From: Deltaproteobacteria bacterium
GTDB lineage: Bacteria; Myxococcota_A; UBA9160; JAJDAL01
DNA: 64,000 nucleotides
Reading direction: 5' to 3'
Assembly (NCBI GenBank): GCA_029261875.1
Contig: JAJDAL010000006.1
Span: 120,765-184,764 of the forward strand
In this document: positions 1 through 64,000 of the stretch, one piece after another
Numbering within the stretch: the stretch's first letter is position 1
How the letters are laid out: every line of letters starts with the position of its first letter
The notes under the pieces: generated by a model
Databases searched by the model: none
The model's input: only the letters and a program-made list of their open reading frames with translations
Told to the model about the DNA's origin: nothing
Program-made: the position numbers and the translations under genes

Positions 1-347
1 TCCGGGCGTCGCAACTGCGCGGCCAAGCGCCCCAGGTTGGGCCCGAGGCCGCCGGTCTGAAAGAACGCGTGGGCGATGGCTTCGATGCGTCCTTTGGGAT
101 CGGCGGGCAAGAGCTTGCCGTGCTTGTCCGCCAGGTGGAAGAGAATCGCGCCGGACTCCCAGATCGCAATGCCATCGTCTTCCAGCACCGGAATCTTGTT
201 GTTCGGATTCATGGACAGGAACGCTTCGGTGAATTGTTCACCGTCGTCGAGCACGACCCGGTTTACCTCATAGGGGAGACCGAGTTCCTCGAGGGCGATG
301 GAAACCTTGCGGCCGTTGGGCGTCGCCGCCGTGTGTAGTCGGATCAT
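1..347 (-). CDS. Glutathione S-transferase family protein, N-terminal thioredoxin-like part (3' end outside window)
   Basis: Runs off the window edge, so it is absent from the ORF track. My minus-strand translation from ATG (347-345) reads MIRLHTAATPNGRKVSIALEELGLPYEVNRVVLDDGEQFTEAFLSMNPNNKIPVLEDDGIAIWESGAILFHLADKHGKLLPADPKGR. This is the classic GST N-domain pattern (NPNNKIPVL, ESGAIL). Confidence 0.8.
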   Translation of the reverse strand, partial: MIRLHTAATPNGRKVSIALEELGLPYEVNRVVLDDGEQFTEAFLSMNPNNKIPVLEDDGIAIWESGAILFHLADKHGKLLPADPKGRIEAIAHAFFQTGGLGPNLGRLAAQLRRP

Positions 348-382
348 GGGGAGGACCTCCGCAGCGGAGCGTAGCACCGGGG

Positions 383-730
383 TCAGGGAGCGGGTGCAAG
401 AATGGCAAGCACCACCAGGCGACCCGGGCCGGTATTGCGAATCCCGTGGGGAACCCCTTCGGGCGCCACGAGCATCACCCCTGCCTCCATCGCCAGCTCC
501 CGGTCTTCGAGTAGGAAGAGGCCCTGTCCTTCGAGGACCTGATACACCTTGTCCATACCCGCGTGGGCGTGAAGCTTGTGCTCCTGGCCAGGCTCGAAGC
601 CATTGAGCCCCACCATCAACCGCTCGGATCGAAACAAGGTGGCCTTCCCCATCTTTTCGGGATTGAAGGCCGCATGCTCTTCGGGTCGGATCGGGCAGGG
701 GTGTTCCATGCCCTGCATGGTATCGCGCAA
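383..730 (-). CDS. Cupin domain protein
   Basis: 115-aa ORF with cupin metal-motif regions GQEHKLHAHAGMDKVYQVLEG and VLVAPEGVPHGIRN. The start could be an internal Met. Confidence 0.75.
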   Translation of the reverse strand: MRDTMQGMEHPCPIRPEEHAAFNPEKMGKATLFRSERLMVGLNGFEPGQEHKLHAHAGMDKVYQVLEGQGLFLLEDRELAMEAGVMLVAPEGVPHGIRNTGPGRLVVLAILAPAP

Positions 731-789
731 ACCAACGCCCTACACGACGTGCGGTATGCTACGCCGCCCCAAAAGTGAAGGAGAGCAGC

Positions 790-1158
790 ATGGGCTTCGT
801 CGCCACGTGTCTCGCCATCGGCCTGGTCGCTGGAACCCTGGGAGGCCTGCTCGGCGTGGGCGGGGGAATCGTGATGGTTCCCGCCTTCCTGCGTTTTCTC
901 GGGCTGCCCGCACAAACCGCCATCGGGACCTCCATGGTGGCGATCATCTTCGTGTCGGTTTCGGCGTCGATCCGACACTACCAATTGGGCAACGTGGATC
1001 TGAAGATTCTCGCCATGGTCGCGCTGGCAACGATCGCGGGCGGCTATCTCGGCGCCTCGCTCGTGGGGTTCCTGTCCGAGAAGGTGCTTCGACTGGTGTT
1101 CGCTTCGTTTCTCCTCTACGTGTCGGTCGACATGTTCGGCAAAGCGATCCGCATGTAG
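790..1158 (+). CDS. TauE/SafE (TSUP, DUF81) family membrane transporter, half-size
   Basis: I replaced the track start 775 (GTG) with ATG 790, which lies 6 nt after GAAGGAG. 122 aa, about 4 hydrophobic helices, TSUP-like LLGVGGGIVMVPAF and IGTS motifs. Confidence 0.75.
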   Translation: MGFVATCLAIGLVAGTLGGLLGVGGGIVMVPAFLRFLGLPAQTAIGTSMVAIIFVSVSASIRHYQLGNVDLKILAMVALATIAGGYLGASLVGFLSEKVLRLVFASFLLYVSVDMFGKAIRM

Positions 1159-1177
1159 ACGCGCAACGCGCGAGCCC

Positions 1178-2653
1178 CTATACGCGTTTTGCGGCTCCGC
1201 CTCGTCGCGAGTCCCCCGCGCCCACGCCACCGGGCACCACGGCGTGGACTCCGCCGAAATACACGTCGCGCCGGGGCCATGGGTTGACGGGTCTGGATTG
1301 CGTTAGCGATGCCAACACCTCGGCGGAATAGCCGGGCTCCATTTGCAATTGGTCTCCATCCCAATGTACCCGCGGCGCCTCGACCGCTCGGGCGAGGGGC
1401 AAATCGAAATCCACCACGGCACTGATGACCTGGAGCATCGCGCTGCGAATCCGCTTGCTCCCGCCGCTCCCCAACACGAGTTCCACGGATCCGTCCTTCA
1501 ACACCACCGAGGGCGACATCATGGACGCAACACGCAACCCGGGCGGACTCGCGTGGAAGCCGTCGGGGTGAAGGTCGTCTTCGCCCATCATGTTGTTGAG
1601 CATCACTCCGATCCCCGGCACCACGTAGCCCGAGCCCTCGCCATTGGATGTCGTCATGCTCGCGACGTTTCCCTTGGAATCGGAAACGCTCACGTGGGTG
1701 GTGCCGCGCGGAAAAGAACGCACGGCACCGCTCCCGGTTTCTACGCGGTGGCGGCGTCGCTCCACCTCCTCCAAGACCTCGGCCAGCGGGTTCAAGTGCG
1801 CAGCGCTGCCGAATGGGACAGCGCCAAAGTCGTGTGCGGCGAGCAGCTCCAGGGAAAGCCCGATCATCGCGCCGCCCAGGGACGGAGGCGGGTTGGTGAG
1901 CAACGTGCGGCCGCGATACGGGATGGCGAGCGGTTCGCGTTCGATCACCTCGTAGGCGCTCAAATCTTCCCGCGTCACCAGACCGTTGCGCTCGCGCATG
2001 TTCGTTTCGATGCGGGTCGCGATTTCTCCTTCGTAGAATTCCCGATCTCCATCCCGGGCCACGGATTCGAGGAAACGCGCCGCATCGGGGTTGACGAGTC
2101 GATCGCCCAGGGCCAGCAAGTCGCCACCCGGCGCATACACTTCGCGACCCGCTGGGTCCAACGTCATGATCGGTCGCAGGAGTTCCAGAAAATAGGCTTG
2201 GTGGGAATTGACCCGGCAACCGTCGCGCGCGAGCTGGATGGCGGGCGCCAACACGTCCGCGAGGCAAGCGCGACCCAGGCGGCGCTGAACGTGAAGAAAA
2301 CCCTTCAGGTTTCCCGGCGTCGCAACGGAACCCAACCCGACGTTGAATTCCTGGTTCGAAGCCGGAAAGCGCACCGTGACCGGGAAGAAGTGCGGCTCGA
2401 GATCACCGGACGCCCTGCCACGCCCCGGTGTGTCGACGAAGAAGTCGAAAAGGCGCGCGGACCCGTCGCTGGGGCGCGCCAGCAGGTAGCCCCCTCCGCC
2501 CAGACTCGTGAGCGCGGGCTCGACCACCGAGGCGGCAAAGCCCGCCGCGATCGCCGCATCGAAGGCGTTGCCGCCCGCGCGCAACAGCGTTGCGGCGGCC
2601 GCACAGACGTCCGGGTGACCGGACGCAACGACCCCGTAGGATTCTTCAGGCAC
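1178..2653 (-). CDS. ggt: Gamma-glutamyltransferase
   Basis: 491 aa. GGT family nucleophile-Thr context PRGTTHVSVSDSKGNVASMTTSNGEGSG, followed by GVMLNNMMGEDDL. Confidence 0.9.
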   Translation of the reverse strand: MPEESYGVVASGHPDVCAAAATLLRAGGNAFDAAIAAGFAASVVEPALTSLGGGGYLLARPSDGSARLFDFFVDTPGRGRASGDLEPHFFPVTVRFPASNQEFNVGLGSVATPGNLKGFLHVQRRLGRACLADVLAPAIQLARDGCRVNSHQAYFLELLRPIMTLDPAGREVYAPGGDLLALGDRLVNPDAARFLESVARDGDREFYEGEIATRIETNMRERNGLVTREDLSAYEVIEREPLAIPYRGRTLLTNPPPSLGGAMIGLSLELLAAHDFGAVPFGSAAHLNPLAEVLEEVERRRHRVETGSGAVRSFPRGTTHVSVSDSKGNVASMTTSNGEGSGYVVPGIGVMLNNMMGEDDLHPDGFHASPPGLRVASMMSPSVVLKDGSVELVLGSGGSKRIRSAMLQVISAVVDFDLPLARAVEAPRVHWDGDQLQMEPGYSAEVLASLTQSRPVNPWPRRDVYFGGVHAVVPGGVGAGDSRRGGAAKRV

Positions 2654-3725
2654 TGCCGGCAGGCGTCGGTTCGTCGAACTCGTCCTCGATCTCCCCCACG
2701 AGTTCTTCGAGAACGTCTTCCAGCGTCACGATGCCGTCGAGCTTGCCGTCGTCTCCGCGCACCACCGCGAGATGCTTGCGACCCCGCCGGAATTGCCGCA
2801 GCGCATCGATCACCAAGGTGTCGGGATGAATCGAAACCGCCGGACGAATCGCGTCCGCGAGAATCACGGCCCCGTATTTCGCGTAGAGATGGAATAGATC
2901 CTTGGTGTGCGCGATCCCCACGATGTGGTCGAGATCGCGATCGTAGACCGGCAGCCGCGTAAAACCGTCTTCGCGCAAGCGATCGAGCAGCGCGTCGGGG
3001 TCGGTTTTCTTCTCGATCGCCATCACCTTGTCGCGGGGGACCATCACGTCGCGAACCCGCGTACGACGAATGCCGAAGACGTTGCCGAGAATCTGTCCGG
3101 TGTATTTTCCGATCTCCCCCACGTCGCTCGCTTCGGAAACCAGCATCTTGAGCTCTTCGGCGGAATGGATGTTGTGGGCCCCTTCGCCGGGATCCACTCC
3201 AAAAGCGCGCACCAACGCAAGCCCCGAGTTGTTCATGGCCACGAGAATGGGGCGGAAGATCCGCGCGAAAATCAACAGGGGGCGCGCGACCAGCAGCGCG
3301 ACCTCGCCGGGCCGATCCAGCGCGACGGCCTTGGGGGCCAGCTCGCCCAGCACGACGTGCAGAAACGTGATCAGTGCGAAGGCGATCACCACGGCGACCG
3401 AATGACTCGCCACCGTGCTCTCGAATCCCGCCAGCGCGAATGCGCCGCCGATCAATTCCGCGAGCGCGGGTTCACCGATCCATCCGAGCGCGAGGCTTGC
3501 GAGGGTAATGCCGAGCTGACAAGCCGCGATGGCGTCGTCGAGGTTCTCTTTGGCGAGGGCGGCGGAGGCCGCGCCGCGGCGGCGCTCTTCGGCCCAAATG
3601 CGGATTTGACTGCGACGGGACGCCACGAGGGCAAACTCGGTGGCGACGAAGTACGCATTGATGAGGACGAGGGCGACTACGGCGAGTAAACCGAACAGGG
3701 TGAAGGCGAACCCTGGACTTTCCAT
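2646..3725 (-). CDS. CNNM/DUF21 transmembrane domain plus CBS-pair protein (TlyC/CorC-like)
   Basis: 359 aa. N-terminal DUF21 helices (INAYFVATEFALVASRRSQI), then a CBS pair (VRDVMVPRDKV, IVGIAHTKDL, GIVTLEDVLEELVGEI). 8-nt overlap with ggt. Confidence 0.85.
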   Translation of the reverse strand: MESPGFAFTLFGLLAVVALVLINAYFVATEFALVASRRSQIRIWAEERRRGAASAALAKENLDDAIAACQLGITLASLALGWIGEPALAELIGGAFALAGFESTVASHSVAVVIAFALITFLHVVLGELAPKAVALDRPGEVALLVARPLLIFARIFRPILVAMNNSGLALVRAFGVDPGEGAHNIHSAEELKMLVSEASDVGEIGKYTGQILGNVFGIRRTRVRDVMVPRDKVMAIEKKTDPDALLDRLREDGFTRLPVYDRDLDHIVGIAHTKDLFHLYAKYGAVILADAIRPAVSIHPDTLVIDALRQFRRGRKHLAVVRGDDGKLDGIVTLEDVLEELVGEIEDEFDEPTPAGSA

Positions 3726-3926
3726 CGAACCCCCAACTTATCCGTGCGGTCGCCGGGAATGGACCCACCGACCCAGAACGCCGGAACAAGCCATCTATCG
3801 GCCGAATATGGGGCCGTGCTGGAGTCTGTTCCGCGGATTCCTATCTAAGCGTGCAGAGGGGGGTCGCCGCAACGCCTTCGCGCCCAGATTCCAAGAATTG
3901 GGTCTTTATCGCCCCGACGGAGCGTG

Positions 3927-4628
3927 TCAGTGGCTGCGGGTGCGCAGGGCCCGGCGTCCCACCAACAGGATTCCGGCACCGAACAGCAGCATCGCGCCCG
4001 GTTCGGGAACCGGAGCTGCAGTGGTCGTCGCACCGATCTGAACGAGTTTCGTCTGGATCAGCGACGTATTGCCCGACCCGCTGTAGCTGTCCAGGAGGTT
4101 GGTGAACTTCAAGGTGACTTCACTGACCGCGAAGGCGGACAGGTCCAGCACCAGGTCTTCCATGATGAAGCCGAACCCGGCGTCGCCGGGAAGTTCGAAG
4201 GCATTCGCGTCGAATGCCCCAACCGCGATCGGCAGATCCGAACCCGTCACGAGTACCTGGACGGATTGGGAGACGCCCGGGGTGCCCGCACCGGAAAGCA
4301 TGTAATCGCCCAAGTGCGACACGGTGATGGTGTCGAGTACCAGGTCCGCGTGAGAGCGCAGGGTAAGGGTCAACTCGCCGTGGGTGGAATCACTGCTGCC
4401 GTTGGCGGAAATCGAGCGGAAGCCGCCCGGCAGGAACATCATGCTGTCGCCAAAGGCCGATGGCGTTCCGAACAGCGGTCCCGCGTCCGTGCTGCTGCTT
4501 TCGGAAACATCCAGGAAGTCGACGCTGGTTCCGAGAAAATCACCGTAGTCCGTGGCCGCTTGGGCGTTCGCCGAAAGAACGAGCGCGAGCGCGAGCAACG
4601 CAACCCGCTGAAATGCGATTCGCAGCAT
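3927..4628 (-). CDS. PEP-CTERM sorting-signal secreted protein
   Basis: 233 aa. Signal peptide (LLALALVLSANAQA) and C-terminal VPEPGAMLLFGAGILLVGRRALRTR. Its ATG overlaps the upstream stop (minus-strand TGATG at 4630-4626). Confidence 0.85.
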   Translation of the reverse strand: MLRIAFQRVALLALALVLSANAQAATDYGDFLGTSVDFLDVSESSSTDAGPLFGTPSAFGDSMMFLPGGFRSISANGSSDSTHGELTLTLRSHADLVLDTITVSHLGDYMLSGAGTPGVSQSVQVLVTGSDLPIAVGAFDANAFELPGDAGFGFIMEDLVLDLSAFAVSEVTLKFTNLLDSYSGSGNTSLIQTKLVQIGATTTAAPVPEPGAMLLFGAGILLVGRRALRTRSH

Positions 4629-5305
4629 CAGGAGTTCCTCCGATTTCGGCCGTAGACCGCCAATCCCAACAACCCGATACCGCCCAGAATCAAGCTCGAA
4701 GGCTCGGGGGTGTGGGTGATTTGAATCGAGTTCTTCTGAATGAACGCGCTGGTTCCCAGGGCACTGGTGGTCTGCAGGTTGTTCTGCAGGCTCATCATCA
4801 CCTGGGTCAGCTGCATGCCGGTGAAGTCGACTTCGATGCTCGAGGTCCAGTTTCCCTGGGTATCACTGACGAGGCTGTACGTGCTCTTGGGCGAGACATC
4901 GAGCATTCCGAAGAAGACACCGGGAAGAATCAAGGTGCCGTTGATGTTCGCGCTGGTCTCCGCACCGCCCTGTCCCGTCAACTCGTAGCTGCCGGTTTCG
5001 ACGATCGTGAGTTTCTCGAGGAAGTTGCCGGGATTCGCGCTCAATACCGAAGTCAGGGTGGAGGTCACCGTTTCGGCACTTCCATTCGATGCGAACGAAG
5101 AGAAATCCAGCGGCGAGAACGAAAGCATGTCCCCACTGATCACCGGCGGGCCAAAGGCCGGGGCCGGGCTCCCGTTTTCCATCACCATCTGGAAGGTCAC
5201 GTTGGCGCCCGCGAAGTCTCCGTAGACGACGGGCGTAGCCTGGGCACCGGGGGAGAGGATCAGCCCCAGTCCAGCCAGAATTATCGCGGCAGCAAATCGC
5301 TTCAT
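4628..5305 (-). CDS. PEP-CTERM sorting-signal secreted protein (paralogue of 3927..4628)
   Basis: ORF 4628..5740 trimmed to Met146 (ATG 5305-5303), where a signal peptide begins (MKRFAAAIILAGLGLILSPGAQA). C-terminal TPEPSSLILGGIGLLGLAVYGRNRR. Both mature chains begin A-T-x(0-2)-YGDF. Confidence 0.85.
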   Translation of the reverse strand: MKRFAAAIILAGLGLILSPGAQATPVVYGDFAGANVTFQMVMENGSPAPAFGPPVISGDMLSFSPLDFSSFASNGSAETVTSTLTSVLSANPGNFLEKLTIVETGSYELTGQGGAETSANINGTLILPGVFFGMLDVSPKSTYSLVSDTQGNWTSSIEVDFTGMQLTQVMMSLQNNLQTTSALGTSAFIQKNSIQITHTPEPSSLILGGIGLLGLAVYGRNRRNS

Positions 5306-5834
5306 CCGATTGTTCCTTGCGCGCGGCGGCGTCAATGCCTGCCGCAAAATGCGATTGGAGGTCTGATCGTGAGTGACCTCGGGAGCCCACAAGGTGACGA
5401 GCCATCTCCCCTGACGGGGCAATCGATGGCGCAGGTCGACGCGGCGGTGAGTTGACCCGGCAACTTGCCGGTTGCTGAGCGGGCGCGGGTGAGCGCCGCG
5501 CTTTTCCCCGGCTGGCCGTACGCTTTCCGAGGCCTCGTCCTTCGAACATCCGTTCGCCCAGTTGTTACGCCCAAGCAACGAAAGCGCGATCTCCCCCGCT
5601 CCCCGGGAGCCATCCGGAGATCCCGCACAGGACTTGGTTTGCGGCTCCCTTCGTTGCGGGGTCTTTCCGCACCCGCACCTGCGACGCGGGGAGTCGCGTT
5701 CTTCTGCCCTCGACGGTGAGTTCGTTTGCGAACGACTCAAGGGGGTTTGCTCACGAACTACTCAGGTTGAACTCAAGCTTAAAGAATCAGGGCGACATAG
5801 GATGGGGCGCCACGGGAAGAAGGTTGCGACGGCG

Positions 5835-7280
5835 ATGGATTTGAAGTTCGGCGAATTTACACTCGACTTGGCGCGCAGGGAATTGCGGCGCGGCGGACGC
5901 AACGTACGTCTACAACCCCGCGTCCTGGACCTGTTGGTCTACCTGGCCCGCAATCGCGAGCGCGTCGTCCCCAAGGTCGAGCTCTTCGACGCGGTCTGGA
6001 AACGCGCCGCGGTCGCCGAAAGTGCGTTGACGTTTGCGGTCAAGGAAGCGCGGCGTTCGGTGGGCGACGACGGCGGGCGACAGCGCGTGATCGAGACCGT
6101 GCGCGGCCGCGGATACCGCTTCATCGCTCCGGTGGTCGAAGGCCTCGGACGCGGTGCAAACGCGACACAACGGGGCGAAGACCCCTTCGTGGGACGCGAC
6201 GCCCTGCTGGGAATCCTGGATCAGGAATTCGCGAAGACCGTCACCACCCACGGACGCGCCGTGCTCCTGACGGGTGAACCCGGAATCGGGAAAACGCGGA
6301 CCCTCACGGAATTTTCCGATCGCGCACGCGCGCGCGGCGCGCGTGTCTTGATGGGCCGCTGCATGAAGGGCGACGGCGTTCCCAACTACTGGCCCTGGGT
6401 TCAGGTCCTGCGGAGTGCGCTGCGAGAACACGTCATCGACCGCGATGCGGACCTCACGCCCGAATGCACCGCAACGCTCGCGCGTTCCCTACCGAATCTG
6501 CGAGAAGATCTGCTGGTGGACGAGAAACCCCTCGAGCCGACGGGACTCTCGGAAGACCAGGTCCGCTTCCGACTCTTCGACCAACTCGTACGCTTGACCC
6601 AACGCGTTTCGATCCGGGAACCGCTGGTCCTCCTGATCGACGACCTCCACTGGGCGGATGCGGAATCCTTGAGCCTGCTCGAGTTCTTCGCCCGCAGTCT
6701 CCAGGAAGCCTCGATGTTGATCGTGTGCGCCTACCGGGATTCCGAACTCGACGACGACGCCGAGCGAGCCCGCATGCTGGGGCGCCTGGCGCGCGTGGAG
6801 GGCACCCGCTCCGTCGTGTTGGACGCGCTGTCGGTCGAAGACGTGGCGCAATACCTGGAGAAGACGACCGGACAAGTCGCCGACGCACATGTGGCGAGCC
6901 TGGTTCACAGTCGAACCGGCGGCAATCCTTTCTTTCTGACCCAGATCTCCGACTCGGCCGACGCACCGCTTTCTCGCGGTGCCCGCGAAGCCGTGCACGA
7001 CCACCTCGAAGGTCTACCCGAAGATTGTCGCGAATTGCTGAGTTTGGCGTCCGTCATCGGCCGGGACTTCGAGATCGCGGTACTCGCCCGGGTCGCCAAG
7101 CTGCCCGTCGACGAAGTTCTCGATGCCATCGAGCCCGCGGTGGCGACACGCACCGTGCGCCAGTTGCGCCCCTTGCGCTTCCGCTTCACCCACGGCGTCA
7201 TCACCGAGGCCCTGGGGGAATCCCTCTCGGCCAGCCAACGCTCGAAGGTGCAAGAGCACACCCGGTCCCGAACGTCCTAG
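5835..7280 (+). CDS. Receiver-less OmpR/PhoB-type winged-helix DNA-binding domain fused to an AAA_16/STAND-type NTPase
   Basis: Lies within ORF 5562..7280. Start at ATG 5835 (alternative ATG 5802). wHTH: VRLQPRVLDLLVYLARNRERVVPKVELFDAVW...RGRGYRF. Walker A GEPGIGKT, Walker B LVLLIDDLHWAD. Confidence 0.8.
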   Translation: MDLKFGEFTLDLARRELRRGGRNVRLQPRVLDLLVYLARNRERVVPKVELFDAVWKRAAVAESALTFAVKEARRSVGDDGGRQRVIETVRGRGYRFIAPVVEGLGRGANATQRGEDPFVGRDALLGILDQEFAKTVTTHGRAVLLTGEPGIGKTRTLTEFSDRARARGARVLMGRCMKGDGVPNYWPWVQVLRSALREHVIDRDADLTPECTATLARSLPNLREDLLVDEKPLEPTGLSEDQVRFRLFDQLVRLTQRVSIREPLVLLIDDLHWADAESLSLLEFFARSLQEASMLIVCAYRDSELDDDAERARMLGRLARVEGTRSVVLDALSVEDVAQYLEKTTGQVADAHVASLVHSRTGGNPFFLTQISDSADAPLSRGAREAVHDHLEGLPEDCRELLSLASVIGRDFEIAVLARVAKLPVDEVLDAIEPAVATRTVRQLRPLRFRFTHGVITEALGESLSASQRSKVQEHTRSRTS

Positions 7281-7289
7281 GGCGAAGCC

Positions 7290-8177
7290 TCAGTCCTTCC
7301 GACCGAGCGCCAAGCGTCCGGACAAGTCGTTGACGAATTGGACCGCCGTGCGCCCGGAGCGGCTACCGCGCCGCAGCGCCCAGCGCAAGGCTTCCGCGCG
7401 CAAGGCTTCGGGCGCCAGGTCGATCCCGGCTTTGGCCGCATAGCGCGCCACGATGGCCAAATAGGTCGCCTGATCGAATCCGTAGAAACCGAGCACGAGT
7501 CCGAAGCGATCCGACAGGGCGAGCTTCTCTTCCACCACCTCGCCCATGTGGAGTTCTCCATCTTCGTCGAGATGCGCGTCGCGGTTGTCCGACGCGCGCT
7601 CGGGAAGCAGGTGGCGCCGATTGCTCGTGGCGATGATGCGAACGTTCTCCGGGGGCGCCTCGAGGCTTCCTTCCAGGGCAGCTTTGAGTTCGCGGAACCC
7701 GCCTTCCCCTTCGTCGAAGGAAAGGTCGTCGCAAAAAATCAAGAAGCGGTAGGGCGCCCCGCGCAGGGCGACGAGGATGTCCGGAAGGTGGAGCAGATCC
7801 GACTTGTGAACCTCCACGAGCCGCAAGCCCGCAGAGGCGAAGCGGCCCAGCAGCCCGCGAACCGCCGAAGACTTCCCGGTCCCACGCTCACCAAAGAGCA
7901 GGACGTGGTTGGCGGGCAGCCCCCGCACGAATTGCTCCGTGTTCCGCGTGAGTTGCCCCAGGGATCCATCCACCCCCACGAGATCCCCCAGGTCGAACGT
8001 TTGGACCAGGCCGACGGGTACGAGTTGCCCCGGCCCCCCCCGCCCATCCCAACGAAACGCAAGGTGGCGCTCGAATACGGTCGGGTCCGGCGGAGCTCCC
8101 GTCACCCGCGCGAGATGGGTCTCACTGAGTGACAACACGCGATTCAGTCGATCCAGCAAGTCGGAAAGGCGTCCCAT
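7290..8177 (-). CDS. DUF815/COG2607-type AAA+ ATPase
   Basis: ORF 7290..9242 trimmed to MGRLSDLL (ATG 8177-8175); the remainder is antisense to the GH31 gene. Walker A GERGTGKSS, Walker B FLIFCDDLSF. Confidence 0.8.
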   Translation of the reverse strand: MGRLSDLLDRLNRVLSLSETHLARVTGAPPDPTVFERHLAFRWDGRGGPGQLVPVGLVQTFDLGDLVGVDGSLGQLTRNTEQFVRGLPANHVLLFGERGTGKSSAVRGLLGRFASAGLRLVEVHKSDLLHLPDILVALRGAPYRFLIFCDDLSFDEGEGGFRELKAALEGSLEAPPENVRIIATSNRRHLLPERASDNRDAHLDEDGELHMGEVVEEKLALSDRFGLVLGFYGFDQATYLAIVARYAAKAGIDLAPEALRAEALRWALRRGSRSGRTAVQFVNDLSGRLALGRKD

Positions 8178-8201
8178 GGAAGCGGATTGTAGACTCGCTT
8201 C

Positions 8202-10643
8202 GTGGTAGAGCCGAACTTTCGTGATCTGGGGCCTCTGCGGGGCTTTCGCCCGGCCCAAAACGGCGCCGTCGCCCTCGAATTGGCGGGGGGGCGCGCGGAA
8301 CTCAGCGTGGCGCCCGATGGCGCCCTGCGGATTCGCTGCAATCCCGGGAACACCCTGAGCACAGATCCCCTGCCGGGGATCGGACGCGCGCCCTGGCCCT
8401 GCGCGAAGATGCGATCGCGCGAACGCGATGGCGGCGTCAGCCTGATCTTCGCGTGCCAGGACGCCACGCCCCAAGTCGACATCGACGCAGACCCGTTCCG
8501 GGTCCGGCTGCTCGGGCGGCGCGGCGCAACCCGGGCAGAGCTGTTCGATTTCGCGAGCGCTTCGGGCAGCGGCATGCGGGTCGCCGTCGCGACCACGGCG
8601 TCGGAGCGCTTCTATGGCTTCGGGGAAAAGCACGGCGGACTCAACAAACGCGGCAGCGTCCTCGAGATGCGCAATACCGATCCGGAGCTTCGCCGGCGGC
8701 GCGATCCCCTCTACGTTTCGATTCCGTTCTTCCTTGCCCAGGACGGATTTCACGCAGACGCGCAGGCGCGGGGCGTGCTGCTCGAAAGTGCGGCCCCTTC
8801 GCGATTCGACGTCGCCGCCTCCAAGGACGATCGCGTCGTGCTGGAAACGCGCGCGGAACACCTCGATCTCGCGATCTTTCCGGGACCGCACCCCGCCGAT
8901 GTGCTGCGGCGCTTTACCGCGCGTGTGGGACGCAATCCACTGCCTCCACTGTGGGCCCTCGGACACCATCAATCGCGTTGGTCCTACGCGAGCGAAGACG
9001 AGGTGCGCAAAGTCGCCCGAGAAATTCGTCGCCGCGGTATCCCCACGGACGTCATCCATCTCGACATCGATTACATGCACGGCTTCCGGGTCTTCACCTG
9101 GGACCCGAAGCGTTTTCCCGACCCCAAGGGCTTGTTGCGCGACCTGGCGCTCGATGGCTTCCGCGTCGTGACCATCGTCGACCCGGGCGTGAAGTTCGAT
9201 GCGGATTACGGGGTCTACAACGAAGGCCGGGCCTTCGGTCATTTCTGTACCCGCGACGACGAGCGCCTCTACACCCTGCGCGTTTGGCCCCGCGAGGCCG
9301 CCCTACCGGACTTCAATTGCGAAGAAGTGCGCAGCTGGTGGGGCGAGCAACACCGCAAGCTCCTCGACGCAGGCGTCAGCGGAATCTGGAACGACATGAA
9401 CGAACCCGCGGGCTGGAGCCGGGACGTTCGCCTGGGAAGAGTCATTTTCCCGTACCGCGGCCAGAACACGCAAGCGATGCAACAAGCTTCGCTCGAGGAT
9501 CCGAGCCGGAAGGTGCGCCACGAAATGGTGCGCAACGTCTACGGCTATCAGGAATGTCGCGCCACGCGCGAATTTCTCGAAGAGGCGTATCCCGAGCGTC
9601 GCCATTTTCTACTCTCGCGTGCGGGCTTCACGGGCATCCAACGCTACGCGGCGCTTTGGACCGGAGACAACAAGAGCCGCTGGTCCGATCTGCGCGAATC
9701 GCTCCCCATGCTGCTCAATCTTTCGGTGTCGGGTGTTCCGTTTTGCGGAGCCGACATCGGCGGCTTCGCGTTCTCCGCGACTCCCGAGCTCTACGCGCGT
9801 TGGATCCAGATCGGTTCCCTCTATCCCTTCGCGCGAACCCATTCCATGTGGCTGGGGCGCCGCCAGGAACCCTGGCGCTTCGGAAAACGCGTGGAAGACA
9901 TCGCACGCACATCGCTCGAACGGCGCATGCACCTGCTCCCGTACTTTTATCGGGTGTTTCGCGAGGCGGAGTTCACCGGTGCTCCCGTTTGGCGTCCACT
10001 CGCCTACGAGTTTCCCGAAGACCCCGAGTGCGCGGAGATCCAAGACCAGGTGTTGCTCGGACCGAATCTGCTGCTGGCACCGGTGCTCGAGAAAGGCGCT
10101 CGCAAACGCACGGTGTACCTGCCGCCGGGCGTGTGGTTCGATTGGGAGAGCGACGCCCGCTACGCCGGTCCGCGCCATCTGGTGGTCGAAGCGCCGCTGG
10201 AGAAACTTCCCATCTTCGTGCGCGGAGGCAGCATCCTTCCCACCCAGAGCCCCGTGCGTCACGCGAAGGAAGTTCCGAAGGAAAGCCTGCGCGTGGAAGT
10301 TTTCCCGGGCCTCGACGCCGCCACCGAACTGGTGGAAGACGACGGTGAAACCACCGCCTACCGCCATGGCGTCGTCGCCACCACGGAGCTGCGGATGCGA
10401 GCCCGCGCCGGCGGGCGCCTGCGCGTCGAAATCGGTGCGCGCAAGGGAACCCACCGCGTCCCGGAGCGCGTGGTTCCCGTCATCATTCGTGGCGCCGTCT
10501 GGCCCGAAACCGTCATGCTCGATGCGAGCCCCATTGCGTGCGGCGAGGGCCCCTCCACCTGGAGCTACCGAAACGGTCGACTCTGCGTGCGCTACCTCGA
10601 CGATGGCGGCGCCCACTCGATCGAGATCGAGCCGGCCCCGTGA
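8202..10643 (+). CDS. Glycoside hydrolase family 31 alpha-glucosidase
   Basis: 813 aa, GTG start. GH31 motifs GIWNDMNEP (nucleophile Asp), ALWTGDN and GADIGGF. Confidence 0.9.
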   Translation: MVEPNFRDLGPLRGFRPAQNGAVALELAGGRAELSVAPDGALRIRCNPGNTLSTDPLPGIGRAPWPCAKMRSRERDGGVSLIFACQDATPQVDIDADPFRVRLLGRRGATRAELFDFASASGSGMRVAVATTASERFYGFGEKHGGLNKRGSVLEMRNTDPELRRRRDPLYVSIPFFLAQDGFHADAQARGVLLESAAPSRFDVAASKDDRVVLETRAEHLDLAIFPGPHPADVLRRFTARVGRNPLPPLWALGHHQSRWSYASEDEVRKVAREIRRRGIPTDVIHLDIDYMHGFRVFTWDPKRFPDPKGLLRDLALDGFRVVTIVDPGVKFDADYGVYNEGRAFGHFCTRDDERLYTLRVWPREAALPDFNCEEVRSWWGEQHRKLLDAGVSGIWNDMNEPAGWSRDVRLGRVIFPYRGQNTQAMQQASLEDPSRKVRHEMVRNVYGYQECRATREFLEEAYPERRHFLLSRAGFTGIQRYAALWTGDNKSRWSDLRESLPMLLNLSVSGVPFCGADIGGFAFSATPELYARWIQIGSLYPFARTHSMWLGRRQEPWRFGKRVEDIARTSLERRMHLLPYFYRVFREAEFTGAPVWRPLAYEFPEDPECAEIQDQVLLGPNLLLAPVLEKGARKRTVYLPPGVWFDWESDARYAGPRHLVVEAPLEKLPIFVRGGSILPTQSPVRHAKEVPKESLRVEVFPGLDAATELVEDDGETTAYRHGVVATTELRMRARAGGRLRVEIGARKGTHRVPERVVPVIIRGAVWPETVMLDASPIACGEGPSTWSYRNGRLCVRYLDDGGAHSIEIEPAP

Positions 10644-10837
10644 CCCAAGCGGGATCCAGCGGGCAATCCGTCGGCTTGTGCGAACGCTGCGCCCACGCCC
10701 GGGTGCAGCGCAGTGCAAAGGGCAACGATTTCTGGCGATGTAGCCGGGCTGACGACGACGACGCGTTCCACCGCTATCCCCCACTACCCGTGGTTTCCTG
10801 CGCAGGCTTCGAAGCGGGCGAATCGAAAACCCCTTGA
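10640..10837 (+). CDS. Small Cys-rich conserved hypothetical protein
   Basis: Start placed at GTG 10640, overlapping the GH31 stop (GTGA). 65 aa with the Cys pattern LCERCAHARVQRSAKGNDFWRCSRA...FHRYPPLPVVSCAGFE. Function unknown. Confidence 0.5.
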   Translation: MTQAGSSGQSVGLCERCAHARVQRSAKGNDFWRCSRADDDDAFHRYPPLPVVSCAGFEAGESKTP

Positions 10838-10891
10838 TGCCGCGCCCGCGCCTGGGGACAACCCCCCGCGGGTCGCCTACATTGAACGACC

Positions 10892-11434
10892 ATGCGGAAC
10901 TGGTTCATCCTCTCGGTGGTTGGCCGCGATCGCCCGGGCATCGTCGCCCACCTCGCCCAACTCATTTTCGACAGCGACGCGAATCTCGAAGATTCCAGAA
11001 TGACGATTCTCGGAACCGAATTCGCCGTCATCCTGCTCTGTTCGGCCGCGGACGCCGAGAGCGGAAAGCGGATTTCCGAAGGCGCCAAGCGGCTCGGCGC
11101 CCAGCAGGAACTCACCATCGTGTTTCGTCCCCTGAAAGAAGGGCCCCGCATGCCGCCGACACCGCCGGACGCGCGCGTGTTCGAGATCGAAGCCGCGGGT
11201 GAAGACAAAGCGGGCATCGTTGCGAGCATCTGTGGCCGCTTGGCGGAACGCGAAATCAACATCCGCGAGTTGTCATCGCGAAGTCGGCCCGGTCCCAGTG
11301 GCTCGCCCCATTACGAACTTCGGGTGACGACCGAGATCCCTCCCTCCGTCGACATCGACGCCCTTCGCGCCGCACTCGAGAGCGAGGCCGATCGCCTGGT
11401 GATCGACATCTCGCTCCACGCCCTCGACAACTGA
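10892..11434 (+). CDS. Tandem ACT-domain protein (GcvR-like)
   Basis: 180 aa with two ACT-type segments: FILSVVGRDRPGIVAHLAQLIF and FEIEAAGEDKAGIVASICGRLAE. Confidence 0.75.
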   Translation: MRNWFILSVVGRDRPGIVAHLAQLIFDSDANLEDSRMTILGTEFAVILLCSAADAESGKRISEGAKRLGAQQELTIVFRPLKEGPRMPPTPPDARVFEIEAAGEDKAGIVASICGRLAEREINIRELSSRSRPGPSGSPHYELRVTTEIPPSVDIDALRAALESEADRLVIDISLHALDN

Positions 11435-11436
11435 GC

Positions 11437-12354
11437 GTGCCGGCGCCGCGCAAACCCGACTTTCTGATCATCGGCGCTCAGAAGGCCGGGACCACCTGGC
11501 TGTGGAACGTTCTCGACCAGCACCCGGAGACCGATCTACCCGAGCAGAAAGAACTGTTCTTCTTCAGCGACGCCAGCGAACACCAGCGCGGCAGCGATTG
11601 GTATTTCGAGCACTTCGCCCATGCAGCGCCCACGAAGCGAACCGGCGAAGCGAGCACGGATTATTTCTTCGACCGGGTCCTGATCGACGAAGAACGCGTG
11701 GACAGCGGATTGCCGACGATTCCGGAATTGGTCAATCGACACCTCCCCGACGTGCGCGTCCTCTTGATACTGCGCGATCCCGTACAGCGCGCGATCTCCG
11801 CCTACTACCACCACATGCGCCGCCGCCACTACGGCCCCACCACCACCCTGCGCGAGGCCGCAAGACGCTATCCGCGCTTGCGAATCGTCGATCGCGGAAG
11901 GTATGCCGCACACCTGGAACTCTGGCAGCGCATGATTCCGCGCGACCGCTTTCGCTGCTACGTCTACGAAGAAGACGTGGTGCTGCGCGAACGCGAAACC
12001 CTGAGAGACGTCTACGAATTCCTGGGCATGGACCCGGATTTCCTGCCCCAGAAAAGTGCCGCCAAGAACGAACGCTGGGGCGAGCGCCAGGTCTGGCTCA
12101 ATTATTACGGCGGGCGCTGGTTCGGCGGCACCCTGCGCCGCATCATGGCGAGCCCCGCGCGGCGCATCGTGCAGTCGATCGACCGCCGGCGCCCCCCGGC
12201 GTTGCCGGAACCCGACGTAGCCTTCCTGCGCGACCACTATCTGGCGGAAAAGCCGCGAATCGAAACGCTCCTGGGACGCAGCCTGAATTGTTGGACCTAT
12301 GGTTCCGCGGCGACGGCGAACGCGACGGACGCCTCAGTCCTTCCAGCCCACTAG
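11437..12354 (+). CDS. Sulfotransferase family protein
   Basis: 305 aa; the GTG start lies 2 nt after the upstream stop. PAPS-binding motifs IIGAQKAGTTWL (5'-PSB) and LILRDPVQRAISAYYH (3'-PB). Confidence 0.85.
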   Translation: MPAPRKPDFLIIGAQKAGTTWLWNVLDQHPETDLPEQKELFFFSDASEHQRGSDWYFEHFAHAAPTKRTGEASTDYFFDRVLIDEERVDSGLPTIPELVNRHLPDVRVLLILRDPVQRAISAYYHHMRRRHYGPTTTLREAARRYPRLRIVDRGRYAAHLELWQRMIPRDRFRCYVYEEDVVLRERETLRDVYEFLGMDPDFLPQKSAAKNERWGERQVWLNYYGGRWFGGTLRRIMASPARRIVQSIDRRRPPALPEPDVAFLRDHYLAEKPRIETLLGRSLNCWTYGSAATANATDASVLPAH

Positions 12355-12978
12355 GTGCCAGCGATCCTCGATCGGCTCTCCCGCCAAGCGCAGGAAGTGT
12401 TCGAGGAAGCGATAGGTCAAGCCCCAAACCACGTGGCGATCCGGGTCTCCCACGAGGATTCCCGGAAAGCGCATGCTTTCACTCGACGGTGGGTATTGGT
12501 ATTCGATGTGGCGCCCGGTGTCGGTGAAGAACCGCAAAGGGACCCAGAACGCATCCTCGACTTCGTGATTGGTGTCGAGAACGAGGGGAGCGGCGGCGAG
12601 GTAGACGAAGGCGGAAACCACGATCCGGGGCGGGAGGCGGCCGTGATTGCCTTCGAGATCGTCGAGGCGCCCGAGTTCTTCCGCCTGCATCAGATCGACA
12701 CCGACTTCTTCCCGGGTTTCGCGCAGGGCAGCCGCCTTCGCGTCCGCGTCCTGGGGGTCGACGCGACCGCCCGGGAACGCCATGTGGCCGGACCAGGGAT
12801 CTCCGTCCATGCGCGCACGCTCGATCAACAACACTTCGAGTTCCGCGCGTTCGCGCAGGATCAGCGCCACCGCGGCCTGGCGTTGATCGACTCTTTGGAT
12901 CTCCAGCGGGTCGTGGGAAGCAAGCCGGCGACGTATGGTCTCGAGATCGGGCACGGTTCTAGAATAGCGAGCTGGCAC
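12334..12978 (-). CDS. NUDIX hydrolase (CoA pyrophosphatase-like)
   Basis: 214 aa. Nudix box GGRVDPQDADAKAAALRETREEVGV. 21-nt convergent overlap with the sulfotransferase gene. Confidence 0.85.
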   Translation of the reverse strand: MPARYSRTVPDLETIRRRLASHDPLEIQRVDQRQAAVALILRERAELEVLLIERARMDGDPWSGHMAFPGGRVDPQDADAKAAALRETREEVGVDLMQAEELGRLDDLEGNHGRLPPRIVVSAFVYLAAAPLVLDTNHEVEDAFWVPLRFFTDTGRHIEYQYPPSSESMRFPGILVGDPDRHVVWGLTYRFLEHFLRLAGEPIEDRWHLVGWKD

Positions 12979-12984
12979 GGCGAA

Positions 12985-14148
12985 TCAGTCCGGCGAGGGC
13001 GTTCCGTCCAGGGGGAAGGGGTCTTCGAAGCTCGGCAGGGTGACGGTCTTCGTCCTCCCCCCCACCTCGCGCGCGACTTCCAGGTTTTCGGCGGCGATCA
13101 CGGAACGCAGCGCCCCATTGGCGTCCGCGCTGCGGGACGCCGGAATGCGATCGCCCGGGAAGAGACCCAGCGCCGCAGCCGGACTGTCCCGCCAAACGCC
13201 GATCACACGGACCGAATCGCCAAAGCGCCCCACCAGCGCGCCCGCCTGCTTCGATAGCGCGTAATCCGCACCCAGGAACGTCTTCACCGCATGCTTGCGG
13301 GGCTTCAGCCAAAGCCGGCGGTTCGCGTAGTCGATGCGAACCAGAAAACGCGACAAGAAATCGTATCCCAGGATCGACTCGTCGACGCTGCCGCTATTGA
13401 AATTTCCCTTGGGTGTGAACCACGCGGGTTCGCGGGTGAACTCGAGGCTTCCGATCCGGATCGAAGGCACTTCGACGATCCGTGCATCGTTACCGACGGC
13501 GGACATTTTCGATTGGACGGTCGCAAGCGATTGTTCCTCCACATCGATGCCTCCGATCGCCCTTCCGGAAAAGCGCATGGGGTAGGGCATCCCCGTGTCG
13601 ACCCGCACGCGAACGACCCGCTGCCCCAGGCGGATGTCGATCAACGGTCGATTGTCCGGACGAAACATCCCAACCACCAAGGCGTCGCCGTCTTCTTCGG
13701 GAACGGAGAATTTTTCGGGATCGAGGAAACGAACCCGGCGTTTCTCGAAGTCCAACTCCACTACGTAGTGGCTCAGGAAATTGCCGCCGAGTAGAGCGTA
13801 TTCGGATCCGGTCTCCGAATCCGCGTCGCTGCTTGGCGTGTCGACATGAAGCTGAAGCGATCGACCGAGGGAGGTCGAGCGCAGGTAGGGATCTTGTTTT
13901 ACGCGCAATTTCTTGGCGAGTTGCGGCGCCATCCCCGAGAACGAAGCCCCGGTGTCGAGCATCATCGGGAATGGACGACTCCCTTCGGGAGCGAGATCCA
14001 CCAGGATCCGGTTCGGCTCCGGAGCGTCGAGAAACGGCAGCGTGGCCACCACCGCGGAGTCATCGGGCTCTACGCCAGAGGCCGCGTCCGGAAGGAAACC
14101 CAGCGTCAGCGCGAGCACCCCCAACCAAGGCAATATTCGAAACCGCAT
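12985..14148 (-). CDS. Secreted retropepsin-like aspartic protease with two DTG motifs and a C-terminal PDZ-like domain
   Basis: ORF 12985..14223 trimmed to MRFRILPWLGVLALTLG (signal peptide, ATG 14148). Motifs MMLDTGAS and VRVDTGMP. PDZ-like segment VRVIGVWRDSPAAALGLFPGDRI. Confidence 0.8.
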   Translation of the reverse strand: MRFRILPWLGVLALTLGFLPDAASGVEPDDSAVVATLPFLDAPEPNRILVDLAPEGSRPFPMMLDTGASFSGMAPQLAKKLRVKQDPYLRSTSLGRSLQLHVDTPSSDADSETGSEYALLGGNFLSHYVVELDFEKRRVRFLDPEKFSVPEEDGDALVVGMFRPDNRPLIDIRLGQRVVRVRVDTGMPYPMRFSGRAIGGIDVEEQSLATVQSKMSAVGNDARIVEVPSIRIGSLEFTREPAWFTPKGNFNSGSVDESILGYDFLSRFLVRIDYANRRLWLKPRKHAVKTFLGADYALSKQAGALVGRFGDSVRVIGVWRDSPAAALGLFPGDRIPASRSADANGALRSVIAAENLEVAREVGGRTKTVTLPSFEDPFPLDGTPSPD

Positions 14149-14226
14149 CGACTCCCCCTTGCGTGGCGACCTCGGGGTCGGATGGCGATCCTGCACGCGG
14201 ATTGCATCGCCGCTAGCCTTCACGCC

Positions 14227-15426
14227 ATGAGGCTTCGTTCGATCGTCCCCCCCCAGGCCCTGCAGATCCTACATCTGGCGCGCGAGGACCGCAGCGCCGC
14301 CAGCCGCGCCATGGGCGAGCTGACCCTCGAGCAACAGATCGCGCTGGTGTGCGAAACCCCGGTCGCACGCCGCGCGGAAGTACTGGCTCTGGCACCGGCA
14401 CCGGAAGTCATCATTCCGAGGCTTCCCGAGGTCGACCTGTGCACGACCGCGAAGTCCGTGGGACTCCATCAGGCGGGTTGGATCCTCGAACACGCAACGC
14501 GCGAACAGATCGTGGCGTGCGTGGATCTCGATGCCTGGCGCGGCCCGATCCCCGACGTCGACAGCCTCGAAAACTGGCTGGACGCGTTCATGGAAGCCAG
14601 CCACGAAGCCAGCGTCCGCGCCATGCAGGCCGTGGACCCGGAAATGCTCTTGATCTACATGCGGGAACGACTCGATGTGTTCCTGCGCTCCAACGATCCG
14701 GGCTGGGAACCGCCCATCGGCGCGCAAACCGTCGAGGGCGAATACTACCTCCGCGCCCGCCGCCAAGGCGATGATCTGGGATCCCTCATCCCCACGCTGC
14801 GCTTGTTGTTCGAAGGCGATCAGCCCTTCTACCAACGGATCATGCAAGCGTGCATCTGGGAACTTCGAAGCGAAGAAGAAGAGTGGGCGTTGCGCTGGCG
14901 CCGCGGGCGCCTCCAAGACCTGGGGTTCCCGGACTGGGAGGACGCCATGGCGATCTATACTCCGATGGATCCCCACGAAGCGAATCAGATCCGCGTCGAG
15001 GAACGCCCCTTGGCGCCCGGCAAGTGGCGACTACCGGTTTGGCTGCCGGATCTTCCGACCCGGGAAGAGGCGGGACACCCGATCTTCGAAGCCGCATCGC
15101 AGTTGGATCCCGACGAGCGCCGCGATCTCTTCTACGCCTTCGTGGGTCTCGCCAACAAAGTCATCGTCGCCGACGGTTTGCCTCTGGGCGATTCGGAATC
15201 CATGGACCAGGCCATCGACAAGGGAGCATCGGTCGCGAGCCTGGCCCTCAACACCTTGGCGGAACGTCACGACATCGAACCCGTCGAAGTATTGCGCCGC
15301 GTCAGCGTGGATCGCCTGTTTCGCGTGGGAGTCAATCTCGACCCTTCGGTTCGACCGGAACCGCGGGCGGTCTACAGCGACGACGCGAGCTATGGCGGGA
15401 GCGACGACGAAGCGGGCGAGCACTAG
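14227..15426 (+). CDS. Conserved hypothetical protein (acidic C-terminus)
   Basis: ORF 13846..15426 trimmed to ATG 14227; the upstream part is antisense to the protease gene. 399 aa, ending DDASYGGSDDEAGEH. I recognised no catalytic motif. Confidence 0.7.
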   Translation: MRLRSIVPPQALQILHLAREDRSAASRAMGELTLEQQIALVCETPVARRAEVLALAPAPEVIIPRLPEVDLCTTAKSVGLHQAGWILEHATREQIVACVDLDAWRGPIPDVDSLENWLDAFMEASHEASVRAMQAVDPEMLLIYMRERLDVFLRSNDPGWEPPIGAQTVEGEYYLRARRQGDDLGSLIPTLRLLFEGDQPFYQRIMQACIWELRSEEEEWALRWRRGRLQDLGFPDWEDAMAIYTPMDPHEANQIRVEERPLAPGKWRLPVWLPDLPTREEAGHPIFEAASQLDPDERRDLFYAFVGLANKVIVADGLPLGDSESMDQAIDKGASVASLALNTLAERHDIEPVEVLRRVSVDRLFRVGVNLDPSVRPEPRAVYSDDASYGGSDDEAGEH

Positions 15427-15459
15427 TTCCCGCACGCTGCGGGCGAGCCCATGGACAAA

Positions 15460-15488
15460 GGGCCCGCCGGCAGCGTGCCAGCGGGCCC
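15460..15488. terminator. GC-rich hairpin between convergent genes (possible bidirectional terminator)
   Basis: GGGCCCGCCGGC-agcgt-GCCAGCGGGCCC forms 11 bp plus 1 mismatch. Followed on the plus strand by CTATTTCTCAAT. Confidence 0.45.
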
Positions 15489-15511
15489 CTATTTCTCAAT
15501 CGGTCTCGACG

Positions 15512-15739
15512 CTAAAGGTCTACGCCCTTCAGGGTCTTGCGCTTGTTACCGATCGCTCGCTGCTCGGCGCCAGCGATGAGCTTGCGCACGACCTCGTCGA
15601 GGGCTCCGTAGAACTCCCCGCCGACGTTGCACTTGCGCACAGCCGCCTTGGTCCGAGACTTCGAAATGATCAGATCGCCCGTCGCCTTCTTGCTGCGTCG
15701 TGCGGCCTTCTTCTTCGCCTTCTTCTTTCTTGCTGCCAT
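15512..15739 (-). CDS. Bacterial histone-fold protein (HBb/DUF1931-like) with Lys/Arg-rich N-terminal tail
   Basis: ORF 15512..15829 trimmed to ATG 15739, preceded by GGGGAGAGAGAA (RBS). 75 aa: MAARKKKAKKKAARRSKKATG-DLIISKSRTKAAVRKCNVGGEFYGALDEVVRKLIAGAEQRAIGNKRKTLKGVDL. The core aligns by eye with Bdellovibrio histone Bd0055 (sequence recalled from memory), including the ...GRKT-x-x-x-x-D-hydrophobic end. Confidence 0.75.
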   Translation of the reverse strand: MAARKKKAKKKAARRSKKATGDLIISKSRTKAAVRKCNVGGEFYGALDEVVRKLIAGAEQRAIGNKRKTLKGVDL

Positions 15740-15768
15740 TTCTCTCTCCCCTACGCCGCGTGGCGTAA

Positions 15769-15786
15769 ATTCCGTTGCAACGGAAT
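15769..15786. promoter_or_regulatory. Perfect 18-nt palindrome in the leader of the histone-fold gene
   Basis: ATTCCGTTGCAACGGAAT is its own reverse complement and lies 30-47 nt upstream of the start codon. A second hairpin, GTTCGC-ctcat-GCGAAC, lies at 15795-15811. Confidence 0.4.
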
Positions 15787-15844
15787 CCCAGTGTGTTCGC
15801 CTCATGCGAACGCTGCATGTGATCACCACAGTGCAACGGCCGCG

Positions 15845-15872
15845 ATCATAAGCATTCCCCCGTCGGAGTCAA
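15845..15872 (-). promoter_or_regulatory. Putative sigma70-type promoter of the histone-fold gene
   Basis: The minus strand reads TTGACT (15872-15867), N16, TATGAT (15850-15845). Each hexamer matches consensus at 5 of 6 positions, about 100 nt upstream of the ATG. This is unusual in such GC-rich DNA. Confidence 0.45.
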
Positions 15873-15974
15873 TTGAAAAACTGCCTCTAGAAGGCGTGAG
15901 ACCCCCGGATTAGGCCATTTTTCGTGTCCCGATTCGCTTCGAACCGGTTCTCCGGCCCTTCACCCTTGTGAAAT

Positions 15975-16817
15975 TTGGGTCGGATTCCTAGGGTCCCTGC
16001 CCTCGTGACGCGAAGAACCGAGCACTTTTCGGATGCCCGATGCGGGGTCTCCCTATGTGCGACGCACTGGGGCGAAGAGAATTCGAGAACCCTGGTTCTA
16101 TTGCACGGGGCCGGTGCGAACGCGCACTGGTGGGACCACCTGGCGCCGCGCCTTGCGGAGGGTTTTCACGTCGTCGCCCTCGATTTCCGCGGTCACGGCG
16201 ATTCGGAATTTCCCGAAGAACTCATCGAGGGGGCCTTCGAGGACGATCTAGACGCACTGCTACGCCATCTCGGAGAGCCACAGCCCATCTTGGTCGGCCA
16301 TAGCATGGGAGCCGCGATCGCCCTGCGTCACGCGGCGGCGCATCCACCGATTCCCGCGCTAGTGGCAATCGACGTGGCTCGCGGAACGCCGGCGGCCACC
16401 CGCAAGGCCACCCAGCGTGTGCTCGCAATCCGACGCACCTACCAGACGCGAGAACAAGCGGTGGCGCGCTTCCGTTTCCTACCCGGAACGTCATCCGCCG
16501 AGGAAAGCCTACGGAAATCCATCGGCGAACATTCGGTTCGCGCGGAACCCGACGGGCGTTTTGGATTCAAATTCGATCCCCGTTGGTTCTCCGTACCGGC
16601 CCGGCCTCTCCCTCCTCTAGAGGATCTTTTGGCCCCGATTCTGCTGATTCGGGGCAGTGAGAGCCCCTTGCTGACACCCGAGGGCGCGGAGGCACTGACG
16701 GCGCGGATCCCGAAAGCGGAGCTTCGGGTCATCGAAGGGTCGGGACATCACGTGCACCTGGATCGGCCAAAAGAGGTTCTGAGAGCCGTTCAGGACTTCC
16801 TGGGAAGCGTCCTCTAG
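15975..16817 (+). CDS. Alpha/beta hydrolase
   Basis: 280 aa. LVLLHGAGANAHWW and the nucleophile elbow VGHSMGA. The start is uncertain (non-ATG in the track). Confidence 0.8.
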   Translation: MGRIPRVPALVTRRTEHFSDARCGVSLCATHWGEENSRTLVLLHGAGANAHWWDHLAPRLAEGFHVVALDFRGHGDSEFPEELIEGAFEDDLDALLRHLGEPQPILVGHSMGAAIALRHAAAHPPIPALVAIDVARGTPAATRKATQRVLAIRRTYQTREQAVARFRFLPGTSSAEESLRKSIGEHSVRAEPDGRFGFKFDPRWFSVPARPLPPLEDLLAPILLIRGSESPLLTPEGAEALTARIPKAELRVIEGSGHHVHLDRPKEVLRAVQDFLGSVL

Positions 16818-16849
16818 GAGTATGCTGGGGCCTCACCCGAGAGGACCCC

Positions 16850-18256
16850 ATGGCCGACCCCCTTCACACACCGCTCACCGAACTCACCGCGTCTCTGCAC
16901 GCTGGAGACATTTCTCCCGTTGACCTGATGGAGCACACCCTGGCGCGCATCGGTTCGGCCGACGAGAAGCTCAATTCGTTCTGTGTCGTTCGCGACGGGG
17001 AGGCGCTGCTCGACGAAGCGCGCGCGGCGGCCGAGCGTATCGCGCGCGGCGAAGGCCGCGTGCTCGAAGGCATTCCCGTAGGCGTCAAAGATCTCGAAGA
17101 CGCCCACGGGCTCACCACCAGTCAGGGCTCGATTCCCTTCAAAGACCAGGTGGCAGAGCGGGATTCGATCCAGGTGGAGCGCTTGCGCGAAGCGGGCGCC
17201 ATCGTCGTGGGCAAGACCAACGCTCCGGAGTTCGGCTACACCGCGATCACCAAGAACCTCGTCTACGGCGCAACCTCGAGTCCCTGGAATCTGGAGCGAT
17301 CCCCCGGCGGTTCGAGCGGAGGTTCTTCGGCCGCCATCGCGGGTGGACTCGTCCCCTTGGCGACCGCCAGTGACGGCGGCGGTTCCGTACGCTTGCCCGC
17401 CTCCTTTACCGGCTGCTTCGGACTGAAGCCCAGTTGGGGTCGCATCCCCAACGGTCCCCGGAAGCAATGGGTCATGGACGACACCGCGGTACAGGGTCCG
17501 CTCACGCGCACGGTGGAAGACGCAGCGCTCCACCTCGACGTGGTGGTGGGCGTCCATCCTTTGGATCCGAATTCGCTTCCGCACCCCGGGCTCTCCTACC
17601 GGGAAACCCTGCGCGAAAAACTCCCGCGCTTGCGCATCGGCTATTCGCCGGACCTGGGCTATGCGGTCGTGCAGCGCGATGTGGCCGAGGTGGCGGAGAA
17701 GGCCGCGCGGGTTTTCGAAGAACTCGGCCACGAGGTGGAATTCCTGAAGGGCGGCCCGCCGGAACCGGGACTCGACTGGGGCACCCTCGGCGCCTTCGAG
17801 CTGGCTTCGAAGCTCGACCATCTACTCCCGGAACACGAACCGGAATTCGGGCGAACGTTCCTTCGCGGCGTCAAGCACGGCTACACGATGACGCCCGCCC
17901 GCTGGGCCGCAGGCAACAAGCGCCGCGAAGAACTCAATCGCTGGTGCGCGGAGATCTTCTCCCAGTACGATTTCCTCCTGACACCGACCGCTCCCTTCGA
18001 CCCGCCGCCGACACGCGGCCCCTTCCCGAGTGAAATCGACGGCCGCAAGGTGCCGTTCTCGAGCGCCGGTGGGTTCACCATGCCCTTCAATCTCGCCTGG
18101 CACCCCGCCGCGACCGTGCGCGCGGGCTTGTCCGAAGCCGAACTTCCGGTGGGATTGCAGATCGTCGGACCGCGACATCGCGACGACCTGGTGATGCGCG
18201 CCGCCTACACGTTCGAGCAAGCGCGTCCCTGGCATCCCCATTGGCCCGTGATCTGA
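16850..18256 (+). CDS. Amidase (amidase-signature family)
   Basis: 468 aa. AS-family core GGSSGGSSAAIAGG and GKTNAPEFG. Confidence 0.9.
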   Translation: MADPLHTPLTELTASLHAGDISPVDLMEHTLARIGSADEKLNSFCVVRDGEALLDEARAAAERIARGEGRVLEGIPVGVKDLEDAHGLTTSQGSIPFKDQVAERDSIQVERLREAGAIVVGKTNAPEFGYTAITKNLVYGATSSPWNLERSPGGSSGGSSAAIAGGLVPLATASDGGGSVRLPASFTGCFGLKPSWGRIPNGPRKQWVMDDTAVQGPLTRTVEDAALHLDVVVGVHPLDPNSLPHPGLSYRETLREKLPRLRIGYSPDLGYAVVQRDVAEVAEKAARVFEELGHEVEFLKGGPPEPGLDWGTLGAFELASKLDHLLPEHEPEFGRTFLRGVKHGYTMTPARWAAGNKRREELNRWCAEIFSQYDFLLTPTAPFDPPPTRGPFPSEIDGRKVPFSSAGGFTMPFNLAWHPAATVRAGLSEAELPVGLQIVGPRHRDDLVMRAAYTFEQARPWHPHWPVI

Positions 18257-18634
18257 GCCACTAGGCTTCGCGGGTTTTCGCGAGGCGCTTTCCCAATTTG
18301 CGCCGTCGAAGATCTGGACTTCGAGCGCCCCGAGATCGATCCCTTCGATGCAGCGCGCGTTGACGTCGATCTTGTCCGGGTCCGAGCGCGGTACGTAGAA
18401 CGGCGAAACTCCACAAACCGGGCAAAAATGGTGTTGCGCCACGCCGGTGTTGAACGTGTAGGTCGCGATCTCCTCCATGGGTGTCAGGATGCGCACACGT
18501 TCCTTGGGCACGATCCAGTGCAGGTATCCCTTTTGGCGACAAATCGAACAATTGCATTCCAGGACGCGGGTGACTTCGCCGTCCACTTCGCAGCGGATGC
18601 GGCCGCAGTGACAGCGCGCGCGTTGGACATTCAT
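17822..18634 (-). CDS. GFA/CENP-V family zinc protein; the ORF has no stop at the expected position and reads through antisense to the amidase
   Basis: ATG 18634 overlaps the Sir2 stop (ATGA). The first ~125 aa are GFA-like: MNVQRARCHCGRIRCEV...CNCSICRQKGYLHW...HHFCPVCGVSPFY...FDGANWE. Only 18260-18634 is supported by similarity. The remaining 435 nt are antisense to the amidase 3' end. Confidence 0.55.
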   Translation of the reverse strand: MNVQRARCHCGRIRCEVDGEVTRVLECNCSICRQKGYLHWIVPKERVRILTPMEEIATYTFNTGVAQHHFCPVCGVSPFYVPRSDPDKIDVNARCIEGIDLGALEVQIFDGANWESASRKPAKPSGSDHGPMGMPGTRLLERVGGAHHQVVAMSRSDDLQSHRKFGFGQARAHGRGGVPGEIEGHGEPTGARERHLAAVDFTREGAACRRRVEGSGRCQEEIVLGEDLRAPAIEFFAALVACGPAGGRHRVAVLDAAKERSPEFRFVFRE

Positions 18635-19383
18635 GCTTCGACCACTTTCCGAACGAGTCTCGGGAGCAACTCTTCCACGGGTTCTTCGAACTTGTAATCC
18701 GCCATGGCGTCGTACGGGGTTTCCGATGCGGTCAAGATCGCCGTCCTGGCCCCCGCGCGCGCGGCGACGTCGAACATGCCGTTGATGGGACCCACCACCA
18801 GGGAGGTCCCCACCGCGACGAACAAATCGCAGCGCGCGGCGCACTGCATGGCCCGCTCGAGATCCTCCGCGACCAGGCTCTGGCCGAAAGAGATCGTGGC
18901 CGGTTTCCATGGGCCCCCACACGCACAACTTGGAACCGCCGTGCCGGCTTCGAACAGACGCTGTGCCACTTCGCGGGGTTCTCGGGCACCGCAATCCATG
19001 CACACGACCGCCGCATCGCTGCCGTGGATGTTTACGAGCCGCACGGGATCGAGGCCACTGCGCTCGTGCAATCCATCGACGTTCTGGGTCACCAACAGGT
19101 CGAGACGATTCGCGCCGGCGAGTTCCGCCAGGGCCCGGTGGGCTGCATTGGGTTTCGCGTTGCGGATCCGATCCCAGGTCTCCCCCTTGTAGCGCCAATA
19201 TTCCTCGCGCGCGGGTGCGCTGGCCAGGAAGTCTTGGATGGGAACGGGCTGATAGCGTTCCCAGCGTCCGCCCGGCGAGCGGAAGTCGGGAATCCCCGAC
19301 GCAGTGGAGAGGCCTGCTCCCGTCAGGACCACCGCGCTCTTGGCCGCGCGCCAATCCCGCGCGAGTTCGTCCAGGGCTTGCAT
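18631..19383 (-). CDS. cobB: NAD-dependent protein deacylase (Sir2/CobB family)
   Basis: ORF 18631..20415 trimmed to MQALDEL (ATG 19383). Motifs GAGLSTASGIPDFRS and QNVDGLH, with zinc cysteines CMDCG...CACGG. Confidence 0.9.
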   Translation of the reverse strand: MQALDELARDWRAAKSAVVLTGAGLSTASGIPDFRSPGGRWERYQPVPIQDFLASAPAREEYWRYKGETWDRIRNAKPNAAHRALAELAGANRLDLLVTQNVDGLHERSGLDPVRLVNIHGSDAAVVCMDCGAREPREVAQRLFEAGTAVPSCACGGPWKPATISFGQSLVAEDLERAMQCAARCDLFVAVGTSLVVGPINGMFDVAARAGARTAILTASETPYDAMADYKFEEPVEELLPRLVRKVVEA

Positions 19384-19434
19384 CTTGCGAACATAACGCT
19401 GTGATAGACTCGATGCCCTTCTCCAGGAGGCTCC

Positions 19435-20652
19435 ATGGATCTGCGTTACAGCGAGGAATACGAGGCGTACCGGAGCGAAGTGCGCGAGTTTCTGGCCGCC
19501 AATTGGCCCATGCAGGGCGAAGACGCAAAGCGCTCGCAAGCGGAACAGCACGCACTCTTTCGCGAGCGCGCCGTCGAGCGCGGCTACCTCGCGCGCTCCA
19601 TTCCGCGCAAGTACGGGGGCTCCGAGCAGCCTTCGGATGTGTTGCGTGCGGCGATCCTGCGCGAAGAACTCGCCAAAGCCCACGCACCGCGCGACGCCGT
19701 CGGAATCGGGCCCCAGATGCTGGTACCCACCTTGCTCGAGCACGGCGCCGAGTGGCAGAAAGAGAAATTCGTTCCGCCCACGATCCGCGGCGAGATGATC
19801 TGGTGCCAGGGTTACAGCGAGCCCGGCTCCGGCAGCGACCTCGCTTCCTTGAAGACCCGTGCGGATCTCGAAAACGGCGAGTGGGTGATCAACGGACAGA
19901 AGATCTGGACCACCGGCGCCCACATCGCCCAGTACATGTTCTGTCTCTGCCGCACCGAACCCGAAGCGTCCAAGCACGCGGGCATTTCCTACCTCCTCAT
20001 CGACATGAAGACGCCGGGGATCGATGTTCGCCCCCTGCGCCAGATGACCGGTGGCAGCGACTTCAACGAAGTGTTCTTGAACGATGTCCGGGTGCCCGAG
20101 AAGAACATCGTGGGCAAGCGCGGCGAGGGTTGGATCGTGTCGCGTTCGACCCTGAAACACGAACGCAACCTGATCGGCGATGCGAACCGTACCCGGTTCA
20201 TGTTCGACAACCTCCTGAAACTCGCCAAAGAAACCCTGCGCGACGGAAAACCCGCCGTTCAGGATCCGACGATCCGACAGCAGTTGGTGGAGCTCGAAGG
20301 CGTCGTGGCCTCCCATCAATACGAGGGCTATCGGCAGCTGACCCTGGCCGCACGCGGGCAGGATCCCGGCATCGGCGCGATGATGAACAAACTCATTTCC
20401 ACCAACATCGGTCACCGGGTTTCGCAGATGGCCCTGGATCTATTGGGCGACGACGGACTCCTGGCACCGCTCACCGACGCTTCGTCGATCCGTTCCCCAA
20501 AGGGCGGGGCCCAGGGATGGATCGCCCAATACATGTGGTCCCTGGGAATCGCGATCGCGGGCGGGACCGCGAACATTCAGCGCAACGTGATTGCGGAGCG
20601 CGGCCTGGGAATGCCGCGCGACGCCGCCGCGCAGCGGAGCAACGACTCGTGA
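19435..20652 (+). CDS. Acyl-CoA dehydrogenase family protein (subunit 1 of a coupled pair)
   Basis: 405 aa. ACAD fold: WCQGYSEPGSGSDLASL and the C-terminal IAGGTANIQRNVIAERGLG. Confidence 0.9.
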   Translation: MDLRYSEEYEAYRSEVREFLAANWPMQGEDAKRSQAEQHALFRERAVERGYLARSIPRKYGGSEQPSDVLRAAILREELAKAHAPRDAVGIGPQMLVPTLLEHGAEWQKEKFVPPTIRGEMIWCQGYSEPGSGSDLASLKTRADLENGEWVINGQKIWTTGAHIAQYMFCLCRTEPEASKHAGISYLLIDMKTPGIDVRPLRQMTGGSDFNEVFLNDVRVPEKNIVGKRGEGWIVSRSTLKHERNLIGDANRTRFMFDNLLKLAKETLRDGKPAVQDPTIRQQLVELEGVVASHQYEGYRQLTLAARGQDPGIGAMMNKLISTNIGHRVSQMALDLLGDDGLLAPLTDASSIRSPKGGAQGWIAQYMWSLGIAIAGGTANIQRNVIAERGLGMPRDAAAQRSNDS

Positions 20653-21737
20653 ATTTTGGACTCTCCGAAGAGCAGGAAATTCTGCAAAGCAGCGTGGGGC
20701 AGTACCTCGAAAAGGAGTGCCCGGCGAATCGACTGCGCGACATCTTCGAAGGCGAGGACGGATTCGATGCGGCCCTGTGGCAGGGCATGGTCGAAATGGG
20801 ACTCGCGGGTCTCGTCATCCCCGAAGAATTCGGCGGCGCGGGCCTCGAGATCCTGGATCTCGGCCTCGTCTCGGAAGTCCTCGGACGCGCCGCAACCCCG
20901 GGACCGTTTCTCGGCCACACGCTGGCGGGCCTCGCGATCTTGCGCGGCGGCAGCGAGGAACAGAAGCAGCGCTGGCTTCCGCGGCTCGCCAGCGGCGAGG
21001 CCCTGGGCAGCGTCGCGCTGTGCGAGAGCCGGGATCGCGCGGGCGCCGAAGGGTGGGGGCCAGAAGACTGGAAGCTCTCCGCCGCCGCGGAACTCAGCGG
21101 AACCCGACCCCACGTGCTGTATGGATCCCGCGCGGACCTGATCGTCGTCGGCGTCGAAAACGGGCTTTGTGTGGTGGAGGGTTCGGCCGCGGGCGTCCAA
21201 TGGACCCCCGTGAAAGGCGCGGACCGGTCGCGGCGTACGGACGATCTGACCCTGGACGGAACGCCCGCGGAACGCCTTCCCGACGGTGCCTCCGCCGCGC
21301 AGTTCGTTCGCGATGCGGGGCTCGTGGCTTTGTCCGCCGATGCCTTCGGTGGCGCTTCGCGATTGATCCAGGACTCGGTGGAATATGCGAAGACCCGGGT
21401 GCAATTCGGTGTTCCGATCGCGCACTTTCAAGCCGTGAAGCATCAGCTTGCCAACATGGCCACCGCCATCGAACCGGCCCGGTCTCTCTATTGGTACGCC
21501 GCCCACGCGCTCGACCAGATTCCCGAGGCAGCGCCGCGCCAGGCCGCAATCGCCAAAGCGCACTTGACGGACCAATACCTGCAGATCGCACGTGAATCCG
21601 TCGAATTGCACGGCGGCATCGGGTTCACCTGGGAGTGCGACGTTCAGATGTGGTTCAAGCGCGCCATGTTCGACCGCGCTTTTCTGGGAACACCCAGCCT
21701 GCACCGCGAGCGCGCCGCCGTTCTCGCCGACTGGTAG
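20649..21737 (+). CDS. Acyl-CoA dehydrogenase family protein (subunit 2 of a coupled pair)
   Basis: GTG 20649 overlaps the upstream stop (GTGA). 362 aa. VNFGLSEEQEIL... and VELHGGIGFTWECDVQMWFKRA. Confidence 0.85.
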   Translation: MNFGLSEEQEILQSSVGQYLEKECPANRLRDIFEGEDGFDAALWQGMVEMGLAGLVIPEEFGGAGLEILDLGLVSEVLGRAATPGPFLGHTLAGLAILRGGSEEQKQRWLPRLASGEALGSVALCESRDRAGAEGWGPEDWKLSAAAELSGTRPHVLYGSRADLIVVGVENGLCVVEGSAAGVQWTPVKGADRSRRTDDLTLDGTPAERLPDGASAAQFVRDAGLVALSADAFGGASRLIQDSVEYAKTRVQFGVPIAHFQAVKHQLANMATAIEPARSLYWYAAHALDQIPEAAPRQAAIAKAHLTDQYLQIARESVELHGGIGFTWECDVQMWFKRAMFDRAFLGTPSLHRERAAVLADW

Positions 21738-21747
21738 CCCCGCGGCG

Positions 21748-22770
21748 ATGAAACCCATCGACCTGCGCAGTGACACTGTCACCCTTCCTACTCGCGCCAT
21801 GCGGGACGTGATGGCCAACGCCGAACTCGGTGACGATGTGTACGGCGAAGACCCGAGCGTCAACCGCTTGCAGGAACACGCCGCCGCGTTGATGGGCAAA
21901 GAAGCCGCCGTGTTCGTGGCCTCCGGCACGCTCGCCAACCAAGCGTCCATCCGCTCCCACACCCACCACGGAGACGTCGTTCTCGCGGGCGAAGGAGCCC
22001 ACATCCTGCGCTACGAATCCGGCGCTCCTGCGGCGCTATCCGGAGTGCAGGTCAAAACCCTGGGCGAGGGCGGTTTCTTCGATGCGCGCGATGTGGCGCT
22101 CGGAGTCCATCCAAAGGACGCCCACTACGCCCCCACCACCCTGGTCGCCCTCGAGAACACCCACAACTTCGCTGGGGGACGCGTCTTTCCCTTGGAGCCG
22201 ATCCAAGCCATTGCCGAGGCCGCTCGCGATCGCGGTCTCGCACTGCATCTCGACGGCGCGCGAATCATGAACGCCGTGGTGGCGTCGGGAATCTCCGCCT
22301 CCGTGTGGGCTGCACCTTTCGACACCGTGGCGTTCTGTTTGTCCAAGGGATTAGGGGCTCCAGTCGGCTCTCTGGTTGCCGGCAGCACGGAACAGATCGA
22401 GCGGATTCGGCGCATCCGAAAAATGTGGGGTGGCGGGATGCGGCAGGCCGGCGTGCTCGCCGCCGCGGGACTCTACGCCCTCGAGCACCACGTGGATCGA
22501 TTGGCGGAGGACCACCTCCACGCGAGATCCTTTGCCGAAGGGCTCGAGACTCTCGATGTGGATGTCGAACGGACCCCGGAAACCAACATGGTGATGTTTC
22601 GGTTCGACGATACCCAGGGGTTCGTGCGCGAAACCCGCTTGCGAGACCTGCTCATCAACCCGACGGGCCCCGGACGCTTTCGCGTCGTGACGCATTTGGG
22701 TGTGCGTTCCGAAGACGTCGATGACGCCCTCGGGCGGATCCGGGAAGCCCTGGAAGAACTCCGGGGCTGA
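21748..22770 (+). CDS. ltaE: Low-specificity L-threonine aldolase
   Basis: ORF 21592..22770 trimmed to MKPIDLRSDTVTLPT (ATG 21748). PLP-Lys context FCLSKGLGAPVGS. Confidence 0.9.
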   Translation: MKPIDLRSDTVTLPTRAMRDVMANAELGDDVYGEDPSVNRLQEHAAALMGKEAAVFVASGTLANQASIRSHTHHGDVVLAGEGAHILRYESGAPAALSGVQVKTLGEGGFFDARDVALGVHPKDAHYAPTTLVALENTHNFAGGRVFPLEPIQAIAEAARDRGLALHLDGARIMNAVVASGISASVWAAPFDTVAFCLSKGLGAPVGSLVAGSTEQIERIRRIRKMWGGGMRQAGVLAAAGLYALEHHVDRLAEDHLHARSFAEGLETLDVDVERTPETNMVMFRFDDTQGFVRETRLRDLLINPTGPGRFRVVTHLGVRSEDVDDALGRIREALEELRG

Positions 22771-22774
22771 GACC

Positions 22775-22807
22775 TTCGCGCGGCCCGGTCGTGCCGGGCC
22801 GCGCGAA
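22775..22807. terminator. Perfect 14-bp GC hairpin between convergent ltaE and FKBP genes
   Basis: TTCGCGCGGCCCGG-tcgtg-CCGGGCCGCGCGAA. Only a weak T tract follows. Confidence 0.45.
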
Positions 22808-22811
22808 ATTC

Positions 22812-23564
22812 CTACTCTTCGGCGGCGACGATCTCGATCAATTCCACGTCGAAGGAAAGTGCGGCGCCCGGGGCGATGCGCGGCGGTGCGCCGGTGTCGC
22901 CGTAAGCGATTTTCGAAGGGCAGATGATCTTCGCGGACCCGCCGGGCTTCATGCGTTGCACGGCCTCGGTCCAGCAGGGAATCACGCGGTTCAACGGGAA
23001 GGTCGCGGGTTGGCCCCGGTCCACGGAGCTGTCGAACACGCTGCCGTCGCGCAGGGTGCCGTGGTAGTGAACGCGAACCGTGTCGGTCGCGGCCGGTGAA
23101 GCCCCTTCGCCCGGAGCCTGTTCGATGTAGATCAAACCCGACTCGGTTTGAACCGCTCCCTCTTCTTTGGCCATCTGTTCGAGGAAGGCCTGGGAATCCT
23201 TCTTCTCGCGTTCGGCGGCGGTCTGGAGACGCGCTTGTTGGAACGTTTGGATCTTTGCGCGATACGCATCCACGTCGACTTCGGGTTCCCGGTCGAGCAC
23301 GCCATCGCGAATACCCCGGGAGAGGGTCTCGACCTCGGATTCCGTGAGCGCGAAGCTGCCGAGATTGCGCGACAGGGTGAAACCCAAGGCGTAGATGGTG
23401 TTGTTGTCCTCATCGAGATTCGATCCCGCTCCGCCGGCATCGCTCGGCGAAGTTTCGGCACTCACTTCCACCACTTCGCCGCCCGGCGTGGCTACCTGGT
23501 CCGAGCAGGCGGCGGGCGCGATCAGAAAGAGGGCGATCGAAACAATGCGGATCCACAAACTCAT
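22812..23564 (-). CDS. FKBP-type peptidyl-prolyl isomerase, lipoprotein (FkpA/FklB-like)
   Basis: ORF 22812..23807 trimmed to MSLWIRIVSIALFLIAPAACS (lipobox-like; ATG 23564). FKBP core VRVHYHGTLRDGSVFDSS. Confidence 0.85.
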   Translation of the reverse strand: MSLWIRIVSIALFLIAPAACSDQVATPGGEVVEVSAETSPSDAGGAGSNLDEDNNTIYALGFTLSRNLGSFALTESEVETLSRGIRDGVLDREPEVDVDAYRAKIQTFQQARLQTAAEREKKDSQAFLEQMAKEEGAVQTESGLIYIEQAPGEGASPAATDTVRVHYHGTLRDGSVFDSSVDRGQPATFPLNRVIPCWTEAVQRMKPGGSAKIICPSKIAYGDTGAPPRIAPGAALSFDVELIEIVAAEE

Positions 23565-23857
23565 TAGTTTTCCCTTCGTTGGGTTGGGTTGGCTCGGCGG
23601 ATTTCGCGAACTCGCGGGGGATCTGCCGCCGGGCGGGACTTTGCACGTCCTTTTGCTTCGGCGCAATGGGGCGGCGGGATTCGGGGTTTCCGGCAGATTT
23701 TCTGGTTTCGTGGGATTCTGGACGCGGGACACGCGACTTGGCGCACCCCTGCGGACCATTTGCCGCTTCGCGAACCCGCAGCGCTTCAAGCGGCTCGCTT
23801 TGGTCACCGATCTCCCGTAAGGTGGCGATATTGCTACCCCCTTCTGCAGGTAATCCC

Positions 23858-24244
23858 GTGATTCGACGCGCTGCTGTGGCCCTTTTCGTCGCCTCCATCC
23901 TAACTACCGGAGTCCCCGACACCGCCACAGCCAAAGACCTGCGAACCTGTATCCGAATCAACAACGTCACGGTCTTCGCCCCACGCGGCGAGGTGTACGT
24001 GGAAGTCGATTCTTCCTGTTCCACGGACGATTTCGAGAACGGCGATGAGATTTCGGTCTTCGTCGAAGTACTCGTCAGCGAGCTGCCGCCGGTCAGTGAA
24101 GACTTCCGGGTCAGCGCCCTCGATCCTCGGCGTCGCCAGACCTTCATCTTCGACGAACTGTCCCTCGACACCGGAGACCCGGTACTCGTACGACTGATGC
24201 AGACGGGCGAGATCGTGGGACTCAAGAGCGTACGGGTTCCCTGA
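23858..24244 (+). CDS. Small secreted hypothetical protein
   Basis: GTG 23858 within ORF 23579..24244. 128 aa, with signal peptide [25 protein letters not shown] and two Cys. Its stop lies 1 nt before the next start. Confidence 0.5.
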
Positions 24245-24245
24245 T

Positions 24246-24812
24246 TTGAGAGTGGAAGGCGCCGGACGCGATCTGTTTCACGCCGCAATCTCCCGAACGA
24301 ATTTTCGCGCGCGACCCCAGATCGTCGAGCGAAAACTCTCTCCCGAGGAACTGAAACAGGTTCGGGAACTCCGCAAGGCCGACCGCGAAGTTCGCGCCCA
24401 CGAACGCGCGCACAAAGGGGCCGCAGGTCCCTACGCGACGGGCGGCCCCAGCTACGAGTACACCCGCGGCCCCGACAATCGAAACTACGCCACGTCGGGA
24501 GAGGTGAAGATCGACGCATCGAAAGTCGAAGGCGATCCCCAGGCAACGATCCGCAAGATGCAGCAAGTGCGTCGTGCGGCCCTCGCGCCCAAAGACCCGT
24601 CTCCCCAGGATCGACGTGTCGCCGCGGAGGCGCGCAGCGCCGAAGCCGCTGCGCGTCGCGAGGTGGCCCGCCAACGCCTCGAAAACGGCGACACGCCCCT
24701 GACCTCGGAACCCGCCACGGGCGGGAAGACCCCGGAATCGCCGGCACTGCGCGCCTATCGTCAGAGTGCCTCGGAATCCTTTCCCGGCGACCTCCTCGAC
24801 CTGCACGCCTAG
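24246..24812 (+). CDS. SprA-related family protein (putative metalloprotease-like)
   Basis: 188 aa. The pattern [50 protein letters not shown]...[27 protein letters not shown] matches my memory of the SprA-related (PF12118) consensus. Confidence 0.7.
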
Positions 24813-24871
24813 TTCGAACGAATCCACGGCGCCGCTGGACACGGAAGCGCGCTTTCCGTCATGCTGTTGCC

Positions 24872-25711
24872 GTGAAGATCGAAGCCCTGGAGGCGCCGGA
24901 GCCCGGCTGTGAGGCAGTAGAGCGCCTTCGCGTCGAGGGCGATGCCGCAAGGACTACACCCGATTGGGTCGCTTGCGAGGAACCGCTCGAGATTCAGCTC
25001 GGCAGCGAATCCCTGGCCGTGGTGATGCGCACGCCCGGCCACGACCGGGAACTCGCCCTGGGGCTGCTCTTCACGGAGCGCGTGATCGTTTCCCTCGAGG
25101 ACATCAGCGCGCTCTACCCCTACACGCGAACGCGGGATCCAGAAAACGAAGACAACGTGCTCCGCGTCGTCACCGCACCCCGGGTCGAAGTCGATTTCGA
25201 GGCCCTGCGACGCAACCTGTACTCGAACAGCAGTTGTGGTGTCTGCGGGAAGGCCACCATCGAATCGGCACTCGCCACGCATCCACCGCTCGAAGACGAT
25301 TCCAAGTTTCCCGCCAGCTTCTTCTACGCTTTGCCCGCACGCCTGCGTGCCGCGCAGACGCTGTTCGCAAAAACCGGCGGACTCCACGGCGCGGGACTCT
25401 TCGACCGCAACGGCGAATTGCTCGTCGTACGGGAGGACGTCGGGCGCCACAACGCCGTGGACAAGGTGATCGGCTGGGCGCTTCAAAACCACCGACTCCC
25501 GCTTTCGCGGACCGTGCTGATGGTCTCGGGGCGAGTCTCCTACGAGATCGTCCAGAAGGCACTCGCGGCGCGGATTCCCGCGATCGCCGCCGTGTCGGCC
25601 CCAACCTCGCTCGCGATCCGTTTGGCGGATTCGAGCGGAATCGCCCTGGTGGGATTCTTGCGCGGGAGCGGGCTCAACGCCTATGCGAACCGCGCCCGCA
25701 TTTCCGGCTAG
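24872..25711 (+). CDS. fdhD: Formate dehydrogenase accessory sulfurtransferase FdhD
   Basis: 279 aa, GTG start. Motifs SSCGVCGK and GRHNAVDKVIGWAL. Confidence 0.9.
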   Translation: MKIEALEAPEPGCEAVERLRVEGDAARTTPDWVACEEPLEIQLGSESLAVVMRTPGHDRELALGLLFTERVIVSLEDISALYPYTRTRDPENEDNVLRVVTAPRVEVDFEALRRNLYSNSSCGVCGKATIESALATHPPLEDDSKFPASFFYALPARLRAAQTLFAKTGGLHGAGLFDRNGELLVVREDVGRHNAVDKVIGWALQNHRLPLSRTVLMVSGRVSYEIVQKALAARIPAIAAVSAPTSLAIRLADSSGIALVGFLRGSGLNAYANRARISG

Positions 25712-25720
25712 AATCCCCCT

Positions 25721-27964
25721 ATGGGGAAGGACAACGCGCCGGCGGGTGGTCTGGAGGCTCTGCGTAGCACCGCGCTCCACACCCTGCGCGACCCGGGCCT
25801 GCGGCGCGGTATCCGGGCCCTGAGCGTTCTCAACCAGGAGCGCGGATTCGATTGTCCGGGCTGTGCCTGGCCGGACCCCAGCGAACGCAGCGCCGCGGAA
25901 TTTTGCGAGAACGGGGCGAAAGCCGTCGCCCACGAAGCCACCACGCGGAAGCTGACGGCGCAATTCTTCGAGCGCTGGCCGATCTCCCAGCTACTCGAGC
26001 AATCGGACCTCTGGTTGGAGCGACAGGGTCGACTCTGCGAGCCGCTCTTCAAGGCTGCAGATTCCGACCACTACGCGGCGATCTCCTGGGACGCTGCCTT
26101 CGAGCGCTTGGGTGCTTCGCTCCAATCTCTGTCGTCCCCGAACCGCGCCATCTTCTACACCTCGGGGCGTACCAGCAACGAAGCCGCCTTCCTCTACCAA
26201 TTGTTCGTCCGGGAATTCGGAACCAACAATCTTCCGGACTGCTCGAACATGTGCCACGAATCGAGTGGAACCGGTCTGTCGGAAGTGATCGGCGTCGGGA
26301 AGGGGACCGTCAGCCTCGACGACTTCGATTCCGCTGACGTCATCTTGCTGCTGGGCCAGAACCCCGGTTCGAATCACCCGCGCATGCTCACCACGCTGGA
26401 GGAAGCGGCAAAGCGCGGGTGTGAAATCATCAGCATCAATCCCCTGAAAGAGCGGGCGCTGGTGCGCTTCGCCCATCCCAAGAACCCCCGGTCCTGGTTC
26501 GGCCGCGGATCGGAAATCTGCAACCGCTTCCTTCAGGTTCGAATCGGCGGCGACGTGGCGCTTCTGCAGGGAATCGCGAAAGCGGTACTCGAATTGGAGA
26601 CCCGCGAGCCCGGTCGCATTCTCGATTGGGAATTCATCCGCCAGCATACGGATGGCTTCGACGCCTATCGCAAACACCTCGAGGCGACTTCCTGGGATTC
26701 CATCACGGAAACCAGCGGTATCGCGCGCGAGTCCATCGAAGCGACCGCCGTCGTCTACGCAGGGGCGCCGCGTGTCATCGCGTGCTGGGCCATGGGATTG
26801 ACCCAGCACCGACACGGCGTCGCGAACATCCAGGAGATCACCAACCTCCTCCTGTTGCGCGGCAACCTCGGAAGACGCGGGGCGGGGGTGTGCCCGGTCC
26901 GCGGACACAGCAACGTCCAGGGCGACCGCACCATGGGAATCTGGGAGAAACCCAAGCCCGAATTCCTCGACGCGCTCGAGCGGGAGTTTGGATTCGCGGC
27001 TCCGCGCGAGAACGGCCACGACACCCTCGCGGCCATCGCCGCCATGCAAGCCGGGCAGGCCAGTGTGTTCCTCGGAATGGGGGGCAACTTCGCAGCCGCC
27101 ACGCCGGACACGCCTGCGACCGAAGCCGCCCTGCGTCGCTGCACGCTCACCGCCCACGTGGCCACCAAGCTCAACCGTTCCCATCTCATCACCGGAACCG
27201 AAGCGCTCTTGCTGCCCTGCCTCGGTCGCACGGAACGCGATGCCCAGGAAACCGGGCAACAATTCGTCAGCGTCGAAAACTCCATGAGCGTGGTCCACCG
27301 CTCGGAGGGCGCCCTCGAACCGGCCAGCCCGAAACTGCGCAGCGAACCCGCGATCGTGGCTGGAATTGCAAAGGCCGCACTCGGAATCCGGAGCGCAATC
27401 GACTGGGATGCACTCGTGGCGAATTACGACGGCATTCGCGACCACATCGAACGGGTTATCCCGGGCTTCGAAGACTTCAATCGGCGGGTGCGTCAGCCCG
27501 GCGGCTTCACCCTTCCGAACGGTGCCCGCGACCGTTCCTTCGCCACCGCCAGCGGGCGAGCCCACTTCACGGTACACGCGCTCCCGCGCATCGAATTGAA
27601 TGCGGGCGAATACGTGATGATGACCATTCGCAGCCACAACCAATACAACACGACGGTGTACGGGGAAGCCGACCGCTACCGCGGGATTTCCGATCGCCGA
27701 GCGGTCTTGATGAACCCCCTGGACATCGAAAGCGAAGGTCTGCAAGCCCAGCAATGGGTCGACCTCACGAGTCGCTTCGAAGACGAAGAGCGCACGGTCC
27801 GATCCTTCCGCATCGAGCCCTACGACGTGCCGCGGCGTTGCGTCGCCACATATTTTCCGGAAGCCAATGCCTTGGTCGCGGCGGGGAGCTTTGCGCAAAA
27901 GAGCCGCACGCCGGCCTACAAATCCGTGGTCGTCCGCTTCGCAGCGGGGGCCGCGCCCCGATAG
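25721..27964 (+). CDS. FdhF/YdeP-family molybdopterin oxidoreductase
   Basis: 747 aa. N-terminal Cys motif FDCPGCAWPDP...FCENGAK, followed by molybdopterin-oxidoreductase domains. Confidence 0.9.
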   Translation: MGKDNAPAGGLEALRSTALHTLRDPGLRRGIRALSVLNQERGFDCPGCAWPDPSERSAAEFCENGAKAVAHEATTRKLTAQFFERWPISQLLEQSDLWLERQGRLCEPLFKAADSDHYAAISWDAAFERLGASLQSLSSPNRAIFYTSGRTSNEAAFLYQLFVREFGTNNLPDCSNMCHESSGTGLSEVIGVGKGTVSLDDFDSADVILLLGQNPGSNHPRMLTTLEEAAKRGCEIISINPLKERALVRFAHPKNPRSWFGRGSEICNRFLQVRIGGDVALLQGIAKAVLELETREPGRILDWEFIRQHTDGFDAYRKHLEATSWDSITETSGIARESIEATAVVYAGAPRVIACWAMGLTQHRHGVANIQEITNLLLLRGNLGRRGAGVCPVRGHSNVQGDRTMGIWEKPKPEFLDALEREFGFAAPRENGHDTLAAIAAMQAGQASVFLGMGGNFAAATPDTPATEAALRRCTLTAHVATKLNRSHLITGTEALLLPCLGRTERDAQETGQQFVSVENSMSVVHRSEGALEPASPKLRSEPAIVAGIAKAALGIRSAIDWDALVANYDGIRDHIERVIPGFEDFNRRVRQPGGFTLPNGARDRSFATASGRAHFTVHALPRIELNAGEYVMMTIRSHNQYNTTVYGEADRYRGISDRRAVLMNPLDIESEGLQAQQWVDLTSRFEDEERTVRSFRIEPYDVPRRCVATYFPEANALVAAGSFAQKSRTPAYKSVVVRFAAGAAPR

Positions 27965-27979
27965 GGTCGCGGGATTCCG

Positions 27980-30900
27980 ATGAGCGAGGCCATTTTCAAC
28001 CGACTCCTCCCCGCACTGCGACGTGGCGAACGCCGTCGCGCCGCGTTCTTCGTGACGCTGCTCGGCTTGGTGAGCCTGGCCCAGACCCTCGGGCTGGCGG
28101 GCTCCGAGGCGCTCTTCCTGGCGCGTGTCGGCATCGAGTTCTTACCCGGAGCACTCGTGTTCGCCGCCGGGGTGACGGTCCTGGGATCCCTCGCCTACGC
28201 GGCGGTAGTCGGGCGCGCGCGCAACGACCGCTTGTTCATCGTCTTGCTGCTTGCCGTCGCACTGGCATTGGCGGCCCTGACCGCCCTCTCGCTCCAGGGA
28301 CTCGATGCCGCCCCCTGGCTCCTGTTCGCCGTCTACTGGATCGGGCAGGCGATCTTCCTCAATCACTTCTGGACCTTCGCCGCCGACTATTTCGACACCC
28401 TGTCGAGCAAGCGCTTGTTCCCGCTGTTCGTCGTCGGTTCGAGTATCGGCGGCCTCCTGGGCGGCGTGCTCACGATCGCTTTCGCCCGAGCCGCCCCCCC
28501 CGAGAGCTTGATCGCCGCCTGGTCGGCGTTTCTCGTCCTCGGCGCGTTGCTGATCTTTCTCGCGCGTTGGCGCTTGCGCACCTGGGGCTCGAGCACCCTC
28601 GAGGAGTCGGACGAAAGTTCCGTCGAGGGCCTGCGCGGGGCCGTGCGCTTTCTGCGACGCTCTCCCCTCGGACGCTGGCTCGCCATCTCTTCGTTCGGCA
28701 TGGTGATCTCGCTGTTCGTCGTCCAGTACCTGTACTCGGGGATCTTCGCGGAAGCCTTTTCCGACGCTTCGGAGTTGGCCTTCTTTTTCGGCGTCTACCT
28801 GACCCTCAGCAACCTGGTGGAAGTCGTATTCGCCACCCTCGTCACGCCTTGGTTGATCCACCGCGTCGGTGTCGCGAGCGCGAACCTCGTGCACCCGCTG
28901 CTCACGATCGCCACCTGCGTCGCCGTCGCTTGGGACCCGCGTTTGTGGGTCGGCATTCTCGCGCGCGCCAATCGCGAGTTGCTCGACAACGCGATGAGCA
29001 TCCCCTTGCGCAATCTCGTCTACAACGCGCTTCCGCTCGGCATCCGGGGCAGGATTCGCGCGTTCCTCGAAGGCATCGTCGTGTACTCGGGAATGGTGGT
29101 GGCCGGTGTCGGCTTGTTGTTGTTGAGCGGAATCGTTTCACACCTGGGTCTGTGTATCGCGGGGGGTGCCGCAGCGTTGCTCTACCTTCTCGCCAACCTG
29201 CGCGTGCGACGCGAATACCTCAAATCCCTGGTCGGGGGCATGCGCGAGGGACGTCTCGACCTTTCGGAATTTGCGGCCGAACTCGGACATTGGGAAGTCT
29301 CTCAGATGTCCGCCCTGTGGCGGTCCATGTTGGGAGAGAGTTCCCAGCGCACGCGAGGCTCCGTCGTGCAACTCGCCACCGCCATGGCAAACGCGGGCGT
29401 CGCCGCTCCCCTGGTCAAGGGACTCCAACACGCCGATGAAAACGTGCGAAAGGCCTGCGTGGACGCGCTGGCGATCGTCGATACCGGCGCGGTCGAGGCC
29501 GCCCTCGTGCAAGCCCTCGAAGACGAGCGCGGCCTGGTGCGAAGATCCGCGGTTGCGGCCCTGGCTGCGCGTTCCGAGAAGCGCGCGCGCGTCGCTGCGG
29601 CGATTCGCTTGCGACTTTTCGATCCCGACCCCGCAACCCGTGCCGAGGCCGCGGCCGTTCTCGGTCCCGAGGGTTTCGAAGTCTTCAAGGAAATGGTCTG
29701 GTCCGAAGATCGCATTGCGGCGCGGGCGGCCTTCACCCGCATGCCACGCGCCCTGCTTTGGTTGGCGCTGCAACGCGTGGACGACGGGGATGCGCGCGTT
29801 CGCGCCGAAGCCTTGCGCTGCGTGACGCGACTTTCTTCGCCGGTCCCCCTGGACCCGGGTCGCTTGGCGGAGGACCTGAAGAACCCCAGTACGGACGTCC
29901 GGGCCGCCGCCGCCGACGCCCTCGCCACCCTCGAAGACGACTCCGCCTCCCTCGCCCTGGCGGGCTGCCTCGCGGATATCTCTCCGGAAGTCCGGCGCCA
30001 CGCGGTCGCGGCTTTGGGTCAATGCGGCGACCGGGCCGTCGCGGCCATCAGCCGCCATATGCACAACGAATCCGTGGCGACGTGCGAAGCGGCCCTCGAC
30101 GCGCTGGCGTTGATCCGCACCTCTGCGTCGCGAAAAGCCGTGCTCGGGTTCCTCTCGCAACAAGCCCGTCACGCGTGGGTGCACGTCTTCGCCATCCAAG
30201 TGTTGTCGAAGCAGAACAACATCAAGCGGCGCTTCCTGCGGGCGGCGATTCAGGATGCGCTGGCGCGCAACTGGAAGCTCGCCTTTCACGCGCTCTCGGT
30301 TCTCGAAGGCGCGAGCGTGGTCCGCAGTCTCGAACGAGCGCTTCGATTTTCGTCGTCGCGGTCCCGCGGCGACGCTTTGGAAGTTCTTTCGCACCTGGGC
30401 GATCGCGATGCGGCCCGGCTCCTGGTGCTGATGGCCGAGTACGGAACGATCGAAGACAAGATTCCCACGGCCCGGAACCACGTCCCCTATCCCCGCAGTG
30501 AAGACCAGGTTCTCGAAGAGGCCCGGCAGTCCGAATATCGATGGATTCGCACGTCCGCTGTCGCGATCGACAGCGGTTCCCACGAATCCCACGAGGAGAA
30601 GCTCATGGAACGCCTGCTGATTTTGCGCCAGGTACCGCTTTTCGCGGGACTCTCCCTCGAACAGCTCGAAGCGATCGGCGGCATCATGACCGAGACCTTG
30701 CGGGTGCGGGGCGACGTCGTAGTTCAGGAAGGCGACGTTGGCACCAAACTCTACGTATTGGTGAGAGGCGAGGTCGAAATCTTGCGAAACCTGGGAACCC
30801 CCCAGGAGGTACACCTCGGCAACCAGCAAGCCATCAGCTATTTCGGAGAAATGGCGATTCTCGACAATGAACCCCGCAGCGCCTCCGTGCGCGTCAAGCG

Positions 30901-31072
30901 AGACGTTCGCCTGCTGGTGCTGGACGGCGATCGCCTCAAGGAATTGATTCACCAGATGCCGGAGATCGCTTTCGAAATCCTGCGCGTGCTCGCGCGGCGC
31001 GTGCGCGAAGGGCACGAAAGACTCGAGCAACACGTCAAAGCCAGCGCCGCAGCCGGCGGGAAATCCGCCTGA
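27980..31072 (+). CDS. Fusion protein: ATP/ADP-translocase-like (Npt1/MFS-type) membrane domain, HEAT repeats and a cyclic-nucleotide-binding domain
   Basis: 1030 aa. About 400 aa of multi-TM N-terminus (FFVTLLGLVSLAQTLGLAGSEALFLARVG...). PBS-lyase/HEAT repeats (DENVRKACVDALA, DERGLVRRSAVAALA, DPATRAEAAAVLG, SPEVRRHAVAALG). C-terminal cNMP domain (LRQVPLFAGLSLEQLEAI...YFGEMAILDNEPRSASV). Confidence 0.85.
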   Translation: MSEAIFNRLLPALRRGERRRAAFFVTLLGLVSLAQTLGLAGSEALFLARVGIEFLPGALVFAAGVTVLGSLAYAAVVGRARNDRLFIVLLLAVALALAALTALSLQGLDAAPWLLFAVYWIGQAIFLNHFWTFAADYFDTLSSKRLFPLFVVGSSIGGLLGGVLTIAFARAAPPESLIAAWSAFLVLGALLIFLARWRLRTWGSSTLEESDESSVEGLRGAVRFLRRSPLGRWLAISSFGMVISLFVVQYLYSGIFAEAFSDASELAFFFGVYLTLSNLVEVVFATLVTPWLIHRVGVASANLVHPLLTIATCVAVAWDPRLWVGILARANRELLDNAMSIPLRNLVYNALPLGIRGRIRAFLEGIVVYSGMVVAGVGLLLLSGIVSHLGLCIAGGAAALLYLLANLRVRREYLKSLVGGMREGRLDLSEFAAELGHWEVSQMSALWRSMLGESSQRTRGSVVQLATAMANAGVAAPLVKGLQHADENVRKACVDALAIVDTGAVEAALVQALEDERGLVRRSAVAALAARSEKRARVAAAIRLRLFDPDPATRAEAAAVLGPEGFEVFKEMVWSEDRIAARAAFTRMPRALLWLALQRVDDGDARVRAEALRCVTRLSSPVPLDPGRLAEDLKNPSTDVRAAAADALATLEDDSASLALAGCLADISPEVRRHAVAALGQCGDRAVAAISRHMHNESVATCEAALDALALIRTSASRKAVLGFLSQQARHAWVHVFAIQVLSKQNNIKRRFLRAAIQDALARNWKLAFHALSVLEGASVVRSLERALRFSSSRSRGDALEVLSHLGDRDAARLLVLMAEYGTIEDKIPTARNHVPYPRSEDQVLEEARQSEYRWIRTSAVAIDSGSHESHEEKLMERLLILRQVPLFAGLSLEQLEAIGGIMTETLRVRGDVVVQEGDVGTKLYVLVRGEVEILRNLGTPQEVHLGNQQAISYFGEMAILDNEPRSASVRVKRDVRLLVLDGDRLKELIHQMPEIAFEILRVLARRVREGHERLEQHVKASAAAGGKSA

Positions 31073-31136
31073 CACACTTGCGTTTCCCCGTGGGAAGGGC
31101 ATCTTCGATTCGTATGCGGCCCGGAATGGGGGCCTT

Positions 31137-31610
31137 GTGATCACCGTGGCCATGGCCACGGGAATCGCCGCCCCCCCGAAACGTGTGTGGCGAGCCATCA
31201 CGGATCCCGATGAACTCGGTTCCTGGAATCCCAGTGTGCTCGAAATCATCGACGCGCCGACGGGCGCTCCCAAGATCGGCCATCGTCTGCGCTGTCGATA
31301 CTCGCTGCGGGGAATCCCCATCGTACTGTCCATTCGCACGACCGGGGTCACTCCGGGCAGGGAGCTGCGCTCGACCCTGCGCTTGGGCGCTCTGCAACTC
31401 GATCTTCGCTACTCCCTCGAACCGGAAATCGGCGACCCACCGCGTGCGCGCCTGGGCATGCGCCTGGACACGACCTCCAATGCCGCCGTGGAGGGAGAGA
31501 TCCTCGACCGCTTCGAAGTGCGCTCCCTGGCGACCCAGTTCGTCGCCACCAGCCTGGAAGGCGTGCGCAAGTGGTGCGAGCAAAAGGAAGCGCGCCTCGA
31601 CGCCTCGTAG
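31137..31610 (+). CDS. SRPBCC (START/Aha1/polyketide-cyclase-like) family protein
   Basis: 157 aa, GTG start. The N-terminus ITVAMATGIAAPPKRVWRAITDPDEL is typical of SRPBCC proteins. Confidence 0.75.
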   Translation: MITVAMATGIAAPPKRVWRAITDPDELGSWNPSVLEIIDAPTGAPKIGHRLRCRYSLRGIPIVLSIRTTGVTPGRELRSTLRLGALQLDLRYSLEPEIGDPPRARLGMRLDTTSNAAVEGEILDRFEVRSLATQFVATSLEGVRKWCEQKEARLDAS

Positions 31611-31628
31611 TCCCGCAATCTACCCGCG

Positions 31629-32609
31629 ATGACTTTCTGGGTCGTGGGGGCCGGCGCCGTTGGCTTGACCGTGGCGGCAAGACTCGCGCGGGCGGAGCAA
31701 CCGGTACGCGTCGTGAGCCGACGCCCGGATGTCGTGCGCCGCATCACCCGAGAGGGAATCGGTTTCGAAGAAGCGGCGACCGGGCAGGCGTTCCGGGTTC
31801 CGGTCGAGGCCCGCTCCGAAATCGACGCGCAGGGGGAATCCGACACGCTACTGCTCTGCGTCCGCTCGACGGACACGGAATCCATGGCGCGCACGCTCGC
31901 CGAGGCCGCACCCGGCAGCAGCGTGGCGAGCATTCAGAACGACATCGACAACGAACGGATCCTGGCGCGCCACTTCGAACGCGTCGTGGGCGTCGCGTAT
32001 TGGCAGACCTGCACGCTGAAGGATCCGAACTCCGTCACCGCCCTCGGAAACGGGCGCATCGTGCTGGGAGTGCATCGTGGCGCCGCGGAAGCCGCGACCC
32101 ACGAGATCGCGAACGCGTTTGCGCGCGCGGACTACGGCGTGGAGGTTTCTCCGTCGATCGAGGCCGACAAGTGGTTGAAGCTGTGCATCAACCTGATGAG
32201 TGCCCCCAACGCGCTGGTGCGCCGCGACGACCACAGCACCGACGCATTCGTCGAAAGCAAAGCGAGACTCCTCGAGGAGGCGAGAGCCGCGCTCGCGGCC
32301 GCAGGCATCGCCACCCGCGCCGCGTCCGGCGCGCGCAGCCTGGACGAAGAGATCGTCTTCCAACGCGAAGCGCTGGCCCGGGGCACCAGCGCCCGACGGC
32401 TTCCGCTCTACAACCAGGCTTGGGCCGCCTTGAAACGCGGAACCGGGCTCGAGGCCGATCGCTACCACAAGCGCATCATCGAACTTGCGACCCGTTTCGG
32501 TACCCCGGCGCCCATCAATCGACGGGTTCTGGAACTGCTCGAACGCGCCCACGCCGAAGGCAGCGGTCCCGAGTGCGTGGAGGCGAGCGAACTTCTGAAT
32601 CCCCCGTGA
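31629..32609 (+). CDS. Ketopantoate reductase (PanE/ApbA) family oxidoreductase
   Basis: 326 aa. Rossmann motif FWVVGAGAVG and family-typical length. Confidence 0.85.
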   Translation: MTFWVVGAGAVGLTVAARLARAEQPVRVVSRRPDVVRRITREGIGFEEAATGQAFRVPVEARSEIDAQGESDTLLLCVRSTDTESMARTLAEAAPGSSVASIQNDIDNERILARHFERVVGVAYWQTCTLKDPNSVTALGNGRIVLGVHRGAAEAATHEIANAFARADYGVEVSPSIEADKWLKLCINLMSAPNALVRRDDHSTDAFVESKARLLEEARAALAAAGIATRAASGARSLDEEIVFQREALARGTSARRLPLYNQAWAALKRGTGLEADRYHKRIIELATRFGTPAPINRRVLELLERAHAEGSGPECVEASELLNPP

Positions 32610-32615
32610 TGGCGA

Positions 32616-33608
32616 TCAGGGGGCTTCGGGTGCCTGGGACCAGATGTCCGTCTCGGGCTGGAAGGCCTTCCACGCAAACCAGTACGACTCGACGACCAAA
32701 ACCGACTTCGGGATTTCCCAGCGAAAGACCGCATGCTCGGTGTCGTATTCGATGCGGATCTCCTGGCCCTCGAAGCGATCCACCATCTTCCCACCGGCCG
32801 CCGTCAATTTCGAACCCAGGTACGCGCGCGCCTTCCCGTTCACCACGATTCCGACCACTACTTCTTTGGCGTGGTAGCGGTCATCGCGAGCCACCACCGG
32901 AAACGGAATCTTGTCCTCCACCCAATAACTCGAGTAGGGGCTGTAGCGGTAATCGATGCTGCGCGGAGCGGGGCGTTCCATGACGACGGTCTGGGGATAA
33001 CGCTCGTGCCAGGAACTCGCCGTTTCCTGGCGCACTCGGATTCGTTCGAGTTTCTGGCCCACTCGTTTTCCCGCAATCGCTTCCCCGCGCAGCGGGGACC
33101 ATAGGCTTTCGGTCTCACGGTCGTAGAAAACGAAACTCGCGTTGTGGACGAGTCCGGAGACGCCGAATTCCAAAACCTCGCCTTCGACCTCTCGTTCGAA
33201 CGCGAGCGGCGAACCCGACAACGGATCGAACAGGATGGCGATCGCCTTGTCCCCAACGCGGTCGTTGACGACCTGGTGGCGTTCGACCAGGTGCACGGGA
33301 TACGCGCGCGCTTGGTCCCCCAACACCAGGCCGATGACGGGCGTGTTGGCGGCGACCCAATGGGCCTCTTCCGGCGCGACGAAAGTGGGATCATCCTCGG
33401 ATACGATCACATCGCGCGAAGGGCCACCGGCCAGAATCGATTCGCACGCAACCGTGCATTTCTCGAAGGAAAATCCATTGCGCGCGGGATCGCCCGCGGC
33501 GTCGGCGGATGCGGATGCGGGCGTGCAAAGAAACGCAAGACTCAGGGCGAGGCGTTGGATGGCTCGCCCATGCGCGGGCGGGCTAGCCACCCGCAACCGC
33601 TGCGACAC
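32616..33608 (-). CDS. DUF3179 domain protein (secreted)
   Basis: 330 aa with a signal peptide. DUF3179-like blocks PVIGLVLGDQARAYP, FGVSGLVHNASFVFYDRETESLW and SYWFAWKAFQPET. Confidence 0.8.
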   Translation of the reverse strand: MSQRLRVASPPAHGRAIQRLALSLAFLCTPASASADAAGDPARNGFSFEKCTVACESILAGGPSRDVIVSEDDPTFVAPEEAHWVAANTPVIGLVLGDQARAYPVHLVERHQVVNDRVGDKAIAILFDPLSGSPLAFEREVEGEVLEFGVSGLVHNASFVFYDRETESLWSPLRGEAIAGKRVGQKLERIRVRQETASSWHERYPQTVVMERPAPRSIDYRYSPYSSYWVEDKIPFPVVARDDRYHAKEVVVGIVVNGKARAYLGSKLTAAGGKMVDRFEGQEIRIEYDTEHAVFRWEIPKSVLVVESYWFAWKAFQPETDIWSQAPEAP

Positions 33609-34923
33609 TCGACTTCAACACTTCGAGCAAGCGATCGAGATCGGCGTCGGGAATGTTCAGGGAGGGCGTGATGTAGACGACGTTGCCCAGCGGGCGCAAA
33701 TACGCGCCGCGCTTGCGCGCTTCGTCGTAGACCCGCCAGCCCGCGTTGGCGAGATAACCTTCGTCGCCTTCGAGATCGAGTGCTGCAACCATTCCGATGG
33801 AGCGCGCGCCCCCTACGCCCGGCAGGGCGGACAATTCCGAGAACGCATTGGCGATGCGGCTGGCTTTCGGCACTGCGCGGTCGAGAATCTGCTCCTCTTC
33901 GAATACGCGCAGGACCTCGAGTGCCACGGCGGCCCCCAATGGGTTGCCGCAAAACGTGTGCCCGTAATAGAAGGCGCGTTCGGGTCCGCCGAGAAAACCG
34001 CGATAGATGCGATCCGATACCAGGGTGGCGGCCATGGGGAGCATGCCGCCGGAGAAGCCCTTGGCCGTGCACGTGATGTCGGGCGCCACGCCGGCGTGAT
34101 CCGCTGCCCACATGGGACCGGTCCGTCCGTAGCCCGTGAACACCTCATCGAACACGAGAAAGACGTCGTAGCGATCACAGACTTCGCGTGCCGCACGCAG
34201 AAACGCGGGATCGTATATCCGCATTCCCGCGGCTCCCTGTACCACGGGCTCGAGTACGACGCCCGCGATCTCGTCCGCATTGCGCGACACACAAACGCCC
34301 AGGGCGTCGAGCGCTTGTTCCGCGGCAGCGGGATCACCGGGAGAGGGAATGTGGAAGCACGGCAGCAGGGATTCGGCAAAGGGTTGCCGGAAGACATCGA
34401 CGCCCCCGAGTGCCGTTACGCCCAGCGTCTCGCCGTGGAATGCGCCTTCGAGGGAAACGAACTTGCGCCGCTTGGGCCGACCGTTCTGATACCAATATTG
34501 CAGGCACAACTTCATCGCGACTTCGACGGAGGTGGAACCGTTGTCGCTGAAGAACACGTGATCGAGGCCGCGCGGCGCGACCCCGCACAAGGTTGCCGCC
34601 AGCTCGGCGGCCGCCGGGTGCGTCATCCCCGCCAGGGCGGTGTGGCAGAGCGCTTCGCTCTGGTCGCGCAGCGCCGCCACCAGTCGCGGATGATTGTGAC
34701 CCAGCGTCGAGGTCCACCAGGATGCATTTCCGTCGATGTAGCTGCGCCCATCGATATCGACCAGCGTGGACCCCGAGGCCTTCGCCACCACGATCGGATC
34801 GACGCGCTCGCAGTAATCCTCCATTGCGGTGTAGGGGTGCCACAACCAACTCTTGTCGAGTTCGACTACACGTTCCCGTGCCGCGACCTCCCCAAGCGCT
34901 CTCCGGAGCGAACTCAGAGACAA
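33583..34923 (-). CDS. bioA: Adenosylmethionine-8-amino-7-oxononanoate aminotransferase
   Basis: ORF 33583..35274 trimmed to TTG 34923; there is no in-frame ATG or GTG after the upstream gene's stop. Motifs [18 protein letters not shown] and PLP-Lys CTAKGFSGG. The start is uncertain. Confidence 0.85.
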
Positions 34924-35954
34924 AGCTCGGCCATGATCCGCAGGGCCTCGGTCTGGCCTGCGCCCACCAGCAACGTGTTGATGCCCGATTCCTTCCAGGC
35001 GTCGAGTTGGTCGGCGATGTGCTCCTTGCTGCCCACCAACGCCATCTTGTCGACCAGTTCGTCGGGAACCGCCGCGATGGCTTCGGCCTTCTTCCCATCC
35101 AGATAGAGGTCCTGGATCTTGACCGCGGCTTCTTCGTAACCCAGGCGCTTCGCGTGGTCGTTGTAGAAGTTCTTTCCGCGCGCCCCCATGCCGCCGATGT
35201 AGAGGGCGAGCCCGGCCTTCACGGGGAAGCGGCATTTGTCGAGATCTTCTCCCACGACCACGGAGACGTTGCACGCGACATCGAAGTCCTTGAAGCCTTT
35301 GCCGTTACCCGCCTTGGCGAAGCCTTTTTCGAAGTGCGGCTCGAGCACGTCGAAACGCGTCGGATCCGTCCACACCACGAGCACGCCGTCCGCGACTTCG
35401 GCGCTGCACGCCAGACCGTTGGGACTGATGGATGCCGTGTAGATGGGAAGATCCGTGCGACCGTGCAGAATGCTCTTGAGGGGTTTGCCGAGCCCGGTGG
35501 CGTCATCGCCGCGATAGGGAATCTCGTAGCTGGCGCCCTTGTACTCGAGGGGGCCTTCCCGCGCAAAGATCTGGCGCAGGACTTGAATGTATTCGCGCGT
35601 GCGCGTGAGGGGTTTGCCGTACGCTACGCCGTGCCACCCCTCGACGACCTGGGGACCCGAGGGCCCCAAACCCAGAATGAAGCGACCGCCCGACAGACTG
35701 TCCAACGTCATGGCCGTCATCGCCGTCATCGCGGGAGTACGCGCCGGCATCTGCATGATCGCGGTGCCGAGTTTGATCTTGGTGGTCTGAGCGCCGATCC
35801 ACGCCAGGGGCGAGATCGCGTCGGAGCCATAGGCTTCCGCGGTCCAGACCGCGCCGAAACCCAATCGCTCGGCTTCGAGAACCATATCCATGTTGACGGA
35901 CATCTTGGCGCCGGAATAACCGAGGACGAGTCCTAAATTCACTGAATTGGCCAT
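34914..35954 (-). CDS. Luciferase-like monooxygenase (LLM) class, F420-dependent-type oxidoreductase
   Basis: 346 aa. LLM pattern [19 protein letters not shown]...[23 protein letters not shown] upstream. Confidence 0.85.
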
Positions 35955-36019
35955 GGGGGGAGAACTCCTTTTGGATTGAGTCGCGGCTGGCGATTCTACC
36001 GCAAAAACGGGCTCGGGGA

Positions 36020-38560
36020 TCAGGCGTCCGCATCCGCCTTGGCTTCCAGAGGTAGCTGGATCTGAAAGGTAGTTCCGGTTTCCGGACTCGATTCCACCCG
36101 CAGTTTTCCACCGTGGCGATCGACGATCTCGTGGGAAAGCGAAAGCCCGAGCCCGGTGCCTTTTCCGACGGGCTTGGTGGTGAAGAACGGGTCGAAGATC
36201 CGACTCTGCACGTCGGCGGGAATACCTGGACCGTTGTCGCGAAAGGTGATCTCCACGCCGTTTTCGACCGGGCGCGTGGTGATGTCGACCGTCCCGACCT
36301 TCCCCAGCGCATCGCAGGCGTTCATCAACACGTTGAGGAACACCTGGTTGAGCTGGCCGGGGAAACAGCGCACGCGCGGAATCTCTCCATAGTCGCGCTT
36401 GACCTCGATCCCATCCTTGAACCGAACTTCCATCAGGGTGAGGGTCCGGTCGATTTCTTCGTTCAGATTGACGTCTTGCAGCTCCGCTTGATCCATTCGA
36501 GAGAAGGTCCGCAGATCCTGCACGATCTTGGTGACGCGTTCCGTCCCCTCACGACTGCGGCGCAAAAGCTTGCTGATGGCGTCGTAAGCCTGCTCGGCTT
36601 CTTCACTGCCGGGTTCCGCGGCGATCAACCGCTTGATGTACTCGTCGACCAGCTGAAGGTTCGCGTGCACGAATCCGATGGGATTATTCAGTTCGTGGGC
36701 TACACCCGCCACGAGCTGCCCGAGTGATTTCATTTTCTCCGCTTGGACGAGTTGCGCTTGAGTCTCGCGCAATTCCCCGGTGCGCTCTTCCACGCGCGCC
36801 TCCAGGTTTTCGTTGAGCTTTCCAATCTCGTCGTAGGCCTTGGCATTTTCGATGGCGATCGAGCTCTGGTTCGCCAGCGTGCGAAGGAGCTGGCGATCGT
36901 CGGCGCCCAGAGTCTCGCCGGAATGTTTGGGTCCCACGGCGATCACACCCAACAGATCGACGCCGAACAGGATGGGGACCAGCAACTCGATCTCGAGGTT
37001 GTCGAACACGTCCCGGCAGGCCTCGCGGGTCTCCGGATCCGGATCGTCGTCGAAATCGTGACGCGCCAATTCTTCGCGCCGCATCCACACGTGCTTCCAA
37101 ATCGGGTGCGTGGCGGGGATCTCGACCGCGACGGTTGCGTCCTCCCAATCCCCGCGCCACGCGTTCGGGCGCAAGACCCGTTCCTCTTCGTCGAGCAGGA
37201 GCACCATGGCGCGCTCGACCCCCATGGTGTCCGTCAGCGCGACCAGAATGCGATCGGAGATCTCTCGCAGGGAGAGCATCGAAACCATGGCTTCGGAGAT
37301 CTCGCGAACCGCCCGGCGGTAGGTTGCGCGGTCGCGATCGAACACGCGATCCACCAGCTGCTGCATGCGGTCGCGGATCGGGTTGAAGGCGAGGATGGCA
37401 AAGAAGAGAAAGCTCACCTGAAACCAGGTCGAGCGCGCGTTGACGTTGAAACGCGATACCGCGGCGTCGGAGAACACGATGAAGAGCGCGAATAACCCGG
37501 TAATCGCCAGGGAAGCGAAGGTGTATGCGGCCGAGGATTTGGCCACCATGCGGATCTCGAACAACTGCTTGCGCACGATTCCGTATCCCACCGCGGCGGG
37601 GAACACGAACAGCCAGAGCATGGCGTAGTAGTAGGGGAGCGAGGTCCGCAGGTAATATTGGGCGATCAGGATGCCGACCACCGGCAAGAAACTGACCGCG
37701 GCACCCAGCAACATGACGTCCGCGCGCGCCGCCGTAACCGCATCCCGCACGCGCGTGCGCTCGACCGCCAACACGCCGATTCCCAACGTCGACGCCAGCG
37801 CCGCGAAGCCGAAGCAGATGGCGGGCACGATCCCCTGCTCCAACCCGAGCGGGTATTCGAGAAAGAAGAGGGACGACACAACCAGGGCGGCCGCGTAGGG
37901 GAGATATTGCAGGCGCCGGTGCTGGACGATCCAAGTGGGCTCGATGGGATAGCAGGTAAACAGATGGAACGCGGTGGCGCCCAACAGGGGCACGTTGATG
38001 GCGAGACGCGGATAGGCCCAGGTCGTACTCTCGGCGTGGAGAATCGTGAAGAGTTCCGTTGCGACCACGGAGCAGAACAGCAACAACGCCCAGGCTTCCG
38101 AGCGATCGGGCTTGAGGCGCCACACCGCGAGACCAATCCCCAGGTAGATGGCGCCGACGACGAGCAACCCGAGCTTCAAATGAAACGGCACCGATCGACC
38201 ACTCCCGGGCGGTTCCGGCAGCAGCTCGACATCCACCCGGTGGCCGTCGCGTTTCTCGAGAGTGTAGATATTGGAAACCCCGGCCTCGAGCAGGGTCTTG
38301 GAAGCGCGGGCAAAGCGCATGACCGGGCGGTGGTCGAAGGCAATCAGGCGATCGCCGACTTCGACGCCCGCGTCGTTGGCGGCCGGACTCGTGCTCTGAA
38401 CGATGGCGACGCCGCCGATGCCGGAGACATCCATCGGCCACTCGGGGGCTTCCGAAAGCGCAAAGCCACCCCAAAGCGATTGGACCAGGGCCAACATCGC
38501 CCAAGCGAGAGCGATCATGGCGGTGATGCGACGCAGTCGCAGGGTTGCCGAAGGGCTCAT
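36020..38560 (-). CDS. Sensor histidine kinase (N-terminal PDZ-like segment, polytopic membrane region, GAF-like domain, HisKA, HATPase)
   Basis: 846 aa. H-box [14 protein letters not shown]-box [13 protein letters not shown]-boxes DNGPGI and GKGTGLGLS. No response regulator gene is adjacent. Confidence 0.9.
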
Positions 38561-38612
38561 AGGACCTCGGCGAGAAGGATAGCGTCAGCGATGGGGGAGA
38601 GCCGGGAGCCCT

Positions 38613-38948
38613 CTAGCGCAGCCGTTCGCTCTCGAATTGCAACAGCAGGGGATCGATGACAGGCCGGCTCGGGCCGTAGTGGTAGCCCGCATTGTTCAGG
38701 GAAGTGGGGCGAACGGAGTCGCTGCTGTTCGCCACGGCTCCCGATACCGGCGCGTAGACGAAGGCCGGAAGCTTCGCAGAAGCTTCGTGGCTTTCTGCGG
38801 GAGCGTCACACACGGAACCCGCAGCCTCCAGCGGAGCGGCATCCGCCGTATCCGCCCGGCTCGCCTCGAGGCCCGGCAAGGCCAACAAGCAGGCTGCGAC
38901 GACCGCTAGAAAGCCCAGGATGTCCCGTATCGCGCTTACTCGTCCCAT
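38613..38948 (-). CDS. Hypothetical membrane-anchored/secreted protein upstream of the histidine kinase
   Basis: 111 aa. N-terminal hydrophobic helix ILGFLAVVAACLLALPG. No recognisable domain. Confidence 0.45.
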   Translation of the reverse strand: MGRVSAIRDILGFLAVVAACLLALPGLEASRADTADAAPLEAAGSVCDAPAESHEASAKLPAFVYAPVSGAVANSSDSVRPTSLNNAGYHYGPSRPVIDPLLLQFESERLR

Positions 38949-38982
38949 CCGTGTCTCCGTGGGTTACCCTTAGATCCTCAAT

Positions 38983-38996
38983 GGATCGGCCGATCC
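38983..38996. promoter_or_regulatory. Perfect 14-nt palindrome in a divergent promoter region
   Basis: GGATCGGCCGATCC is its own reverse complement and lies 35-48 nt upstream of the 38948 start codon. Confidence 0.3.
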
Positions 38997-39124
38997 GGCG
39001 GATCCCTTGATGGCTCGAAAAACGAGCCCCGGGTCGCCGCGCTGCCTCGACCGTTGCACGCCTGCTGCTGCTTCGCTGCATCCTGCCCGGGTGTTCCCGC
39101 GTGTTGGCTCCAAACGAGGGTTTC

Positions 39125-40195
39125 ATGCGACTCGTGACATTCGAAAGACACCCGCGCAGCCAGTGGAGTCACCCGGATGACCGGCGGGATCACAGCGATT
39201 CCGTCGGGGACGCCGCTGTGGGCTTCGAAACCCCCGAGGCGGGCCGGCCGGGCACGCGCCGACTGGGCGCGCTACTGCACGCCGGACCCAGCGAGGGCGA
39301 CGTCGTCGATTTGAATCGCGCCCTGGCCATGAAGCTCGCTTTCGACGATGTGGGCGCCCCCGAAGCCGAAGCTGACTCGTTGTTGCCCGCGGATATGTGC
39401 TTGTTCCTGCGCCGGGGCCAACGGGCGCTCGAAGCGGCTCACGAGGCCCTGGACTACACCTTGCACGCACTGCAACGCTACGACGCGCCGGACCTCGCGC
39501 GCGCGGGCGTGCTGGAAAGACGTCGTGGCGTTCGGATCTGTGCCCCCATCGCGCGGCCCGGAAAAATCATCGGCGTCGCGCGAAACTACGCCGACCACGC
39601 GGCGGAACGCGGTCGCGAAGTTCCCGCCCAACCGACACTGTTCTTGAAAGCGCCATCGTCCGTAATCGGTCCCGAAGACGAGATCGTGCTACCGCGCGCG
39701 AGCCAGGCCGTCGATTTCGAAGGCGAGTTGGCGGTGGTGATTGGAACGCGCGCACGCAACCTCGAGTCCGGAGAAGCCCTCGACGCGGTCGCGGGTTACA
39801 CGACGGCCAACGACGTCACCGCTCGCGACCTGCAGGACGCGGGCGGGCAGCGCTTTACGGCCAAATCCTGCGACACCTTTGCGCCGCTGGGTCCGACGCT
39901 GGTGACCGCCGACGAAATTTCCGATCCCCAGGACCTGGGGATTCAGACGCAAGTCTCCGGGGAGATCCTGCAATCCGCACGCACCAAGGAAATGATCTTT
40001 CCCGTCGCCCACATCATCGCTTTCGCGTCGACGCTGATGACTCTGGAACCCGGTGACGTGATCTTGACCGGAACGCCGGCGGGTGTCGGGGCCTCCCGCA
40101 CACCGCCGCGTTGGCTGCGCGAAGGCGACGTCGTGGAAGTCGCGGTGGAATCCGTCGGTCGATTGCGAAACTACGTACGCGAGGAGAGAGACTGA
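39125..40195 (+). CDS. Fumarylacetoacetate hydrolase (FAH) family protein
   Basis: Start moved to ATG 39125 (MRLVTFE). FAH core GKIIGVARNYADHA...PTLFLKAPSSVIGP...VDFEGELAVVIG. Confidence 0.85.
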   Translation: MRLVTFERHPRSQWSHPDDRRDHSDSVGDAAVGFETPEAGRPGTRRLGALLHAGPSEGDVVDLNRALAMKLAFDDVGAPEAEADSLLPADMCLFLRRGQRALEAAHEALDYTLHALQRYDAPDLARAGVLERRRGVRICAPIARPGKIIGVARNYADHAAERGREVPAQPTLFLKAPSSVIGPEDEIVLPRASQAVDFEGELAVVIGTRARNLESGEALDAVAGYTTANDVTARDLQDAGGQRFTAKSCDTFAPLGPTLVTADEISDPQDLGIQTQVSGEILQSARTKEMIFPVAHIIAFASTLMTLEPGDVILTGTPAGVGASRTPPRWLREGDVVEVAVESVGRLRNYVREERD

Positions 40196-40214
40196 TTTGG
40201 AGAAGCACGTCCGC

Positions 40215-40757
40215 ATGTTGGATCGCAACCGCTCCGCGTTGCTGGTGATCGATCTTCAAGAATCCTATCGAGGCAAACTCCACAACGAAGCGGCCCTGGT
40301 CCGCGCCAGCCAGATCTTGCTCGACGCGGCGGGCAAACTCGCCATTCCAGTGCTGCTGACGGAGCAATACCCCAAAGGCCTGGGGACCACGCGCGAAGAA
40401 ATCGCCACCCACCTGCCGGAAACCGCGACACGCTTCGAGAAAACTTCCTTCTCTGCTCTCGGCGCACCGGGATTGAGGGAACACCTGCGCGAACTCGATC
40501 GCGATCAGATCGTGGTCGCGGGCATCGAAACCCATGTTTGTGTCAACCAGAGCACCCACGACATCCTGGCCCAGGGCTGGCAAGCCCATCTGGTCCGCGA
40601 CGCCATTTCCGCGCGCCACCCCCTCGAAGATGAAACGGGATTCGCGAAGATGACCCAATCCGGCGCCATTCCCACCAGCGTCGAAGCGGTCCTTTTCGAG
40701 TGGCTGGAAGACTCGCGCTCGCCGGACTTCAAATCCGTACAACCGCTGGTCGTCTGA
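40215..40757 (+). CDS. Isochorismatase-family hydrolase
   Basis: ORF 40083..40757 trimmed to ATG 40215. Motif ALLVIDLQ and catalytic-Cys context VAGIETHVCV. Confidence 0.85.
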   Translation: MLDRNRSALLVIDLQESYRGKLHNEAALVRASQILLDAAGKLAIPVLLTEQYPKGLGTTREEIATHLPETATRFEKTSFSALGAPGLREHLRELDRDQIVVAGIETHVCVNQSTHDILAQGWQAHLVRDAISARHPLEDETGFAKMTQSGAIPTSVEAVLFEWLEDSRSPDFKSVQPLVV

Positions 40758-40929
40758 TTCGACACGCGGAACGAGGGCGATGATTCCAAGGGACTTCGCG
40801 CAGGGCAGTGCCCAGCATCCGCGAAGGGCTTCGAGACGACATCCGTCATTTGCAGGAGGTAGGAGAAGACGTTTGGCCTTCGTTCCTCCATACTGCTTCG
40901 CATCGCATGAATCTTGGAGGGCCGGTTTG

Positions 40930-42516
40930 GTGAAGCGTATCGATTCGAATTGGATGGCTTGGTTGATTCTTCTGGGCGTCGTTTTCTCGCCGCAGGCGTT
41001 CGGATACCCCCTCGATGGCTATTCCGAAACCGGCATTCCGCGCATCGAACACCAACGCTTGATCCAGGTGGGCGAGATCCCGGGCCGGAAACGACCCTCG
41101 GGAGAACTGCTTCCCCTTGCGAAGGTCGATCTGCGCCTCACCGACAAGGCGGATTTTTCCCTGCCGGCCTCGGATGCCCGCTTGGTCAGCACGCTGAAGC
41201 GCCTGCTGGGCCCCGAGCTCGATCGCTACGGAGTGGGCCTCCTCGACCTCTCGGACCTCTCGAATCCCCGCTATGCGGAGTGGAACGGCGGAATCCGGCA
41301 GAATCCCGGCAGCGTGGGGAAGATCGTCGTGGCCCTCGGGATCTTCCAGGCCCTGGCCGACATCTATCCGAAGGACATCGAAGCCCGCAAGCGCGTCCTG
41401 CGCAACACCGTGATCACCGCGGACATCTTCAGCGTCTACGACCACCACACCGTCGGCTTCTTCGATCTCGTCAAGCGCACGACGACGCGACGCCCATTGC
41501 AGGTGGGCGACCGGGGAACACTTTGGACCTACCTCGATTGGATGATGTCCCCCAGCTCGAATTCCGCCGCCGGGATGTTGCAGAAACAGCTGATCTCGAT
41601 GACCCACTTTGGCGCCGCCTACCCGGTCAGCGCCGCCCAAGAAGAACAGTTCTTCCGCGACACACCGCGCACGGAGCTGAGCGCCCTGTTCGAGAAAGCC
41701 ATCCAGGGCCCCATCACCCGCAATGGCCTCGACCTCGAAACCTTGCGCCAGGGGAGTTTCTTGACCCATGAGGGCAAGAAGCGCGTACCCGGGACCAGTA
41801 GCTACGCCACGCCCCGCTCGCTGATGGAATTCATGGTCAAGATGGAGCAGGGAAAACTCGTCGATGCCTGGTCGAGCCGCGAGATCAAACGTTTGATGTA
41901 CATCACGGAACGCAGAATTCGTTACGGGTCTTCGGGCGTGCTGCGGCCTTCCGCGGTCTATTTCAAATCGGGCTCGCTCTACAGTTGCGTTCCGGAAGAA
42001 GGCTTCACGTGCAAGAAGTACCACGGCAACAAACGCAACTACATGAACTCCGTCGCGATCATCGAAACTCCCGCTGGACAAGATCGCCTCTTCTACATGG
42101 TCACCGTACTCTCCAATGTCCTGCGCAAGAATTCCGCCCAGGACCACCGCGACCTCGCCAAGGCGGTCCACGGGATGCTGCTGGCCGACCATCCCCCGAA
42201 ACCCGTTGCGCCCGGCGAACTCCCGCCCAATGCCACATATGGGGAGGGGTTCATCGGATACGAGGCGGAACGCGCCGAAGTCGAACTCAAGATCGCCACC
42301 CAGGAAGCGCTGATCGATTTGGGTTACGACATCGGCGAGATCGACGGCGTCATCGGCGCCCGTAGCCGGGAGTCGATTCGCGATTTCCAGCGCAAGCAGG
42401 GCATCGCAGAAACGGGTCAGATCTCGTCCGGACTGCTTCAAGCGATGAAGAAAGTCGCCGAGCAGCGCGGCCTCATGCGACCGGAATCGCAAGGTTCACG
42501 GGGCAGCGACGGCTAA
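40930..42516 (+). CDS. Class-A beta-lactamase-fold serine hydrolase with a C-terminal peptidoglycan-binding domain
   Basis: GTG 40930 lies 10 nt after GGAGGG. Signal peptide present. S-x-x-K (GSVGK), S-x-N (SSNSAAGML) and K-S-G (FKSGS) triads. PG_binding_1-like tail LIDLGYDIGEIDGVIGARSRESIRDFQRKQGI. Confidence 0.8.
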   Translation: MKRIDSNWMAWLILLGVVFSPQAFGYPLDGYSETGIPRIEHQRLIQVGEIPGRKRPSGELLPLAKVDLRLTDKADFSLPASDARLVSTLKRLLGPELDRYGVGLLDLSDLSNPRYAEWNGGIRQNPGSVGKIVVALGIFQALADIYPKDIEARKRVLRNTVITADIFSVYDHHTVGFFDLVKRTTTRRPLQVGDRGTLWTYLDWMMSPSSNSAAGMLQKQLISMTHFGAAYPVSAAQEEQFFRDTPRTELSALFEKAIQGPITRNGLDLETLRQGSFLTHEGKKRVPGTSSYATPRSLMEFMVKMEQGKLVDAWSSREIKRLMYITERRIRYGSSGVLRPSAVYFKSGSLYSCVPEEGFTCKKYHGNKRNYMNSVAIIETPAGQDRLFYMVTVLSNVLRKNSAQDHRDLAKAVHGMLLADHPPKPVAPGELPPNATYGEGFIGYEAERAEVELKIATQEALIDLGYDIGEIDGVIGARSRESIRDFQRKQGIAETGQISSGLLQAMKKVAEQRGLMRPESQGSRGSDG

Positions 42517-42520
42517 GGGG

Positions 42521-43063
42521 TTAGGACAGCGGCGTGTAGCGGATCAAGACGCGCTCGCCGTACTTCACGCCCGCGCGCATCTTGTCGCGCCATTCGCCGA
42601 TCTCCTCCGGGTACTTGCTGTCGTACACGCCGAGTAGACGCTCGGAGACGTTCACGTCCGTCACGAGCTCCGCCTTGGCGACGAAACTCGGAGCCTTTCG
42701 AAAATCTTCGTTGCGCGATCCCAACAGCCCCTTCCAGCGCCCGTGATCGCCGACCCAGATTCGAGCGCGATCGAGCCCGCGTTTTACGCTGCGGCTCTTC
42801 CAGCGGTCGCGGCCGGTGTTGAGCACCACCGCGCCGTCGAGGAAGCCGAACCAGACCTCAGCGTGGCAGGTGCTTTCCGAACCGTCCGACTTGAGTGGCG
42901 AAACGTAGACGAAGGGGCTCTTCTCCAGTGCCGCGAGGGTTTTGGCCGGGAGTCCCTTCTCGTGATGGGCGAAGCGCCCCACCCAATCGAACGCACCCGC
43001 GGTCGAGGGCCAAAGCAAGGCTGCGACTCCCGCTTGAAGAAAATCGCGTCGCTGAAGCTTCAA
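42521..43063 (-). CDS. Tat-signal hypothetical protein
   Basis: Start moved to TTG 43063, which lies 8 nt after GGAGGA and overlaps the cysH stop (TTGA). N-terminus KLQRRDFLQAGVAALLWPSTAGA (twin-arginine motif). 180 aa. Confidence 0.6.
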   Translation of the reverse strand: MKLQRRDFLQAGVAALLWPSTAGAFDWVGRFAHHEKGLPAKTLAALEKSPFVYVSPLKSDGSESTCHAEVWFGFLDGAVVLNTGRDRWKSRSVKRGLDRARIWVGDHGRWKGLLGSRNEDFRKAPSFVAKAELVTDVNVSERLLGVYDSKYPEEIGEWRDKMRAGVKYGERVLIRYTPLS

Positions 43064-43896
43064 ATTCCCGATCCTCCGCTCTCGTCTTCCACGTGAATCC
43101 CACATTCTTTGGTTTCCGGGTTCTCCCACCACCAACGTCCTGCGCGCGGATCCTCACCGGGTTCGACCGCGCGCGAACACGGGTCGCACCCCACGGACGC
43201 GTAGCCGCGCTTGTGTAGGCGATTGGTGGGAATGTCGTTCGCGGCCACATATTGGAGGACTTGCTCGTGGGTCCAATCCGCGATGGGGTTGAACTTGACG
43301 ATGTCGCCGTGGACGTGGTCGATCTCCACCTTGCCGGTATCGGTCCGCGTCACGTTCTGATCGCGCCGCAAGCCCGACACCCACGCGTCGAGATCCGCGA
43401 GGTAACGATTCAAGGGCTCCACCTTGCGAACGCGACAGCAGAGTTTCCGGTTCGCGACGGATTCGTAAAAGAGATTCATCCCCTTCGCGTTCACCATCTC
43501 CTGGACGGCTCCCGATTCGGGGAAAATCACTTCGATGCGTTTGCCGTAGCGTTCGCGGATTCGGTCCATGAGGTCGTAGCTGGCCTGGTGGAGCCGACCC
43601 GTGTCGAGCACGAAGACCCGGGAGGTGGGCTCGATGTTGTGCAGCATGTCCAGGATCACCATGCCTTCCGGGGCACCGAAAGAGCACGAGAGCGCGAGGC
43701 GGGGGTGATAATTCTTGACTGCGAATGTCAAGATTTCTTCGGTGGTCAGGGACTCGAAGCGACCGCTCTCGATATCCGTCAACACCCTAGCTTTACTGAT
43801 GTTTTCTTCTTGGGGGGCCACTGCGCTCACGGGGTTCTCCTCGCTTCTAGGAAGCCGCGGGGAGGAAAAGGTTTCATTCCCAAGCCAGGAAGTCAA
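43060..43896 (-). CDS. cysH: Adenylyl-sulfate (APS)/PAPS reductase, thioredoxin-dependent, Fe-S type
   Basis: 278 aa from TTG 43896 (TTGA overlap with the upstream stop); an internal GTG start is possible. Motifs LSCSFGAPEGMV, KLCCRVRKVEPL, GCDPC and KECGIH. Confidence 0.85.
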   Translation of the reverse strand: MTSWLGNETFSSPRLPRSEENPVSAVAPQEENISKARVLTDIESGRFESLTTEEILTFAVKNYHPRLALSCSFGAPEGMVILDMLHNIEPTSRVFVLDTGRLHQASYDLMDRIRERYGKRIEVIFPESGAVQEMVNAKGMNLFYESVANRKLCCRVRKVEPLNRYLADLDAWVSGLRRDQNVTRTDTGKVEIDHVHGDIVKFNPIADWTHEQVLQYVAANDIPTNRLHKRGYASVGCDPCSRAVEPGEDPRAGRWWWENPETKECGIHVEDESGGSGI

Positions 43897-44198
43897 GATT
43901 TTCGCAGAATCGACTCTACCTCGTCCACTTTGTCCTCCAGCTTGACCGCGCGGTCGCGCCGCTCATCGATCTTCACCACCGTGGAGACCCGAACCGCTCC
44001 CGCGGTAAACACCGCCTCCTGCATGGAGCGGATCAGGTCAAAGATCGCCTCGAGATCGCCTTCGAGGGTCGTGAACATGGCGCCGAGTTCCACCCGCACC
44101 TGGCTCTGTGCGCGCGCTACGCGCAGCGCCTCCGCCACGTATCGGCTGACGCTTACCCCGTCTCCGATGGGGGCGATGCTGACGGCGACGATCGCCAT
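43893..44198 (-). CDS. MTH1187/YkoF-like (DUF77) family protein
   Basis: ORF 43893..44954 trimmed to MAIVAVSIAPIGDG (ATG 44198, AAGGAG RBS). 101 aa. Confidence 0.8.
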   Translation of the reverse strand: MAIVAVSIAPIGDGVSVSRYVAEALRVARAQSQVRVELGAMFTTLEGDLEAIFDLIRSMQEAVFTAGAVRVSTVVKIDERRDRAVKLEDKVDEVESILRKS

Positions 44199-44707
44199 GG
44201 GGTGCTCCTTTGTTGTGCGAGGGGTCGAACGCCACTCGGATCGACGGCGTCCAAAAGCGCTCGAATCGAACGTCCGCGCCCCGGGTGCAGAAAATCCGCA
44301 GCCAAAGCGGCAAGCGGAACCAGAACGAACGCGCGCTCGTGACAGCGCGGGTGGGGCAGCGTCAGGGTAGGCGAGTCCAGCACGCGGTCCGCGTAGAACA
44401 ACAAGTCGAGGTCCAGGGTGCGCGCCGCGTTGGGAATGCTGCGCTCGCGCCCGTTGCCTTCCTCGATGGCCTGCAGTCGCTCGAGCAGTTCCTGCGGCGC
44501 CAGGGTCGTGTCGATCTCCGCGACCGCGTTCAGATACGGGCCTTGAGGAGGGGGCCCGATGGGATCGGTCTCGTAGAGGGGCGACAGGCAAACCTTGGCG
44601 ATCCCCGGAGTCTCGCGCAGTCCACGGCAGGCGGCGTCGAGATAACGCTGGCGATCCCCGAGGTTCGAGCCTAGGCCGATGAAGGCGCGTTCGACGCGTC
44701 GACTCAC
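44153..44707 (-). CDS. folK: 2-amino-4-hydroxy-6-hydroxymethyldihydropteridine diphosphokinase
   Basis: GTG 44707 overlaps the upstream stop (GTGA). Motifs AFIGLGSNLGDR, RTLDLDLL and LTLPHPR. The 3' end overlaps the next gene by 46 nt. Confidence 0.85.
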   Translation of the reverse strand: MSRRVERAFIGLGSNLGDRQRYLDAACRGLRETPGIAKVCLSPLYETDPIGPPPQGPYLNAVAEIDTTLAPQELLERLQAIEEGNGRERSIPNAARTLDLDLLFYADRVLDSPTLTLPHPRCHERAFVLVPLAALAADFLHPGRGRSIRALLDAVDPSGVRPLAQQRSTPWRSSPSASPPSETG

Positions 44708-45771
44708 AGGGTTTCCGCGGCTTGCACCGGCACGCCACTCTCGAGCAGCTCGTCCTCGCGCGTTGCGCGCTCGAAGGTGATGGGATCGCGCGCCACGAAC
44801 GCATCGCCGCGAACGTCGCAATCCTCCATCGCGCATTCGGCGCATTGGCGCGGTCGACAGGGGTCGAAGTGAATGATGACGTCACCGGGCAGGTTGGAGG
44901 ATTCGAGCACCACACGCTCGATCTCGTGATTGATGCGGTGAAGCCGATCCGCATCGAAATAGCGCGGCACGGACAGATGCATATCGGCGTGCTGCACGTT
45001 TCCCGAGCGCCAGGCGCGCAAGCTGTGGACGTCGATCCACCACGCGGGTCGCGCCAACTCCATGGCGTTGCTGATGCGCGTGAGTGCGGAAATGTCGGCC
45101 TCGTCCATCAAACCGCTCACCGCTTCGCGCAAGAGCTTCCAACCGGTCCGAAGAATGTTGAGTGCGACGACGATGGCGACCAGGGGATCGAGAATCATCC
45201 AACCCGTGAGCGCCACGGCACCCAGCCCGCCCAGCACGCCGACGCTCGTCACCACGTCGGTCATCAAGTGTTTGCCGTCCGCGATCAACGCCAGGGATTG
45301 CGTGCGACGCCCGACCGAGATCAGATACCCCCCCGCAGCGGCGTTGACGAGCGTAAAGACTCCCACCAGGATCAAACCCGCGTCGATGCGTTCGACGTGG
45401 GGGCCCGCGAGCAGATCCCGCACGGCTTCGAAGAAAATCAGACACGCGGCAACGGCGATCATCGCGCCTTCGACGCCGGCGGAGAAGTATTCGACTTTGC
45501 CGTGCCCGTAGGGGTGGTCCTGATCCGCCGGGCGCGACGAGACCACGAGGCTGTACAGCAGCACGGCGGCTGCGACGACGTTCACCACCGATTCCATGGC
45601 GTCGGAAAACACGGCCGAGGAGCCGGTCAAGAGATAGGTGACGAGCTTCCCGCCCAACACCAGGACGCCGGCGAGCATGGCGACGCGACCGGCCCGCAGT
45701 CGCGTCGCGCGCTCCAATGCCTCCGAATTGGCGGAGTCTTGGGCGGCTTGTTGCGTGTGTTTGATGGCCAT
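44704..45771 (-). CDS. Cation diffusion facilitator (CDF) family transporter with a Cys-rich C-terminal extension
   Basis: 355 aa. CDF blocks AVFSDAMESVVN, DQDHPYGHGKVEY and GKHLMTDVV. C-terminal tail CRPRQCAECAMEDC. Confidence 0.85.
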   Translation of the reverse strand: MAIKHTQQAAQDSANSEALERATRLRAGRVAMLAGVLVLGGKLVTYLLTGSSAVFSDAMESVVNVVAAAVLLYSLVVSSRPADQDHPYGHGKVEYFSAGVEGAMIAVAACLIFFEAVRDLLAGPHVERIDAGLILVGVFTLVNAAAGGYLISVGRRTQSLALIADGKHLMTDVVTSVGVLGGLGAVALTGWMILDPLVAIVVALNILRTGWKLLREAVSGLMDEADISALTRISNAMELARPAWWIDVHSLRAWRSGNVQHADMHLSVPRYFDADRLHRINHEIERVVLESSNLPGDVIIHFDPCRPRQCAECAMEDCDVRGDAFVARDPITFERATREDELLESGVPVQAAETL

Positions 45772-45847
45772 CCAGGCGATCTTACAGGCGCTCCGCGCCC
45801 CGCGCGATGCGCGCCTCCCGAGGCCACCGGGCGGCTACAATGGCGCC

Positions 45848-47143
45848 ATGGCGGATCCCAGGCAGAACGACGCGGAAGGGAACCAACTCCCGGCGCTCCG
45901 AACCGAAGTTCCCGGTCCGCGCTCCCGCGCCCTGGCAACGCGCCTTTCGGCGGTGGAGAGTCGCAACGTCACCTGCGCGCACCCCGAAGCGCCCATCTTT
46001 TGGGAACGCGCACGCGGGTCCAACGTGTGGGACGTCGACGGAAACCGATTCGTGGATCTGTGCGCCGCCTTCGGTGTCGCGAACACCGGTCACGCGCATC
46101 CGGAAGTCGTTGCCGCGGCCCAGCGCCAAACCGAGTGTCTCCCTCACGGCATGGGGGATGTGCATCCCTCGGGCGTCAAGGTCGAGTTGCTCGAGAAACT
46201 CGTCGACCGGTTCCCCGGCGGCGCTGACGCGCGCGCCGTCCTGGTGTCCTCGGGTTCCGATGCGGTGGAGGTCGCACTCAAGACCGCGTTACTCGCGACG
46301 GGCAAACCGGGCGTCGTCGCGTTCGAAGGCGGTTACCACGGCCTATCCCTGGGCGCTCTCGACGTCACCTGGCGCGCAGATTTTCGCGCTCCCTTCGCAG
46401 CACGCCTGCCCAACGCCACATCCTTTGCGCGCTACGGCGACATGCACGACTTCGCGCGCGTCGCGGGCGAACACGTCGGGGGAATCGGCGCCGTGATCGT
46501 AGAACCCCTTCAGGGACGCGGCGGCGAGCGTGTTCCACCGGAAGGTTTCTTGCGGGAATTGCGCGAAGCGTGCGACCGGAACGGCTGGCTCTTGATCGCC
46601 GACGAGGTCTATACGGGCTTTGGCCGCACGGGAAAGACATTCGCCTGTGAACACGAAGCCGTCGTTCCGGATCTATTGTGCTGCGGGAAGGGATTGTCCT
46701 CGGCGTTTCCCATGGCGGCCTGCATCGGGCGCAAGGAAATCATGGACGCCTGGCCCGCATCGACCGGGGAAGCGCTCCACACCCAAACCTTTCTCGGTCA
46801 CCCGGTGGGTTGTGCGGCCGCCCTCGCTTCCCTGGCCGCGATCGACAATGAAAAGCTCACCCAACGCAGTGCGGAAAATGGCGCACGCAGCTTGCAACAG
46901 CTGCGCGAACGGCTCGGCACCCACCGGAACGTCACGGACATCCGCGGACGCGGGCTCATGCTGGGGATCGAGTGCCGGGACGGAGCGATTGCGTCCCGGG
47001 CCTGCGCGCGCGCGCTTTCGCGCGGCATCATCTTGCTCCCGTCGGGCGAAGGGGGACGGGTACTCTCGCTCACTCCCCCCCTTTCCATCGACCTCGACCT
47101 GCTGCTTTGGTGCGTGGGCGAGCTCGCCCAGGCGATCCCGTGA
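45848..47143 (+). CDS. Class-III (ArgD/GabT-like) PLP aminotransferase
   Basis: ORF 45638..47143 trimmed to ATG 45848. Motifs DEVYTGFGRTG, PLP-Lys LLCCGKGLSS and EPLQGRGG. Confidence 0.85.
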   Translation: MADPRQNDAEGNQLPALRTEVPGPRSRALATRLSAVESRNVTCAHPEAPIFWERARGSNVWDVDGNRFVDLCAAFGVANTGHAHPEVVAAAQRQTECLPHGMGDVHPSGVKVELLEKLVDRFPGGADARAVLVSSGSDAVEVALKTALLATGKPGVVAFEGGYHGLSLGALDVTWRADFRAPFAARLPNATSFARYGDMHDFARVAGEHVGGIGAVIVEPLQGRGGERVPPEGFLRELREACDRNGWLLIADEVYTGFGRTGKTFACEHEAVVPDLLCCGKGLSSAFPMAACIGRKEIMDAWPASTGEALHTQTFLGHPVGCAAALASLAAIDNEKLTQRSAENGARSLQQLRERLGTHRNVTDIRGRGLMLGIECRDGAIASRACARALSRGIILLPSGEGGRVLSLTPPLSIDLDLLLWCVGELAQAIP

Positions 47144-48243
47144 GCGAAGCCCGCAACGAGCTCGATCGCGCGATGCTGGAATGGATGGCCGATGCGGCCT
47201 TCAAACCCGACGCTGCCCGCTTCGAGCGGCTGGCGCTCGACCTGTTCGCGTTTCAGTTCGAACATTGCGACATCTACCGCGCCTTCTGCGAAGGCCGGGG
47301 CCGGACGCCGGTCAGCGTGAAGAATTGGCGGGACATTCCCGCGGTCCCCACGGATGCCTTCAAGGAATACGCGTTGCGAACGTTTCCGGAATCGCGCGTT
47401 CGCCACGTCTTCCGCACCAGCGGCACCACATCGTCCCAGCGCGGCACGCTGTACCTCGATCGCCTCGATCTCTACGAAGCGTCGCTCCTACCGACCTTTC
47501 GCCACTACATGCTTCCGGACCTTCCGGAAGGCGGCCGCACGCTGATTCGCGCACTCGCCTCGGATCCCGCGGAAGCGTCGGATTCTTCGCTCTCCCACAT
47601 GTTCGGCGTCGTCGTCCAGGCGTGCGGCAGCGGCGCCTCGGGTTTCGACGTCGCGAACGGAACCCTCGATACGGAGTCTTGTGTGCATCAACTCCGGCGC
47701 GCCATCCAACGCGGCACCCCCGTTACGCTGTGCGGGCCGGCTTTCGCATTCGTCCACCTGCTCGACTCCCTCGAACACGCAGACGAACGCATCGCTCTCC
47801 CGGAGCGATCGCGGATCATGGAGACTGGCGGGTTCAAGGGCCGCTCGCGCGCCGTCGAACGCAGGGAACTCTACGCGGCGATCTCCGAGTACCTGGGCGT
47901 TCCCGAAGAACGCATCGTAAATCAATATGGAATGACGGAACTCGGCAGCCAATTCTACGACGGCGTGCTGCGCGCACCCGATGCACCTCGCCGCAAGGAA
48001 GGACCGCCCTGGGCGCGCGTTCGCGTCATCGACCCGGAAACCGCCAGCGATGCGGCGCCGGGGGAAATCGGTTTTCTGGTCGTCGTCGATCTCGCCAATA
48101 CCGGCAGCTCGATCGCAATCCAAACCGCGGATCTGGGACGTCGAGTGGGAGATGGTTTCGAAGTGCTCGGTCGATCCGAAACCGCCGATCTGCGCGGCTG
48201 CTCCATCGCCATCGACAGCCTGCTCGGCGGAAAGAATCCGTGA
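47140..48243 (+). CDS. LuxE-like acyl-protein synthetase / acyl-adenylate-forming enzyme
   Basis: GTG 47140 overlaps the upstream stop (GTGA). 367 aa. LuxE-family pattern FERLALDLFAFQFEHCDIYRAFC...WRDIPAVPTDAFK...FRTSGTTS...METGGFKG. Confidence 0.8.
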   Translation: MSEARNELDRAMLEWMADAAFKPDAARFERLALDLFAFQFEHCDIYRAFCEGRGRTPVSVKNWRDIPAVPTDAFKEYALRTFPESRVRHVFRTSGTTSSQRGTLYLDRLDLYEASLLPTFRHYMLPDLPEGGRTLIRALASDPAEASDSSLSHMFGVVVQACGSGASGFDVANGTLDTESCVHQLRRAIQRGTPVTLCGPAFAFVHLLDSLEHADERIALPERSRIMETGGFKGRSRAVERRELYAAISEYLGVPEERIVNQYGMTELGSQFYDGVLRAPDAPRRKEGPPWARVRVIDPETASDAAPGEIGFLVVVDLANTGSSIAIQTADLGRRVGDGFEVLGRSETADLRGCSIAIDSLLGGKNP

Positions 48244-49529
48244 CCCAATCCGCCGTGACCGAACGATTGCTGCAGCTCGAGGAAGCCGGGAAACGGCTGC
48301 GGGAGCGATCGGTGCGGGAAGTCGTCGCCGCCCTGGCCGCCACCCTGGACGCCTGGCGCGATCCCACTTCGGCCTGGCGCCGCAGCTTGGAAGCAGAGCT
48401 CCCCAAGGAAACGGGTTTCGCGCCGGACATGGTTCGAACGGGCATGTCGCTTGCCCTCGAGAGCTGGACATCCGACGCTTTCTTGGATTTGATCGACGAC
48501 GAATTGGGCGGGATCGAAGCACTCGAGGCCATCGAGGGCCCCACGGTCTCGGGCTATCCCACCACCGCGCTCCTGCTGGCCGGCGCGATCCCCAGCCCGA
48601 CTCTGTTGCAGATTCTCGCCCCCCTGGTGCTTCGTTCACCCGTCGCCGTGAAGACCGCGTCCCACGATTCCGTGACCGCCGACCTGGTAGCGCGATCGAT
48701 CGAGAACCAGGACCCGCAGCTGGGTGAATGCGTCGAGGTCCTGGGGTTCCCGGGAAGCAACGCGAACGCCATCAACGCACTGCTGGAAGCCCCTTGCATC
48801 GTCGCCAACGGGTCCGACGCAACGATCGAGGCCGTAGCCAAGCGCATTTTCCCCGGCCAACGCTTCATCCCCTACGGACACAAAGTCTCCGTGGGCGCCT
48901 TGGGTCCCCACGCCGTCACTTCGCCCGAATGCCAGGAATCCGCGGAAGCCCTGGCCCAGGACGTGGTGCTCTGGGATCAGCTCGGATGCCTTTCGCCGGT
49001 CGCGGTCTTCGTGTCGAGCGTGGACAAGCGCGCTCCCGAACGCTTTGCCGAGGAACTCGCCAGCGCCCTGGCGGCCCTCGAAGTTCGCTGGCCGCGCTGT
49101 CGCGTCGACGTCGCCACCGGCGAGTCCATCGTTCGCGAGCGATCCATGGCGGAAATGCGGCGCGCCCAGGGCGGGTCCGTGCGTGTGTTGGCGGATTCGG
49201 GGACGCGTTGGACCGTGGTTCTCGAAGACGACACGGAGCTTCGCGCGCAACCGCGCCACCGCTTCGTCCGCGTGCATCCGGTTGCCAGTGAATCCGTGTT
49301 GCTCGATTCGCTGGCACCACTCTCCCCGCACCTTTCTGCCGTTGCGCTCGCGGGTTTCGGCCCCAAGAGCCACGAGATCGCGCGCGCTTTGGCAGACCTC
49401 GGCGCGTCACGCATCTGCAGGCCGGGCTCCCTCCAGGCGCCACCGCTTCGTTGGCGCCGCGACAACCGCGGTGTCCTGACCCCCCTCGCGCGATTCAGCG
49501 AGCATTCCCGTGAAAGCGGGGAATCTTGA
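48240..49529 (+). CDS. LuxC-like acyl-CoA/acyl-protein reductase (aldehyde-forming)
   Basis: GTG 48240 overlaps the upstream stop (GTGA). 429 aa. LuxC-family pattern TTALLLAGAIPSPTLLQILAPLVLRSPVAVKTAS and catalytic-Cys context LWDQLGCLSP. Confidence 0.8.
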   Translation: MTQSAVTERLLQLEEAGKRLRERSVREVVAALAATLDAWRDPTSAWRRSLEAELPKETGFAPDMVRTGMSLALESWTSDAFLDLIDDELGGIEALEAIEGPTVSGYPTTALLLAGAIPSPTLLQILAPLVLRSPVAVKTASHDSVTADLVARSIENQDPQLGECVEVLGFPGSNANAINALLEAPCIVANGSDATIEAVAKRIFPGQRFIPYGHKVSVGALGPHAVTSPECQESAEALAQDVVLWDQLGCLSPVAVFVSSVDKRAPERFAEELASALAALEVRWPRCRVDVATGESIVRERSMAEMRRAQGGSVRVLADSGTRWTVVLEDDTELRAQPRHRFVRVHPVASESVLLDSLAPLSPHLSAVALAGFGPKSHEIARALADLGASRICRPGSLQAPPLRWRRDNRGVLTPLARFSEHSRESGES

Positions 49530-49563
49530 AGCCCTGGTCTTGCACCCGTTGTAGAGTGGGGGC

Positions 49564-50733
49564 ATGACGCTGGACTGGGTTATCGATGTCGATACGCATA
49601 TCACCGAGCCCGCAGACCTTTGGACCAGCCGACTCCCCGCAAAGTTTCACGATCGCGCGCCCCACATCGTCCGCAACCCGGAAACCCAATGGGACATCTG
49701 GCAGATTGGCGATGCCTCGCCCCTGGTACCCGTGGGTTTCACCGCCGTCGCGGGCTGGCCGGAGCCCTTTCCCGCAGCTCCGCGCAACATGGACGAAGTC
49801 CCGAAGGCCAGCTTCGACGCCAACGCGCGGCTCGAATACATGGACTCCCTCGGAATCTGGGCCATGGCCCTCTACCCCAACGTCGGGGGCTTCGGCAGCC
49901 AGGCCTTTCTGAACCTGAAAGATCCCGAGCTGATGCTCGCCTGCGTGCAGGCCTACAACGACTTTCTGTGTGATTGGATCGCACCGGATCCGCGCCGCTT
50001 CATCCCCATCGCCGCCATGCCCTTCTGGGATGTCGAAGCCACGCGCGCGGAGATCCAGCGCTGCGCAAAACTCGGCCACAAAGGGGTCTTGTTCACGGGC
50101 GAACCCCAGTCCCACGGCTTTCCCGTCCTCGCCAACCCCCATTGGGACCCGGTCTGGGCCACAGCTCAGGATTGTGACCTGCCCGTGAGCTTCCACATCG
50201 GCACCGGGGATTTCGACGGCGAGTTCAGTCCCGACCGAATCAGCGCATCGGGCGTCGGTGCCACCAACGCCTATGCGGCGGTTTCCCTGTTCCTGGAAAA
50301 CGGCAAACAGCTGGCGGATTTGCTGCTATCGGGCGTGCTCGCGCGTTTCCCGAAGCTGCGCGTGGTTTCCGTCGAAAGCGGCATCGGGTTCATACCCTTC
50401 ATCCTCGAAGCCTGCGATTACACCTTCGAGTATTCGAAGATCCGCCTTCAGCGGCCGGAATTCGAGATGCTTCCGTCCGAATACTTCCAGCGACAGGTCT
50501 ACGGCTGCTACTTCTTCGAGGAAGTGGCGCCCCAGCGTCTACTCGACAAGATCGGCGAGGACAACGTGTTGTTCGAAACCGACTACCCCCACCCGGTTTG
50601 CTTGTTTGGCGATGTCCGCGAACGCATCGATGCGGGGCTACGCGGCGCGAGCGAGAAAACCCGACGCAAGCTTCTGTTCGACAACGCCGCAAAACTCTAC
50701 AAGGTCGACCCACCGGACCGCCCCGCCGCGTAG
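49564..50733 (+). CDS. Amidohydrolase-2 (ACMSD-like metal-dependent hydrolase/decarboxylase) family protein
   Basis: 389 aa. VIDVDTHITEP at the N-terminus, and FETDYPHP near the C-terminus. Confidence 0.85.
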   Translation: MTLDWVIDVDTHITEPADLWTSRLPAKFHDRAPHIVRNPETQWDIWQIGDASPLVPVGFTAVAGWPEPFPAAPRNMDEVPKASFDANARLEYMDSLGIWAMALYPNVGGFGSQAFLNLKDPELMLACVQAYNDFLCDWIAPDPRRFIPIAAMPFWDVEATRAEIQRCAKLGHKGVLFTGEPQSHGFPVLANPHWDPVWATAQDCDLPVSFHIGTGDFDGEFSPDRISASGVGATNAYAAVSLFLENGKQLADLLLSGVLARFPKLRVVSVESGIGFIPFILEACDYTFEYSKIRLQRPEFEMLPSEYFQRQVYGCYFFEEVAPQRLLDKIGEDNVLFETDYPHPVCLFGDVRERIDAGLRGASEKTRRKLLFDNAAKLYKVDPPDRPAA

Positions 50734-50744
50734 CGGGGCATTCG

Positions 50745-51782
50745 TCAGGCGGCCGCGCGCGCCCCGGCGCGGACCAAGCGTTCGTGCTCGATCGCTTCAT
50801 CCACGTCCGACGTGGTGTTGTGTTCGAACTCCAGGATTCCGAGATCGGCGAAGCGCTGGCGCTGGCGGCCCGAAAGCAGACCGAGGCTCTTCACGTTGGG
50901 CACGATCTTCGAGAACAGGCGACGCCGGTACTCGATGGAGAACGGCGACGTCTCCCACGCTTGGATGCAGGCATCGGGATCCATGCCCATGTTCTCCCAG
51001 ACTTCGCGGGAATTGATGCGATCGCGCATCAGAACAGACGCTTCGTAGATGAAATCCTCGCGCTCCAGCCGTTCTCTCTCGCTCAAGTCTTTGCAATGCT
51101 CGCGAAGCGACAGCACACCGAACGCCACGTGGCGCGATTCGTCTTCCATCACCGCTGCGGTGAGGTCGCGGAGCAGCGGATTGTTCGCGGTATCGCGGAT
51201 CATGCCGAATGCCGCCAGGGCGAGGCCCTCCACGATGATCTGCATGCCGAGAAACTTCATGTCCCAGCGCGAGTCGGTCAAGATCGCGTCGAGGAGCTTC
51301 TTGAGTTCGGGATTCACGGGATATTCGTGCTGCATTTTTTCTTGTACGAAGCGGCGGTAGACCTCCACGTGGCGCGCCTCATCCATGACCTGGGTCGCGC
51401 CGTACTGTTTGGCTTCGTACCAAGGCACGGAATCGACGACCTGGGCCGTAGCGAGCAGTGCGCCTTGTTCACCGTGCAGGAACTGGCATAGCTGCCAGGT
51501 CAACATCTCGTGGCGAAGCTTCCCGATTTCTCGCGGGGACAGCGTTTGCCACAGAGGGGTGTTGAAGATCGCGATGCTGGCGTCGGGTACCAGCTCCGAA
51601 TTCGGATCGACGTCGATCGACCAATCCAGGCGCGTCGCTCCATCCCACTGATGCGCCTTGGCCTTCTCGTACAGGCGATTCAGATGCTTTCGATCCGTCG
51701 AATAGGCCCAGTTGTACGAGACATCCTGGGGCACGCGAAAGGATTCGACGGGATTCGTTTCAGGGTGAAGTTGCAAGGACAT
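50745..51782 (-). CDS. Ferritin-like di-iron carboxylate protein (putative di-iron oxygenase)
   Basis: 345 aa. Four-helix di-iron ligand pattern FLHGEQGA, VMDEARH, IIVEGLA and VMEDESRH (E, ExxH, E, ExxH). Confidence 0.8.
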   Translation of the reverse strand: MSLQLHPETNPVESFRVPQDVSYNWAYSTDRKHLNRLYEKAKAHQWDGATRLDWSIDVDPNSELVPDASIAIFNTPLWQTLSPREIGKLRHEMLTWQLCQFLHGEQGALLATAQVVDSVPWYEAKQYGATQVMDEARHVEVYRRFVQEKMQHEYPVNPELKKLLDAILTDSRWDMKFLGMQIIVEGLALAAFGMIRDTANNPLLRDLTAAVMEDESRHVAFGVLSLREHCKDLSERERLEREDFIYEASVLMRDRINSREVWENMGMDPDACIQAWETSPFSIEYRRRLFSKIVPNVKSLGLLSGRQRQRFADLGILEFEHNTTSDVDEAIEHERLVRAGARAAA

Positions 51783-51785
51783 GAT

Positions 51786-52490
51786 TTACTCCTGGGTTGT
51801 AGTTTCGGGCAGAGGACACCCGAGATAGCCGAGAAAGGCGCGCATCATTTCGCGAGCGAGATCCGCATCGGACAAGTGGCTGAACGCCTGGGCGAGTTCG
51901 TCGAACAAGACCGTGCGTTCGAGAGAACCGAAAATCAGGTGCAGCCCGAACTCCGTGGCGAGCACCGGGTCCGGGTGTGAAATCTGTTCGCGGCGATCGA
52001 TCAGCAGGACGGACAACTTGCCCGCCACGTAGCGGCTCAGGCGTTGTTCGCGTTGACCGAAGCTCGGATCCGAGCGGCCTTTCACCATGAAGGCGCGCAC
52101 GAGGCCCTTGCGGTCGCGAAAGGTTTGGATCAAGAACGGAATCACGGCGCCGAGAATGTCGACGGTACCGGCGCCTTCCCAGCGCTGGGGGTCGAGGGCC
52201 GCGTCGGCGGTCGCCGTGGCTTCTTCGTAATAGCGCTCGTAGAGGGTGTGGAGAAGCGTGTCCTTGTCGCCAAAACGGGAATAGAACGCGCCCACCGAGG
52301 ACTCGGCGCGTCGTACGATCTCCGCCACCGAAGCATCTTCGAAGCCCTTGTCCGCCACCAACGACTCGGCGGCATCGAGGATTCGGACCAGGGTTTCCTG
52401 GCTGCGCGCCTGACGGGGCGGCTTCACCCACTGCAAGGGAGCTCGCAGAGCGGGGGGAACGGCTTGATGGGTCTCGAACGGGTTACTCAT
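51786..52490 (-). CDS. TetR family transcriptional regulator
   Basis: 234 aa. TetR HTH ARSQETLVRILDAAESLVADKGFEDASVAEIVRRAESSVGAFYSRFGDKD. Its stop lies 3 nt before the di-iron gene start. Confidence 0.85.
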   Translation of the reverse strand: MSNPFETHQAVPPALRAPLQWVKPPRQARSQETLVRILDAAESLVADKGFEDASVAEIVRRAESSVGAFYSRFGDKDTLLHTLYERYYEEATATADAALDPQRWEGAGTVDILGAVIPFLIQTFRDRKGLVRAFMVKGRSDPSFGQREQRLSRYVAGKLSVLLIDRREQISHPDPVLATEFGLHLIFGSLERTVLFDELAQAFSHLSDADLAREMMRAFLGYLGCPLPETTTQE

Positions 52491-52501
52491 CCCGGCCTCT
52501 A

Positions 52502-52523
52502 AATTAGAATCAGTATTCTAATT
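52502..52523. promoter_or_regulatory. Perfect 9-4-9 palindrome; putative TetR operator
   Basis: AATTAGAAT-cagt-ATTCTAATT, verified base by base. It abuts the GAGG RBS and start codon of the TetR gene and overlaps the putative -10. Confidence 0.6.
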
Positions 52524-52548
52524 CTAGTTATAGCGGCCAGAATGTCAA
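52521..52548 (-). promoter_or_regulatory. Putative sigma70-type promoter of the TetR / di-iron operon
   Basis: The minus strand reads TTGACA (52548-52543), N16, TAGAAT (52526-52521). Confidence 0.5.
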
Positions 52549-52581
52549 CTCCCTTGATATCTCCAGCCAAAATCACAGGAA

Positions 52582-52642
52582 TTCAATTCGGACCAATTTC
52601 GTCCGATATTTACGGGACCCCCTAGGTCCGATATGATCGGAC
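52582..52642 (+). promoter_or_regulatory. Putative suf promoter with two GTCCGAT-type inverted repeats (candidate Rrf2 operators)
   Basis: TTCAAT (52582-87), N17, GATATT (52605-10). The spacer holds TCGGAC-N7-GTCCGA (52588-52606). The downstream perfect palindrome GTCCGAT-atg-ATCGGAC lies at 52626-52642. Confidence 0.4.
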
Positions 52643-52698
52643 GCCCGGAAAGCGCCAACGGCGCTTCGGATCAAGCGTTTCCGAACAAGGAGTGGGCT

Positions 52699-53175
52699 TT
52701 GCTTCAGCTCAACAAGTTCAGCGACTACGGCGTGGTGCTCATGGCCTATCTCGCCCGCGAAGGCGAGCGCGCGCCCCACAACGCGCGGGAGATGTCCGAG
52801 ACCCTGCAGCTCCCGCTCCCCACCGTGAGCAAGATCCTGAAGCACCTGGCCCGCGCGGGCCTGCTCGAATCCCAGCGCGGCTGGAAGGGCGGCTACGAGC
52901 TGGCGCGAAAACCGGCGAAGATTTCCGTCGTCGACATCGTCAGTGCCCTCGAAGGCCCCCTCGGTTTGACGGAATGCACGTCGTCGCCGGGCAACTGCTC
53001 GCGCGAATCCCAATGCGCGGTGCGAACCCCCTGGCAGCGCATCAACAGTGCCATTCAAGACGCGTTGAGTCGCGTGACGCTCGCGGAGCTGATCGACCCA
53101 ACGCCTGCCCTACCTCACGTCGACGCCGCAGCATTGGCGCCGCCAGAACCCGCGCGGGAGATCGACCATGGCTGA
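52699..53175 (+). CDS. Rrf2 family transcriptional regulator (IscR/SufR-like)
   Basis: Start moved from ATG 52633 to TTG 52699, which lies 6 nt after AAGGAG and gives [19 protein letters not shown], the typical Rrf2 N-terminus. Cys cluster [14 protein letters not shown]. 8-nt overlap with sufB. Confidence 0.8.
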
Positions 53176-54610
53176 AGCACAGGACCTCCAAAAGCTTGCG
53201 GAGCGCGAATACGAGTTCGGCTTCGTCACCGACATCGAGACCGACTCGGCGCCTCCGGGGCTGTCGGAAGACACCATCCGGATGATCTCGAACAAGAAGG
53301 ACGAACCCGAGTGGCTGCTCGATTGGCGGCTGCGCGCCTACAAGCGCTGGCTCACGCTGGAGGATCCCGCTTGGGCCAAGGTCAAGCACCCGCCGATCAA
53401 CTACCAGGACATCATCTATTACTCGGCCCCCAAGCCGAAGAAGCAACTCGAGAGCCTGGATGAAGTGGATCCGGAAATTCTTCGCGCCTACGAGAAACTC
53501 GGCATTCCGTTGCTCGAGCAGAAGCGACTGGCCGGGGTCGCGGTGGATGCGGTGTTCGACAGCGTTTCCGTCGCTACGACGTTCAAAGCGGAGCTGGAGA
53601 AGCAGGGCATCCTCTTCTGCTCTTTCTCGGAAGCGGTGAAGAACCACCCGGACCTGATCCAGAAATACCTGGGCTCGGTGGTCCCCTACGCGGACAACTT
53701 TTACGCAGCCCTCAACTCGGCGGTCTTCACGGACGGCTCCTTCGCCTACATCCCCGAAGGCGTCCGCTGCCCCATGGAGCTCTCCACCTATTTCCGCATC
53801 AATGCGGCCAACACGGGACAATTCGAACGCACGCTGCTGGTAGCGGATAAGGGTGCGTACGTGAGCTACCTGGAAGGTTGCACCGCGCCCATGCGAGACG
53901 AAAACCAGCTGCACGCGGCGGTGGTGGAACTCGTGGCCCTGGAAGATGCCGAGATCAAGTATTCGACCATCCAGAACTGGTACCCCGGCGACAAGAACGG
54001 GAAGGGCGGCATCTACAATTTCGTCACCAAGCGCGGAAAATGCGCGGGGGCGCGTTCCAAGATCTCCTGGACCCAGGTCGAAACCGGCTCCGCGATCACC
54101 TGGAAGTATCCGAGCTGCATCCTGCAAGGGGACGATTCGGTGGGCGAGTTCTATTCCGTGGCTCTCACCGCAAATCATCAGCAAGCCGACACGGGCACCA
54201 AGATGATTCACATCGGTAAGAACACGAGCAGCACCATCATCTCCAAGGGAATCTCCGCCGGGCATGGCGACAACACCTACCGCGGACTGGTGCGAATGCA
54301 GAAGGGCGCCGACGGCGCGCGCAATTACTCCCAATGCGATTCGCTGCTGCTGGGCGATCAGTGCGGCGCACACACGTTCCCCTACCTCGAAGTACAGAAC
54401 TCGACCGCCACGGTGGAGCACGAGGCAACCACATCGAAGATCGGCGAAGACCAGCTCTTCTATTGCCAACAACGCGGCATTTCCGAAGAAGACGCCATCT
54501 CGTTGATCGTCAACGGCTTCTGCAAACAGGTCTTCCGGGAACTCCCGATGGAGTTTGCCGTCGAAGCCAACAACCTTCTCTCCCTGAGCCTCGAAGGCAG
54601 CGTGGGCTAG
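53168..54610 (+). CDS. sufB: Fe-S cluster assembly scaffold SufB
   Basis: 480 aa; unmistakable SufB sequence throughout (e.g. [37 protein letters not shown]). Confidence 0.95.
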
Positions 54611-54621
54611 GACGAAACAAC

Positions 54622-55386
54622 ATGACGACCCCGATTCTCGAAATTCAAGATCTCCACGCCCGCGCGGGCGAGCGCGACGTCCTGCAGGGCATCGAGCTCA
54701 CGGTGGCGCCGGGCGAAGTGCACGCCATCATGGGTCCGAACGGCTCCGGCAAGAGCACTCTCGCCAACGTCCTCGCCGGTCGACCCTCGGTGGACGTCAC
54801 CCACGGGAAGGTCCTCTATCGCGGTGCGGACCTGCTGGGGATGGCGCCGGAGCAACGCGCCCGGGAAGGCGTGTTCCTGGCATTTCAATATCCGGTCGAG
54901 ATCCCGGGGATCACGAACATGTACTTCGCGAAGGCCGCGCTCAACGCCGTGCGCGCGCATCGCGGCGAGAAGGAACTCGACGCGTTCGATTTCCTCAGCC
55001 TGGCACGCGAGAAGATGAAGCTCGTCGAAATGGATGAAGCCTTGATGAATCGCGCCATCAACGAAGGCTTCTCGGGCGGGGAAAAGAAGCGCAACGAGAT
55101 CCTGCAGATGGCGATTCTCGAACCCACTCTGGCCGTACTCGACGAAACCGATTCCGGCCTCGACATCGATGCCCTGCGCATCGTCGCCAACGGCGTCAAT
55201 TCGTTGCGCTCAGCGGATCGCTCGATGGTCCTCATCACCCATTACCAGCGCTTGCTCGATTACATCGTTCCCGATGTCGTCCACGTATTGTCCAGTGGGC
55301 GCATCGTTCGCTCCGGTGGAAAAGAACTCGCCCTCGAACTGGAAGAAAAGGGCTACGGATGGCTCGAGGAGGCGGCCGCGGGATGA
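54622..55386 (+). CDS. sufC: Fe-S cluster assembly ATPase SufC
   Basis: ORF 54334..55386 trimmed to ATG 54622. Walker A GPNGSGKST, ABC signature FSGGEKKR, Walker B LAVLDETDSGLD. Confidence 0.95.
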   Translation: MTTPILEIQDLHARAGERDVLQGIELTVAPGEVHAIMGPNGSGKSTLANVLAGRPSVDVTHGKVLYRGADLLGMAPEQRAREGVFLAFQYPVEIPGITNMYFAKAALNAVRAHRGEKELDAFDFLSLAREKMKLVEMDEALMNRAINEGFSGGEKKRNEILQMAILEPTLAVLDETDSGLDIDALRIVANGVNSLRSADRSMVLITHYQRLLDYIVPDVVHVLSSGRIVRSGGKELALELEEKGYGWLEEAAAG

Positions 55387-56690
55387 GCGACGACACGCTT
55401 CGAACCTACCGCGACGCTTTTGGGAAGCATTCCCCGAGTGAAGAACCCGGCTGGTTGCGCGCCCTGCGCGAAGTCGCCCTCGAGCGCTTCGCGGCGCGCG
55501 GATTCCCGACGCGGCAAGACGAAGCTTGGAAGTACACGAACGTCTCCGCCCTGGCGGAGCGCGCGTTCCCCTTGGCCCCAGGCGGTGGAGACGTCGACTG
55601 GAAAGGTACGGATGCGCCGGACTTGGGCGCCGCGCGCGCGGTTTTTGTCGATGGAACTTTCGCACCCGATCTCTCGACCCTGGACGGTCTTCCCGCAGGC
55701 ATTGCAATTCGCAGCATTGCAACCCTCCGCAACGTTCAACCCGAATTCCTCGAACCCCATCTCGGCAAAGTCGCCGCCATCGAGGATCACCCGTTTGCGG
55801 CGCTCAACAGCGCTTTCTTGAACGATGGAGCGGTCGTTCACTGCGCGCCCGACGCCTCCTGTGAAGTGCCCCTCCACCTGGTTTTCGTCTCCGCCGCAGG
55901 GCAATGTGTGTCCCATCCCCGCGTTCTCGTCGTCGCCGAAAGCGGCAGCGCCGTGACCGTGGTCGAGAGCTACGTCAGCGGAAATGGGATCGAACATCTC
56001 GTCAATCCCGTGCGCGAAATCCGGGTGGGCGAGGGTGCGCGCGTCGACCATGTCACTTTCCAAGCGCAAAGCCGCAAGAGTTTTCACATCTCCAACCTGG
56101 CCGTCCATCAAGCGCGGGACAGCCGCTTTGCCGCCCACTCCCTGTCCTTTGGCGCGGGTCTCACCCGCAACGACGCATGGGTATCGATGCAGGGCCCCGG
56201 CGCGGAAGCCACCCTCAACGGGCTCTATGTCGCCTGGAATCGCCAACACGTCGACAACTACACCCACATCGACCACGCGGAACCGAACTGCACCAGCCGG
56301 GAACTCTACAAGGGCATCCTGTCCGGAAGTGCGCGCGGTGTGTTTCACGGCCGGGTCGTCGTGAAGCCCGATGCTCAAAAGAGCAACGCGCAGCAGAACA
56401 ACAAGAACCTCCTGCTCTCGCGCGCGGCGGAGATCAACACCAAGCCCCAGCTCGAGATCTACGCCGACGACGTCAAATGCACCCACGGTTCGACCGTGGG
56501 ACAGCTCGACCCGAAGCAGGTCTTCTATCTCCGCTCGCGCGGCATCGATGAGAACCAAGCGCGCGCCATGCTCATGCGCGCCTTCGCGGGCGAGATCACC
56601 GACCGCCTTCCCGCCTCGGTCCGCGAATCCTTCGGGCAATTCACCGAGCGAAGACTCAGCGATCCCCGCCTGGAAGAGGGCACGGCGTGA
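55383..56690 (+). CDS. sufD: Fe-S cluster assembly protein SufD
   Basis: ATG 55383 overlaps the sufC stop (ATGA). 435 aa. SufD C-terminal block PQLEIYADDVKCTHGSTVGQLD. Confidence 0.9.
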   Translation: MSDDTLRTYRDAFGKHSPSEEPGWLRALREVALERFAARGFPTRQDEAWKYTNVSALAERAFPLAPGGGDVDWKGTDAPDLGAARAVFVDGTFAPDLSTLDGLPAGIAIRSIATLRNVQPEFLEPHLGKVAAIEDHPFAALNSAFLNDGAVVHCAPDASCEVPLHLVFVSAAGQCVSHPRVLVVAESGSAVTVVESYVSGNGIEHLVNPVREIRVGEGARVDHVTFQAQSRKSFHISNLAVHQARDSRFAAHSLSFGAGLTRNDAWVSMQGPGAEATLNGLYVAWNRQHVDNYTHIDHAEPNCTSRELYKGILSGSARGVFHGRVVVKPDAQKSNAQQNNKNLLLSRAAEINTKPQLEIYADDVKCTHGSTVGQLDPKQVFYLRSRGIDENQARAMLMRAFAGEITDRLPASVRESFGQFTERRLSDPRLEEGTA

Positions 56691-57928
56691 GTGTGGCGAC
56701 CCAAACTGCGGGCTTCGACCCGTACCGCGTTCGCAAGGACTTCCCGATCCTCGATCAGGAGATCGGGGGAAAGCCGCTCGCCTACCTCGACAACGCCGCC
56801 ACGGCTCAGAAACCGCGATCGGTGCTCGACGCACTCGAGCGCTACTACACCCGCGACAACGCGAACATCCATCGCGGCGTCCATACCCTGAGCGCCCGAG
56901 CCACCCAGGCCTACGAAGATGCGCGCAATACCGTCGCCCGCTTCTTGGGCGCCCGCGAAGCCCGGGAAATCGTACTGCTGCGCGGCACCACCGAAGCCAT
57001 CAATCTCGTGGCGCAAAGCTTCGGGCGAAAGCAGGTCGAGGCCGACGACGAAGTGCTCATCACCTGGATGGAGCATCACTCGAATATCGTTCCCTGGCAG
57101 CTCTTGTGCGAAGAGAAGGGTGCAAAACTGCGGGTTGCGCCGGTCAACGATCGCGGCGAACTCGAGCTGGAAGCCTTCGAACGCCTGCTCGGCCCCAAGA
57201 CGCGTATCGTCGCCGTCACCCACGTATCCAACGCCCTGGGAACCATCAACCCGGTGGAGGAGATCGTGCGGCTTTCGCACCAACGGGGAATTCCGGTGCT
57301 GCTCGACGGCGCCCAGGCGGTCCCCCACATCCCGGTGAACGTCGATGAAATCGGTTGTGACTTCTACGCGTTTTCGAGCCACAAGCTGTTCGGTCCGACG
57401 GGGACCGGCGCCCTCTACGCGCGAGCCGAGCTGTTGGAGATGATGCCGCCGTGGCAGGGCGGGGGCGAGATGATCGCGAGCGTGAGTTTCGATCAGACCA
57501 CCTACAACGAAGTGCCCCACAAGTTCGAAGCCGGAACGCCCAACATTGCGGGTCCCATCGGTATGGCGGCCGCCATCGAATACGTTCAGGAGATCGGCTA
57601 CCCCGCGATCTGCGCCCACGAGGACGAGTTGCTCCGCTACGGGACCGAACTCCTGGCCGCGATCCCCGAAGTCCGCCTGATCGGAACCGCCCGTGAAAAG
57701 GTGGGCGTGCTCTCATTCGTAGTCGGGGGCATCCATCCCCACGACATCGGCACCATCCTCGATCACGAGGGCGTGGCCATTCGAACGGGACACCATTGTG
57801 CGCAACCGTTGATGGACCGATTCGGTGTACCCGCCACCGCACGCGCCTCTTTGGCGTTCTACAACACCCGCGAAGAAATCGACGCATTGGCGAGTGGACT
57901 GCGTCGGGTAATCGAGATGTTCCGCTGA
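56687..57928 (+). CDS. sufS: Cysteine desulfurase SufS
   Basis: GTG 56687 overlaps the sufD stop (GTGA). PLP-Lys SSHKLFGPTGTGALY and catalytic Cys RTGHHCAQP. Confidence 0.95.
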   Translation: MSVATQTAGFDPYRVRKDFPILDQEIGGKPLAYLDNAATAQKPRSVLDALERYYTRDNANIHRGVHTLSARATQAYEDARNTVARFLGAREAREIVLLRGTTEAINLVAQSFGRKQVEADDEVLITWMEHHSNIVPWQLLCEEKGAKLRVAPVNDRGELELEAFERLLGPKTRIVAVTHVSNALGTINPVEEIVRLSHQRGIPVLLDGAQAVPHIPVNVDEIGCDFYAFSSHKLFGPTGTGALYARAELLEMMPPWQGGGEMIASVSFDQTTYNEVPHKFEAGTPNIAGPIGMAAAIEYVQEIGYPAICAHEDELLRYGTELLAAIPEVRLIGTAREKVGVLSFVVGGIHPHDIGTILDHEGVAIRTGHHCAQPLMDRFGVPATARASLAFYNTREEIDALASGLRRVIEMFR

Positions 57929-58383
57929 TGTCGGATCTACGTGAGCTCTACCAGTCGGTGATTCTCGATCACAGTCGAACGCCGCGAAACTTCGGCAAGC
58001 CGGACTCTTGCACCCACAGCGCCGAAGGTTTCAATCCGCTTTGCGGCGACCGCCTGACCGTCTACCTCGAAGTCGAGGATGACCAGATCAAGAAAGTCTC
58101 CTTCGAAGGTTCGGGTTGCGCGATCTCCCAGGCTTCGGCTTCGATGATGACGGAATGCGTCGAAGGCAAACCCCTCTCGGACGTATCGAAAACCTACGAC
58201 CGCTTTCACGATCTAGTCACTGGAGACCCCACGAGGGTTGCGAATCCCGATCCAGAGCTCGGGAAACTCGCGGCCTTTGCCGGGGTTCGAGAATTTCCCA
58301 TGCGCGTCAAATGCGCCACTCTCGCCTGGCATGCGATCCGCCAGGCTCTGGACGAGCGTGGCCAATCGGTGAGTACGGAATGA
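57928..58383 (+). CDS. sufU: Sulfur acceptor / scaffold SufU
   Basis: ATG 57928 overlaps the sufS stop (TGATG). 151 aa. Motifs NPLCGD, GSGCAISQASASMM and RVKCATLAW. Confidence 0.9.
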   Translation: MSDLRELYQSVILDHSRTPRNFGKPDSCTHSAEGFNPLCGDRLTVYLEVEDDQIKKVSFEGSGCAISQASASMMTECVEGKPLSDVSKTYDRFHDLVTGDPTRVANPDPELGKLAAFAGVREFPMRVKCATLAWHAIRQALDERGQSVSTE

Positions 58384-58757
58384 GCGAAGAACAGATTCCC
58401 CAGGAACCGACCCCGCAACCGGAAGCCCCCCAGGCCCAGTCCCTGACGCCGGAACTCCAGGCCATTCGGGACAAGACCATCGAGGTCCTGAAAACGGTCT
58501 ACGATCCCGAGATTCCGGTCGACATCTACGAGCTCGGCTTGATCTACGGCATCGAGGTCGAAGAAGATGCGAGCGTCAAGATCAAGATGACGTTGACCTC
58601 GCCCATGTGCCCCGTGGCCGAATCCCTCCCGCCCGAAGTCGAAGCGAAGGTGGGCGAGATCGCCGAGGTGAGCGCGGCCCAGGTCGACATCACCTGGGAG
58701 CCCCCCTGGGACCCGGGCATGATGTCCGACGCGGCACGTCTGACCCTCGGAATGTAA
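58380..58757 (+). CDS. sufT: DUF59/MIP18-family Fe-S assembly protein SufT
   Basis: ATG 58380 overlaps the sufU stop (ATGA). 125 aa. Motif VYDPEIPVDIYELGLIY...MTLTSPMCP. Confidence 0.85.
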   Translation: MSEEQIPQEPTPQPEAPQAQSLTPELQAIRDKTIEVLKTVYDPEIPVDIYELGLIYGIEVEEDASVKIKMTLTSPMCPVAESLPPEVEAKVGEIAEVSAAQVDITWEPPWDPGMMSDAARLTLGM

Positions 58758-58759
58758 GG

Positions 58760-59575
58760 TTGGGGAAACCCGCACAGGTTCTGGTAGCGACCGGAATCCT
58801 CGTGGTGGGAGGGTTTCTCATGTTGCGACTCCTGGTCGAGGGAATGATCTTCCAACCCAGTCCGGGAGTCGATCTCGAACCGGCCGCCATGGGAATCGAT
58901 GCGCGCGACGTCTTCCTCGATGTCGAAGGCGAACGCGCCCACGGCTTCTACTTGCCCCACGCAAACGCGAATCGCGCCATCTTATTTCTCCACGGCAATG
59001 CGGGCAACGCGTCGCACCGCTTGCCCAACGCGGCCCAACTCCAGCAACTCGCAGCAAACGTCTTCGTACTCGACTACCGCGGTTACGGGCGCAGCGAGGG
59101 AAAAGCCACGGAGCGCGGCACCTACGCGGATGCCCGTGCAGCACTCGATCACTTGACCGGCACGTTGGGCTTTGCGAGCGATCGCGTCGTGGTGTTCGGC
59201 CGCTCCCTCGGCGGCGCGATTGCCGTCGACCTCGTGAAGGATCGCGATTTCGCAGGACTGGTGCTCGAGAGCACCTTCACGTCCGTCCGCGAGGTGGTGC
59301 AATCCCTCTTCAAGCTGCCCCTCGGCGCGTTCGTGGGAGATCGCTTCGATTCGAAGGCGAAGATCGCCCGACTCGAGCGTCCGCTCCTCATGTTTCACGG
59401 CAACCGCGACGAGATCGTTCCCTTCGATATCGGACGGCGACTCTACGACGCTGCCCCAAAGCCCAAGGATTTCTACGAGATCGCGGGCGCCGGACACAAC
59501 GACACGGTTTCCGTCGGAGGCCGCGCCTACTTCGAGCGCTTCCGCGCGTTTCTCGACCAGGTCACTCCCCTATGA
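58760..59575 (+). CDS. Membrane-anchored alpha/beta hydrolase
   Basis: TTG 58760 lies 2 nt after the sufT stop (alternative ATG 58820). N-terminal TM helix, LFLHGNAGN, nucleophile elbow FGRSLGG and acid/His region GAGHND. Confidence 0.8.
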   Translation: MGKPAQVLVATGILVVGGFLMLRLLVEGMIFQPSPGVDLEPAAMGIDARDVFLDVEGERAHGFYLPHANANRAILFLHGNAGNASHRLPNAAQLQQLAANVFVLDYRGYGRSEGKATERGTYADARAALDHLTGTLGFASDRVVVFGRSLGGAIAVDLVKDRDFAGLVLESTFTSVREVVQSLFKLPLGAFVGDRFDSKAKIARLERPLLMFHGNRDEIVPFDIGRRLYDAAPKPKDFYEIAGAGHNDTVSVGGRAYFERFRAFLDQVTPL

Positions 59576-60489
59576 CGCTCATTACCGGCGCCAACGGCCA
59601 CCTGGGTCGCCGGCTGATTTCGAAACTCGTCGCCGAAGAGGTTCCAGTTCGCGCCCTGGTGCGTTCGGAACGCGCCGCTCGCACACTCGTCGAACATCCC
59701 TGCGCCGGCCACTTCGAAGTGTGCGTCGTGGACTACACGGATGAAGACGGCCTCGCGCGCGCCGCCCTGGGCTGCGATCACGTGATCCACCTGGTCGGCA
59801 TCCTCAAGCAGACCCCCCAGGCCCGCTACGTCGACGCCCACGAAAATGCGACCCGGGCCCTGACCCGGGCGTGCGAGCGAGCCGGCGTTGCGCGCATCGT
59901 CTATCTCAGCATCTTGGGCTCGACTCCGAGTGCCGCCAACGCTTGCCTGGCATCGAAGGGGCGCGCCGAGCAGATGCTCGCGGACGGCCCGGTCCCGTCG
60001 ACGGTCCTGCGGCTCCCCATGGTTCTGGGTCCCGGCGATTTCGCCTCCAAGGCATTGCGGGGCAAGGCGCAAGCACCGCTGTGCTTCCTCGTCCGCGGCG
60101 GCGCCACCCTCGAGCAACCCATCGACGCCGACGACGTACTCTCCGCCGTCACCCAGGCGGTCGACCCGTCGCGCAACTCCCCGACCCATCTCGACTTGGA
60201 TCTCGCGGGCCCCGAATCGCTCCCGCACGTCGACCTCGTGCGCCGCGCCGCGAAGCTCTACGACCGCATGCCCCGCGTGGTCCCCATCCCCCTCGCTTTT
60301 GCCCGCCTGATGGCCAGCGCCATGGAACGTTTTTCCAAGAACCCACCCATCACGCGTGCGATGCTCGAGGTTCTGGAGCACGACGACCGGGTCGACCCGG
60401 CACCGGCGTGCAAACAACTGGGTCTCGAACTGACACCGCTGGACGAAACCTTGCGGCGCTGCGTTGGACCCGACGCGGAGGAAGCGTGA
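59572..60489 (+). CDS. NAD(P)-binding NmrA/SDR-like (atypical short-chain dehydrogenase/epimerase) protein
   Basis: ATG overlaps the upstream stop (ATGA). Rossmann motif MTLITGANGHLG. 305 aa. Confidence 0.8.
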   Translation: MTLITGANGHLGRRLISKLVAEEVPVRALVRSERAARTLVEHPCAGHFEVCVVDYTDEDGLARAALGCDHVIHLVGILKQTPQARYVDAHENATRALTRACERAGVARIVYLSILGSTPSAANACLASKGRAEQMLADGPVPSTVLRLPMVLGPGDFASKALRGKAQAPLCFLVRGGATLEQPIDADDVLSAVTQAVDPSRNSPTHLDLDLAGPESLPHVDLVRRAAKLYDRMPRVVPIPLAFARLMASAMERFSKNPPITRAMLEVLEHDDRVDPAPACKQLGLELTPLDETLRRCVGPDAEEA

Positions 60490-61439
60490 CCGAGACCCCC
60501 GAGAAACCCGCCCCGGCCCTCTGGAAACGCCTGGCCCCCTGGGTCATCACCGCCATCTGCTTTGCCTACCTCTATTTGCAGATCGATCGTCAAGCCGGGT
60601 TCCAGGGCAAGAGCGCGTTCGAACTCCTGGGAGACGTCTTCGCCCAGGTGAGCTGGTTCAAATGGCTCGCCCTCATGATCCCTTACTCGATCTTCTTCTT
60701 CCTCGTCGACTCGCTGGTGGTCTGGCGAATCATCAACTGGTTCAACACACGCATCCCCTACACCGACATCCTTCCCATCCGCGCCAGCGCGTACATCATT
60801 TCGATCTTGAACGAACAAGTGGGCAAGGGCGCCATGGCGATGTACCTGAACCGGCGCGACGGCGTCCCGGGCCTGCAGGTTCTCTCGAGCATGATGTTCA
60901 TCATGTTCTGCGAGTTCTACTATCTGCTCGGCTGGGCGACCGTGGGCACCCGCATCGGCCGCGACGCGCTCCCGGAGATCTTTCATTCGATCCCGTTGAT
61001 CGCCGCCGTGGCATTTCTCTTCTTGGTACTTTGGATTCTGTATTTTCGCGGCGTAATTGCTCCCGGAAACCAATTCCGAAACCGCGACGTCATGCACGCC
61101 TTCCGCCAAGCGCGTTGGTGGCAATACGGAACCATCATCCTGCTGCGCTCCCCAGCCCTCCTGGCCGCCGTCGTCGTCTACACCCTCGCCCTGCGCCTCT
61201 TCGGCGTCGAAGCCACCTTCGCCAACATGCTGGGCTACCTACCGGTCATCTTCTTCGGCGCCTCGATCCCCGGCCCCTTCCGCGCCGTCGCCATCACCCT
61301 ATGGTCCGAACTCTTCCCGGAAAACCGCGCCCAGATGGCGATCTTCGGCCTCGTCCAACACAACTTCTTCATCCTCTTCAACGCCGCCATCGGCCTCGCC
61401 TTCGTCCGCCGAGCCAACCGCGAACTCTTCGAAAGCTAA
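60486..61439 (+). CDS. Flippase-like / lysyl-PG-synthase-TM-region-like (UPF0104) polytopic membrane protein
   Basis: GTG 60486 overlaps the upstream stop (GTGA). 317 aa with about 8 hydrophobic helices. The family call rests on overall topology and residue pattern only. Confidence 0.7.
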   Translation: MTETPEKPAPALWKRLAPWVITAICFAYLYLQIDRQAGFQGKSAFELLGDVFAQVSWFKWLALMIPYSIFFFLVDSLVVWRIINWFNTRIPYTDILPIRASAYIISILNEQVGKGAMAMYLNRRDGVPGLQVLSSMMFIMFCEFYYLLGWATVGTRIGRDALPEIFHSIPLIAAVAFLFLVLWILYFRGVIAPGNQFRNRDVMHAFRQARWWQYGTIILLRSPALLAAVVVYTLALRLFGVEATFANMLGYLPVIFFGASIPGPFRAVAITLWSELFPENRAQMAIFGLVQHNFFILFNAAIGLAFVRRANRELFES

Positions 61440-61471
61440 AGAACCAAGCGACGAAACTCCCGACACAGAAC

Positions 61472-61616
61472 CGTTCGGGCGGAGCGGAGGGGAGCCTGCA
61501 GCGAAGTAAAGCGCAGCGAGCAGCAAGCGCGAACCTCCCTCAACGAGCAACCCGCCTCGCCCGGCACCCCGCGAGCGAGCCATGAGCGGAAGGCCCCCCT
61601 CCGCTCCGCCCGAACG
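61472..61616. repeat. 21-bp perfect inverted repeat enclosing a 103-nt spacer (MITE-like or long structured RNA)
   Basis: 61472-61492 CGTTCGGGCGGAGCGGAGGGG pairs perfectly with 61596-61616 CCCCTCCGCTCCGCCCGAACG, checked base by base. Four more pairs follow after one mismatch. Confidence 0.7.
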
Positions 61617-61640
61617 CGCCCTAGCTAGAACGCAATCGTC

Positions 61641-61679
61641 CAAAAAAGAAAGCGCCCCGTCGGAAACCCGACGAGGCGC
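61641..61679 (-). terminator. Rho-independent terminator of 61703..62734
   Basis: Minus strand: GCGCCTCGTCGG-gttt-CCGACGGGGCGC (11 of 12 pairs), followed by TTTCTTTTTTG. Confidence 0.7.
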
Positions 61680-61702
61680 ACTCTCTCAGCCAAAAAGCGA
61701 CT

Positions 61703-62734
61703 CTACAGCGTCGATACGGAATCCACCGTAGTCGGCATGCAGAGCAGATCTTCGCCCTTGGTATCAACCTGCGACGGAATCGCGAAGTTGTTCGTAACCG
61801 TGGTGAAGACGTTGTTGCGCTTCGTGTGCTTGTTCTGCTTCAGCTTGTCGCCCACCGAAAGGCCCGCGATGGCGCCCGTCGTGGCGTCGGTGACCTTGGC
61901 CGTCGGCTTCGCCTGGTAGCACATCAAGCTGTCGGTCGTGCTGGGCGTCGAACCCGTCACGCTGGCAACCGTGATCCGCGGCGGATCCACGTTGCTCTTG
62001 GTGGCCGGATTGCACAGGAACTTGGGCTTCTTGACGTCGTGGAGACAGTTGCCCGCAACCGAGGTCGCCGGGAAGGACGGATTGCCGTCCTTGTCCGTCG
62101 CGCAATCGATGGCCTGGAACTGATCCACGAAGAAAGCCTGAAGACCCTTCAGCAGCTTGCCCTTCGAGGGGTCCTGCTGCGTTCCGAACGGTCCAACCTT
62201 GCTCTCTTTGACCTGGTAGCAGATGTAGTGCGTCTTATCGCCCGGATCCGCCGGCGGTGCGCCAACGTCCTTGCCCGTGGGAACCCACAGGAATGCGACT
62301 TTGTTGCTGTCGAGGGTCAACGTTCCCAGTTGATTGGTGACCTCGAAGCGACGCTTGATGTGCTTCGCCGGCTTCGGGAACTTGCCCTTGGAATCGACGG
62401 GCCCAATGCCCTCTTTTCCACTCTTCACCTGATAAACCATGTAGTGGGTATCGGGATCATCGGGAGCGCCCTCAGCGTTCTTCTCGCCGGGAACCGCCAA
62501 GTTCTTTTCCTTCTGAACGTTGTAGTTCTCGGGATCATCCGCGCCCGAGATCACCGCATCGTCCAACGTGATGTTGAAATCTTTCGGGAACTTCTCACCA
62601 GTAATCTTGGAAGCCTTCGCCTTGTAGACGAAGTAGTGGTCGGTCACGTCCACCGACGGGCCCGCCAACGCCGGTCCCGCGGCAAGTCCGACAACAACAG
62701 CAAGTGCTGTCGCGAGGGTCAGCAACGATCGCAT
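61703..62734 (-). CDS. Secreted four-module repeat protein (H-Y-x-x-Y-x-x-K ... L-C-x-P modules), copy A
   Basis: 343 aa. AGGAG RBS and signal peptide MRSLLTLATALAVVVGLAAGPALA. Four internal modules start at DHYFVYKAK, THYMVYQVK, THYICYQVK and SLMCYQAK. Confidence 0.8.
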   Translation of the reverse strand: MRSLLTLATALAVVVGLAAGPALAGPSVDVTDHYFVYKAKASKITGEKFPKDFNITLDDAVISGADDPENYNVQKEKNLAVPGEKNAEGAPDDPDTHYMVYQVKSGKEGIGPVDSKGKFPKPAKHIKRRFEVTNQLGTLTLDSNKVAFLWVPTGKDVGAPPADPGDKTHYICYQVKESKVGPFGTQQDPSKGKLLKGLQAFFVDQFQAIDCATDKDGNPSFPATSVAGNCLHDVKKPKFLCNPATKSNVDPPRITVASVTGSTPSTTDSLMCYQAKPTAKVTDATTGAIAGLSVGDKLKQNKHTKRNNVFTTVTNNFAIPSQVDTKGEDLLCMPTTVDSVSTL

Positions 62735-63025
62735 AGCTCAACTCCTGTCTTTACCCGTTGAATCGGGTGGGGTTTCGCTCGTAGTTCTTCTGCATCCAGC
62801 CGGCTGTGCCGAGCACCCTGCCGCACAATTCCAGCGGGAAACACGACCGCCTGCCCCGCCTGCGCCTCGTGTGCAAAACACCAAGACGAACAGGCAAACA
62901 AGCGGCAACGCGTGGCATGTTACGCCAATGCAATTCCGCAATGGGGTGTTTAGACATCACCAAATGTCATGAATTATCGGAGTGTGAATTTTGCGAATGC
63001 GGAGCCCGCCACCTGCGCGGCGCCC

Positions 63026-63063
63026 ACAAAAGAAAACGCCCCGTCGGATTCCCGACGGGGCGT
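63026..63063 (-). terminator. Rho-independent terminator of 63086..>64000
   Basis: Minus strand: ACGCCCCGTCGG-gaat-CCGACGGGGCGT (12 of 12 pairs), followed by TTTCTTTTGT. Confidence 0.75.
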
Positions 63064-63085
63064 TCCTGCGAAAAGCCCGGAGGCT

Positions 63086-64000
63086 TTAGAGCGCGGACAC
63101 GGAATCGACCGTAGTCGGAATGCAGAGCAGATCTTCGCCCTTGGTATCAACCTGCGACGGAATCGCGAAGTTGTTCGTAACCGTGGTGAAGACGTTGTTG
63201 CGCTTCGTGTGCTTGTTCTGCTTCAGCTTGTCGCCCACCGAAAGGCCCGCAATGGCGCCCGTCGTGGCGTCGGTGACCTTGGCCGTCGGCTTCGCCTGGT
63301 AGCACATCAAGCTGTCGGTCGTGCTGGGCGTCGAACCCGTCACGCTGGCAACCGTGACCCGCGGCGGATCGACGTTGGCCTTGCTGGCCGGGTTGCACAG
63401 GAACTTCACCTTCTTGAGGTCGTGGAGACAGTTCCCCGCAACCGAGGTCGCCGGGAAGGACGGATCGCCATTCTTGTCCGTCGCACAGTCGATGGCCTGG
63501 AACTGATCCACGAAGAAAGCCTGAAGACCCTTCAACAGCTTGCCCTTGGAGGGGTCCTGCTGCGTTCCGAACGGCGGAATCTTGCTCTCCTTGACCTGGT
63601 AGCAAAGGTAGTGGGTGGCATCGCCCGGATCCGCCGGCGGTGCGCCAACGTCCTTGCCCGTGGGAACCCACAGGAATGCCACTTTGTTGCTGTCGACGTT
63701 CAAGGTCCCGAGTTGGTTGGTAGTCTCGAAGCGACGCTTGATGTGCTTCGCCGGCTTCGGGAACTTGCCCTTGGAATCCACGGGACCAACGCCCTCTTTC
63801 GCACTTTTCACCTGGTAGACCAGGTAGTGAAGGTCAGGGTCGTTCGGCGCGCCCTCGGCATTCTTCTCGCCGGGGACCGAGAGATTCTTTTCCTTTTGAA
63901 CGCTGAAGTTCTCGGGATCATCGGCACCCGAGATCACTGCATCGTCCAAAGTGATGTTGAAATCTTTCGGGAACTTCTCACCAGTAATCTTGGAAACCTT
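63086..64000 (-). CDS. Secreted four-module repeat protein, copy B (5' end outside window)
   Basis: Continues in frame to the window edge beyond track ORF 63086..63949; the track's M at 63949 is an internal TTG Leu. About 92% identical to copy A, with no indels. Confidence 0.8.
   Translation of the reverse strand, partial: KVSKITGEKFPKDFNITLDDAVISGADDPENFSVQKEKNLSVPGEKNAEGAPNDPDLHYLVYQVKSAKEGVGPVDSKGKFPKPAKHIKRRFETTNQLGTLNVDSNKVAFLWVPTGKDVGAPPADPGDATHYLCYQVKESKIPPFGTQQDPSKGKLLKGLQAFFVDQFQAIDCATDKNGDPSFPATSVAGNCLHDLKKVKFLCNPASKANVDPPRVTVASVTGSTPSTTDSLMCYQAKPTAKVTDATTGAIAGLSVGDKLKQNKHTKRNNVFTTVTNNFAIPSQVDTKGEDLLCIPTTVDSVSAL

Follow-up and report, generated by a model that had tools for sequence, protein, structure and literature searches.

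It was only in 2023-2025 that bacterial histones came to be seen as chromatin proteins and, to our knowledge, HBb and HLp are the only ones characterised so far. Within the face-to-face (FtF) type, the tetramer residues R49, N53 and R55 of HLp are conserved across bacterial histones, and S14, K15, K17, K21 and R59 are the main contributors to DNA binding by HLp (PMC12701072). Dimeric bacterial histones are without these R and N residues (Schwab et al. 2024, PMC11390915). The same study reported FtF histones in Myxococcota, tabulated FtF lengths between 51 and 127 aa, many of which fall at 64-76 aa, and surveyed tailed bacterial FtF histones, including that of Leptospira interrogans (Schwab et al. 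2024, PMC11390915). It is already on record that bacterial FtF histones can bear tails of positive charge (PMC11390915).

Here we analyse a histone gene in a 64-kb stretch of DNA, the whole of which is called the window (Table 1). The initial annotation had proposed a candidate chromatin protein with a basic N-terminal tail, a proposal supported by the evidence for the fold and by the conservation of both tail and start. Its sequence-level items (ORF, tail, ribosome-binding site, promoter, palindrome, hairpin and distance to a Sir2 gene) were all confirmed in the letters. The ORF runs from an ATG at 15739 to a stop codon at 15512-15514 and encodes 75 aa (MAARKKKAKKKAARRSKKATGDLIISK...KTLKGVDL). 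The frame is supported by the distribution of nucleotide differences relative to 79 homologous loci, 63% of which fall at third codon positions. There is no in-frame ATG, GTG or TTG between codons 1 and 34, and an identical protein (P0001) is present in public data. Neither a second histone copy nor an HU homologue was found within the window.

Table 1 Coordinates of the histone gene, its expression signals and its neighbours in the window
Feature	Position	Strand	Remarks
DUF6178 gene, convergent neighbour	14182..15426	+	PF19676, E 4.4e-71; 414 aa, acidic, pI 4.68
Inverted repeat GGGCCCGC-N13-GCGGGCCC	15460..15488	.	Lies where the histone and DUF6178 genes converge; histone strand has a weak U-tract (TTTGT)
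Histone gene	15512..15739	-	75 codons plus TAG stop; stand-alone
Alpha3-truncated histone fold, codons 22-75	15515..15676	-	AlphaFold model, Foldseek, profiles; carries R67-K68-T69...D74
Basic N-terminal tail MAARKKKAKKKAARRSKKATG, codons 1-21	15677..15739	-	11 K/R, no D/E
Shine-Dalgarno GGGGAGAG	15744..15751	-	GGAG ~8 nt before ATG
5' leader, four stem-loops	15752..15837	-	15812-15837, 15795-15811, 15768-15787, 15752-15767; predicted RNA fold
-10 hexamer TATGAT	15845..15850	-	Promoter scan
-35 hexamer TTGACT	15867..15872	-	16-nt spacer to -10
Small GC hairpin GCCTTCTAGAGGC, then T-run (AGTTTTTCAA)	15873..15895	-	Abuts -35; terminator-like in scan
Sir2-family deacylase gene	18631..19383	-	PF02146, E 1.2e-37; ends 2.9 kb upstream of histone start

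Histone fold and interface residues

As a single sequence, the histone protein matches nothing in Pfam, even at E <= 10, or in NCBIfam, and its matches to histones in the PDB are weak (E 0.067 and 0.49). Profiles of its homologues do reach solved histones. The close-homologue profile matches HTkC (9F2C; E 3.6e-6) and HLp (9QT0; E 0.0085). Based on diverse homologues, the matches are HTkC (1.6e-17), HLp (8.1e-14), HBb (6.8e-12) and HmvA (1.6e-5), with NF-Y, HMfA and H4 next at marginal E-values.

A first AlphaFold model from a shallow alignment of close homologues was poor (pLDDT 62), which a diverse alignment cured. The modelling that the initial annotation had proposed as a check, done here on the monomer, gives a histone-fold core with pLDDT 79-92. 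Based on DSSP, helix alpha1 spans residues ~27-33 and alpha2 residues 41-64, and alpha3 is a single turn (72-74). The top Foldseek matches in the PDB are all alpha3-truncated histones with probability 1.00, with E-values of only ~5e-3 because the domain is short. The model superposes on HLp with an rmsd of 1.3 A (TM 0.84-0.85, 30% identity), on HTkC with 2.0-2.3 A (32% identity) and on HBb with 1.4-1.6 A (19-20% identity). The RD clamp motif R-x-T-x-x-x-x-D is present as R67-K68-T69-L-K-G-V-D74. Alignment A1 shows R67 and T69 without variation and D74 conserved to at least 90%; in the diverse alignment A2, neither T69 nor D74 varies. Thus, based on sequence profiles and predicted structure, we conclude that the protein is a bacterial histone fold, as had been claimed at the outset from the letters, and belongs to the alpha3-truncated superfamily.

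The assignment to known domain families is less direct. The DUF1931 pattern noticed initially is there in the terminal RKT...D motif, but the DUF1931 model itself is not matched. An HMM search against CBFD_NFYB_HMF and DUF1931 had been proposed, and the protein matches neither. For PF09123 (DUF1931), this 75-aa singlet gives no match and 10 of 57 relatives match weakly (best 4.2e-5); for PF00808 (CBFD_NFYB_HMF) the protein is again without a match and 11 of the 57 relatives match weakly (best 1.6e-4). True DUF1931 proteins are doublets, with two histone folds per chain. The public names of relatives are 'histone H3/H4' at JGI and 'DUF1931 domain-containing' at NCBI.

The residues that mark the FtF interface (R49, N53 and R55 in HLp; R48 and N52 in the FtF logo) are found here as R61, N65 and R67, the positions to which those of HLp map in the alignment. 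All three are invariant in alignment A1, as are K31 and T69. The DNA contacts of HLp (S14, K15, K17, K21 and R59) map to S28, R29, K31, R35 and K71, and the DNA-contact equivalents S28, R29, K31, R35, K68/T69 and K71 are conserved. HTkC and HLp outrank HBb in both profile searches. The histone is probably of the FtF type of Leptospira HLp and Thermococcus HTkC, and nucleoid-associated, although the residue signature is not absolute, as HTkC, itself a tetramer, has E at the position of N65.

The initial annotation had instead aligned the protein by eye with HBb. The common superfamily holds, and the HBb sequence given there matches PDB 8FVX, but HBb is not the nearest relative. We consider it unlikely that the protein works like HBb (Bd0055), in which case it would be strictly dimeric and would bend or coat DNA without assembling into tetramers. 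The shared truncation of alpha3, the diverse-profile match to HBb and the close superposition of the model on it are consistent with such a dimer, and dimer-type histones are listed in 'Myxococcota_A' (Schwab et al. 2024, PMC11390915). However, the profile of the close family misses HBb even at E <= 10 while it reaches HTkC and HLp, and identity to HBb is 19-20% compared with 30-32% to the FtF histones. R61 and N65, which are missing from the dimer class (HBb has S and D there), are present and invariant here.

Homologues of the FtF-type protein form 1818 clusters at 90% identity, and 415 matching stretches were confirmed in species-representative genomes. Every one of the relatives comes from an uncultured MAG. 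The gene is one of a large Myxococcota clade of FtF-type histones that is tightly conserved.

The basic N-terminal tail and the neighbouring Sir2 gene

Residues 1-20 contain 11 K/R and no acidic residue, in agreement with the 20-residue tail first described. The pLDDT of ~52 for residues 1-21 in the AlphaFold model is consistent with disorder. All 149 distinct homologues begin with MA, and 125 of the 149 with MAA[RK][RK]K; the survey of homologues that had been recommended therefore finds the basic tail and the start conserved, and no start downstream of the tail. Across homologues, tails are 7-36 residues long, almost never include an acidic residue and are of low complexity (K/A/G/S/T/P, with K 35%, A 31% and G 13%). 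As judged from these sequences, the tail is part of the translated protein and, as a feature, is conserved. Few tails in the clade are longer or more basic than that of the window's histone, which makes the protein a good candidate for an in vitro test of what the tail contributes to a tetrameric bacterial histone.

The tail had been called eukaryote-style. It is a disordered basic extension outside the fold, as that term implies, but a sequence relation to the tails of H3, H4, H2A or H2B was not found. The Pfam Histone model is not matched, and the K/A/G-rich composition is unlike that of H3/H4 tails. In composition, it resembles more the tails of linker histones or the AKKA-type tails of bacteria.

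A Sir2-type deacylase gene had been noticed 3 kb away, and it is indeed found, at 2.9 kb. Linkage to the histone gene is restricted to a minority of loci. Sir2 lies upstream on the same strand at 14 of 80 loci when 3-kb flanks are considered (directly adjacent in 5 of these) and at 6 of the 21 loci whose upstream flank extends to 3.5 kb or more, an overall share of ~20-30%. In the close relative L082, Sir2 is absent within 10 kb despite the same amidase-hydrolase-histone-DUF6178 order, and a distant long-tailed homologue, for which the contig was read, has different neighbours. These counts and the absence from L082 rule out a general linkage. A block of Sir2-(amidase)-(hydrolase)-histone-DUF6178 nevertheless recurs, with Sir2 directly adjacent to the histone gene in at least 5 species-level genomes. 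No acetyltransferase was found among the ~15 genes scanned, at ~5.5-28 kb of the window. An association between Sir2 and the histone is possible but unproven. That the lysine-rich tail is reversibly acylated, with the syntenic Sir2 deacylase as the eraser, strikes us as highly doubtful. If true, it would amount to a simple tail-based chromatin switch in bacteria, independent of those of eukaryotes and Asgard archaea.

Promoter, leader and downstream neighbour

The promoter reported initially, and said to be rare in this GC-rich DNA, was recovered as TTGACT-16-TATGAT. It matches the consensus at 10 of 12 positions, and only two sites with at least 10 of 12 matches exist on the two strands of the window (63.7% GC). 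TATGAT is present in 33 of 80 homologous upstream regions (~0 expected) and TTGACT in 18 of the 80 (0.2 expected), and the arrangement TTGAC[TAG]-16-TATGAT recurs among homologous loci. The histone promoter is thus near-consensus, sigma-70-type and recurrent at homologous loci. From the consensus match, we infer the strength of the promoter and a function of the leader. Immediately upstream, the hairpin and T-run that abut the -35 hexamer may be an UP-element-like tract or a relic terminator of the upstream gene; by eye, CTAGAG or CTGGAG and a T-run precede the -35 at several homologous loci. The GGAGAG ribosome-binding site of the initial annotation lies inside GGGGAGAG (15744-15751), and the Shine-Dalgarno position is occupied by GGGAGG or GGAGG in homologous loci.

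The leader, of ~100 nt, is predicted to fold into four consecutive stem-loops with the Shine-Dalgarno unpaired (MFE -37.6 kcal/mol, z = -2.78; 2 of 200 shuffles as stable). The second hairpin described earlier (15795-15811) forms in this predicted fold. Structure in excess of shuffled sequences is also seen in the leaders of 38 homologous loci (mean z = -1.84). Rfam scans of the leader, the complete window and 12 homologous loci gave no family. The recurrent [A/T]TGGGGG motif in the leader was considered as an alternative start of a longer protein and rejected, being in frame in 11 of 33 cases, the chance level.

The perfect 18-nt palindrome noted initially at 15769-15786, ATTCCGTTGCAACGGAAT, was verified and lies inside the stem-loop at 15768-15787. 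Only two perfect 18-nt palindromes occur in the window, this being one, and the window holds no further copy of it with up to 3 mismatches (0.01 expected). Its perfection, the ~0.01 near-matches expected by chance and its placement between promoter and ribosome-binding site are what one would expect of a specific operator, bound for instance by the histone itself in autoregulation or by another regulator. However, the palindrome is absent from all of the 84 other homologous loci searched, the leaders of homologues vary in sequence and in length (42-187 nt from the -10 hexamer to the start codon), and RNAalifold, run on 42 sequences taken from upstream of the G-run, found no consensus pairs and no common block beyond the G-run. 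Together with the lack of an Rfam match, these observations speak against it, and we regard an operator, as opposed to a generic RNA stem-loop, as improbable.

A layout of stem-loop, UGGGGG run, stem-loop and ribosome-binding site is shared among leaders. Downstream, the convergent DUF6178 gene is found in 61 of 80 homologous loci, and our search of literature and structures returned no paper and no solved structure for DUF6178. As a lesser reading, this acidic neighbour, or the shared leader layout, might be part of a dedicated system for the expression or handling of the histone. The inverted repeat between the two convergent genes is a possible bidirectional terminator; the terminator scan passed over it because its T-run is too short.

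Proposed role and comparison with known systems

By analogy with HLp, two handshake dimers would associate face to face as a ring-shaped tetramer, and this tetramer would wrap or bridge ~50-60 bp of DNA. The disordered 21-residue K/R/A tail (+11) would leave the fold a few residues before the DNA-contacting N-terminus of alpha1. In the manner of H1-like AKKA tails, four such tails would strengthen the hold on DNA through non-specific electrostatic contacts, offset its charge and promote compaction or bridging. A strong promoter, a free Shine-Dalgarno and a leader that begins with stem-loops would be expected to give the high, stable expression of an abundant architectural protein.

Not all prokaryotic histone-fold proteins organise genomes (Schwab et al. 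2024, PMC11390915), and the NCBI label of the relatives is DUF1931. The fold could on these grounds serve a non-architectural role, as a specific regulator, a DUF1931/TAF-type protein-protein scaffold or a small basic protein associated with RNA or the ribosome. We consider such a role very unlikely: the protein is a singlet rather than a DUF1931 doublet and is without a PF09123 match, basic, conserved residues stand where HLp contacts DNA, the net charge is +17 (pI 10.9), and the consensus-like promoter is conserved.

The significance lies in the clade, whose members each pair a basic tail and its conserved N-terminus with expression signals that appear strong from their consensus match. The gene adds to a known group, since Schwab et al. 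2024 (PMC11390915) had described both FtF histones from Myxococcota and charged tails on FtF histones of bacteria. The overall picture is unchanged: Myxococcota FtF histones with tails are known from earlier work, and the organisms have not been cultured.

Lys/Ala-rich tails are also found on linker histone H1 and on bacterial nucleoid proteins such as mycobacterial MDP1/Hlp. Like the tail described here, they are of low complexity and without acidic residues, with a presumed role in electrostatic DNA condensation. They differ in being attached to a winged-helix or HU fold, whereas here the tail is N-terminal on a histone fold, and no homology is claimed.

Among solved histones, HBb/Bd0055 (Bdellovibrio bacteriovorus; PDB 8FVX, 8CMP) shares the truncated alpha3 helix and the RKT...D motif, but is of the dimer-only class, tailless and without the R and N tetramer residues. 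HTkC (Thermococcus kodakarensis; PDB 9F2C; PMC11390915) is the best profile match and shares EFY-x-AL-D/E in alpha2 and the RKTL motif; in contrast, it is archaeal, tailless and 59 aa long, with E where the window's histone has N65. HLp (Leptospira perolatii; PDB 9QT0-2; PMC12701072) is, like the protein studied here, a bacterial singlet alpha3-truncated histone, and its tetramer residues (R49/N53/R55), its RD clamp (R55-D62) and its basic alpha1/L2 DNA contacts have conserved equivalents. HLp has been characterised as a tetramer, an assembly predicted by analogy for the window's histone. With 63 aa, HLp has only ~6-7 disordered N-terminal residues compared with a 21-residue tail with 11 K/R here, and its core has a net charge of ~+2 compared with +6 (counted from the aligned sequences). 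An invariant Cys37 in loop L1 further distinguishes the window's histone. Relative to the tailed FtF histones in the survey of Schwab et al. 2024, the clade is set apart by its first six residues, MAA[RK][RK]K, conserved in 125 of 149 members.

The histone gene and its predicted fold

The 75-codon reading frame, read directly in the sequence, encodes MAARKKKAKKKAARRSKKATGDLIISKSRTKAAVRKCNVGGEFYGALDEVVRKLIAGAEQRAIGNKRKTLKGVDL, a protein with a computed mass of 8.15 kDa, a pI of 10.9 and 23 K/R against 6 D/E. The gene is monocistronic, with a DUF6178 gene convergent below it and an alpha/beta-hydrolase gene divergent above. An identical protein is present in public data, homologues form 1818 clusters at 90% identity, and across 79 homologous loci the third codon positions of the frame hold 63% of the nucleotide differences. 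The gene is real. What the initial annotation had read from the sequence, namely the ORF, ribosome-binding site, promoter and leader palindrome, was all found in the window.

Features of the histone locus, with other sites discussed in the text
Feature	Position	Strand	Remark
Histone ORF	ATG at 15739, TAG at 15512-15514	minus	75 codons
Cys37 codon	15629-15631	minus	loop L1
Shine-Dalgarno GGGGAGAG	15744-15751	minus	5' of histone ATG
Perfect 18-nt palindrome	15769-15786		third stem-loop of leader
Degenerate G-run copy CTGGGATTCCG	15787-15795		leads into palindrome
Promoter TTGACT-16-TATGAT	15872-15845	minus	10/12 match
Hairpin and T-run	15873-15895	minus	terminator-like; abuts -35 hexamer
Inverted repeat	15460-15488		between convergent histone and DUF6178 genes
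DUF6178 gene	14182-15426	plus	
Sir2 deacylase gene	18631-19383	minus	
GFA-domain ORF	~18250-18634	minus	begins at Sir2 stop codon
Second palindrome CCGTGGCCATGGCCACGG	31144-31161		perfect, 18 nt
Promoter TTGACA-16-TAGAAT	52490-52548	minus	11/12 match
Leader layout examples	L026:2861-2967, L018:2852-2958, L041:2860-2958		homologous loci

As a single sequence the protein matched no model in Pfam or NCBIfam, and comparison with the PDB gave weak matches to two chains. A profile of 32 close homologues matches two face-to-face (FtF) histones, HTkC of Thermococcus kodakarensis (PDB 9F2C) at 3.6e-6 and HLp of Leptospira perolatii (PDB 9QT0) at 0.0085. A second profile, built from 57 diverse relatives among the 326 hits of an exhaustive search through 1.84 billion representatives, matches HTkC (1.6e-17), HLp (8.1e-14), HBb (Bd0055, the Bdellovibrio bacteriovorus dimer histone, PDB 8FVX; 6.8e-12) and HmvA (1.6e-5); NF-Y subunits, HMfA/B and H4 come next with marginal E-values. 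The AlphaFold model from the 57-relative alignment has a core pLDDT of 79-92 and a low-confidence tail, with helices at residues 27-33 and 41-64 and one turn at 72-74. Histones make up all top Foldseek matches to this model in the PDB, including HLp (1.3 A, TM 0.84-0.85, 30% identity), HTkC (2.0-2.3 A, 32%) and HBb (1.4-1.6 A, 19-20%). The proposed histone fold is thus borne out by profile matches to solved histones and by modelling, and we assign the protein to the alpha3-truncated type of histone fold that Schwab et al. 2024 (PMC11390915) defined. As to the suggested DUF1931 pattern, NCBI gives relatives that name, but true DUF1931 proteins are doublets and there was no Pfam match; strict membership was rejected.

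The basic N-terminal tail

Residues 1-21 contain 11 K/R and no acidic residue. Tails were surveyed in 149 distinct homologues recovered together with their DNA, all of which start with MA and 125 with MAA[RK][RK]K. They are 7-36 residues long (median 15) with 1-17 K/R (median 6), are composed of K (35%), A (31%), G (13%) and R (8%), and include an acidic residue in just one case; four are as long as the 21 residues found here and three as basic (+11). After codon 1 the ORF has no in-frame ATG, GTG or TTG until codon 34, inside helix alpha1, so a tailless product is ruled out. The basic tail described initially is therefore upheld, both start and tail being conserved among the homologues, and it is translated. 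Database entries opening MGGIM- or MGGNM- were rejected as gene-caller artefacts in which a GGAGG ribosome-binding site is translated.

Distant relatives include long-tailed forms and tandem doublets (homologous proteins P0145, P0147, P0148, P0155, P0157, P0165 and P0167; P0176, P0186 and P0188). Some carry K/A/T/R-rich tails of ~30 to nearly 50 residues that resemble linker-histone tails; tailless forms of 55-56 aa also occur, and the doublets are ~120 aa long.

Promoter, leader and neighbouring genes

In the whole window (63.7% GC, both strands) the promoter scan found one other site matching at least 10/12 positions. The -10 hexamer lies ~100 nt from the histone start codon (42 to 187 nt among homologous loci). 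The strong-promoter hexamers are conserved: of 80 homologous loci, 33 have TATGAT (~0 expected from flanking DNA) and 18 have TTGACT (0.2 expected) in the 118 nt preceding the ribosome-binding site, with p-values inflated because the loci are related. The combination TTGAC[TAG]-16-TATGAT was found repeatedly. A similar small hairpin and T-run abuts the -35 hexamer in several homologous loci. The element would be the Sir2 terminator where Sir2 lies directly upstream, and may double as an UP-like element; in the window the upstream gene is divergent. The inverted repeat on the DUF6178 side could be a terminator. The other promoter site precedes a 234-aa ORF (51786-52490), TetR-like by eye, and the repeat AATTAGAAT-N4-ATTCTAATT overlapping its -10 hexamer would suit a putative autoregulated repressor operator.

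The histone leader RNA is predicted to fold into four consecutive stem-loops with the Shine-Dalgarno unpaired (MFE -37.6 kcal/mol, z = -2.78), and homologous leaders show more structure than their dinucleotide shuffles (mean z -1.84, 47% below -2, n = 38). Many share a layout of 5' stem-loop, [A/T]TGGGGG run, one or two stem-loops and ribosome-binding site. The run is present in 50/150 distinct upstream regions, and the 6-mer in 23/80 versus 1.8 expected; the L026 counterpart of the window's copy is TGGGGGTTTCCG. The G-run was rejected as an alternative start codon. Terminal 5' stem-loops, sometimes with an SD-like element, stabilise mRNA in the ompA and cryIIIA leaders, and by analogy we infer that the leader hairpins are generic 5' mRNA stabilisers. 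The hairpins and palindrome could instead form a conserved operator, a reading we do not favour: the palindrome sequence is absent from every other homologous locus checked, and RNAalifold found no alignable consensus structure in the homologous leaders. Rfam has no match for the leader. The window's second palindrome sits just past the 27980-31072 ORF, where the 31137-31610 ORF begins.

We confirmed 415 histone stretches in the species-representative genome collection, nearly all in MAGs labelled Myxococcota, Myxococcales or Deltaproteobacteria; some of the few other labels are probably wrong. Local gene order is conserved across homologous loci, with DUF6178 convergent downstream in 61/80, and amidase (35/80) and hydrolase (34/80) variably upstream. 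The DUF6178 protein has a pI of 4.68, a net charge of ~-30 and an acidic C-terminus; a DUF6178 literature and structure search found no paper or solved structure. The link to Sir2, first offered as pure speculation, does recur: Sir2 lies within 3 kb upstream on the same strand in 14/80 loci, directly adjacent in five (L008, L017, L041, L059, L064; gap 240-335 nt), with amidase and hydrolase variably inserted between. It is present in 6/21 loci whose upstream flank measures 3.5 kb or more, but not within 10 kb in a close relative sharing the amidase-hydrolase-histone-DUF6178 order. The neighbours of one distant long-tailed relative, whose contig was read, are unrelated. Because the ACT-domain and GH31 genes of the block are syntenic as well, much of the linkage is plain shared ancestry. 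Given also that no acetyltransferase was found among ~15 genes scanned (~5.5-28 kb of the window), the Sir2-histone link amounts to no more than recurrent minority synteny. The GFA-domain ORF beside Sir2 (PF04828, E 2.7e-13) meets its first stop at 17822, running antisense through the amidase gene end; the public gene call of the contig leaves it out, and either faulty annotation or the loss of a stop codon may explain this.

Relation to FtF and dimer histones

FtF histones form ring-shaped tetramers, and 'bacterial dimer' histones such as HBb are a separate class that lacks R48 and N52, interface residues in the FtF logo (Schwab et al. 2024, PMC11390915). In HLp, R49, N53 and R55 are the tetramer residues that bacterial FtF histones conserve, the RD clamp is R55-D62, and DNA is contacted by A13, S14, K15, K17, K21, T27, G29, T56, T57 and R59 (PMC12701072). 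These align, respectively, to R61, N65 and R67, to R67-D74, and to K27, S28, R29, K31, R35, V39, G41, K68, T69 and K71 of the window histone. Within the close family R61, N65, R67, K31 and T69 never vary. HBb, with which the protein was initially aligned by eye, in contrast has S and D in place of R61 and N65. Since the interface residues are kept, the predicted class is FtF-like rather than HBb-like, with the caveat that HTkC, itself a tetramer, has E at the N65 position.

Extrapolating from HLp, two handshake dimers would assemble as a ring-shaped tetramer able to wrap or bridge about 50-60 bp of DNA. The tails would exit about five residues ahead of the DNA-touching alpha1 N-terminus (K27-S28-R29), and the four of them, with 44 positive charges, could serve non-specific binding, charge neutralisation and compaction. 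Cys37, in a K-C-N-V-G-G context, does not vary within the close family, and a loop L1 cysteine is common in more distant relatives too (ECNVSG), whereas HLp, HTkC and HBb have none at this position; it may serve in redox chemistry or metal binding.

This is not a new kind of histone, because Schwab et al. 2024 (PMC11390915) list Myxococcota among the bacterial phyla with FtF histones and describe positively charged tails on bacterial FtF histones, and JGI already annotates relatives as 'histone H3/H4'; in the length table of that study, entries span 51-127 aa and many fall at 64-76 aa. To these known histones our analysis adds a few modest points: the N-terminus MAA[RK][RK]K is conserved, the clade is large and tightly conserved, promoter and leader layout are conserved, Cys37 is invariant, and there is partial synteny with Sir2 and DUF6178.

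Follow-up and report, generated by a model that had tools for sequence, protein, structure and literature searches.

A conserved aminotransferase/LuxE-like/LuxC-like gene trio as a probable carboxylate-to-amine module

Three adjacent genes within a 64,000-nucleotide stretch of DNA assigned to a deltaproteobacterium (hereafter the window) probably constitute a self-contained carboxylate-to-amine module, whose products are predicted to convert an acid to an aldehyde and the aldehyde to a primary amine. They encode a class-III PLP aminotransferase (AT), a LuxE-family acyl-protein synthetase and a LuxC-family acyl-thioester reductase (Table 1). Each gene is matched by the Pfam model of the family to which a preliminary description of this DNA had assigned it, and the two GTGA overlaps said to join the three genes are both present in the sequence. 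The same description had proposed the acid-aldehyde-amine route, and synteny, invariant residues and natural gene fusions now support it as the simplest chemistry of one functional cassette. Judging from its conserved residues, the LuxE-like protein would use Lys233 and Arg345 to activate a free carboxylic acid with ATP to an acyl-adenylate and would then move the acyl group onto its own Cys354 in the flexible C-terminal tail. From this tail it would pass to Cys250 of the LuxC-like reductase, which would reduce the thioester with NAD(P)H to the free aldehyde, and the AT, with PLP on Lys281, would turn the aldehyde into the primary amine. A single leaderless mRNA would serve for all three proteins, their translation being coupled via the 4-nt stop/start overlaps. 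A literature search found no paper on the AT-LuxE-LuxC trio.

Table 1. Positions of the genes, sequence signals and key residues, counted from the first nucleotide of the window
Feature	Position	Strand	Remarks
TACAAT, -10-like promoter hexamer	45836..45841	+	read from sequence
Trio, AT to LuxC-like	45848-49529		
Class-III (fold-type I) PLP aminotransferase (AT), 431 aa	45848..47143	+	ATG start; Pfam PF00202
AT Leu166	46343-46345		Arg141 equivalent
AT Arg224	46517-46519		Glu211 equivalent
AT Asp252	46601-46603		pyridine-nitrogen Asp
AT Lys281	46688-46690		PLP Lys
AT Ser407	47066-47068		Arg398 equivalent
GTGA overlap, AT stop/LuxE-like start	47140-47143		
LuxE-family acyl-protein synthetase, 367 aa	47140..48243	+	GTG start; Pfam PF04443
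LuxE-like Lys233	47836-47838		
LuxE-like Arg345	48172-48174		
LuxE-like C-terminal Cys354	48199-48201		predicted acyl carrier; in ADLRGCSIA
GTGA overlap, LuxE-like stop/LuxC-like start	48240-48243		
LuxC-family (ALDH-fold) acyl-thioester reductase, 429 aa	48240..49529	+	GTG start; Pfam PF05893
LuxC-like catalytic Cys250	48987-48989		in WDQLGCLSP
Amidohydrolase-2 gene	start 49564	+	34 nt past the LuxC-like stop

The comparison of genomes indicates that the trio is conserved in a large group of uncultured Myxococcota. The gene order AT-LuxE-LuxC is identical in 68/68 related loci (species-representative genomes with at least 2.7 kb upstream) and the triad recurs in other lineages, while the catalytic Cys and Lys residues are all present and are invariant among 73–82 orthologues that are merely 41–69% identical. 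The AT/LuxE-like overlap of 4 nt is retained in 63 of 73 orthologues, and an overlap of the same length is the commonest spacing between the LuxE-like and LuxC-like genes (58 orthologues). On this comparative evidence the arrangement is far beyond chance, and selection has kept the three genes together as a genuine unit, although the wider neighborhood is also syntenic in the main clade, where shared ancestry instead of selection accounts for some of the conservation. The trio sits among housekeeping genes (folK, cysH-like, suf), but its flanks differ between loci: some carry an inserted CDF transporter on the upstream side, and the slot between the LuxC-like gene and Rrf2-suf ranges from 1.3 to 10 kb, holding other genes or none. 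A second, unrelated chromosomal context was found between bipA and mutS2. Elsewhere the order LuxE-LuxC-AT is seen, and other lineages possess natural fusions, either AT::LuxE (860 aa) followed by LuxC, or LuxC::AT (818 aa) with LuxE ahead. In ~27 loci a B12 radical SAM gene follows the LuxC-like gene; genes of that type are often seen in lipid modification.

The LuxE-like protein is matched by PF04443 with 71.3 bits (cut-off 24.9) over residues 28–359, and its sole PDB match is LuxE (7xc6_E, E-value 7e-21). The motifs FRTSGTTS and METGGFKG, reported previously, were located at residues 91–98 and 227–234, respectively. In the alignment to 7xc6_E, Lys233, Arg345 and Cys354 correspond to Lys238, Arg355 and Cys364, i.e. 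to the catalytic pair of LuxE and to the acyl-carrying cysteine of its flexible C-terminal TRxxKGCxLS segment (PMC9157457). All three residues are invariant in 74 orthologues and are kept in eight other lineages. The score against the luminescence-LuxE equivalog NF052244 is 79.5 bits, below the cut-off of 550, and by sequence the protein is a member of the LuxE family, not a LuxE orthologue.

For the LuxC-like protein, PF05893 gives 178 bits (cut-off 21), and the AF2 model (pLDDT 91.6) finds LuxC as the top PDB match (7xc6_A, TM 0.80, rmsd 3.3 Å, E-value 5e-20), with generic ALDHs ranking behind it (TM 0.64–0.72). The motif DQLGCLSP, also noted previously, occupies residues 246–253; its Cys250 aligns with the DQQACFS cysteine of P. 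phosphoreum LuxC (Cys296; Cys286 in the older numbering), the acyl acceptor in the relay from LuxE to LuxC (PMC9157457; PMC12041015), and is invariant in 82 orthologues and retained in every other lineage examined. Again, the score against the luminescence equivalog, NF052251, is below the cut-off (55 bits vs 750). Alignment with luminescence LuxC, which has a long, hydrophobic, L-shaped C14 cleft, is weak beyond residue 275, and between lineages LuxC is weakly conserved (25–31% identity).

Like the LuxC-LuxE pair of Photobacterium phosphoreum (PDB 7XC6), the LuxE-like and LuxC-like proteins would form a two-protein carboxylate reductase encoded by adjacent genes. They share with that pair a LuxE without the ANL C-terminal subdomain but with the Lys/Arg pair and the C-terminal GCS cysteine, and an ALDH-fold LuxC, the top structural match, with a single catalytic Cys. 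They differ in being merely 18–25% identical to the P. phosphoreum proteins and far under the NCBIfam LuxE/LuxC equivalog cut-offs. Unlike the lux operon, the trio has no luxA, luxB, luxD or luxG, its partner enzyme is an aminotransferase and its reductase is ~50 residues shorter. Pfam scans of ~60 ORFs covering the whole window detected no Bac_luciferase (LuxA/B, PF00296), LuxD acyltransferase or carrier-protein domain, and luxA, luxB and luxD are likewise missing from the identified neighbors of the trio at the related loci examined. The earlier statements that the window lacks luxA, luxB and luxD and that the cassette does not serve bioluminescence are thus upheld for these ORFs.

The AT scores 325 bits against Pfam Aminotran_3, and its AF2 model (pLDDT 92.3) is most similar to actinobacterial GabT (TM 0.88–0.91). 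With GabT/PuuE, ArgD/LysJ and YgjG (33–36% identity, TM 0.87–0.91) it shares the fold, the PLP Lys and Asp and the dimer-type architecture, and it is similar to YgjG in its HG(L/K)SLGAL and FG motifs. The cut-off is not reached for any NCBIfam model (GabT PRK06058 scores highest, 294 vs 639; PigE gives 256 bits vs 850), all equivalog scores being less than half of the respective cut-offs. The Schiff-base Lys281 and the pyridine-nitrogen Asp252 do not vary among 73 orthologues or within a 32-sequence alignment. Mapping of the residues by alignment to GabT/PuuE revealed that, unlike in GabT, ArgD and OAT, the equivalent of Arg141 (E. coli GabT numbering) is Leu166 (Leu in 71/73 orthologues), the equivalent of the Glu211 switch is Arg224 (Arg in 73/73) and the equivalent of Arg398 is Ser407 (Ser, Ala or Gly among the 73, never Arg). 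The residues at positions 224 and 407 covary: in a set of 138 AT representatives, 117 possess Arg224 without Arg at 407, nine possess Glu with Arg, and three possess Arg at both positions. Judging from these residues, the AT belongs to a large, atypical ‘Leu166/Arg224/Ser407’ subfamily of class III; we found no solved structure with the QGRGG signature. In E. coli GabT (1SF2/1SFF), Arg141 reportedly binds the distal carboxylate of the substrate and of glutamate, Glu211 is said to be the switch that pairs with Arg398, and Arg398 is said to bind the α-carboxylate. Hence, the former designation of the AT as ArgD/GabT-like is valid for the fold but not for the active site, in which both carboxylate-binding arginines are gone and the switch Glu is replaced by Arg. 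A working transaminase without the universal Arg398 equivalent is, to our knowledge, unusual. Because Arg224 occupies the site of the Glu that pairs with Arg398 in GabT, structural considerations suggest that it probably takes over the binding of the α-carboxylate of the amino donor.

As the AT lacks both arginines with which its GABA-, ornithine- and glutamate-utilizing relatives hold carboxylates, the aldehyde most likely carries no distal carboxylate, and the active-site residues point to a neutral, hydrophobic or cationic compound as the most likely substrate. This bears on the suggestion that the trio bypasses ArgB-ArgC-ArgD (or a lysine or diaminobutyrate step) with non-orthologous parts, converting Glu, Asp, aminoadipate or succinate via a semialdehyde to ornithine, lysine, diaminobutyrate or GABA. 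The chemical logic is identical, the AT backbone is nearest to GabT and ArgD/LysJ, and the trio, lying among folK, cysH-like and suf, looks like a vertically inherited core operon. However, all enzymes known to us that act on substrates of this type use the Arg141/Arg180 equivalent and keep the Glu211-Arg398 pair, whereas the AT has Leu, Arg and Ser/Ala/Gly at the three positions and does not approach the NCBIfam cut-offs for GabT, ArgD, LysJ, OAT or diaminobutyrate aminotransferase, and we regard such a bypass as quite improbable.

Could the substrates be long-chain fatty acids, reduced as by LuxE and LuxC of Vibrio, and the products fatty or alkyl amines or an amino-lipid precursor? Membership in the LuxE and LuxC families is consistent with this, as is the AT pocket, which has Leu166 and Phe75 instead of a carboxylate-binding Arg (putrescine aminotransferase has Lys and Phe at these positions) and whose closest local resemblance is to YgjG, the putrescine aminotransferase, and to PigE, two enzymes with carboxylate-free aldehydes as substrates. 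The B12 radical SAM gene of the lipid-modification type, found after LuxC in the ~27 loci mentioned above, also agrees with it. On the other hand, both proteins score far below the luminescence equivalog cut-offs, the reductase is shorter than luminescence LuxC by the ~50 residues noted above, and the trio has neither luxD nor a carrier-protein or lipid gene as a conserved neighbor. Moreover, the LuxE-like protein has its nearest cultured relatives (34–43% identity) in LuxE-like/LuxC-like/SDR modules on Pantoea dispersa, Azospirillum, Priestia megaterium and Lactiplantibacillus plasmids. These modules are often accompanied by an importer, either an SsuA-family ABC system or an NCS2 (xanthine-permease-like) carrier, which suggests small polar acids as substrates for that LuxE/LuxC subfamily. 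With importers of small polar solutes adjoining the nearest cultured relatives, the fatty acid and fatty amine originally envisaged appear rather unlikely.

These SDR modules, annotated as ‘long-chain fatty acid--CoA ligase’ and ‘acyl-CoA reductase’, share with the trio the C-terminal GR..(K/R)GCS motif and DQxGC(L/Y)SP, as well as the layout of a tightly coupled pair (4-nt overlap or 12–14 nt gap) followed by an aldehyde-consuming enzyme. They differ in having an SDR reductase as third enzyme and presumably an alcohol as product; their LuxC proteins (482–493 aa) are only 25–28% identical to the LuxC-like reductase of the trio. We found no characterization of such modules in the literature searched. 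In other sister pairs a zinc alcohol dehydrogenase is fused to LuxE. Since the AT is replaced by an SDR or by a zinc alcohol dehydrogenase in the sisters, the LuxE/LuxC pair can be regarded as a modular aldehyde generator, and it gives the impression of a carboxylate reductase used as a module.

The same partners bear on the direction of the reaction. Instead of forming an amine, the PLP enzyme might be a racemase or epimerase, or it might deaminate an amine whose aldehyde is then oxidized in a catabolic route by LuxC and LuxE working in reverse. Class-III racemases and epimerases are among the close structural neighbors of the AT, the missing Arg398 equivalent is atypical for transaminases, and numerous genes of the AT subfamily occur on their own, with no LuxE or LuxC (e.g. 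in the cultured Persicimonas caeni), so that the AT is not obligatorily bound to a LuxE/LuxC source of aldehyde. We nevertheless consider such roles very improbable: the aligned archaeal racemase retains an acidic residue and Arg (QGDAG, GNVLRIAPPL) and thus does not share the AT signature, the fusions of AT to LuxC and LuxE favor direct hand-over of the LuxC product, the SDR and alcohol-dehydrogenase partners in the sister modules speak for the aldehyde-forming direction, and the ATP-consuming adenylation is unlikely to run backwards.

The proposed conversion of an acid to a primary amine follows the logic of PigE and TamH (fused reductase-aminotransferases) and of TabE with TabA in tambjamine BE-18591 biosynthesis, in which an activated acyl group is turned via an aldehyde into a primary amine; the polyketide-alkaloid systems with a reductase domain and an ω-transaminase and the engineered CAR-transaminase cascades have this logic in common with the trio. 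TabE is a reductase of the ALDH/LuxC superfamily and TabA an ω-transaminase (10.1101/2025.08.11.669332). As in the trio, the reductase and a class-III aminotransferase of the PigE/TamH/Tab-type systems are fused or adjacent. Unlike PigE/TamH/Tab and CAR, the trio has no PKS, NRPS, ACP or phosphopantetheine carrier, and its acid is predicted to be activated by a LuxE-type enzyme on the enzyme's own cysteine. Unlike PigE/TamH/Tab, it consists of just three genes in an operon of its own, amid housekeeping genes and outside any biosynthetic cluster, and its AT has a different active-site signature. Pfam found neither PP-binding nor NAD_binding_4 (the SDR-type thioester reductase) in the three proteins or their neighbors, and the ALDH fold of the reductase distinguishes it from the SDR-type thioester reductases of PKS, NRPS and CAR.

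The adjacent genes raise the question of whether the trio is part of a larger specialized-metabolite cluster with the amidohydrolase-2, an AurF-like di-iron oxygenase and a TetR regulator. The amidohydrolase gene does follow on the same strand after only 34 nt, as described before, the AurF-like oxygenase could act on the amine, and the TetR regulator adjoins. Yet in the 80 genome loci compared, none of these genes adjoins the trio (the amidohydrolase is absent from that position in 80/80, which speaks against its belonging to the unit), and the slot between LuxC and Rrf2-suf is variable. In addition, the amidohydrolase gene possesses its own -10-like hexamer, TAGAGT, 6 nt ahead of its ATG, and the AurF-like and TetR genes lie on the opposite strand to the trio, the latter with a promoter of its own. 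A larger cluster is therefore extremely improbable, and all three neighbors are outside the module.

Upstream of the AT gene, the TACAAT hexamer is followed by GGCGCC and then directly by the ATG, so that it ends 6 nt before the start codon; as pointed out previously, there is no Shine-Dalgarno-like motif ahead of this ATG. A consensus scan found no match to a -35 element ahead of the AT. A protein with this start is absent from the public collection, which implies a different start codon in the deposited gene call; the six alternative in-frame starts upstream all lie within the divergent transporter gene. In 59 of 71 AT orthologues a TANNNT hexamer (background 0.06 hits per offset) ends 6–9 nt ahead of the predicted start, and a Shine-Dalgarno-like motif was found in 0/71. 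The comparison thus lends support to the leaderless AT transcript suggested earlier from the sequence of this locus; the leaderless layout is a common trait of this genome and nothing peculiar to the cassette.

The three genes of the trio, which encode a class-III PLP aminotransferase (AT), a LuxE-like acyl-protein synthetase and a LuxC-like reductase, are overlapping open reading frames on the plus strand, with GTGA at both the AT/LuxE and the LuxE/LuxC junction and with all the motifs quoted in the preliminary description, which had proposed for them a route from carboxylate via aldehyde to amine. Pfam scans of the ~60 ORFs across the 64 kb of the window (G+C content 63.7%) detected no luciferase or LuxD, as that description had also stated, and no carrier protein. 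The Amidohydro_2 gene starts, as described, 34 nt past the LuxC-like gene; together with the genes of an AurF-like di-iron oxygenase and a TetR regulator it occupies a variable slot between LuxC and the Rrf2-suf genes, and these three genes could constitute a separate accessory unit. Sulfur-related genes (a TauE/SafE sulfite exporter, a sulfotransferase and the PAPS-reductase-like gene) are scattered in the window (667-1158, 11203-12354, 43060-43896), with no established link to the trio.

Features of the window in and around the trio, with promoter-like elements
Feature	Coordinates	Strand	Remarks
cupin gene	383-709	-	TANNNT hexamer before start
GH31 glycosidase	8202	+	TAGACT
molybdopterin oxidoreductase	25721	+	TAGAAT
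PAPS-reductase-like gene		-	upstream of AT
small Thiamine_BP-family gene		-	upstream of AT
folK	44255-44698	-	upstream of AT; TIGR01498, 142 bits
CDF cation-efflux transporter	44704-45771	-	upstream of AT; TAAGAT
AT	45848-47143	+	431 aa; Pfam Aminotran_3, 325 bits
LuxE-like	47140-48243	+	367 aa; Pfam LuxE, 71 bits (cut-off 24.9)
LuxC-like	48240-49529	+	429 aa; Pfam LuxC, 178 bits (cut-off 21)
amidohydrolase (Amidohydro_2)	from 49564	+	downstream of trio; TAGAGT, 6 nt before ATG (49552-49566)
AurF-like di-iron oxygenase	within 49564-52490	-	downstream of trio; 345 aa
TetR regulator	within 49564-52490	-	near-consensus promoter TTGACA-16-TAGAAT
Rrf2, then sufBCDS			downstream of the amidohydrolase/AurF-like/TetR slot

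LuxC and LuxE are well-known proteins. In the mechanism described for the Photobacterium LuxC-LuxE system, Lys238 and Arg355 of LuxE are involved in adenylation, Cys364 in a flexible C-terminal motif of LuxE is the acyl carrier, and Cys296 of LuxC takes the acyl group, upon which reduction by NADPH follows (PMC9157457, PMC12041015). The sole PDB alignment of the window's LuxE-like protein, to 7xc6_E (E 7e-21), places Lys233, Arg345 and Cys354 at the positions of Lys238, Arg355 and Cys364, and none of the three residues varies among 74 orthologues or in any other lineage aligned. In the LuxC-like protein, the residue aligned to the catalytic cysteine of LuxC is Cys250, which is invariant in 82 orthologues and retained in every lineage examined. 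The AlphaFold model of this protein (pLDDT 91.6) identified LuxC as the best match (7xc6_A, TM 0.80, rmsd 3.3 Å), ahead of generic aldehyde dehydrogenases; because the alignment to LuxC is poor, no mapping of the LuxC hydrophobic cleft residues onto the LuxC-like protein was obtained. With the NCBIfam equivalog models of true LuxE and LuxC, both proteins fall far short of the cut-offs and, judged by their sequences, are members of these families, not orthologues of LuxE and LuxC.

The model of the AT (pLDDT 92.3) superposes on actinobacterial GabT (TM 0.88–0.91, 34–36% identity), and Lys281 and Asp252 are invariant in the orthologue alignments, so that the catalytic lysine or cysteine residues of all three proteins are present and conserved. 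The designation ‘ArgD/GabT-like’ given to the AT in the preliminary description is appropriate for the fold, but not for the binding site, where the three substrate-binding residues of GabT, ArgD and OAT are changed. Arg141 of E. coli GabT is replaced by Leu166 (71/73 orthologues), Glu211 by Arg224 (73/73, within the motif EPxQGRGG), and Arg398 by Ser407, a position that holds Ser, Ala or Gly but never Arg in the 73 orthologues. The region around Leu166 is most similar to the putrescine aminotransferase YgjG (HGKSLGAL) and to PigE. Of the 138 representatives in which all three positions could be aligned, 117 exhibit Arg224 without Arg407, usually accompanied by Leu166, 9 combine the canonical Glu/Arg pair with an Arg or Lys at position 166, and only 3 possess both arginines. 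This covariation of positions 224 and 407 suggests that the arginine has been relocated from position 407 to position 224 in the AT subfamily, some members of which occur without LuxE and LuxC (e.g. in the cultured Persicimonas caeni). Since Glu211 and Arg398 are in contact in GabT structures, Arg224 is likely to be well placed for binding of the donor's alpha-carboxylate. If true, the relocated arginine would constitute a new mode of substrate recognition for class-III transaminases, and the AT would represent a large subfamily in which the arginine otherwise considered universal for keto-acid binding is missing and for which no solved structure with the Arg224 signature was found.

The residue changes in the AT pocket argue against distal-carboxylate substrates (GABA, ornithine, glutamate or aspartate semialdehyde), and the pocket would suit an aldehyde that is neutral, hydrophobic or cationic. 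An amino-acid semialdehyde bypass is accordingly disfavored by the pocket and carries a lesser weight. So does the possibility that the AT catalyzes a different PLP chemistry, such as racemization: class-III racemases and epimerases are among its close structural neighbors, but an archaeal class-III racemase retains the acidic residue and the Arg, whereas the AT analyzed here does not.

Hundreds of proteins, nearly all of them metagenomic, are related to the LuxC-like protein at ~50% identity. A scan of GTDB representatives (one genome per species) yielded 248 stretches that encode relatives, of which the best 80 are all from MAGs, mostly labelled Myxococcota or Deltaproteobacteria. The tblastn searches with the window's proteins revealed AT, LuxE and LuxC in one order and on one strand in 68/68 loci with at least 2.7 kb of upstream sequence (identity to the window's proteins: AT 62–69%, LuxE 50–63%, LuxC 41–54%). 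The 4-nt AT/LuxE overlap is retained in 63/73 loci, and between LuxE and LuxC, too, no spacing is more frequent than a 4-nt overlap (58 loci). The wider neighborhood is syntenic as well, although the CDF gene lies between folK and AT in only some genomes of the clade and the stretch from LuxC to Rrf2-suf varies from 1.3 to 10 kb; part of the conservation of the trio is therefore inherited, and for this reason the comparison was extended outside the clade. There the same gene order recurs in a second lineage, so that the synteny of the triad, which the preliminary description had suggested testing, extends beyond one clade. The adjacency of folK, considered as a hint at pterin or PABA metabolism, is found nearly clade-wide, with folK divergent from AT, yet it is missing from the second lineage and is treated as inherited synteny. 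A larger cluster including the neighboring genes also carries a lesser weight: the amidohydrolase, AurF-like and TetR genes adjoin the trio, but among the genome loci compared they do so in this genome only, and they were rejected as pathway members. In about a third of the clade loci (locus L003, at 11354-12922, and about 27 others), LuxC is followed after 10–120 nt by a same-strand gene of a B12-binding radical SAM protein (DUF4070, 522 aa). The product of this gene is more conserved than the trio (68–78% identity), matches no specific NCBIfam family and may be functionally linked to the trio; the gene is absent from the window.

Outside the clade, the AT was compared with 1.84 billion representative proteins, among which the clade contributes one representative at 66% identity and the next proteins are 37–55% identical. 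Several of these are fusions. P0131 (818 aa) comprises an N-terminal LuxC and a C-terminal AT, with a LuxE gene preceding it (locus L087); P0148 (860 aa) is an AT::LuxE fusion followed by LuxC with a 4-nt overlap and located between bipA and mutS2 (L091/L092), and P0183 is another AT::LuxE fusion. The same bipA-mutS2 slot of related contigs harbors the unfused AT-LuxE-LuxC trio (L098/L099). A metagenome scan with the LuxE alignment (A2) yielded 565 relatives. In the best 80 loci, an AT gene lies beside LuxE/LuxC in 34, which take in the main clade, the mutS2 lineage, 3 loci with the order LuxE-LuxC-AT and 5 with a more distant AT, and ~15 have no AT despite enough flanking DNA. The partner at one locus without AT is an SDR (L154); another, L173, encodes a 997-aa fusion (2915-5908) of a zinc alcohol dehydrogenase to the N-terminus of LuxE, with LuxC next to it, i.e. 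an alcohol-forming counterpart of the AT::LuxE fusion. Further partners in AT-less loci are an ABC-2 exporter or a thioredoxin-like protein of the DUF255 type. Among cultured organisms, the nearest relatives of the LuxE-like protein (34–43% identity) are encoded on replicons of Pantoea dispersa, Azospirillum, Priestia megaterium and Lactiplantibacillus, in modules of LuxE-like, LuxC-like and SDR genes, beside which an ABC importer of the SsuA family or an NCS2 permease is often present. Thus, the fusions and alternative partners show, at the level of sequence, that the LuxE/LuxC pair is likely to act as a modular aldehyde generator, with the third enzyme setting the fate of the aldehyde: an SDR or ADH would lead to an alcohol and an AT to an amine.

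The SDR modules of P. dispersa pESL4.1 (L093), A. lipoferum 4B (L094), P. megaterium (L095) and L. plantarum (L096) carry the RefSeq names ‘long-chain fatty acid--CoA ligase’ and ‘acyl-CoA reductase’ together with the GO term bioluminescence, probably in error, and we found no paper on such modules in the literature searched. The NCS2 carrier beside them is xanthine-permease-like. Sulfoacetate (to taurine) or pyrimidine carboxylates, considered as substrates on account of the SsuA-like and NCS2 transporters, are no more than speculation, since a transporter is missing from the AT-type modules. Two further architectures were noted: P0273 (989 aa), a fusion of a cyclic-nucleotide-binding domain, an aldehyde dehydrogenase and a class-III aminotransferase with the canonical Lys/Glu/Arg residues, and the LuxC/LuxE homologs of flagellin glycosylation islands, set aside for their different context with ACP and FabG genes.

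Family membership, fold, catalytic residues, gene order, translational coupling, fusions and alternative partners are observed; for the trio we infer a pathway whose individual chemical steps, direction, cofactor, amino donor and substrate class are all predictions. An acid and ATP would give acyl-AMP, the acyl group would be transferred to Cys354 of the LuxE-like protein and onward to Cys250 of the LuxC-like protein, reduction by NAD(P)H would release the aldehyde, and transamination would convert it to a primary amine. We regard this acid-aldehyde-amine mechanism as rather probable. Its fatty-acid version, which would make the fatty amine contemplated in the preliminary description, appears unlikely. 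More tentatively, the trio could be a dedicated carboxylate-amination machine making a primary amine that is a core metabolite clade-wide, with an AT subfamily in which the carboxylate-binding Arg has moved from the Arg398 to the Glu211 position; we consider this possible, with some doubt. The presence of the operon in roughly 250 species-level genomes of uncultured Myxococcota, bacteria of sediment and soil, implies an amine metabolite of some importance.

Well-known cases in which a transamination follows a reduction are PigE, TamH, polyketide alkaloids and engineered CAR-transaminase cascades. The same sequence of steps occurs in tambjamine synthesis by TabE and TabA (10.1101/2025.08.11.669332). 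The novelty lies in the combination of a carrier-free two-protein reductase of the LuxE/LuxC type with an AT that has a rearranged active site, and further in a stand-alone, vertically inherited operon that belongs to an uncultured clade and also exists in naturally fused forms; the literature searched (LuxC/LuxE partners, QGRGG motif) yielded no description of the trio. The public labels ‘bioluminescence’ and ‘long-chain fatty acid-CoA ligase’ on these genes are very likely wrong. The conversion of carboxylic acids to amines is in great demand and is today assembled artificially from large CAR enzymes and omega-transaminases. A natural counterpart of only three genes, for which fusion proteins already exist, would provide new parts and perhaps substrate channelling.

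The leaderless transcript proposed for the AT in the preliminary description is supported by sequence comparison. TACAAT (45836-45841) is indeed followed by six bases and the ATG, and a TANNNT hexamer ends 6–9 nt before the predicted AT start in 59/71 orthologues (background 0.06 hits per offset), most commonly as TACAAT (20 cases) or TACACT (16). None of the 71 exhibits a Shine-Dalgarno-like motif, and most of the 12 orthologues without the hexamer look like mispredicted starts. Lacking a -35 match, the AT promoter was missed by the consensus promoter scan. TANNNT is also found 6–8 nt before the starts of several other genes of the window; leaderless-type starts thus seem common in this genome, a trait not special to the cassette. 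The amidohydrolase, having its own TAGAGT, is probably a separate transcription unit. In many orthologous loci (e.g. L021, L025 and L077) folK starts on the opposite strand only 25–60 nt from the AT start, and the intergenic DNA, which reads (A)GTCTACAGCTACAAT, appears to contain two -10-like boxes placed back to back, one on the minus strand (TAGACT/TAGAAT/TAAGAT) and one on the plus strand (TACAAT), which would make a very compact divergent pair of leaderless promoters. In the window, folK and AT are separated by the CDF transporter gene, and the intergenic region before AT is 45772-45847. The AT protein with the 45848 start is missing from the public protein collection, which contains the three downstream proteins, so a different start must have been chosen in the deposited gene call; upstream (45638-45847) there are six in-frame alternatives, all within the divergent CDF gene.

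Follow-up and report, generated by a model that had tools for sequence, protein, structure and literature searches.

A predicted secreted protein of four DUF7450 modules, encoded by tandem genes, as the stand-alone form of a block usually C-terminal in large multidomain proteins

Two similar genes lie in tandem at the end of the 64,000-nt stretch of DNA analysed here (the window, from a contig of a Deltaproteobacteria bacterium), and they raise the question of what kind of protein they encode and what this protein might do. A sequence-only reading of the window had described the product of the complete gene (the target gene) as a secreted protein consisting of four degenerate modules, for which it could name no family. 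The open reading frame was found exactly where it had been placed, with the same coordinates, strand and length (Table 1). The strong ribosome-binding site ascribed to the target gene was recovered, and a hairpin followed by a T-run is present behind both genes, in agreement with the clean terminators that had been described. An upstream region of about 350 nt had been assigned to each gene; this is accurate for the target gene, and the corresponding region of the second gene lies beyond the window. Scans of the 351-nt spacer upstream of the target gene with the sigma-70 and sigma-54 consensus sequences yielded no match, and no Rfam family came near the threshold for a riboswitch or leader in this region.

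Table 1. Features of the target gene, its product and the neighbouring paralog (coordinates of the window; amino-acid positions refer to the target protein or, for the paralog, to its own chain)
Feature	Position	Strand	Basis and remarks
Gene for the secreted four-module protein (target gene)	61703..62734	-	ORF list; 343 aa; stop codon 61703-61705; Pfam DUF7450
Shine-Dalgarno sequence AGGAG	62742..62746	-	From sequence; 7 nt ahead of ATG
Intrinsic terminator of the target gene	61652..61679	-	Terminator scan; 12-bp stem with 10 G-C pairs, then T-run
Terminator of the upstream paralog	63033..63066	-	Terminator scan; strong hairpin and T-run
Intergenic region between the two paralogs	62735..63085	-	351 nt; the paralog's terminator lies within it
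Tandem paralog, cut by the window end	63086..64000	-	aa 40-343 visible; same four modules
Signal peptide, aa 1-24 (MRSLLTLATALAVVVGLAAGPALA|G)	62663..62734	-	Read from sequence; Sec/SPase I type, without lipobox
Module 1, A-type, aa 32-86	62477..62641	-	Module HMM matches; hhalign M1-M3 97.8%
Module 2, B-type, aa 94-156	62267..62455	-	Module HMM matches; hhalign M2-M4 93.4%
Module 3, A-type, aa 169-247	61994..62230	-	Module HMM; insert of ~25 aa; Cys172/Cys241 predicted clamp
Module 4, B-type, aa 268-336	61727..61933	-	Module HMM matches; Cys272/Cys332 predicted clamp

The full-length tandem paralog (P0001) also has 343 aa and is 92% identical to the target protein, from which it differs at 29 amino-acid positions; looking up either protein by its exact sequence gave no record. 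The window genes flanking this pair are on the opposite strand and converge toward it; they correspond to a SUF operon, an alpha/beta hydrolase, a NAD-binding protein and a membrane protein. The nearest named relatives of the SufB encoded in the window (80-83% identity) are nearly all from Myxococcota metagenome-assembled genomes (MAGs).

The target protein begins with a Sec-type signal peptide, which ends A-L-A|G as read from the sequence, suggesting cleavage at about A24|G25, and in the AlphaFold model residues 1-20 have pLDDT values below 60. A signal-peptide-like N-terminus was also found in 96 of the 115 complete family members. The earlier view of a secreted protein is supported by these features, and the target protein is likely to be exported.

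The similarity between the modules is too low to be detected by simple comparisons. Self-BLASTP of the target protein gave the identity match alone, with no internal repeat, and Smith-Waterman alignments of single modules yielded z values of 1.3 to 3.4 for most pairs, the lowest being those of M2-M4 and M3-M4 (1.3 to 1.6) and the highest that of M2-M3 (7.2). Repeat detection therefore required profiles. When module profiles cut from a 9-sequence family alignment were compared with hhalign, five of the six module pairs were aligned over 56-67 columns with a probability of 92-98% and E values of 1e-7 to 1e-12, whereas column-shuffled controls (n=30) did not exceed a probability of 1.2% (E >= 0.04). 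Furthermore, a 62-state module HMM, seeded exclusively with 13 modules from the distant relatives P0125, P0129 and P0115, gave four matches on the target protein (aa 32-86, 95-156, 232-247 and 270-336), with independent E-values of 1e-4 to 3e-6, and iteration of this model led to the boundaries given in Table 1. The homology of the four modules proposed in the sequence-only reading is borne out by both approaches.

The motifs on which that proposal was based were all located at the positions given for them, including the four starts (DHYFVYKAK, THYMVYQVK, THYICYQVK and SLMCYQAK), the K-F/L-x-K patches, the strands and the L-x-x-P or L-C-x-P ends. The consensus of the module HMM (.dHylCYqaK.aK...p...Kh.K.lqv.l.DQFgdp..vDtKKp..LCvPa.K) reproduced the elements that had been used to define a module, namely the H-Y-x-x-Y-x-x-K start, the basic patch, the strand of alternating hydrophobic residues running into D/N-Q-F, and the L-C-x-P end. 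Module 1 is characterised by HYFVYKAK ... KFPK ... NITLDDAV ... NLAVPGEK and module 2 by HYMVYQVK ... KFPKPAKHIKRR ... FEVTNQLG ... VAFLWVPTGK, and in both of them the two cysteine positions are replaced (V/V and V/W, respectively). The insert of module 3 (about 25 aa) holds Cys211 and Cys230. Module 4 contains SLMCYQAK ... KHTKR ... TTVTNNFA ... DLLCMPTT, and the chain ends seven residues further on. The four modules, of about 55 to 80 aa, do not form a series of equal repeats, and the original scheme needs correction on this point: they alternate in the order A-B-A-B, and the target protein is thus made up of two DUF7450 di-repeats. This order agrees with the hhalign ranking, in which M1-M3 was the best pair and M2-M4 was strong.

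A family can in fact be named. The target protein matched Pfam PF24247 (DUF7450), described in Pfam as a "repeat of unknown function", in two stretches with 41.5 bits (E = 1.4e-10; best stretch aa 123-179), above the gathering score of 27, and the paralog, even as cut by the window, reached 28.5 bits against the same gathering score. The target protein shares its module motifs and its A/B alternation with the canonical members P0125 (DUF7450 match of 8e-87 in five stretches) and P0129, in which A-type modules (DHFKCY...DQF...LCNP.K) alternate with B-type modules (HLVCY...NQFG...LCVPS.K). The Pfam unit of 151 aa comprises two modules, an A-type followed by a B-type, so it is a di-module and the finer, true repeat unit is the module of about 65 aa. 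With respect to canonical PF24247, the window protein represents a divergent subfamily, in which the C-terminal cassette is fixed at four modules, modules 1 and 2 have lost their cysteines and module 3 has a 25-aa insert that would bear a disulfide. The current Pfam model under-detects this subfamily, and only 13 of 57 close relatives matched it at E <= 1e-3. No well-characterised family was found for the protein in Pfam, NCBIfam or PDB sequence searches: the NCBIfam scan gave no informative match, phmmer and profile hmmsearch against PDB sequences gave best E values of 0.27-1.5, and a literature search on DUF7450 and PF24247 retrieved no paper. The family is catalogued but uncharacterised, and the window protein adds a new, divergent member to it; the definition of the module of about 65 aa and the disulfide proposed below add to the Pfam description, and our findings overturn nothing in current understanding. 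We regard the identity and architecture of the target protein as almost certain.

The cysteines provide a further signature. In a 78-sequence alignment of relatives, C172, C241, C272 and C332 were the sole invariant columns. Over 616 distinct modules, the two cysteine columns were both occupied in 329 and both replaced in 279, with only 8 mixed cases. This coupling and the invariance of the four residues support the intramodule disulfide that had been suggested for modules 3 and 4, with its loss from modules 1 and 2. When module 1 alone was compared across proteins, the pair was present in 14, absent from 116 and mixed in none, indicating that the two cysteines are gained or lost together within one module position. 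The cysteine pair also gave the top MI-APC signal (0.58, with 0.32 for the next pair). The C172-C241 and C272-C332 bonds are putative as chemical bonds, but strongly supported by this covariation. C211 and C230, in the insert of module 3, are invariant among close relatives and are probably paired in a third disulfide.

The AlphaFold2 model of the whole protein, obtained with the 78-sequence alignment, had a mean pLDDT of 92.4 and a pTM of 0.88. It is all-beta, each module consisting of a strand of about 9 residues, a strand of about 7 residues and a long strand or hairpin, and the last modelled strand reaches residue 342. The M1-M2 di-module modelled alone gave comparable values (pLDDT 92.4, pTM 0.82), with the long element as a hairpin. 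In the model of the whole protein, the four modules are predicted to pack as one rigid body. In Foldseek searches of the PDB nothing was significant: the whole protein reached a best E of 0.23 and the di-module one of 1.6, both with TM-scores of 0.2 or below, and BFVD likewise gave no significant match. It is therefore established that no solved structural analogue is detected for the block as modelled, and no function can be transferred to it on this basis.

The main functional clue is the C-terminal position of the block in its relatives. An exhaustive HMM search identified 2,070 cluster representatives at E <= 1e-3, 150 of them at E <= 1e-30. Of 110 near-full-length matches in a single stretch, 101 had no more than 10 residues between the end of the block and the C-terminus and 89 had more than 150 residues ahead of the block, and about 10% of members consisted of the block alone. 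The stop codon was located 6-12 aa past module 4 in 33 of the 34 complete genes from the fetched loci. A near-obligate C-terminal position with a tail of 6-12 residues is also what a secretion or sorting domain would display. Of 161 members, 130 had four modules and three had 8 or 12; the other 28 had fewer than four, and fragments may be among them. The domains fused to the block are very diverse extracellular domains, including CHRD, DUF4215, TSP_3, EGF, Disintegrin, NosD/beta-helix, CBM96, Peptidase_M10, Peptidase_S8, GH9, Kelch, FG-GAP, GSDH and the LDL-receptor propeller, and in P0003 and P0006 a Pro/Thr-rich linker lies ahead of the block. In eight members, the block is located near the N-terminus, before Lcl_C, Big, PD40 or DUF4215+Kazal domains, an arrangement more in keeping with a portable binding module than with a sorting signal confined to the terminus. 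The window protein thus represents, in stand-alone form, a block that usually makes up the C-terminal end of large multidomain secreted proteins. The earlier suggestion of a surface or extracellular binding protein would be compatible with this.

The family showed neither a conserved aromatic-rich surface signature nor one of consistent charge. The pI of the cassette ranges from 4.8 to 9.7 (median 7.8), a span that rules out charge-based binding as a general property. A genome scan with closer sequences identified one MAG named "Deltaproteobacteria" (OFTM125), with two cassette loci, and relatives were also found in 30 metagenome contigs, one of which (Ga0315338_1000248) carries two cassette genes. 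An all-vs-all comparison of the ORFs flanking 37 loci revealed no recurrent neighbour gene. A 205-aa gene overlapping the start of the cassette gene in two loci (L005 and L006; 39% identity) was considered as a conserved partner and rejected. The cassette proteins of these two loci share an M10-like N-terminal domain (53% identity), and the gene is absent from the window and from the other loci, so it tracks the protease rather than the cassette. Stand-alone tandem copies were found, among the 37 loci, in the window only.

We suggest the following explanation for these proteins. After Sec export and removal of the signal peptide behind A24, as read from the sequence, three disulfides would form in the oxidising periplasm. 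C172-C241 would clamp the first to the last strand of module 3, C272-C332 would do the same in module 4, and C211-C230 would close the insert of module 3. The A-B-A-B modules, predicted to pack as a single rigid body, would then serve in targeting or anchoring as a portable module without catalytic activity, as the architecture of the family suggests. The target of the block would be a partner protein or a common ligand, either extracellular or in the cell envelope, and, once bound, the block would hold the N-terminal domain of a multidomain protein on the cell surface or within the matrix. The tandem genes of the window would supply the block alone, which may occupy the same binding sites, or build on them, free of cargo. 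For this full account, of an exported, disulfide-clamped A-B-A-B body acting in targeting or anchoring, we see a chance slightly short of even. Taken by itself, the binding or anchoring role is tentative: a serious possibility, somewhat on the doubtful side.

The position of the block could also be explained if it were a secretion or sorting domain read by a dedicated outer-membrane translocation or attachment machinery, in the manner of the C-terminal domain (CTD) of type IX secretion substrates, with the stand-alone copies as cargo-free substrates or regulators of the pathway. The near-obligate placement of the block at the very C-terminus, followed by a short tail of fixed length, its sharing by many otherwise unrelated secreted proteins, and the presence of more than one cassette gene in MAG OFTM125, in contig Ga0315338_1000248 and in the window (two each) are all consistent with this explanation. 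However, the block, with about 310 aa, exceeds known folded sorting domains three- to fourfold in size, for which the type IX CTD is the yardstick, no Por_Secre_tail or NCBIfam sorting-signal model matched it, and the 37 loci share no adjacent machinery gene. The eight members with the block N-terminal to other domains and the tenth or so of members that are block alone also argue against it, and we consider a sorting domain unlikely. Alternatively, the block may be a self-assembly domain, the stand-alone protein, which would then be abundant, polymerising into a surface lattice or fibre in which the fusion proteins co-assemble and display their enzymes or adhesins. The tandem arrangement of the stand-alone genes, with good ribosome-binding sites and strong terminators, and the predicted rigidity of the block (pTM 0.88) would suit such a component, and the very low TM-scores, combined with high rmsd values, in comparisons with all globular folds would agree with an unusual shape, which might be elongated. 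The restriction of stand-alone tandem copies to the window, among the 37 loci, argues against it, and we consider self-assembly quite unlikely as an explanation of the block.

Two other readings find little room in the data. The block resembles the beta-domain of an autotransporter in its size (about 300 aa), all-beta composition and C-terminal position, so an outer-membrane beta-barrel translocator might be envisaged. Nevertheless, its strands, polar and rich in lysine, are not of the lipid-facing kind, its conserved cysteines are predicted to form disulfides, no autotransporter or other barrel model of Pfam matched it, some members carry it at the N-terminus, and the di-module is predicted to fold confidently alone. 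The last residue is proline in 62 of 118 family members and phenylalanine, tryptophan or tyrosine in none, which is incompatible with the beta-signal of outer-membrane proteins; the barrel was rejected on this ground and is highly improbable. The four-module pattern might also reflect a chance resemblance within a low-complexity, Lys/Asp-rich secreted protein, as the weak single-sequence scores of M2-M4 and M3-M4 might suggest. This is refuted by the separation of the hhalign probabilities from those of the 30 shuffled controls and by the recovery of all four modules with an HMM from distant members; Pfam, moreover, independently models the family as a repeat, and we see virtually no prospect for a chance origin.

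The secreted repertoires of Myxococcota are very large and comprise enzymes and eukaryote-like adhesion domains, and it is only partly understood how these are retained on the surface or within the matrix. To our knowledge, MYXO-CTERM is the one characterised route of such retention in this phylum. As a targeting or anchoring module, the block is a testable candidate for a second such device, and the window protein, consisting of signal peptide and block, is the minimal natural construct and a tractable structure target. A much bolder reading would see in the A-B-A-B cassette a new fold and an unrecognised large C-terminal domain for surface attachment or secretion in Myxococcota-like bacteria, with its own receptor or machinery and a cargo family of more than 2,000 protein clusters, the stand-alone paralogs being dedicated components rather than degenerate cargo; we give this a small chance. 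Should the block prove to be a mere stabilising stalk, Pfam DUF7450 would still be better defined, with a repeat unit of about 65 aa and alternating A and B types.

Several known systems invite comparison. The block is similar to the type IX CTD (Por_Secre_tail) as a folded, beta-rich domain at the end of diverse secreted enzymes and adhesins. Nevertheless, the CTD has only about 80-100 aa, as against about 310 aa for the block, and occurs in Bacteroidota, whereas the lineage of the block is Myxococcota-like; the internal four-fold repeat, the predicted disulfides and the occasional N-terminal position also set the block apart, and Por_Secre_tail models (TIGR04183 and PF18962) were absent from the Pfam and NCBIfam scans at E <= 10. 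The MYXO-CTERM tag (PMC11980579) is short and tripartite, with a motif containing a Cys, then a transmembrane helix and finally a tail of basic residues. It comes from the same phylum as the window protein and is, like the block, a C-terminal element; it has an invariant Cys and recurs in many surface proteins. Unlike this tag, the window protein ends as a beta-strand (...LLCMPTTVDSVSTL), without a hydrophobic helix or basic tail; the modelled strand at the sequence end ...EDLLCMPTTVDSVSTL is not the tripartite arrangement, and NCBIfam gave no MYXO-CTERM match.

By analogy, the modules may also be likened to CCP/sushi domains, which are tandem beta-only modules of about 60 aa in extracellular multidomain proteins of eukaryotes, with a disulfide joining the first and last strands. 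The block would have one disulfide per module instead of two, and its A-B pairs are predicted to be rigidly packed; no CCP/sushi match was found in sequence (Pfam) or structure (Foldseek against the PDB). The SLH and CWB2 repeats, each present in three copies, the latter in the cell-wall proteins of Clostridioides difficile, may offer a parallel in the logic of use. The block has no similarity to these repeats in sequence or profile (the Pfam scan of the window protein gave no match to PF00395 or PF04122), is predicted to be all-beta with disulfides, and belongs to a Gram-negative host. In SLH and CWB2 proteins, a fixed number of tandem repeats is packed as a single body, which is joined in each lineage to many functional domains, mostly at one terminus and occasionally at the other, and cargo-less versions of such anchoring repeats exist. 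The block, as a predicted rigid body of four modules that is usually C-terminal, sometimes N-terminal and, in the window, encoded alone, may be used according to the same logic.

Of 57 proteins closely related to the window protein, only 13 reached E <= 1e-3 against the DUF7450 model of Pfam (PF24247), and the precomputed Pfam annotation was blank for most of the homologues retrieved. Pfam annotation as it stands thus overlooks most of the subfamily characterized by the four-module C-terminal cassette.

At the DNA level, modules 1–3 of the window gene and its tandem paralog were about 88–92% identical, whereas module 4 (~240 nt) displayed 97–100% identity. Overall, the two paralogs had 39 codons with synonymous differences and 25 with non-synonymous ones. 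This difference in identity between module 4 and modules 1–3 suggests that gene conversion has recently affected the 3' part of the gene or, alternatively, that a constraint acts there on the nucleotide sequence itself.

Coordinates of the features discussed in the text
Feature	Location	Strand	Remark
~205-aa gene	L005:7400-8023	+	overlaps start of cassette gene
~205-aa gene	L006:275-886	+	overlaps start of cassette gene
Second ORF of L001	L001:15855-17006	-	
~240-nt stretch encoding module 4, window gene	window 61723-61962		
~240-nt stretch encoding module 4, paralog	window about 63106-63345		
Complete SUF iron-sulfur assembly operon	window 53168-58757	+	
~320-aa membrane protein	window 60480-61439		

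Two cassette loci were found in the MAG OFTM125 (L001 and L002) and two on the 175-kb contig Ga0315338_1000248 (L016 and L024), and cassette genes sharing a genome or contig differed in their N-terminal parts and were unlinked in position. A second ORF of L001 gave a weak match to a single module. The CHRD-plus-cassette loci L002, L004 and L007, from different samples, were mutually syntenic. The neighbours common to them include an upstream gene for a large DUF4215-like protein and, on the downstream side, luciferase-like and hydrolase genes, and this synteny indicates that the three loci correspond to one orthologous sub-lineage.

In two independent metagenome contigs (L005 and L006), a ~205-aa gene was found together with the M10-like metalloprotease N-terminal domain common to the family members P0056 and P0157. 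The two products were 39% identical (E = 1e-33) and neither had a Pfam match. The gene may encode an inhibitor, a chaperone or a partner dedicated to the M10-like protease.

In the SUF operon of the window, an ABC-ATPase gene is flanked by two SufBD-core genes; these three are presumably sufB, sufC and sufD. The operon also contains genes for a class-V aminotransferase (sufS-like), NifU_N (sufU-like) and FeS_assembly_P (DUF59-type). The genes that come after the operon encode an alpha/beta hydrolase, an NAD(P)-binding protein and the ~320-aa membrane protein, the last of these having no Pfam match.

The family member P0008 (aa ~285–320) and several others carry a Cys-rich insert of about 30 aa (for example, CADGAPLNVGADCDDEDDCGGTPEVTDFC), which follows the first strand of module 1 and precedes its KFPK patch, and which sometimes occupies the corresponding place in module 2. 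This insert is similar to the Cys-rich repeat of Myxococcus (DUF4215), which is also a fusion partner in the cassette family.
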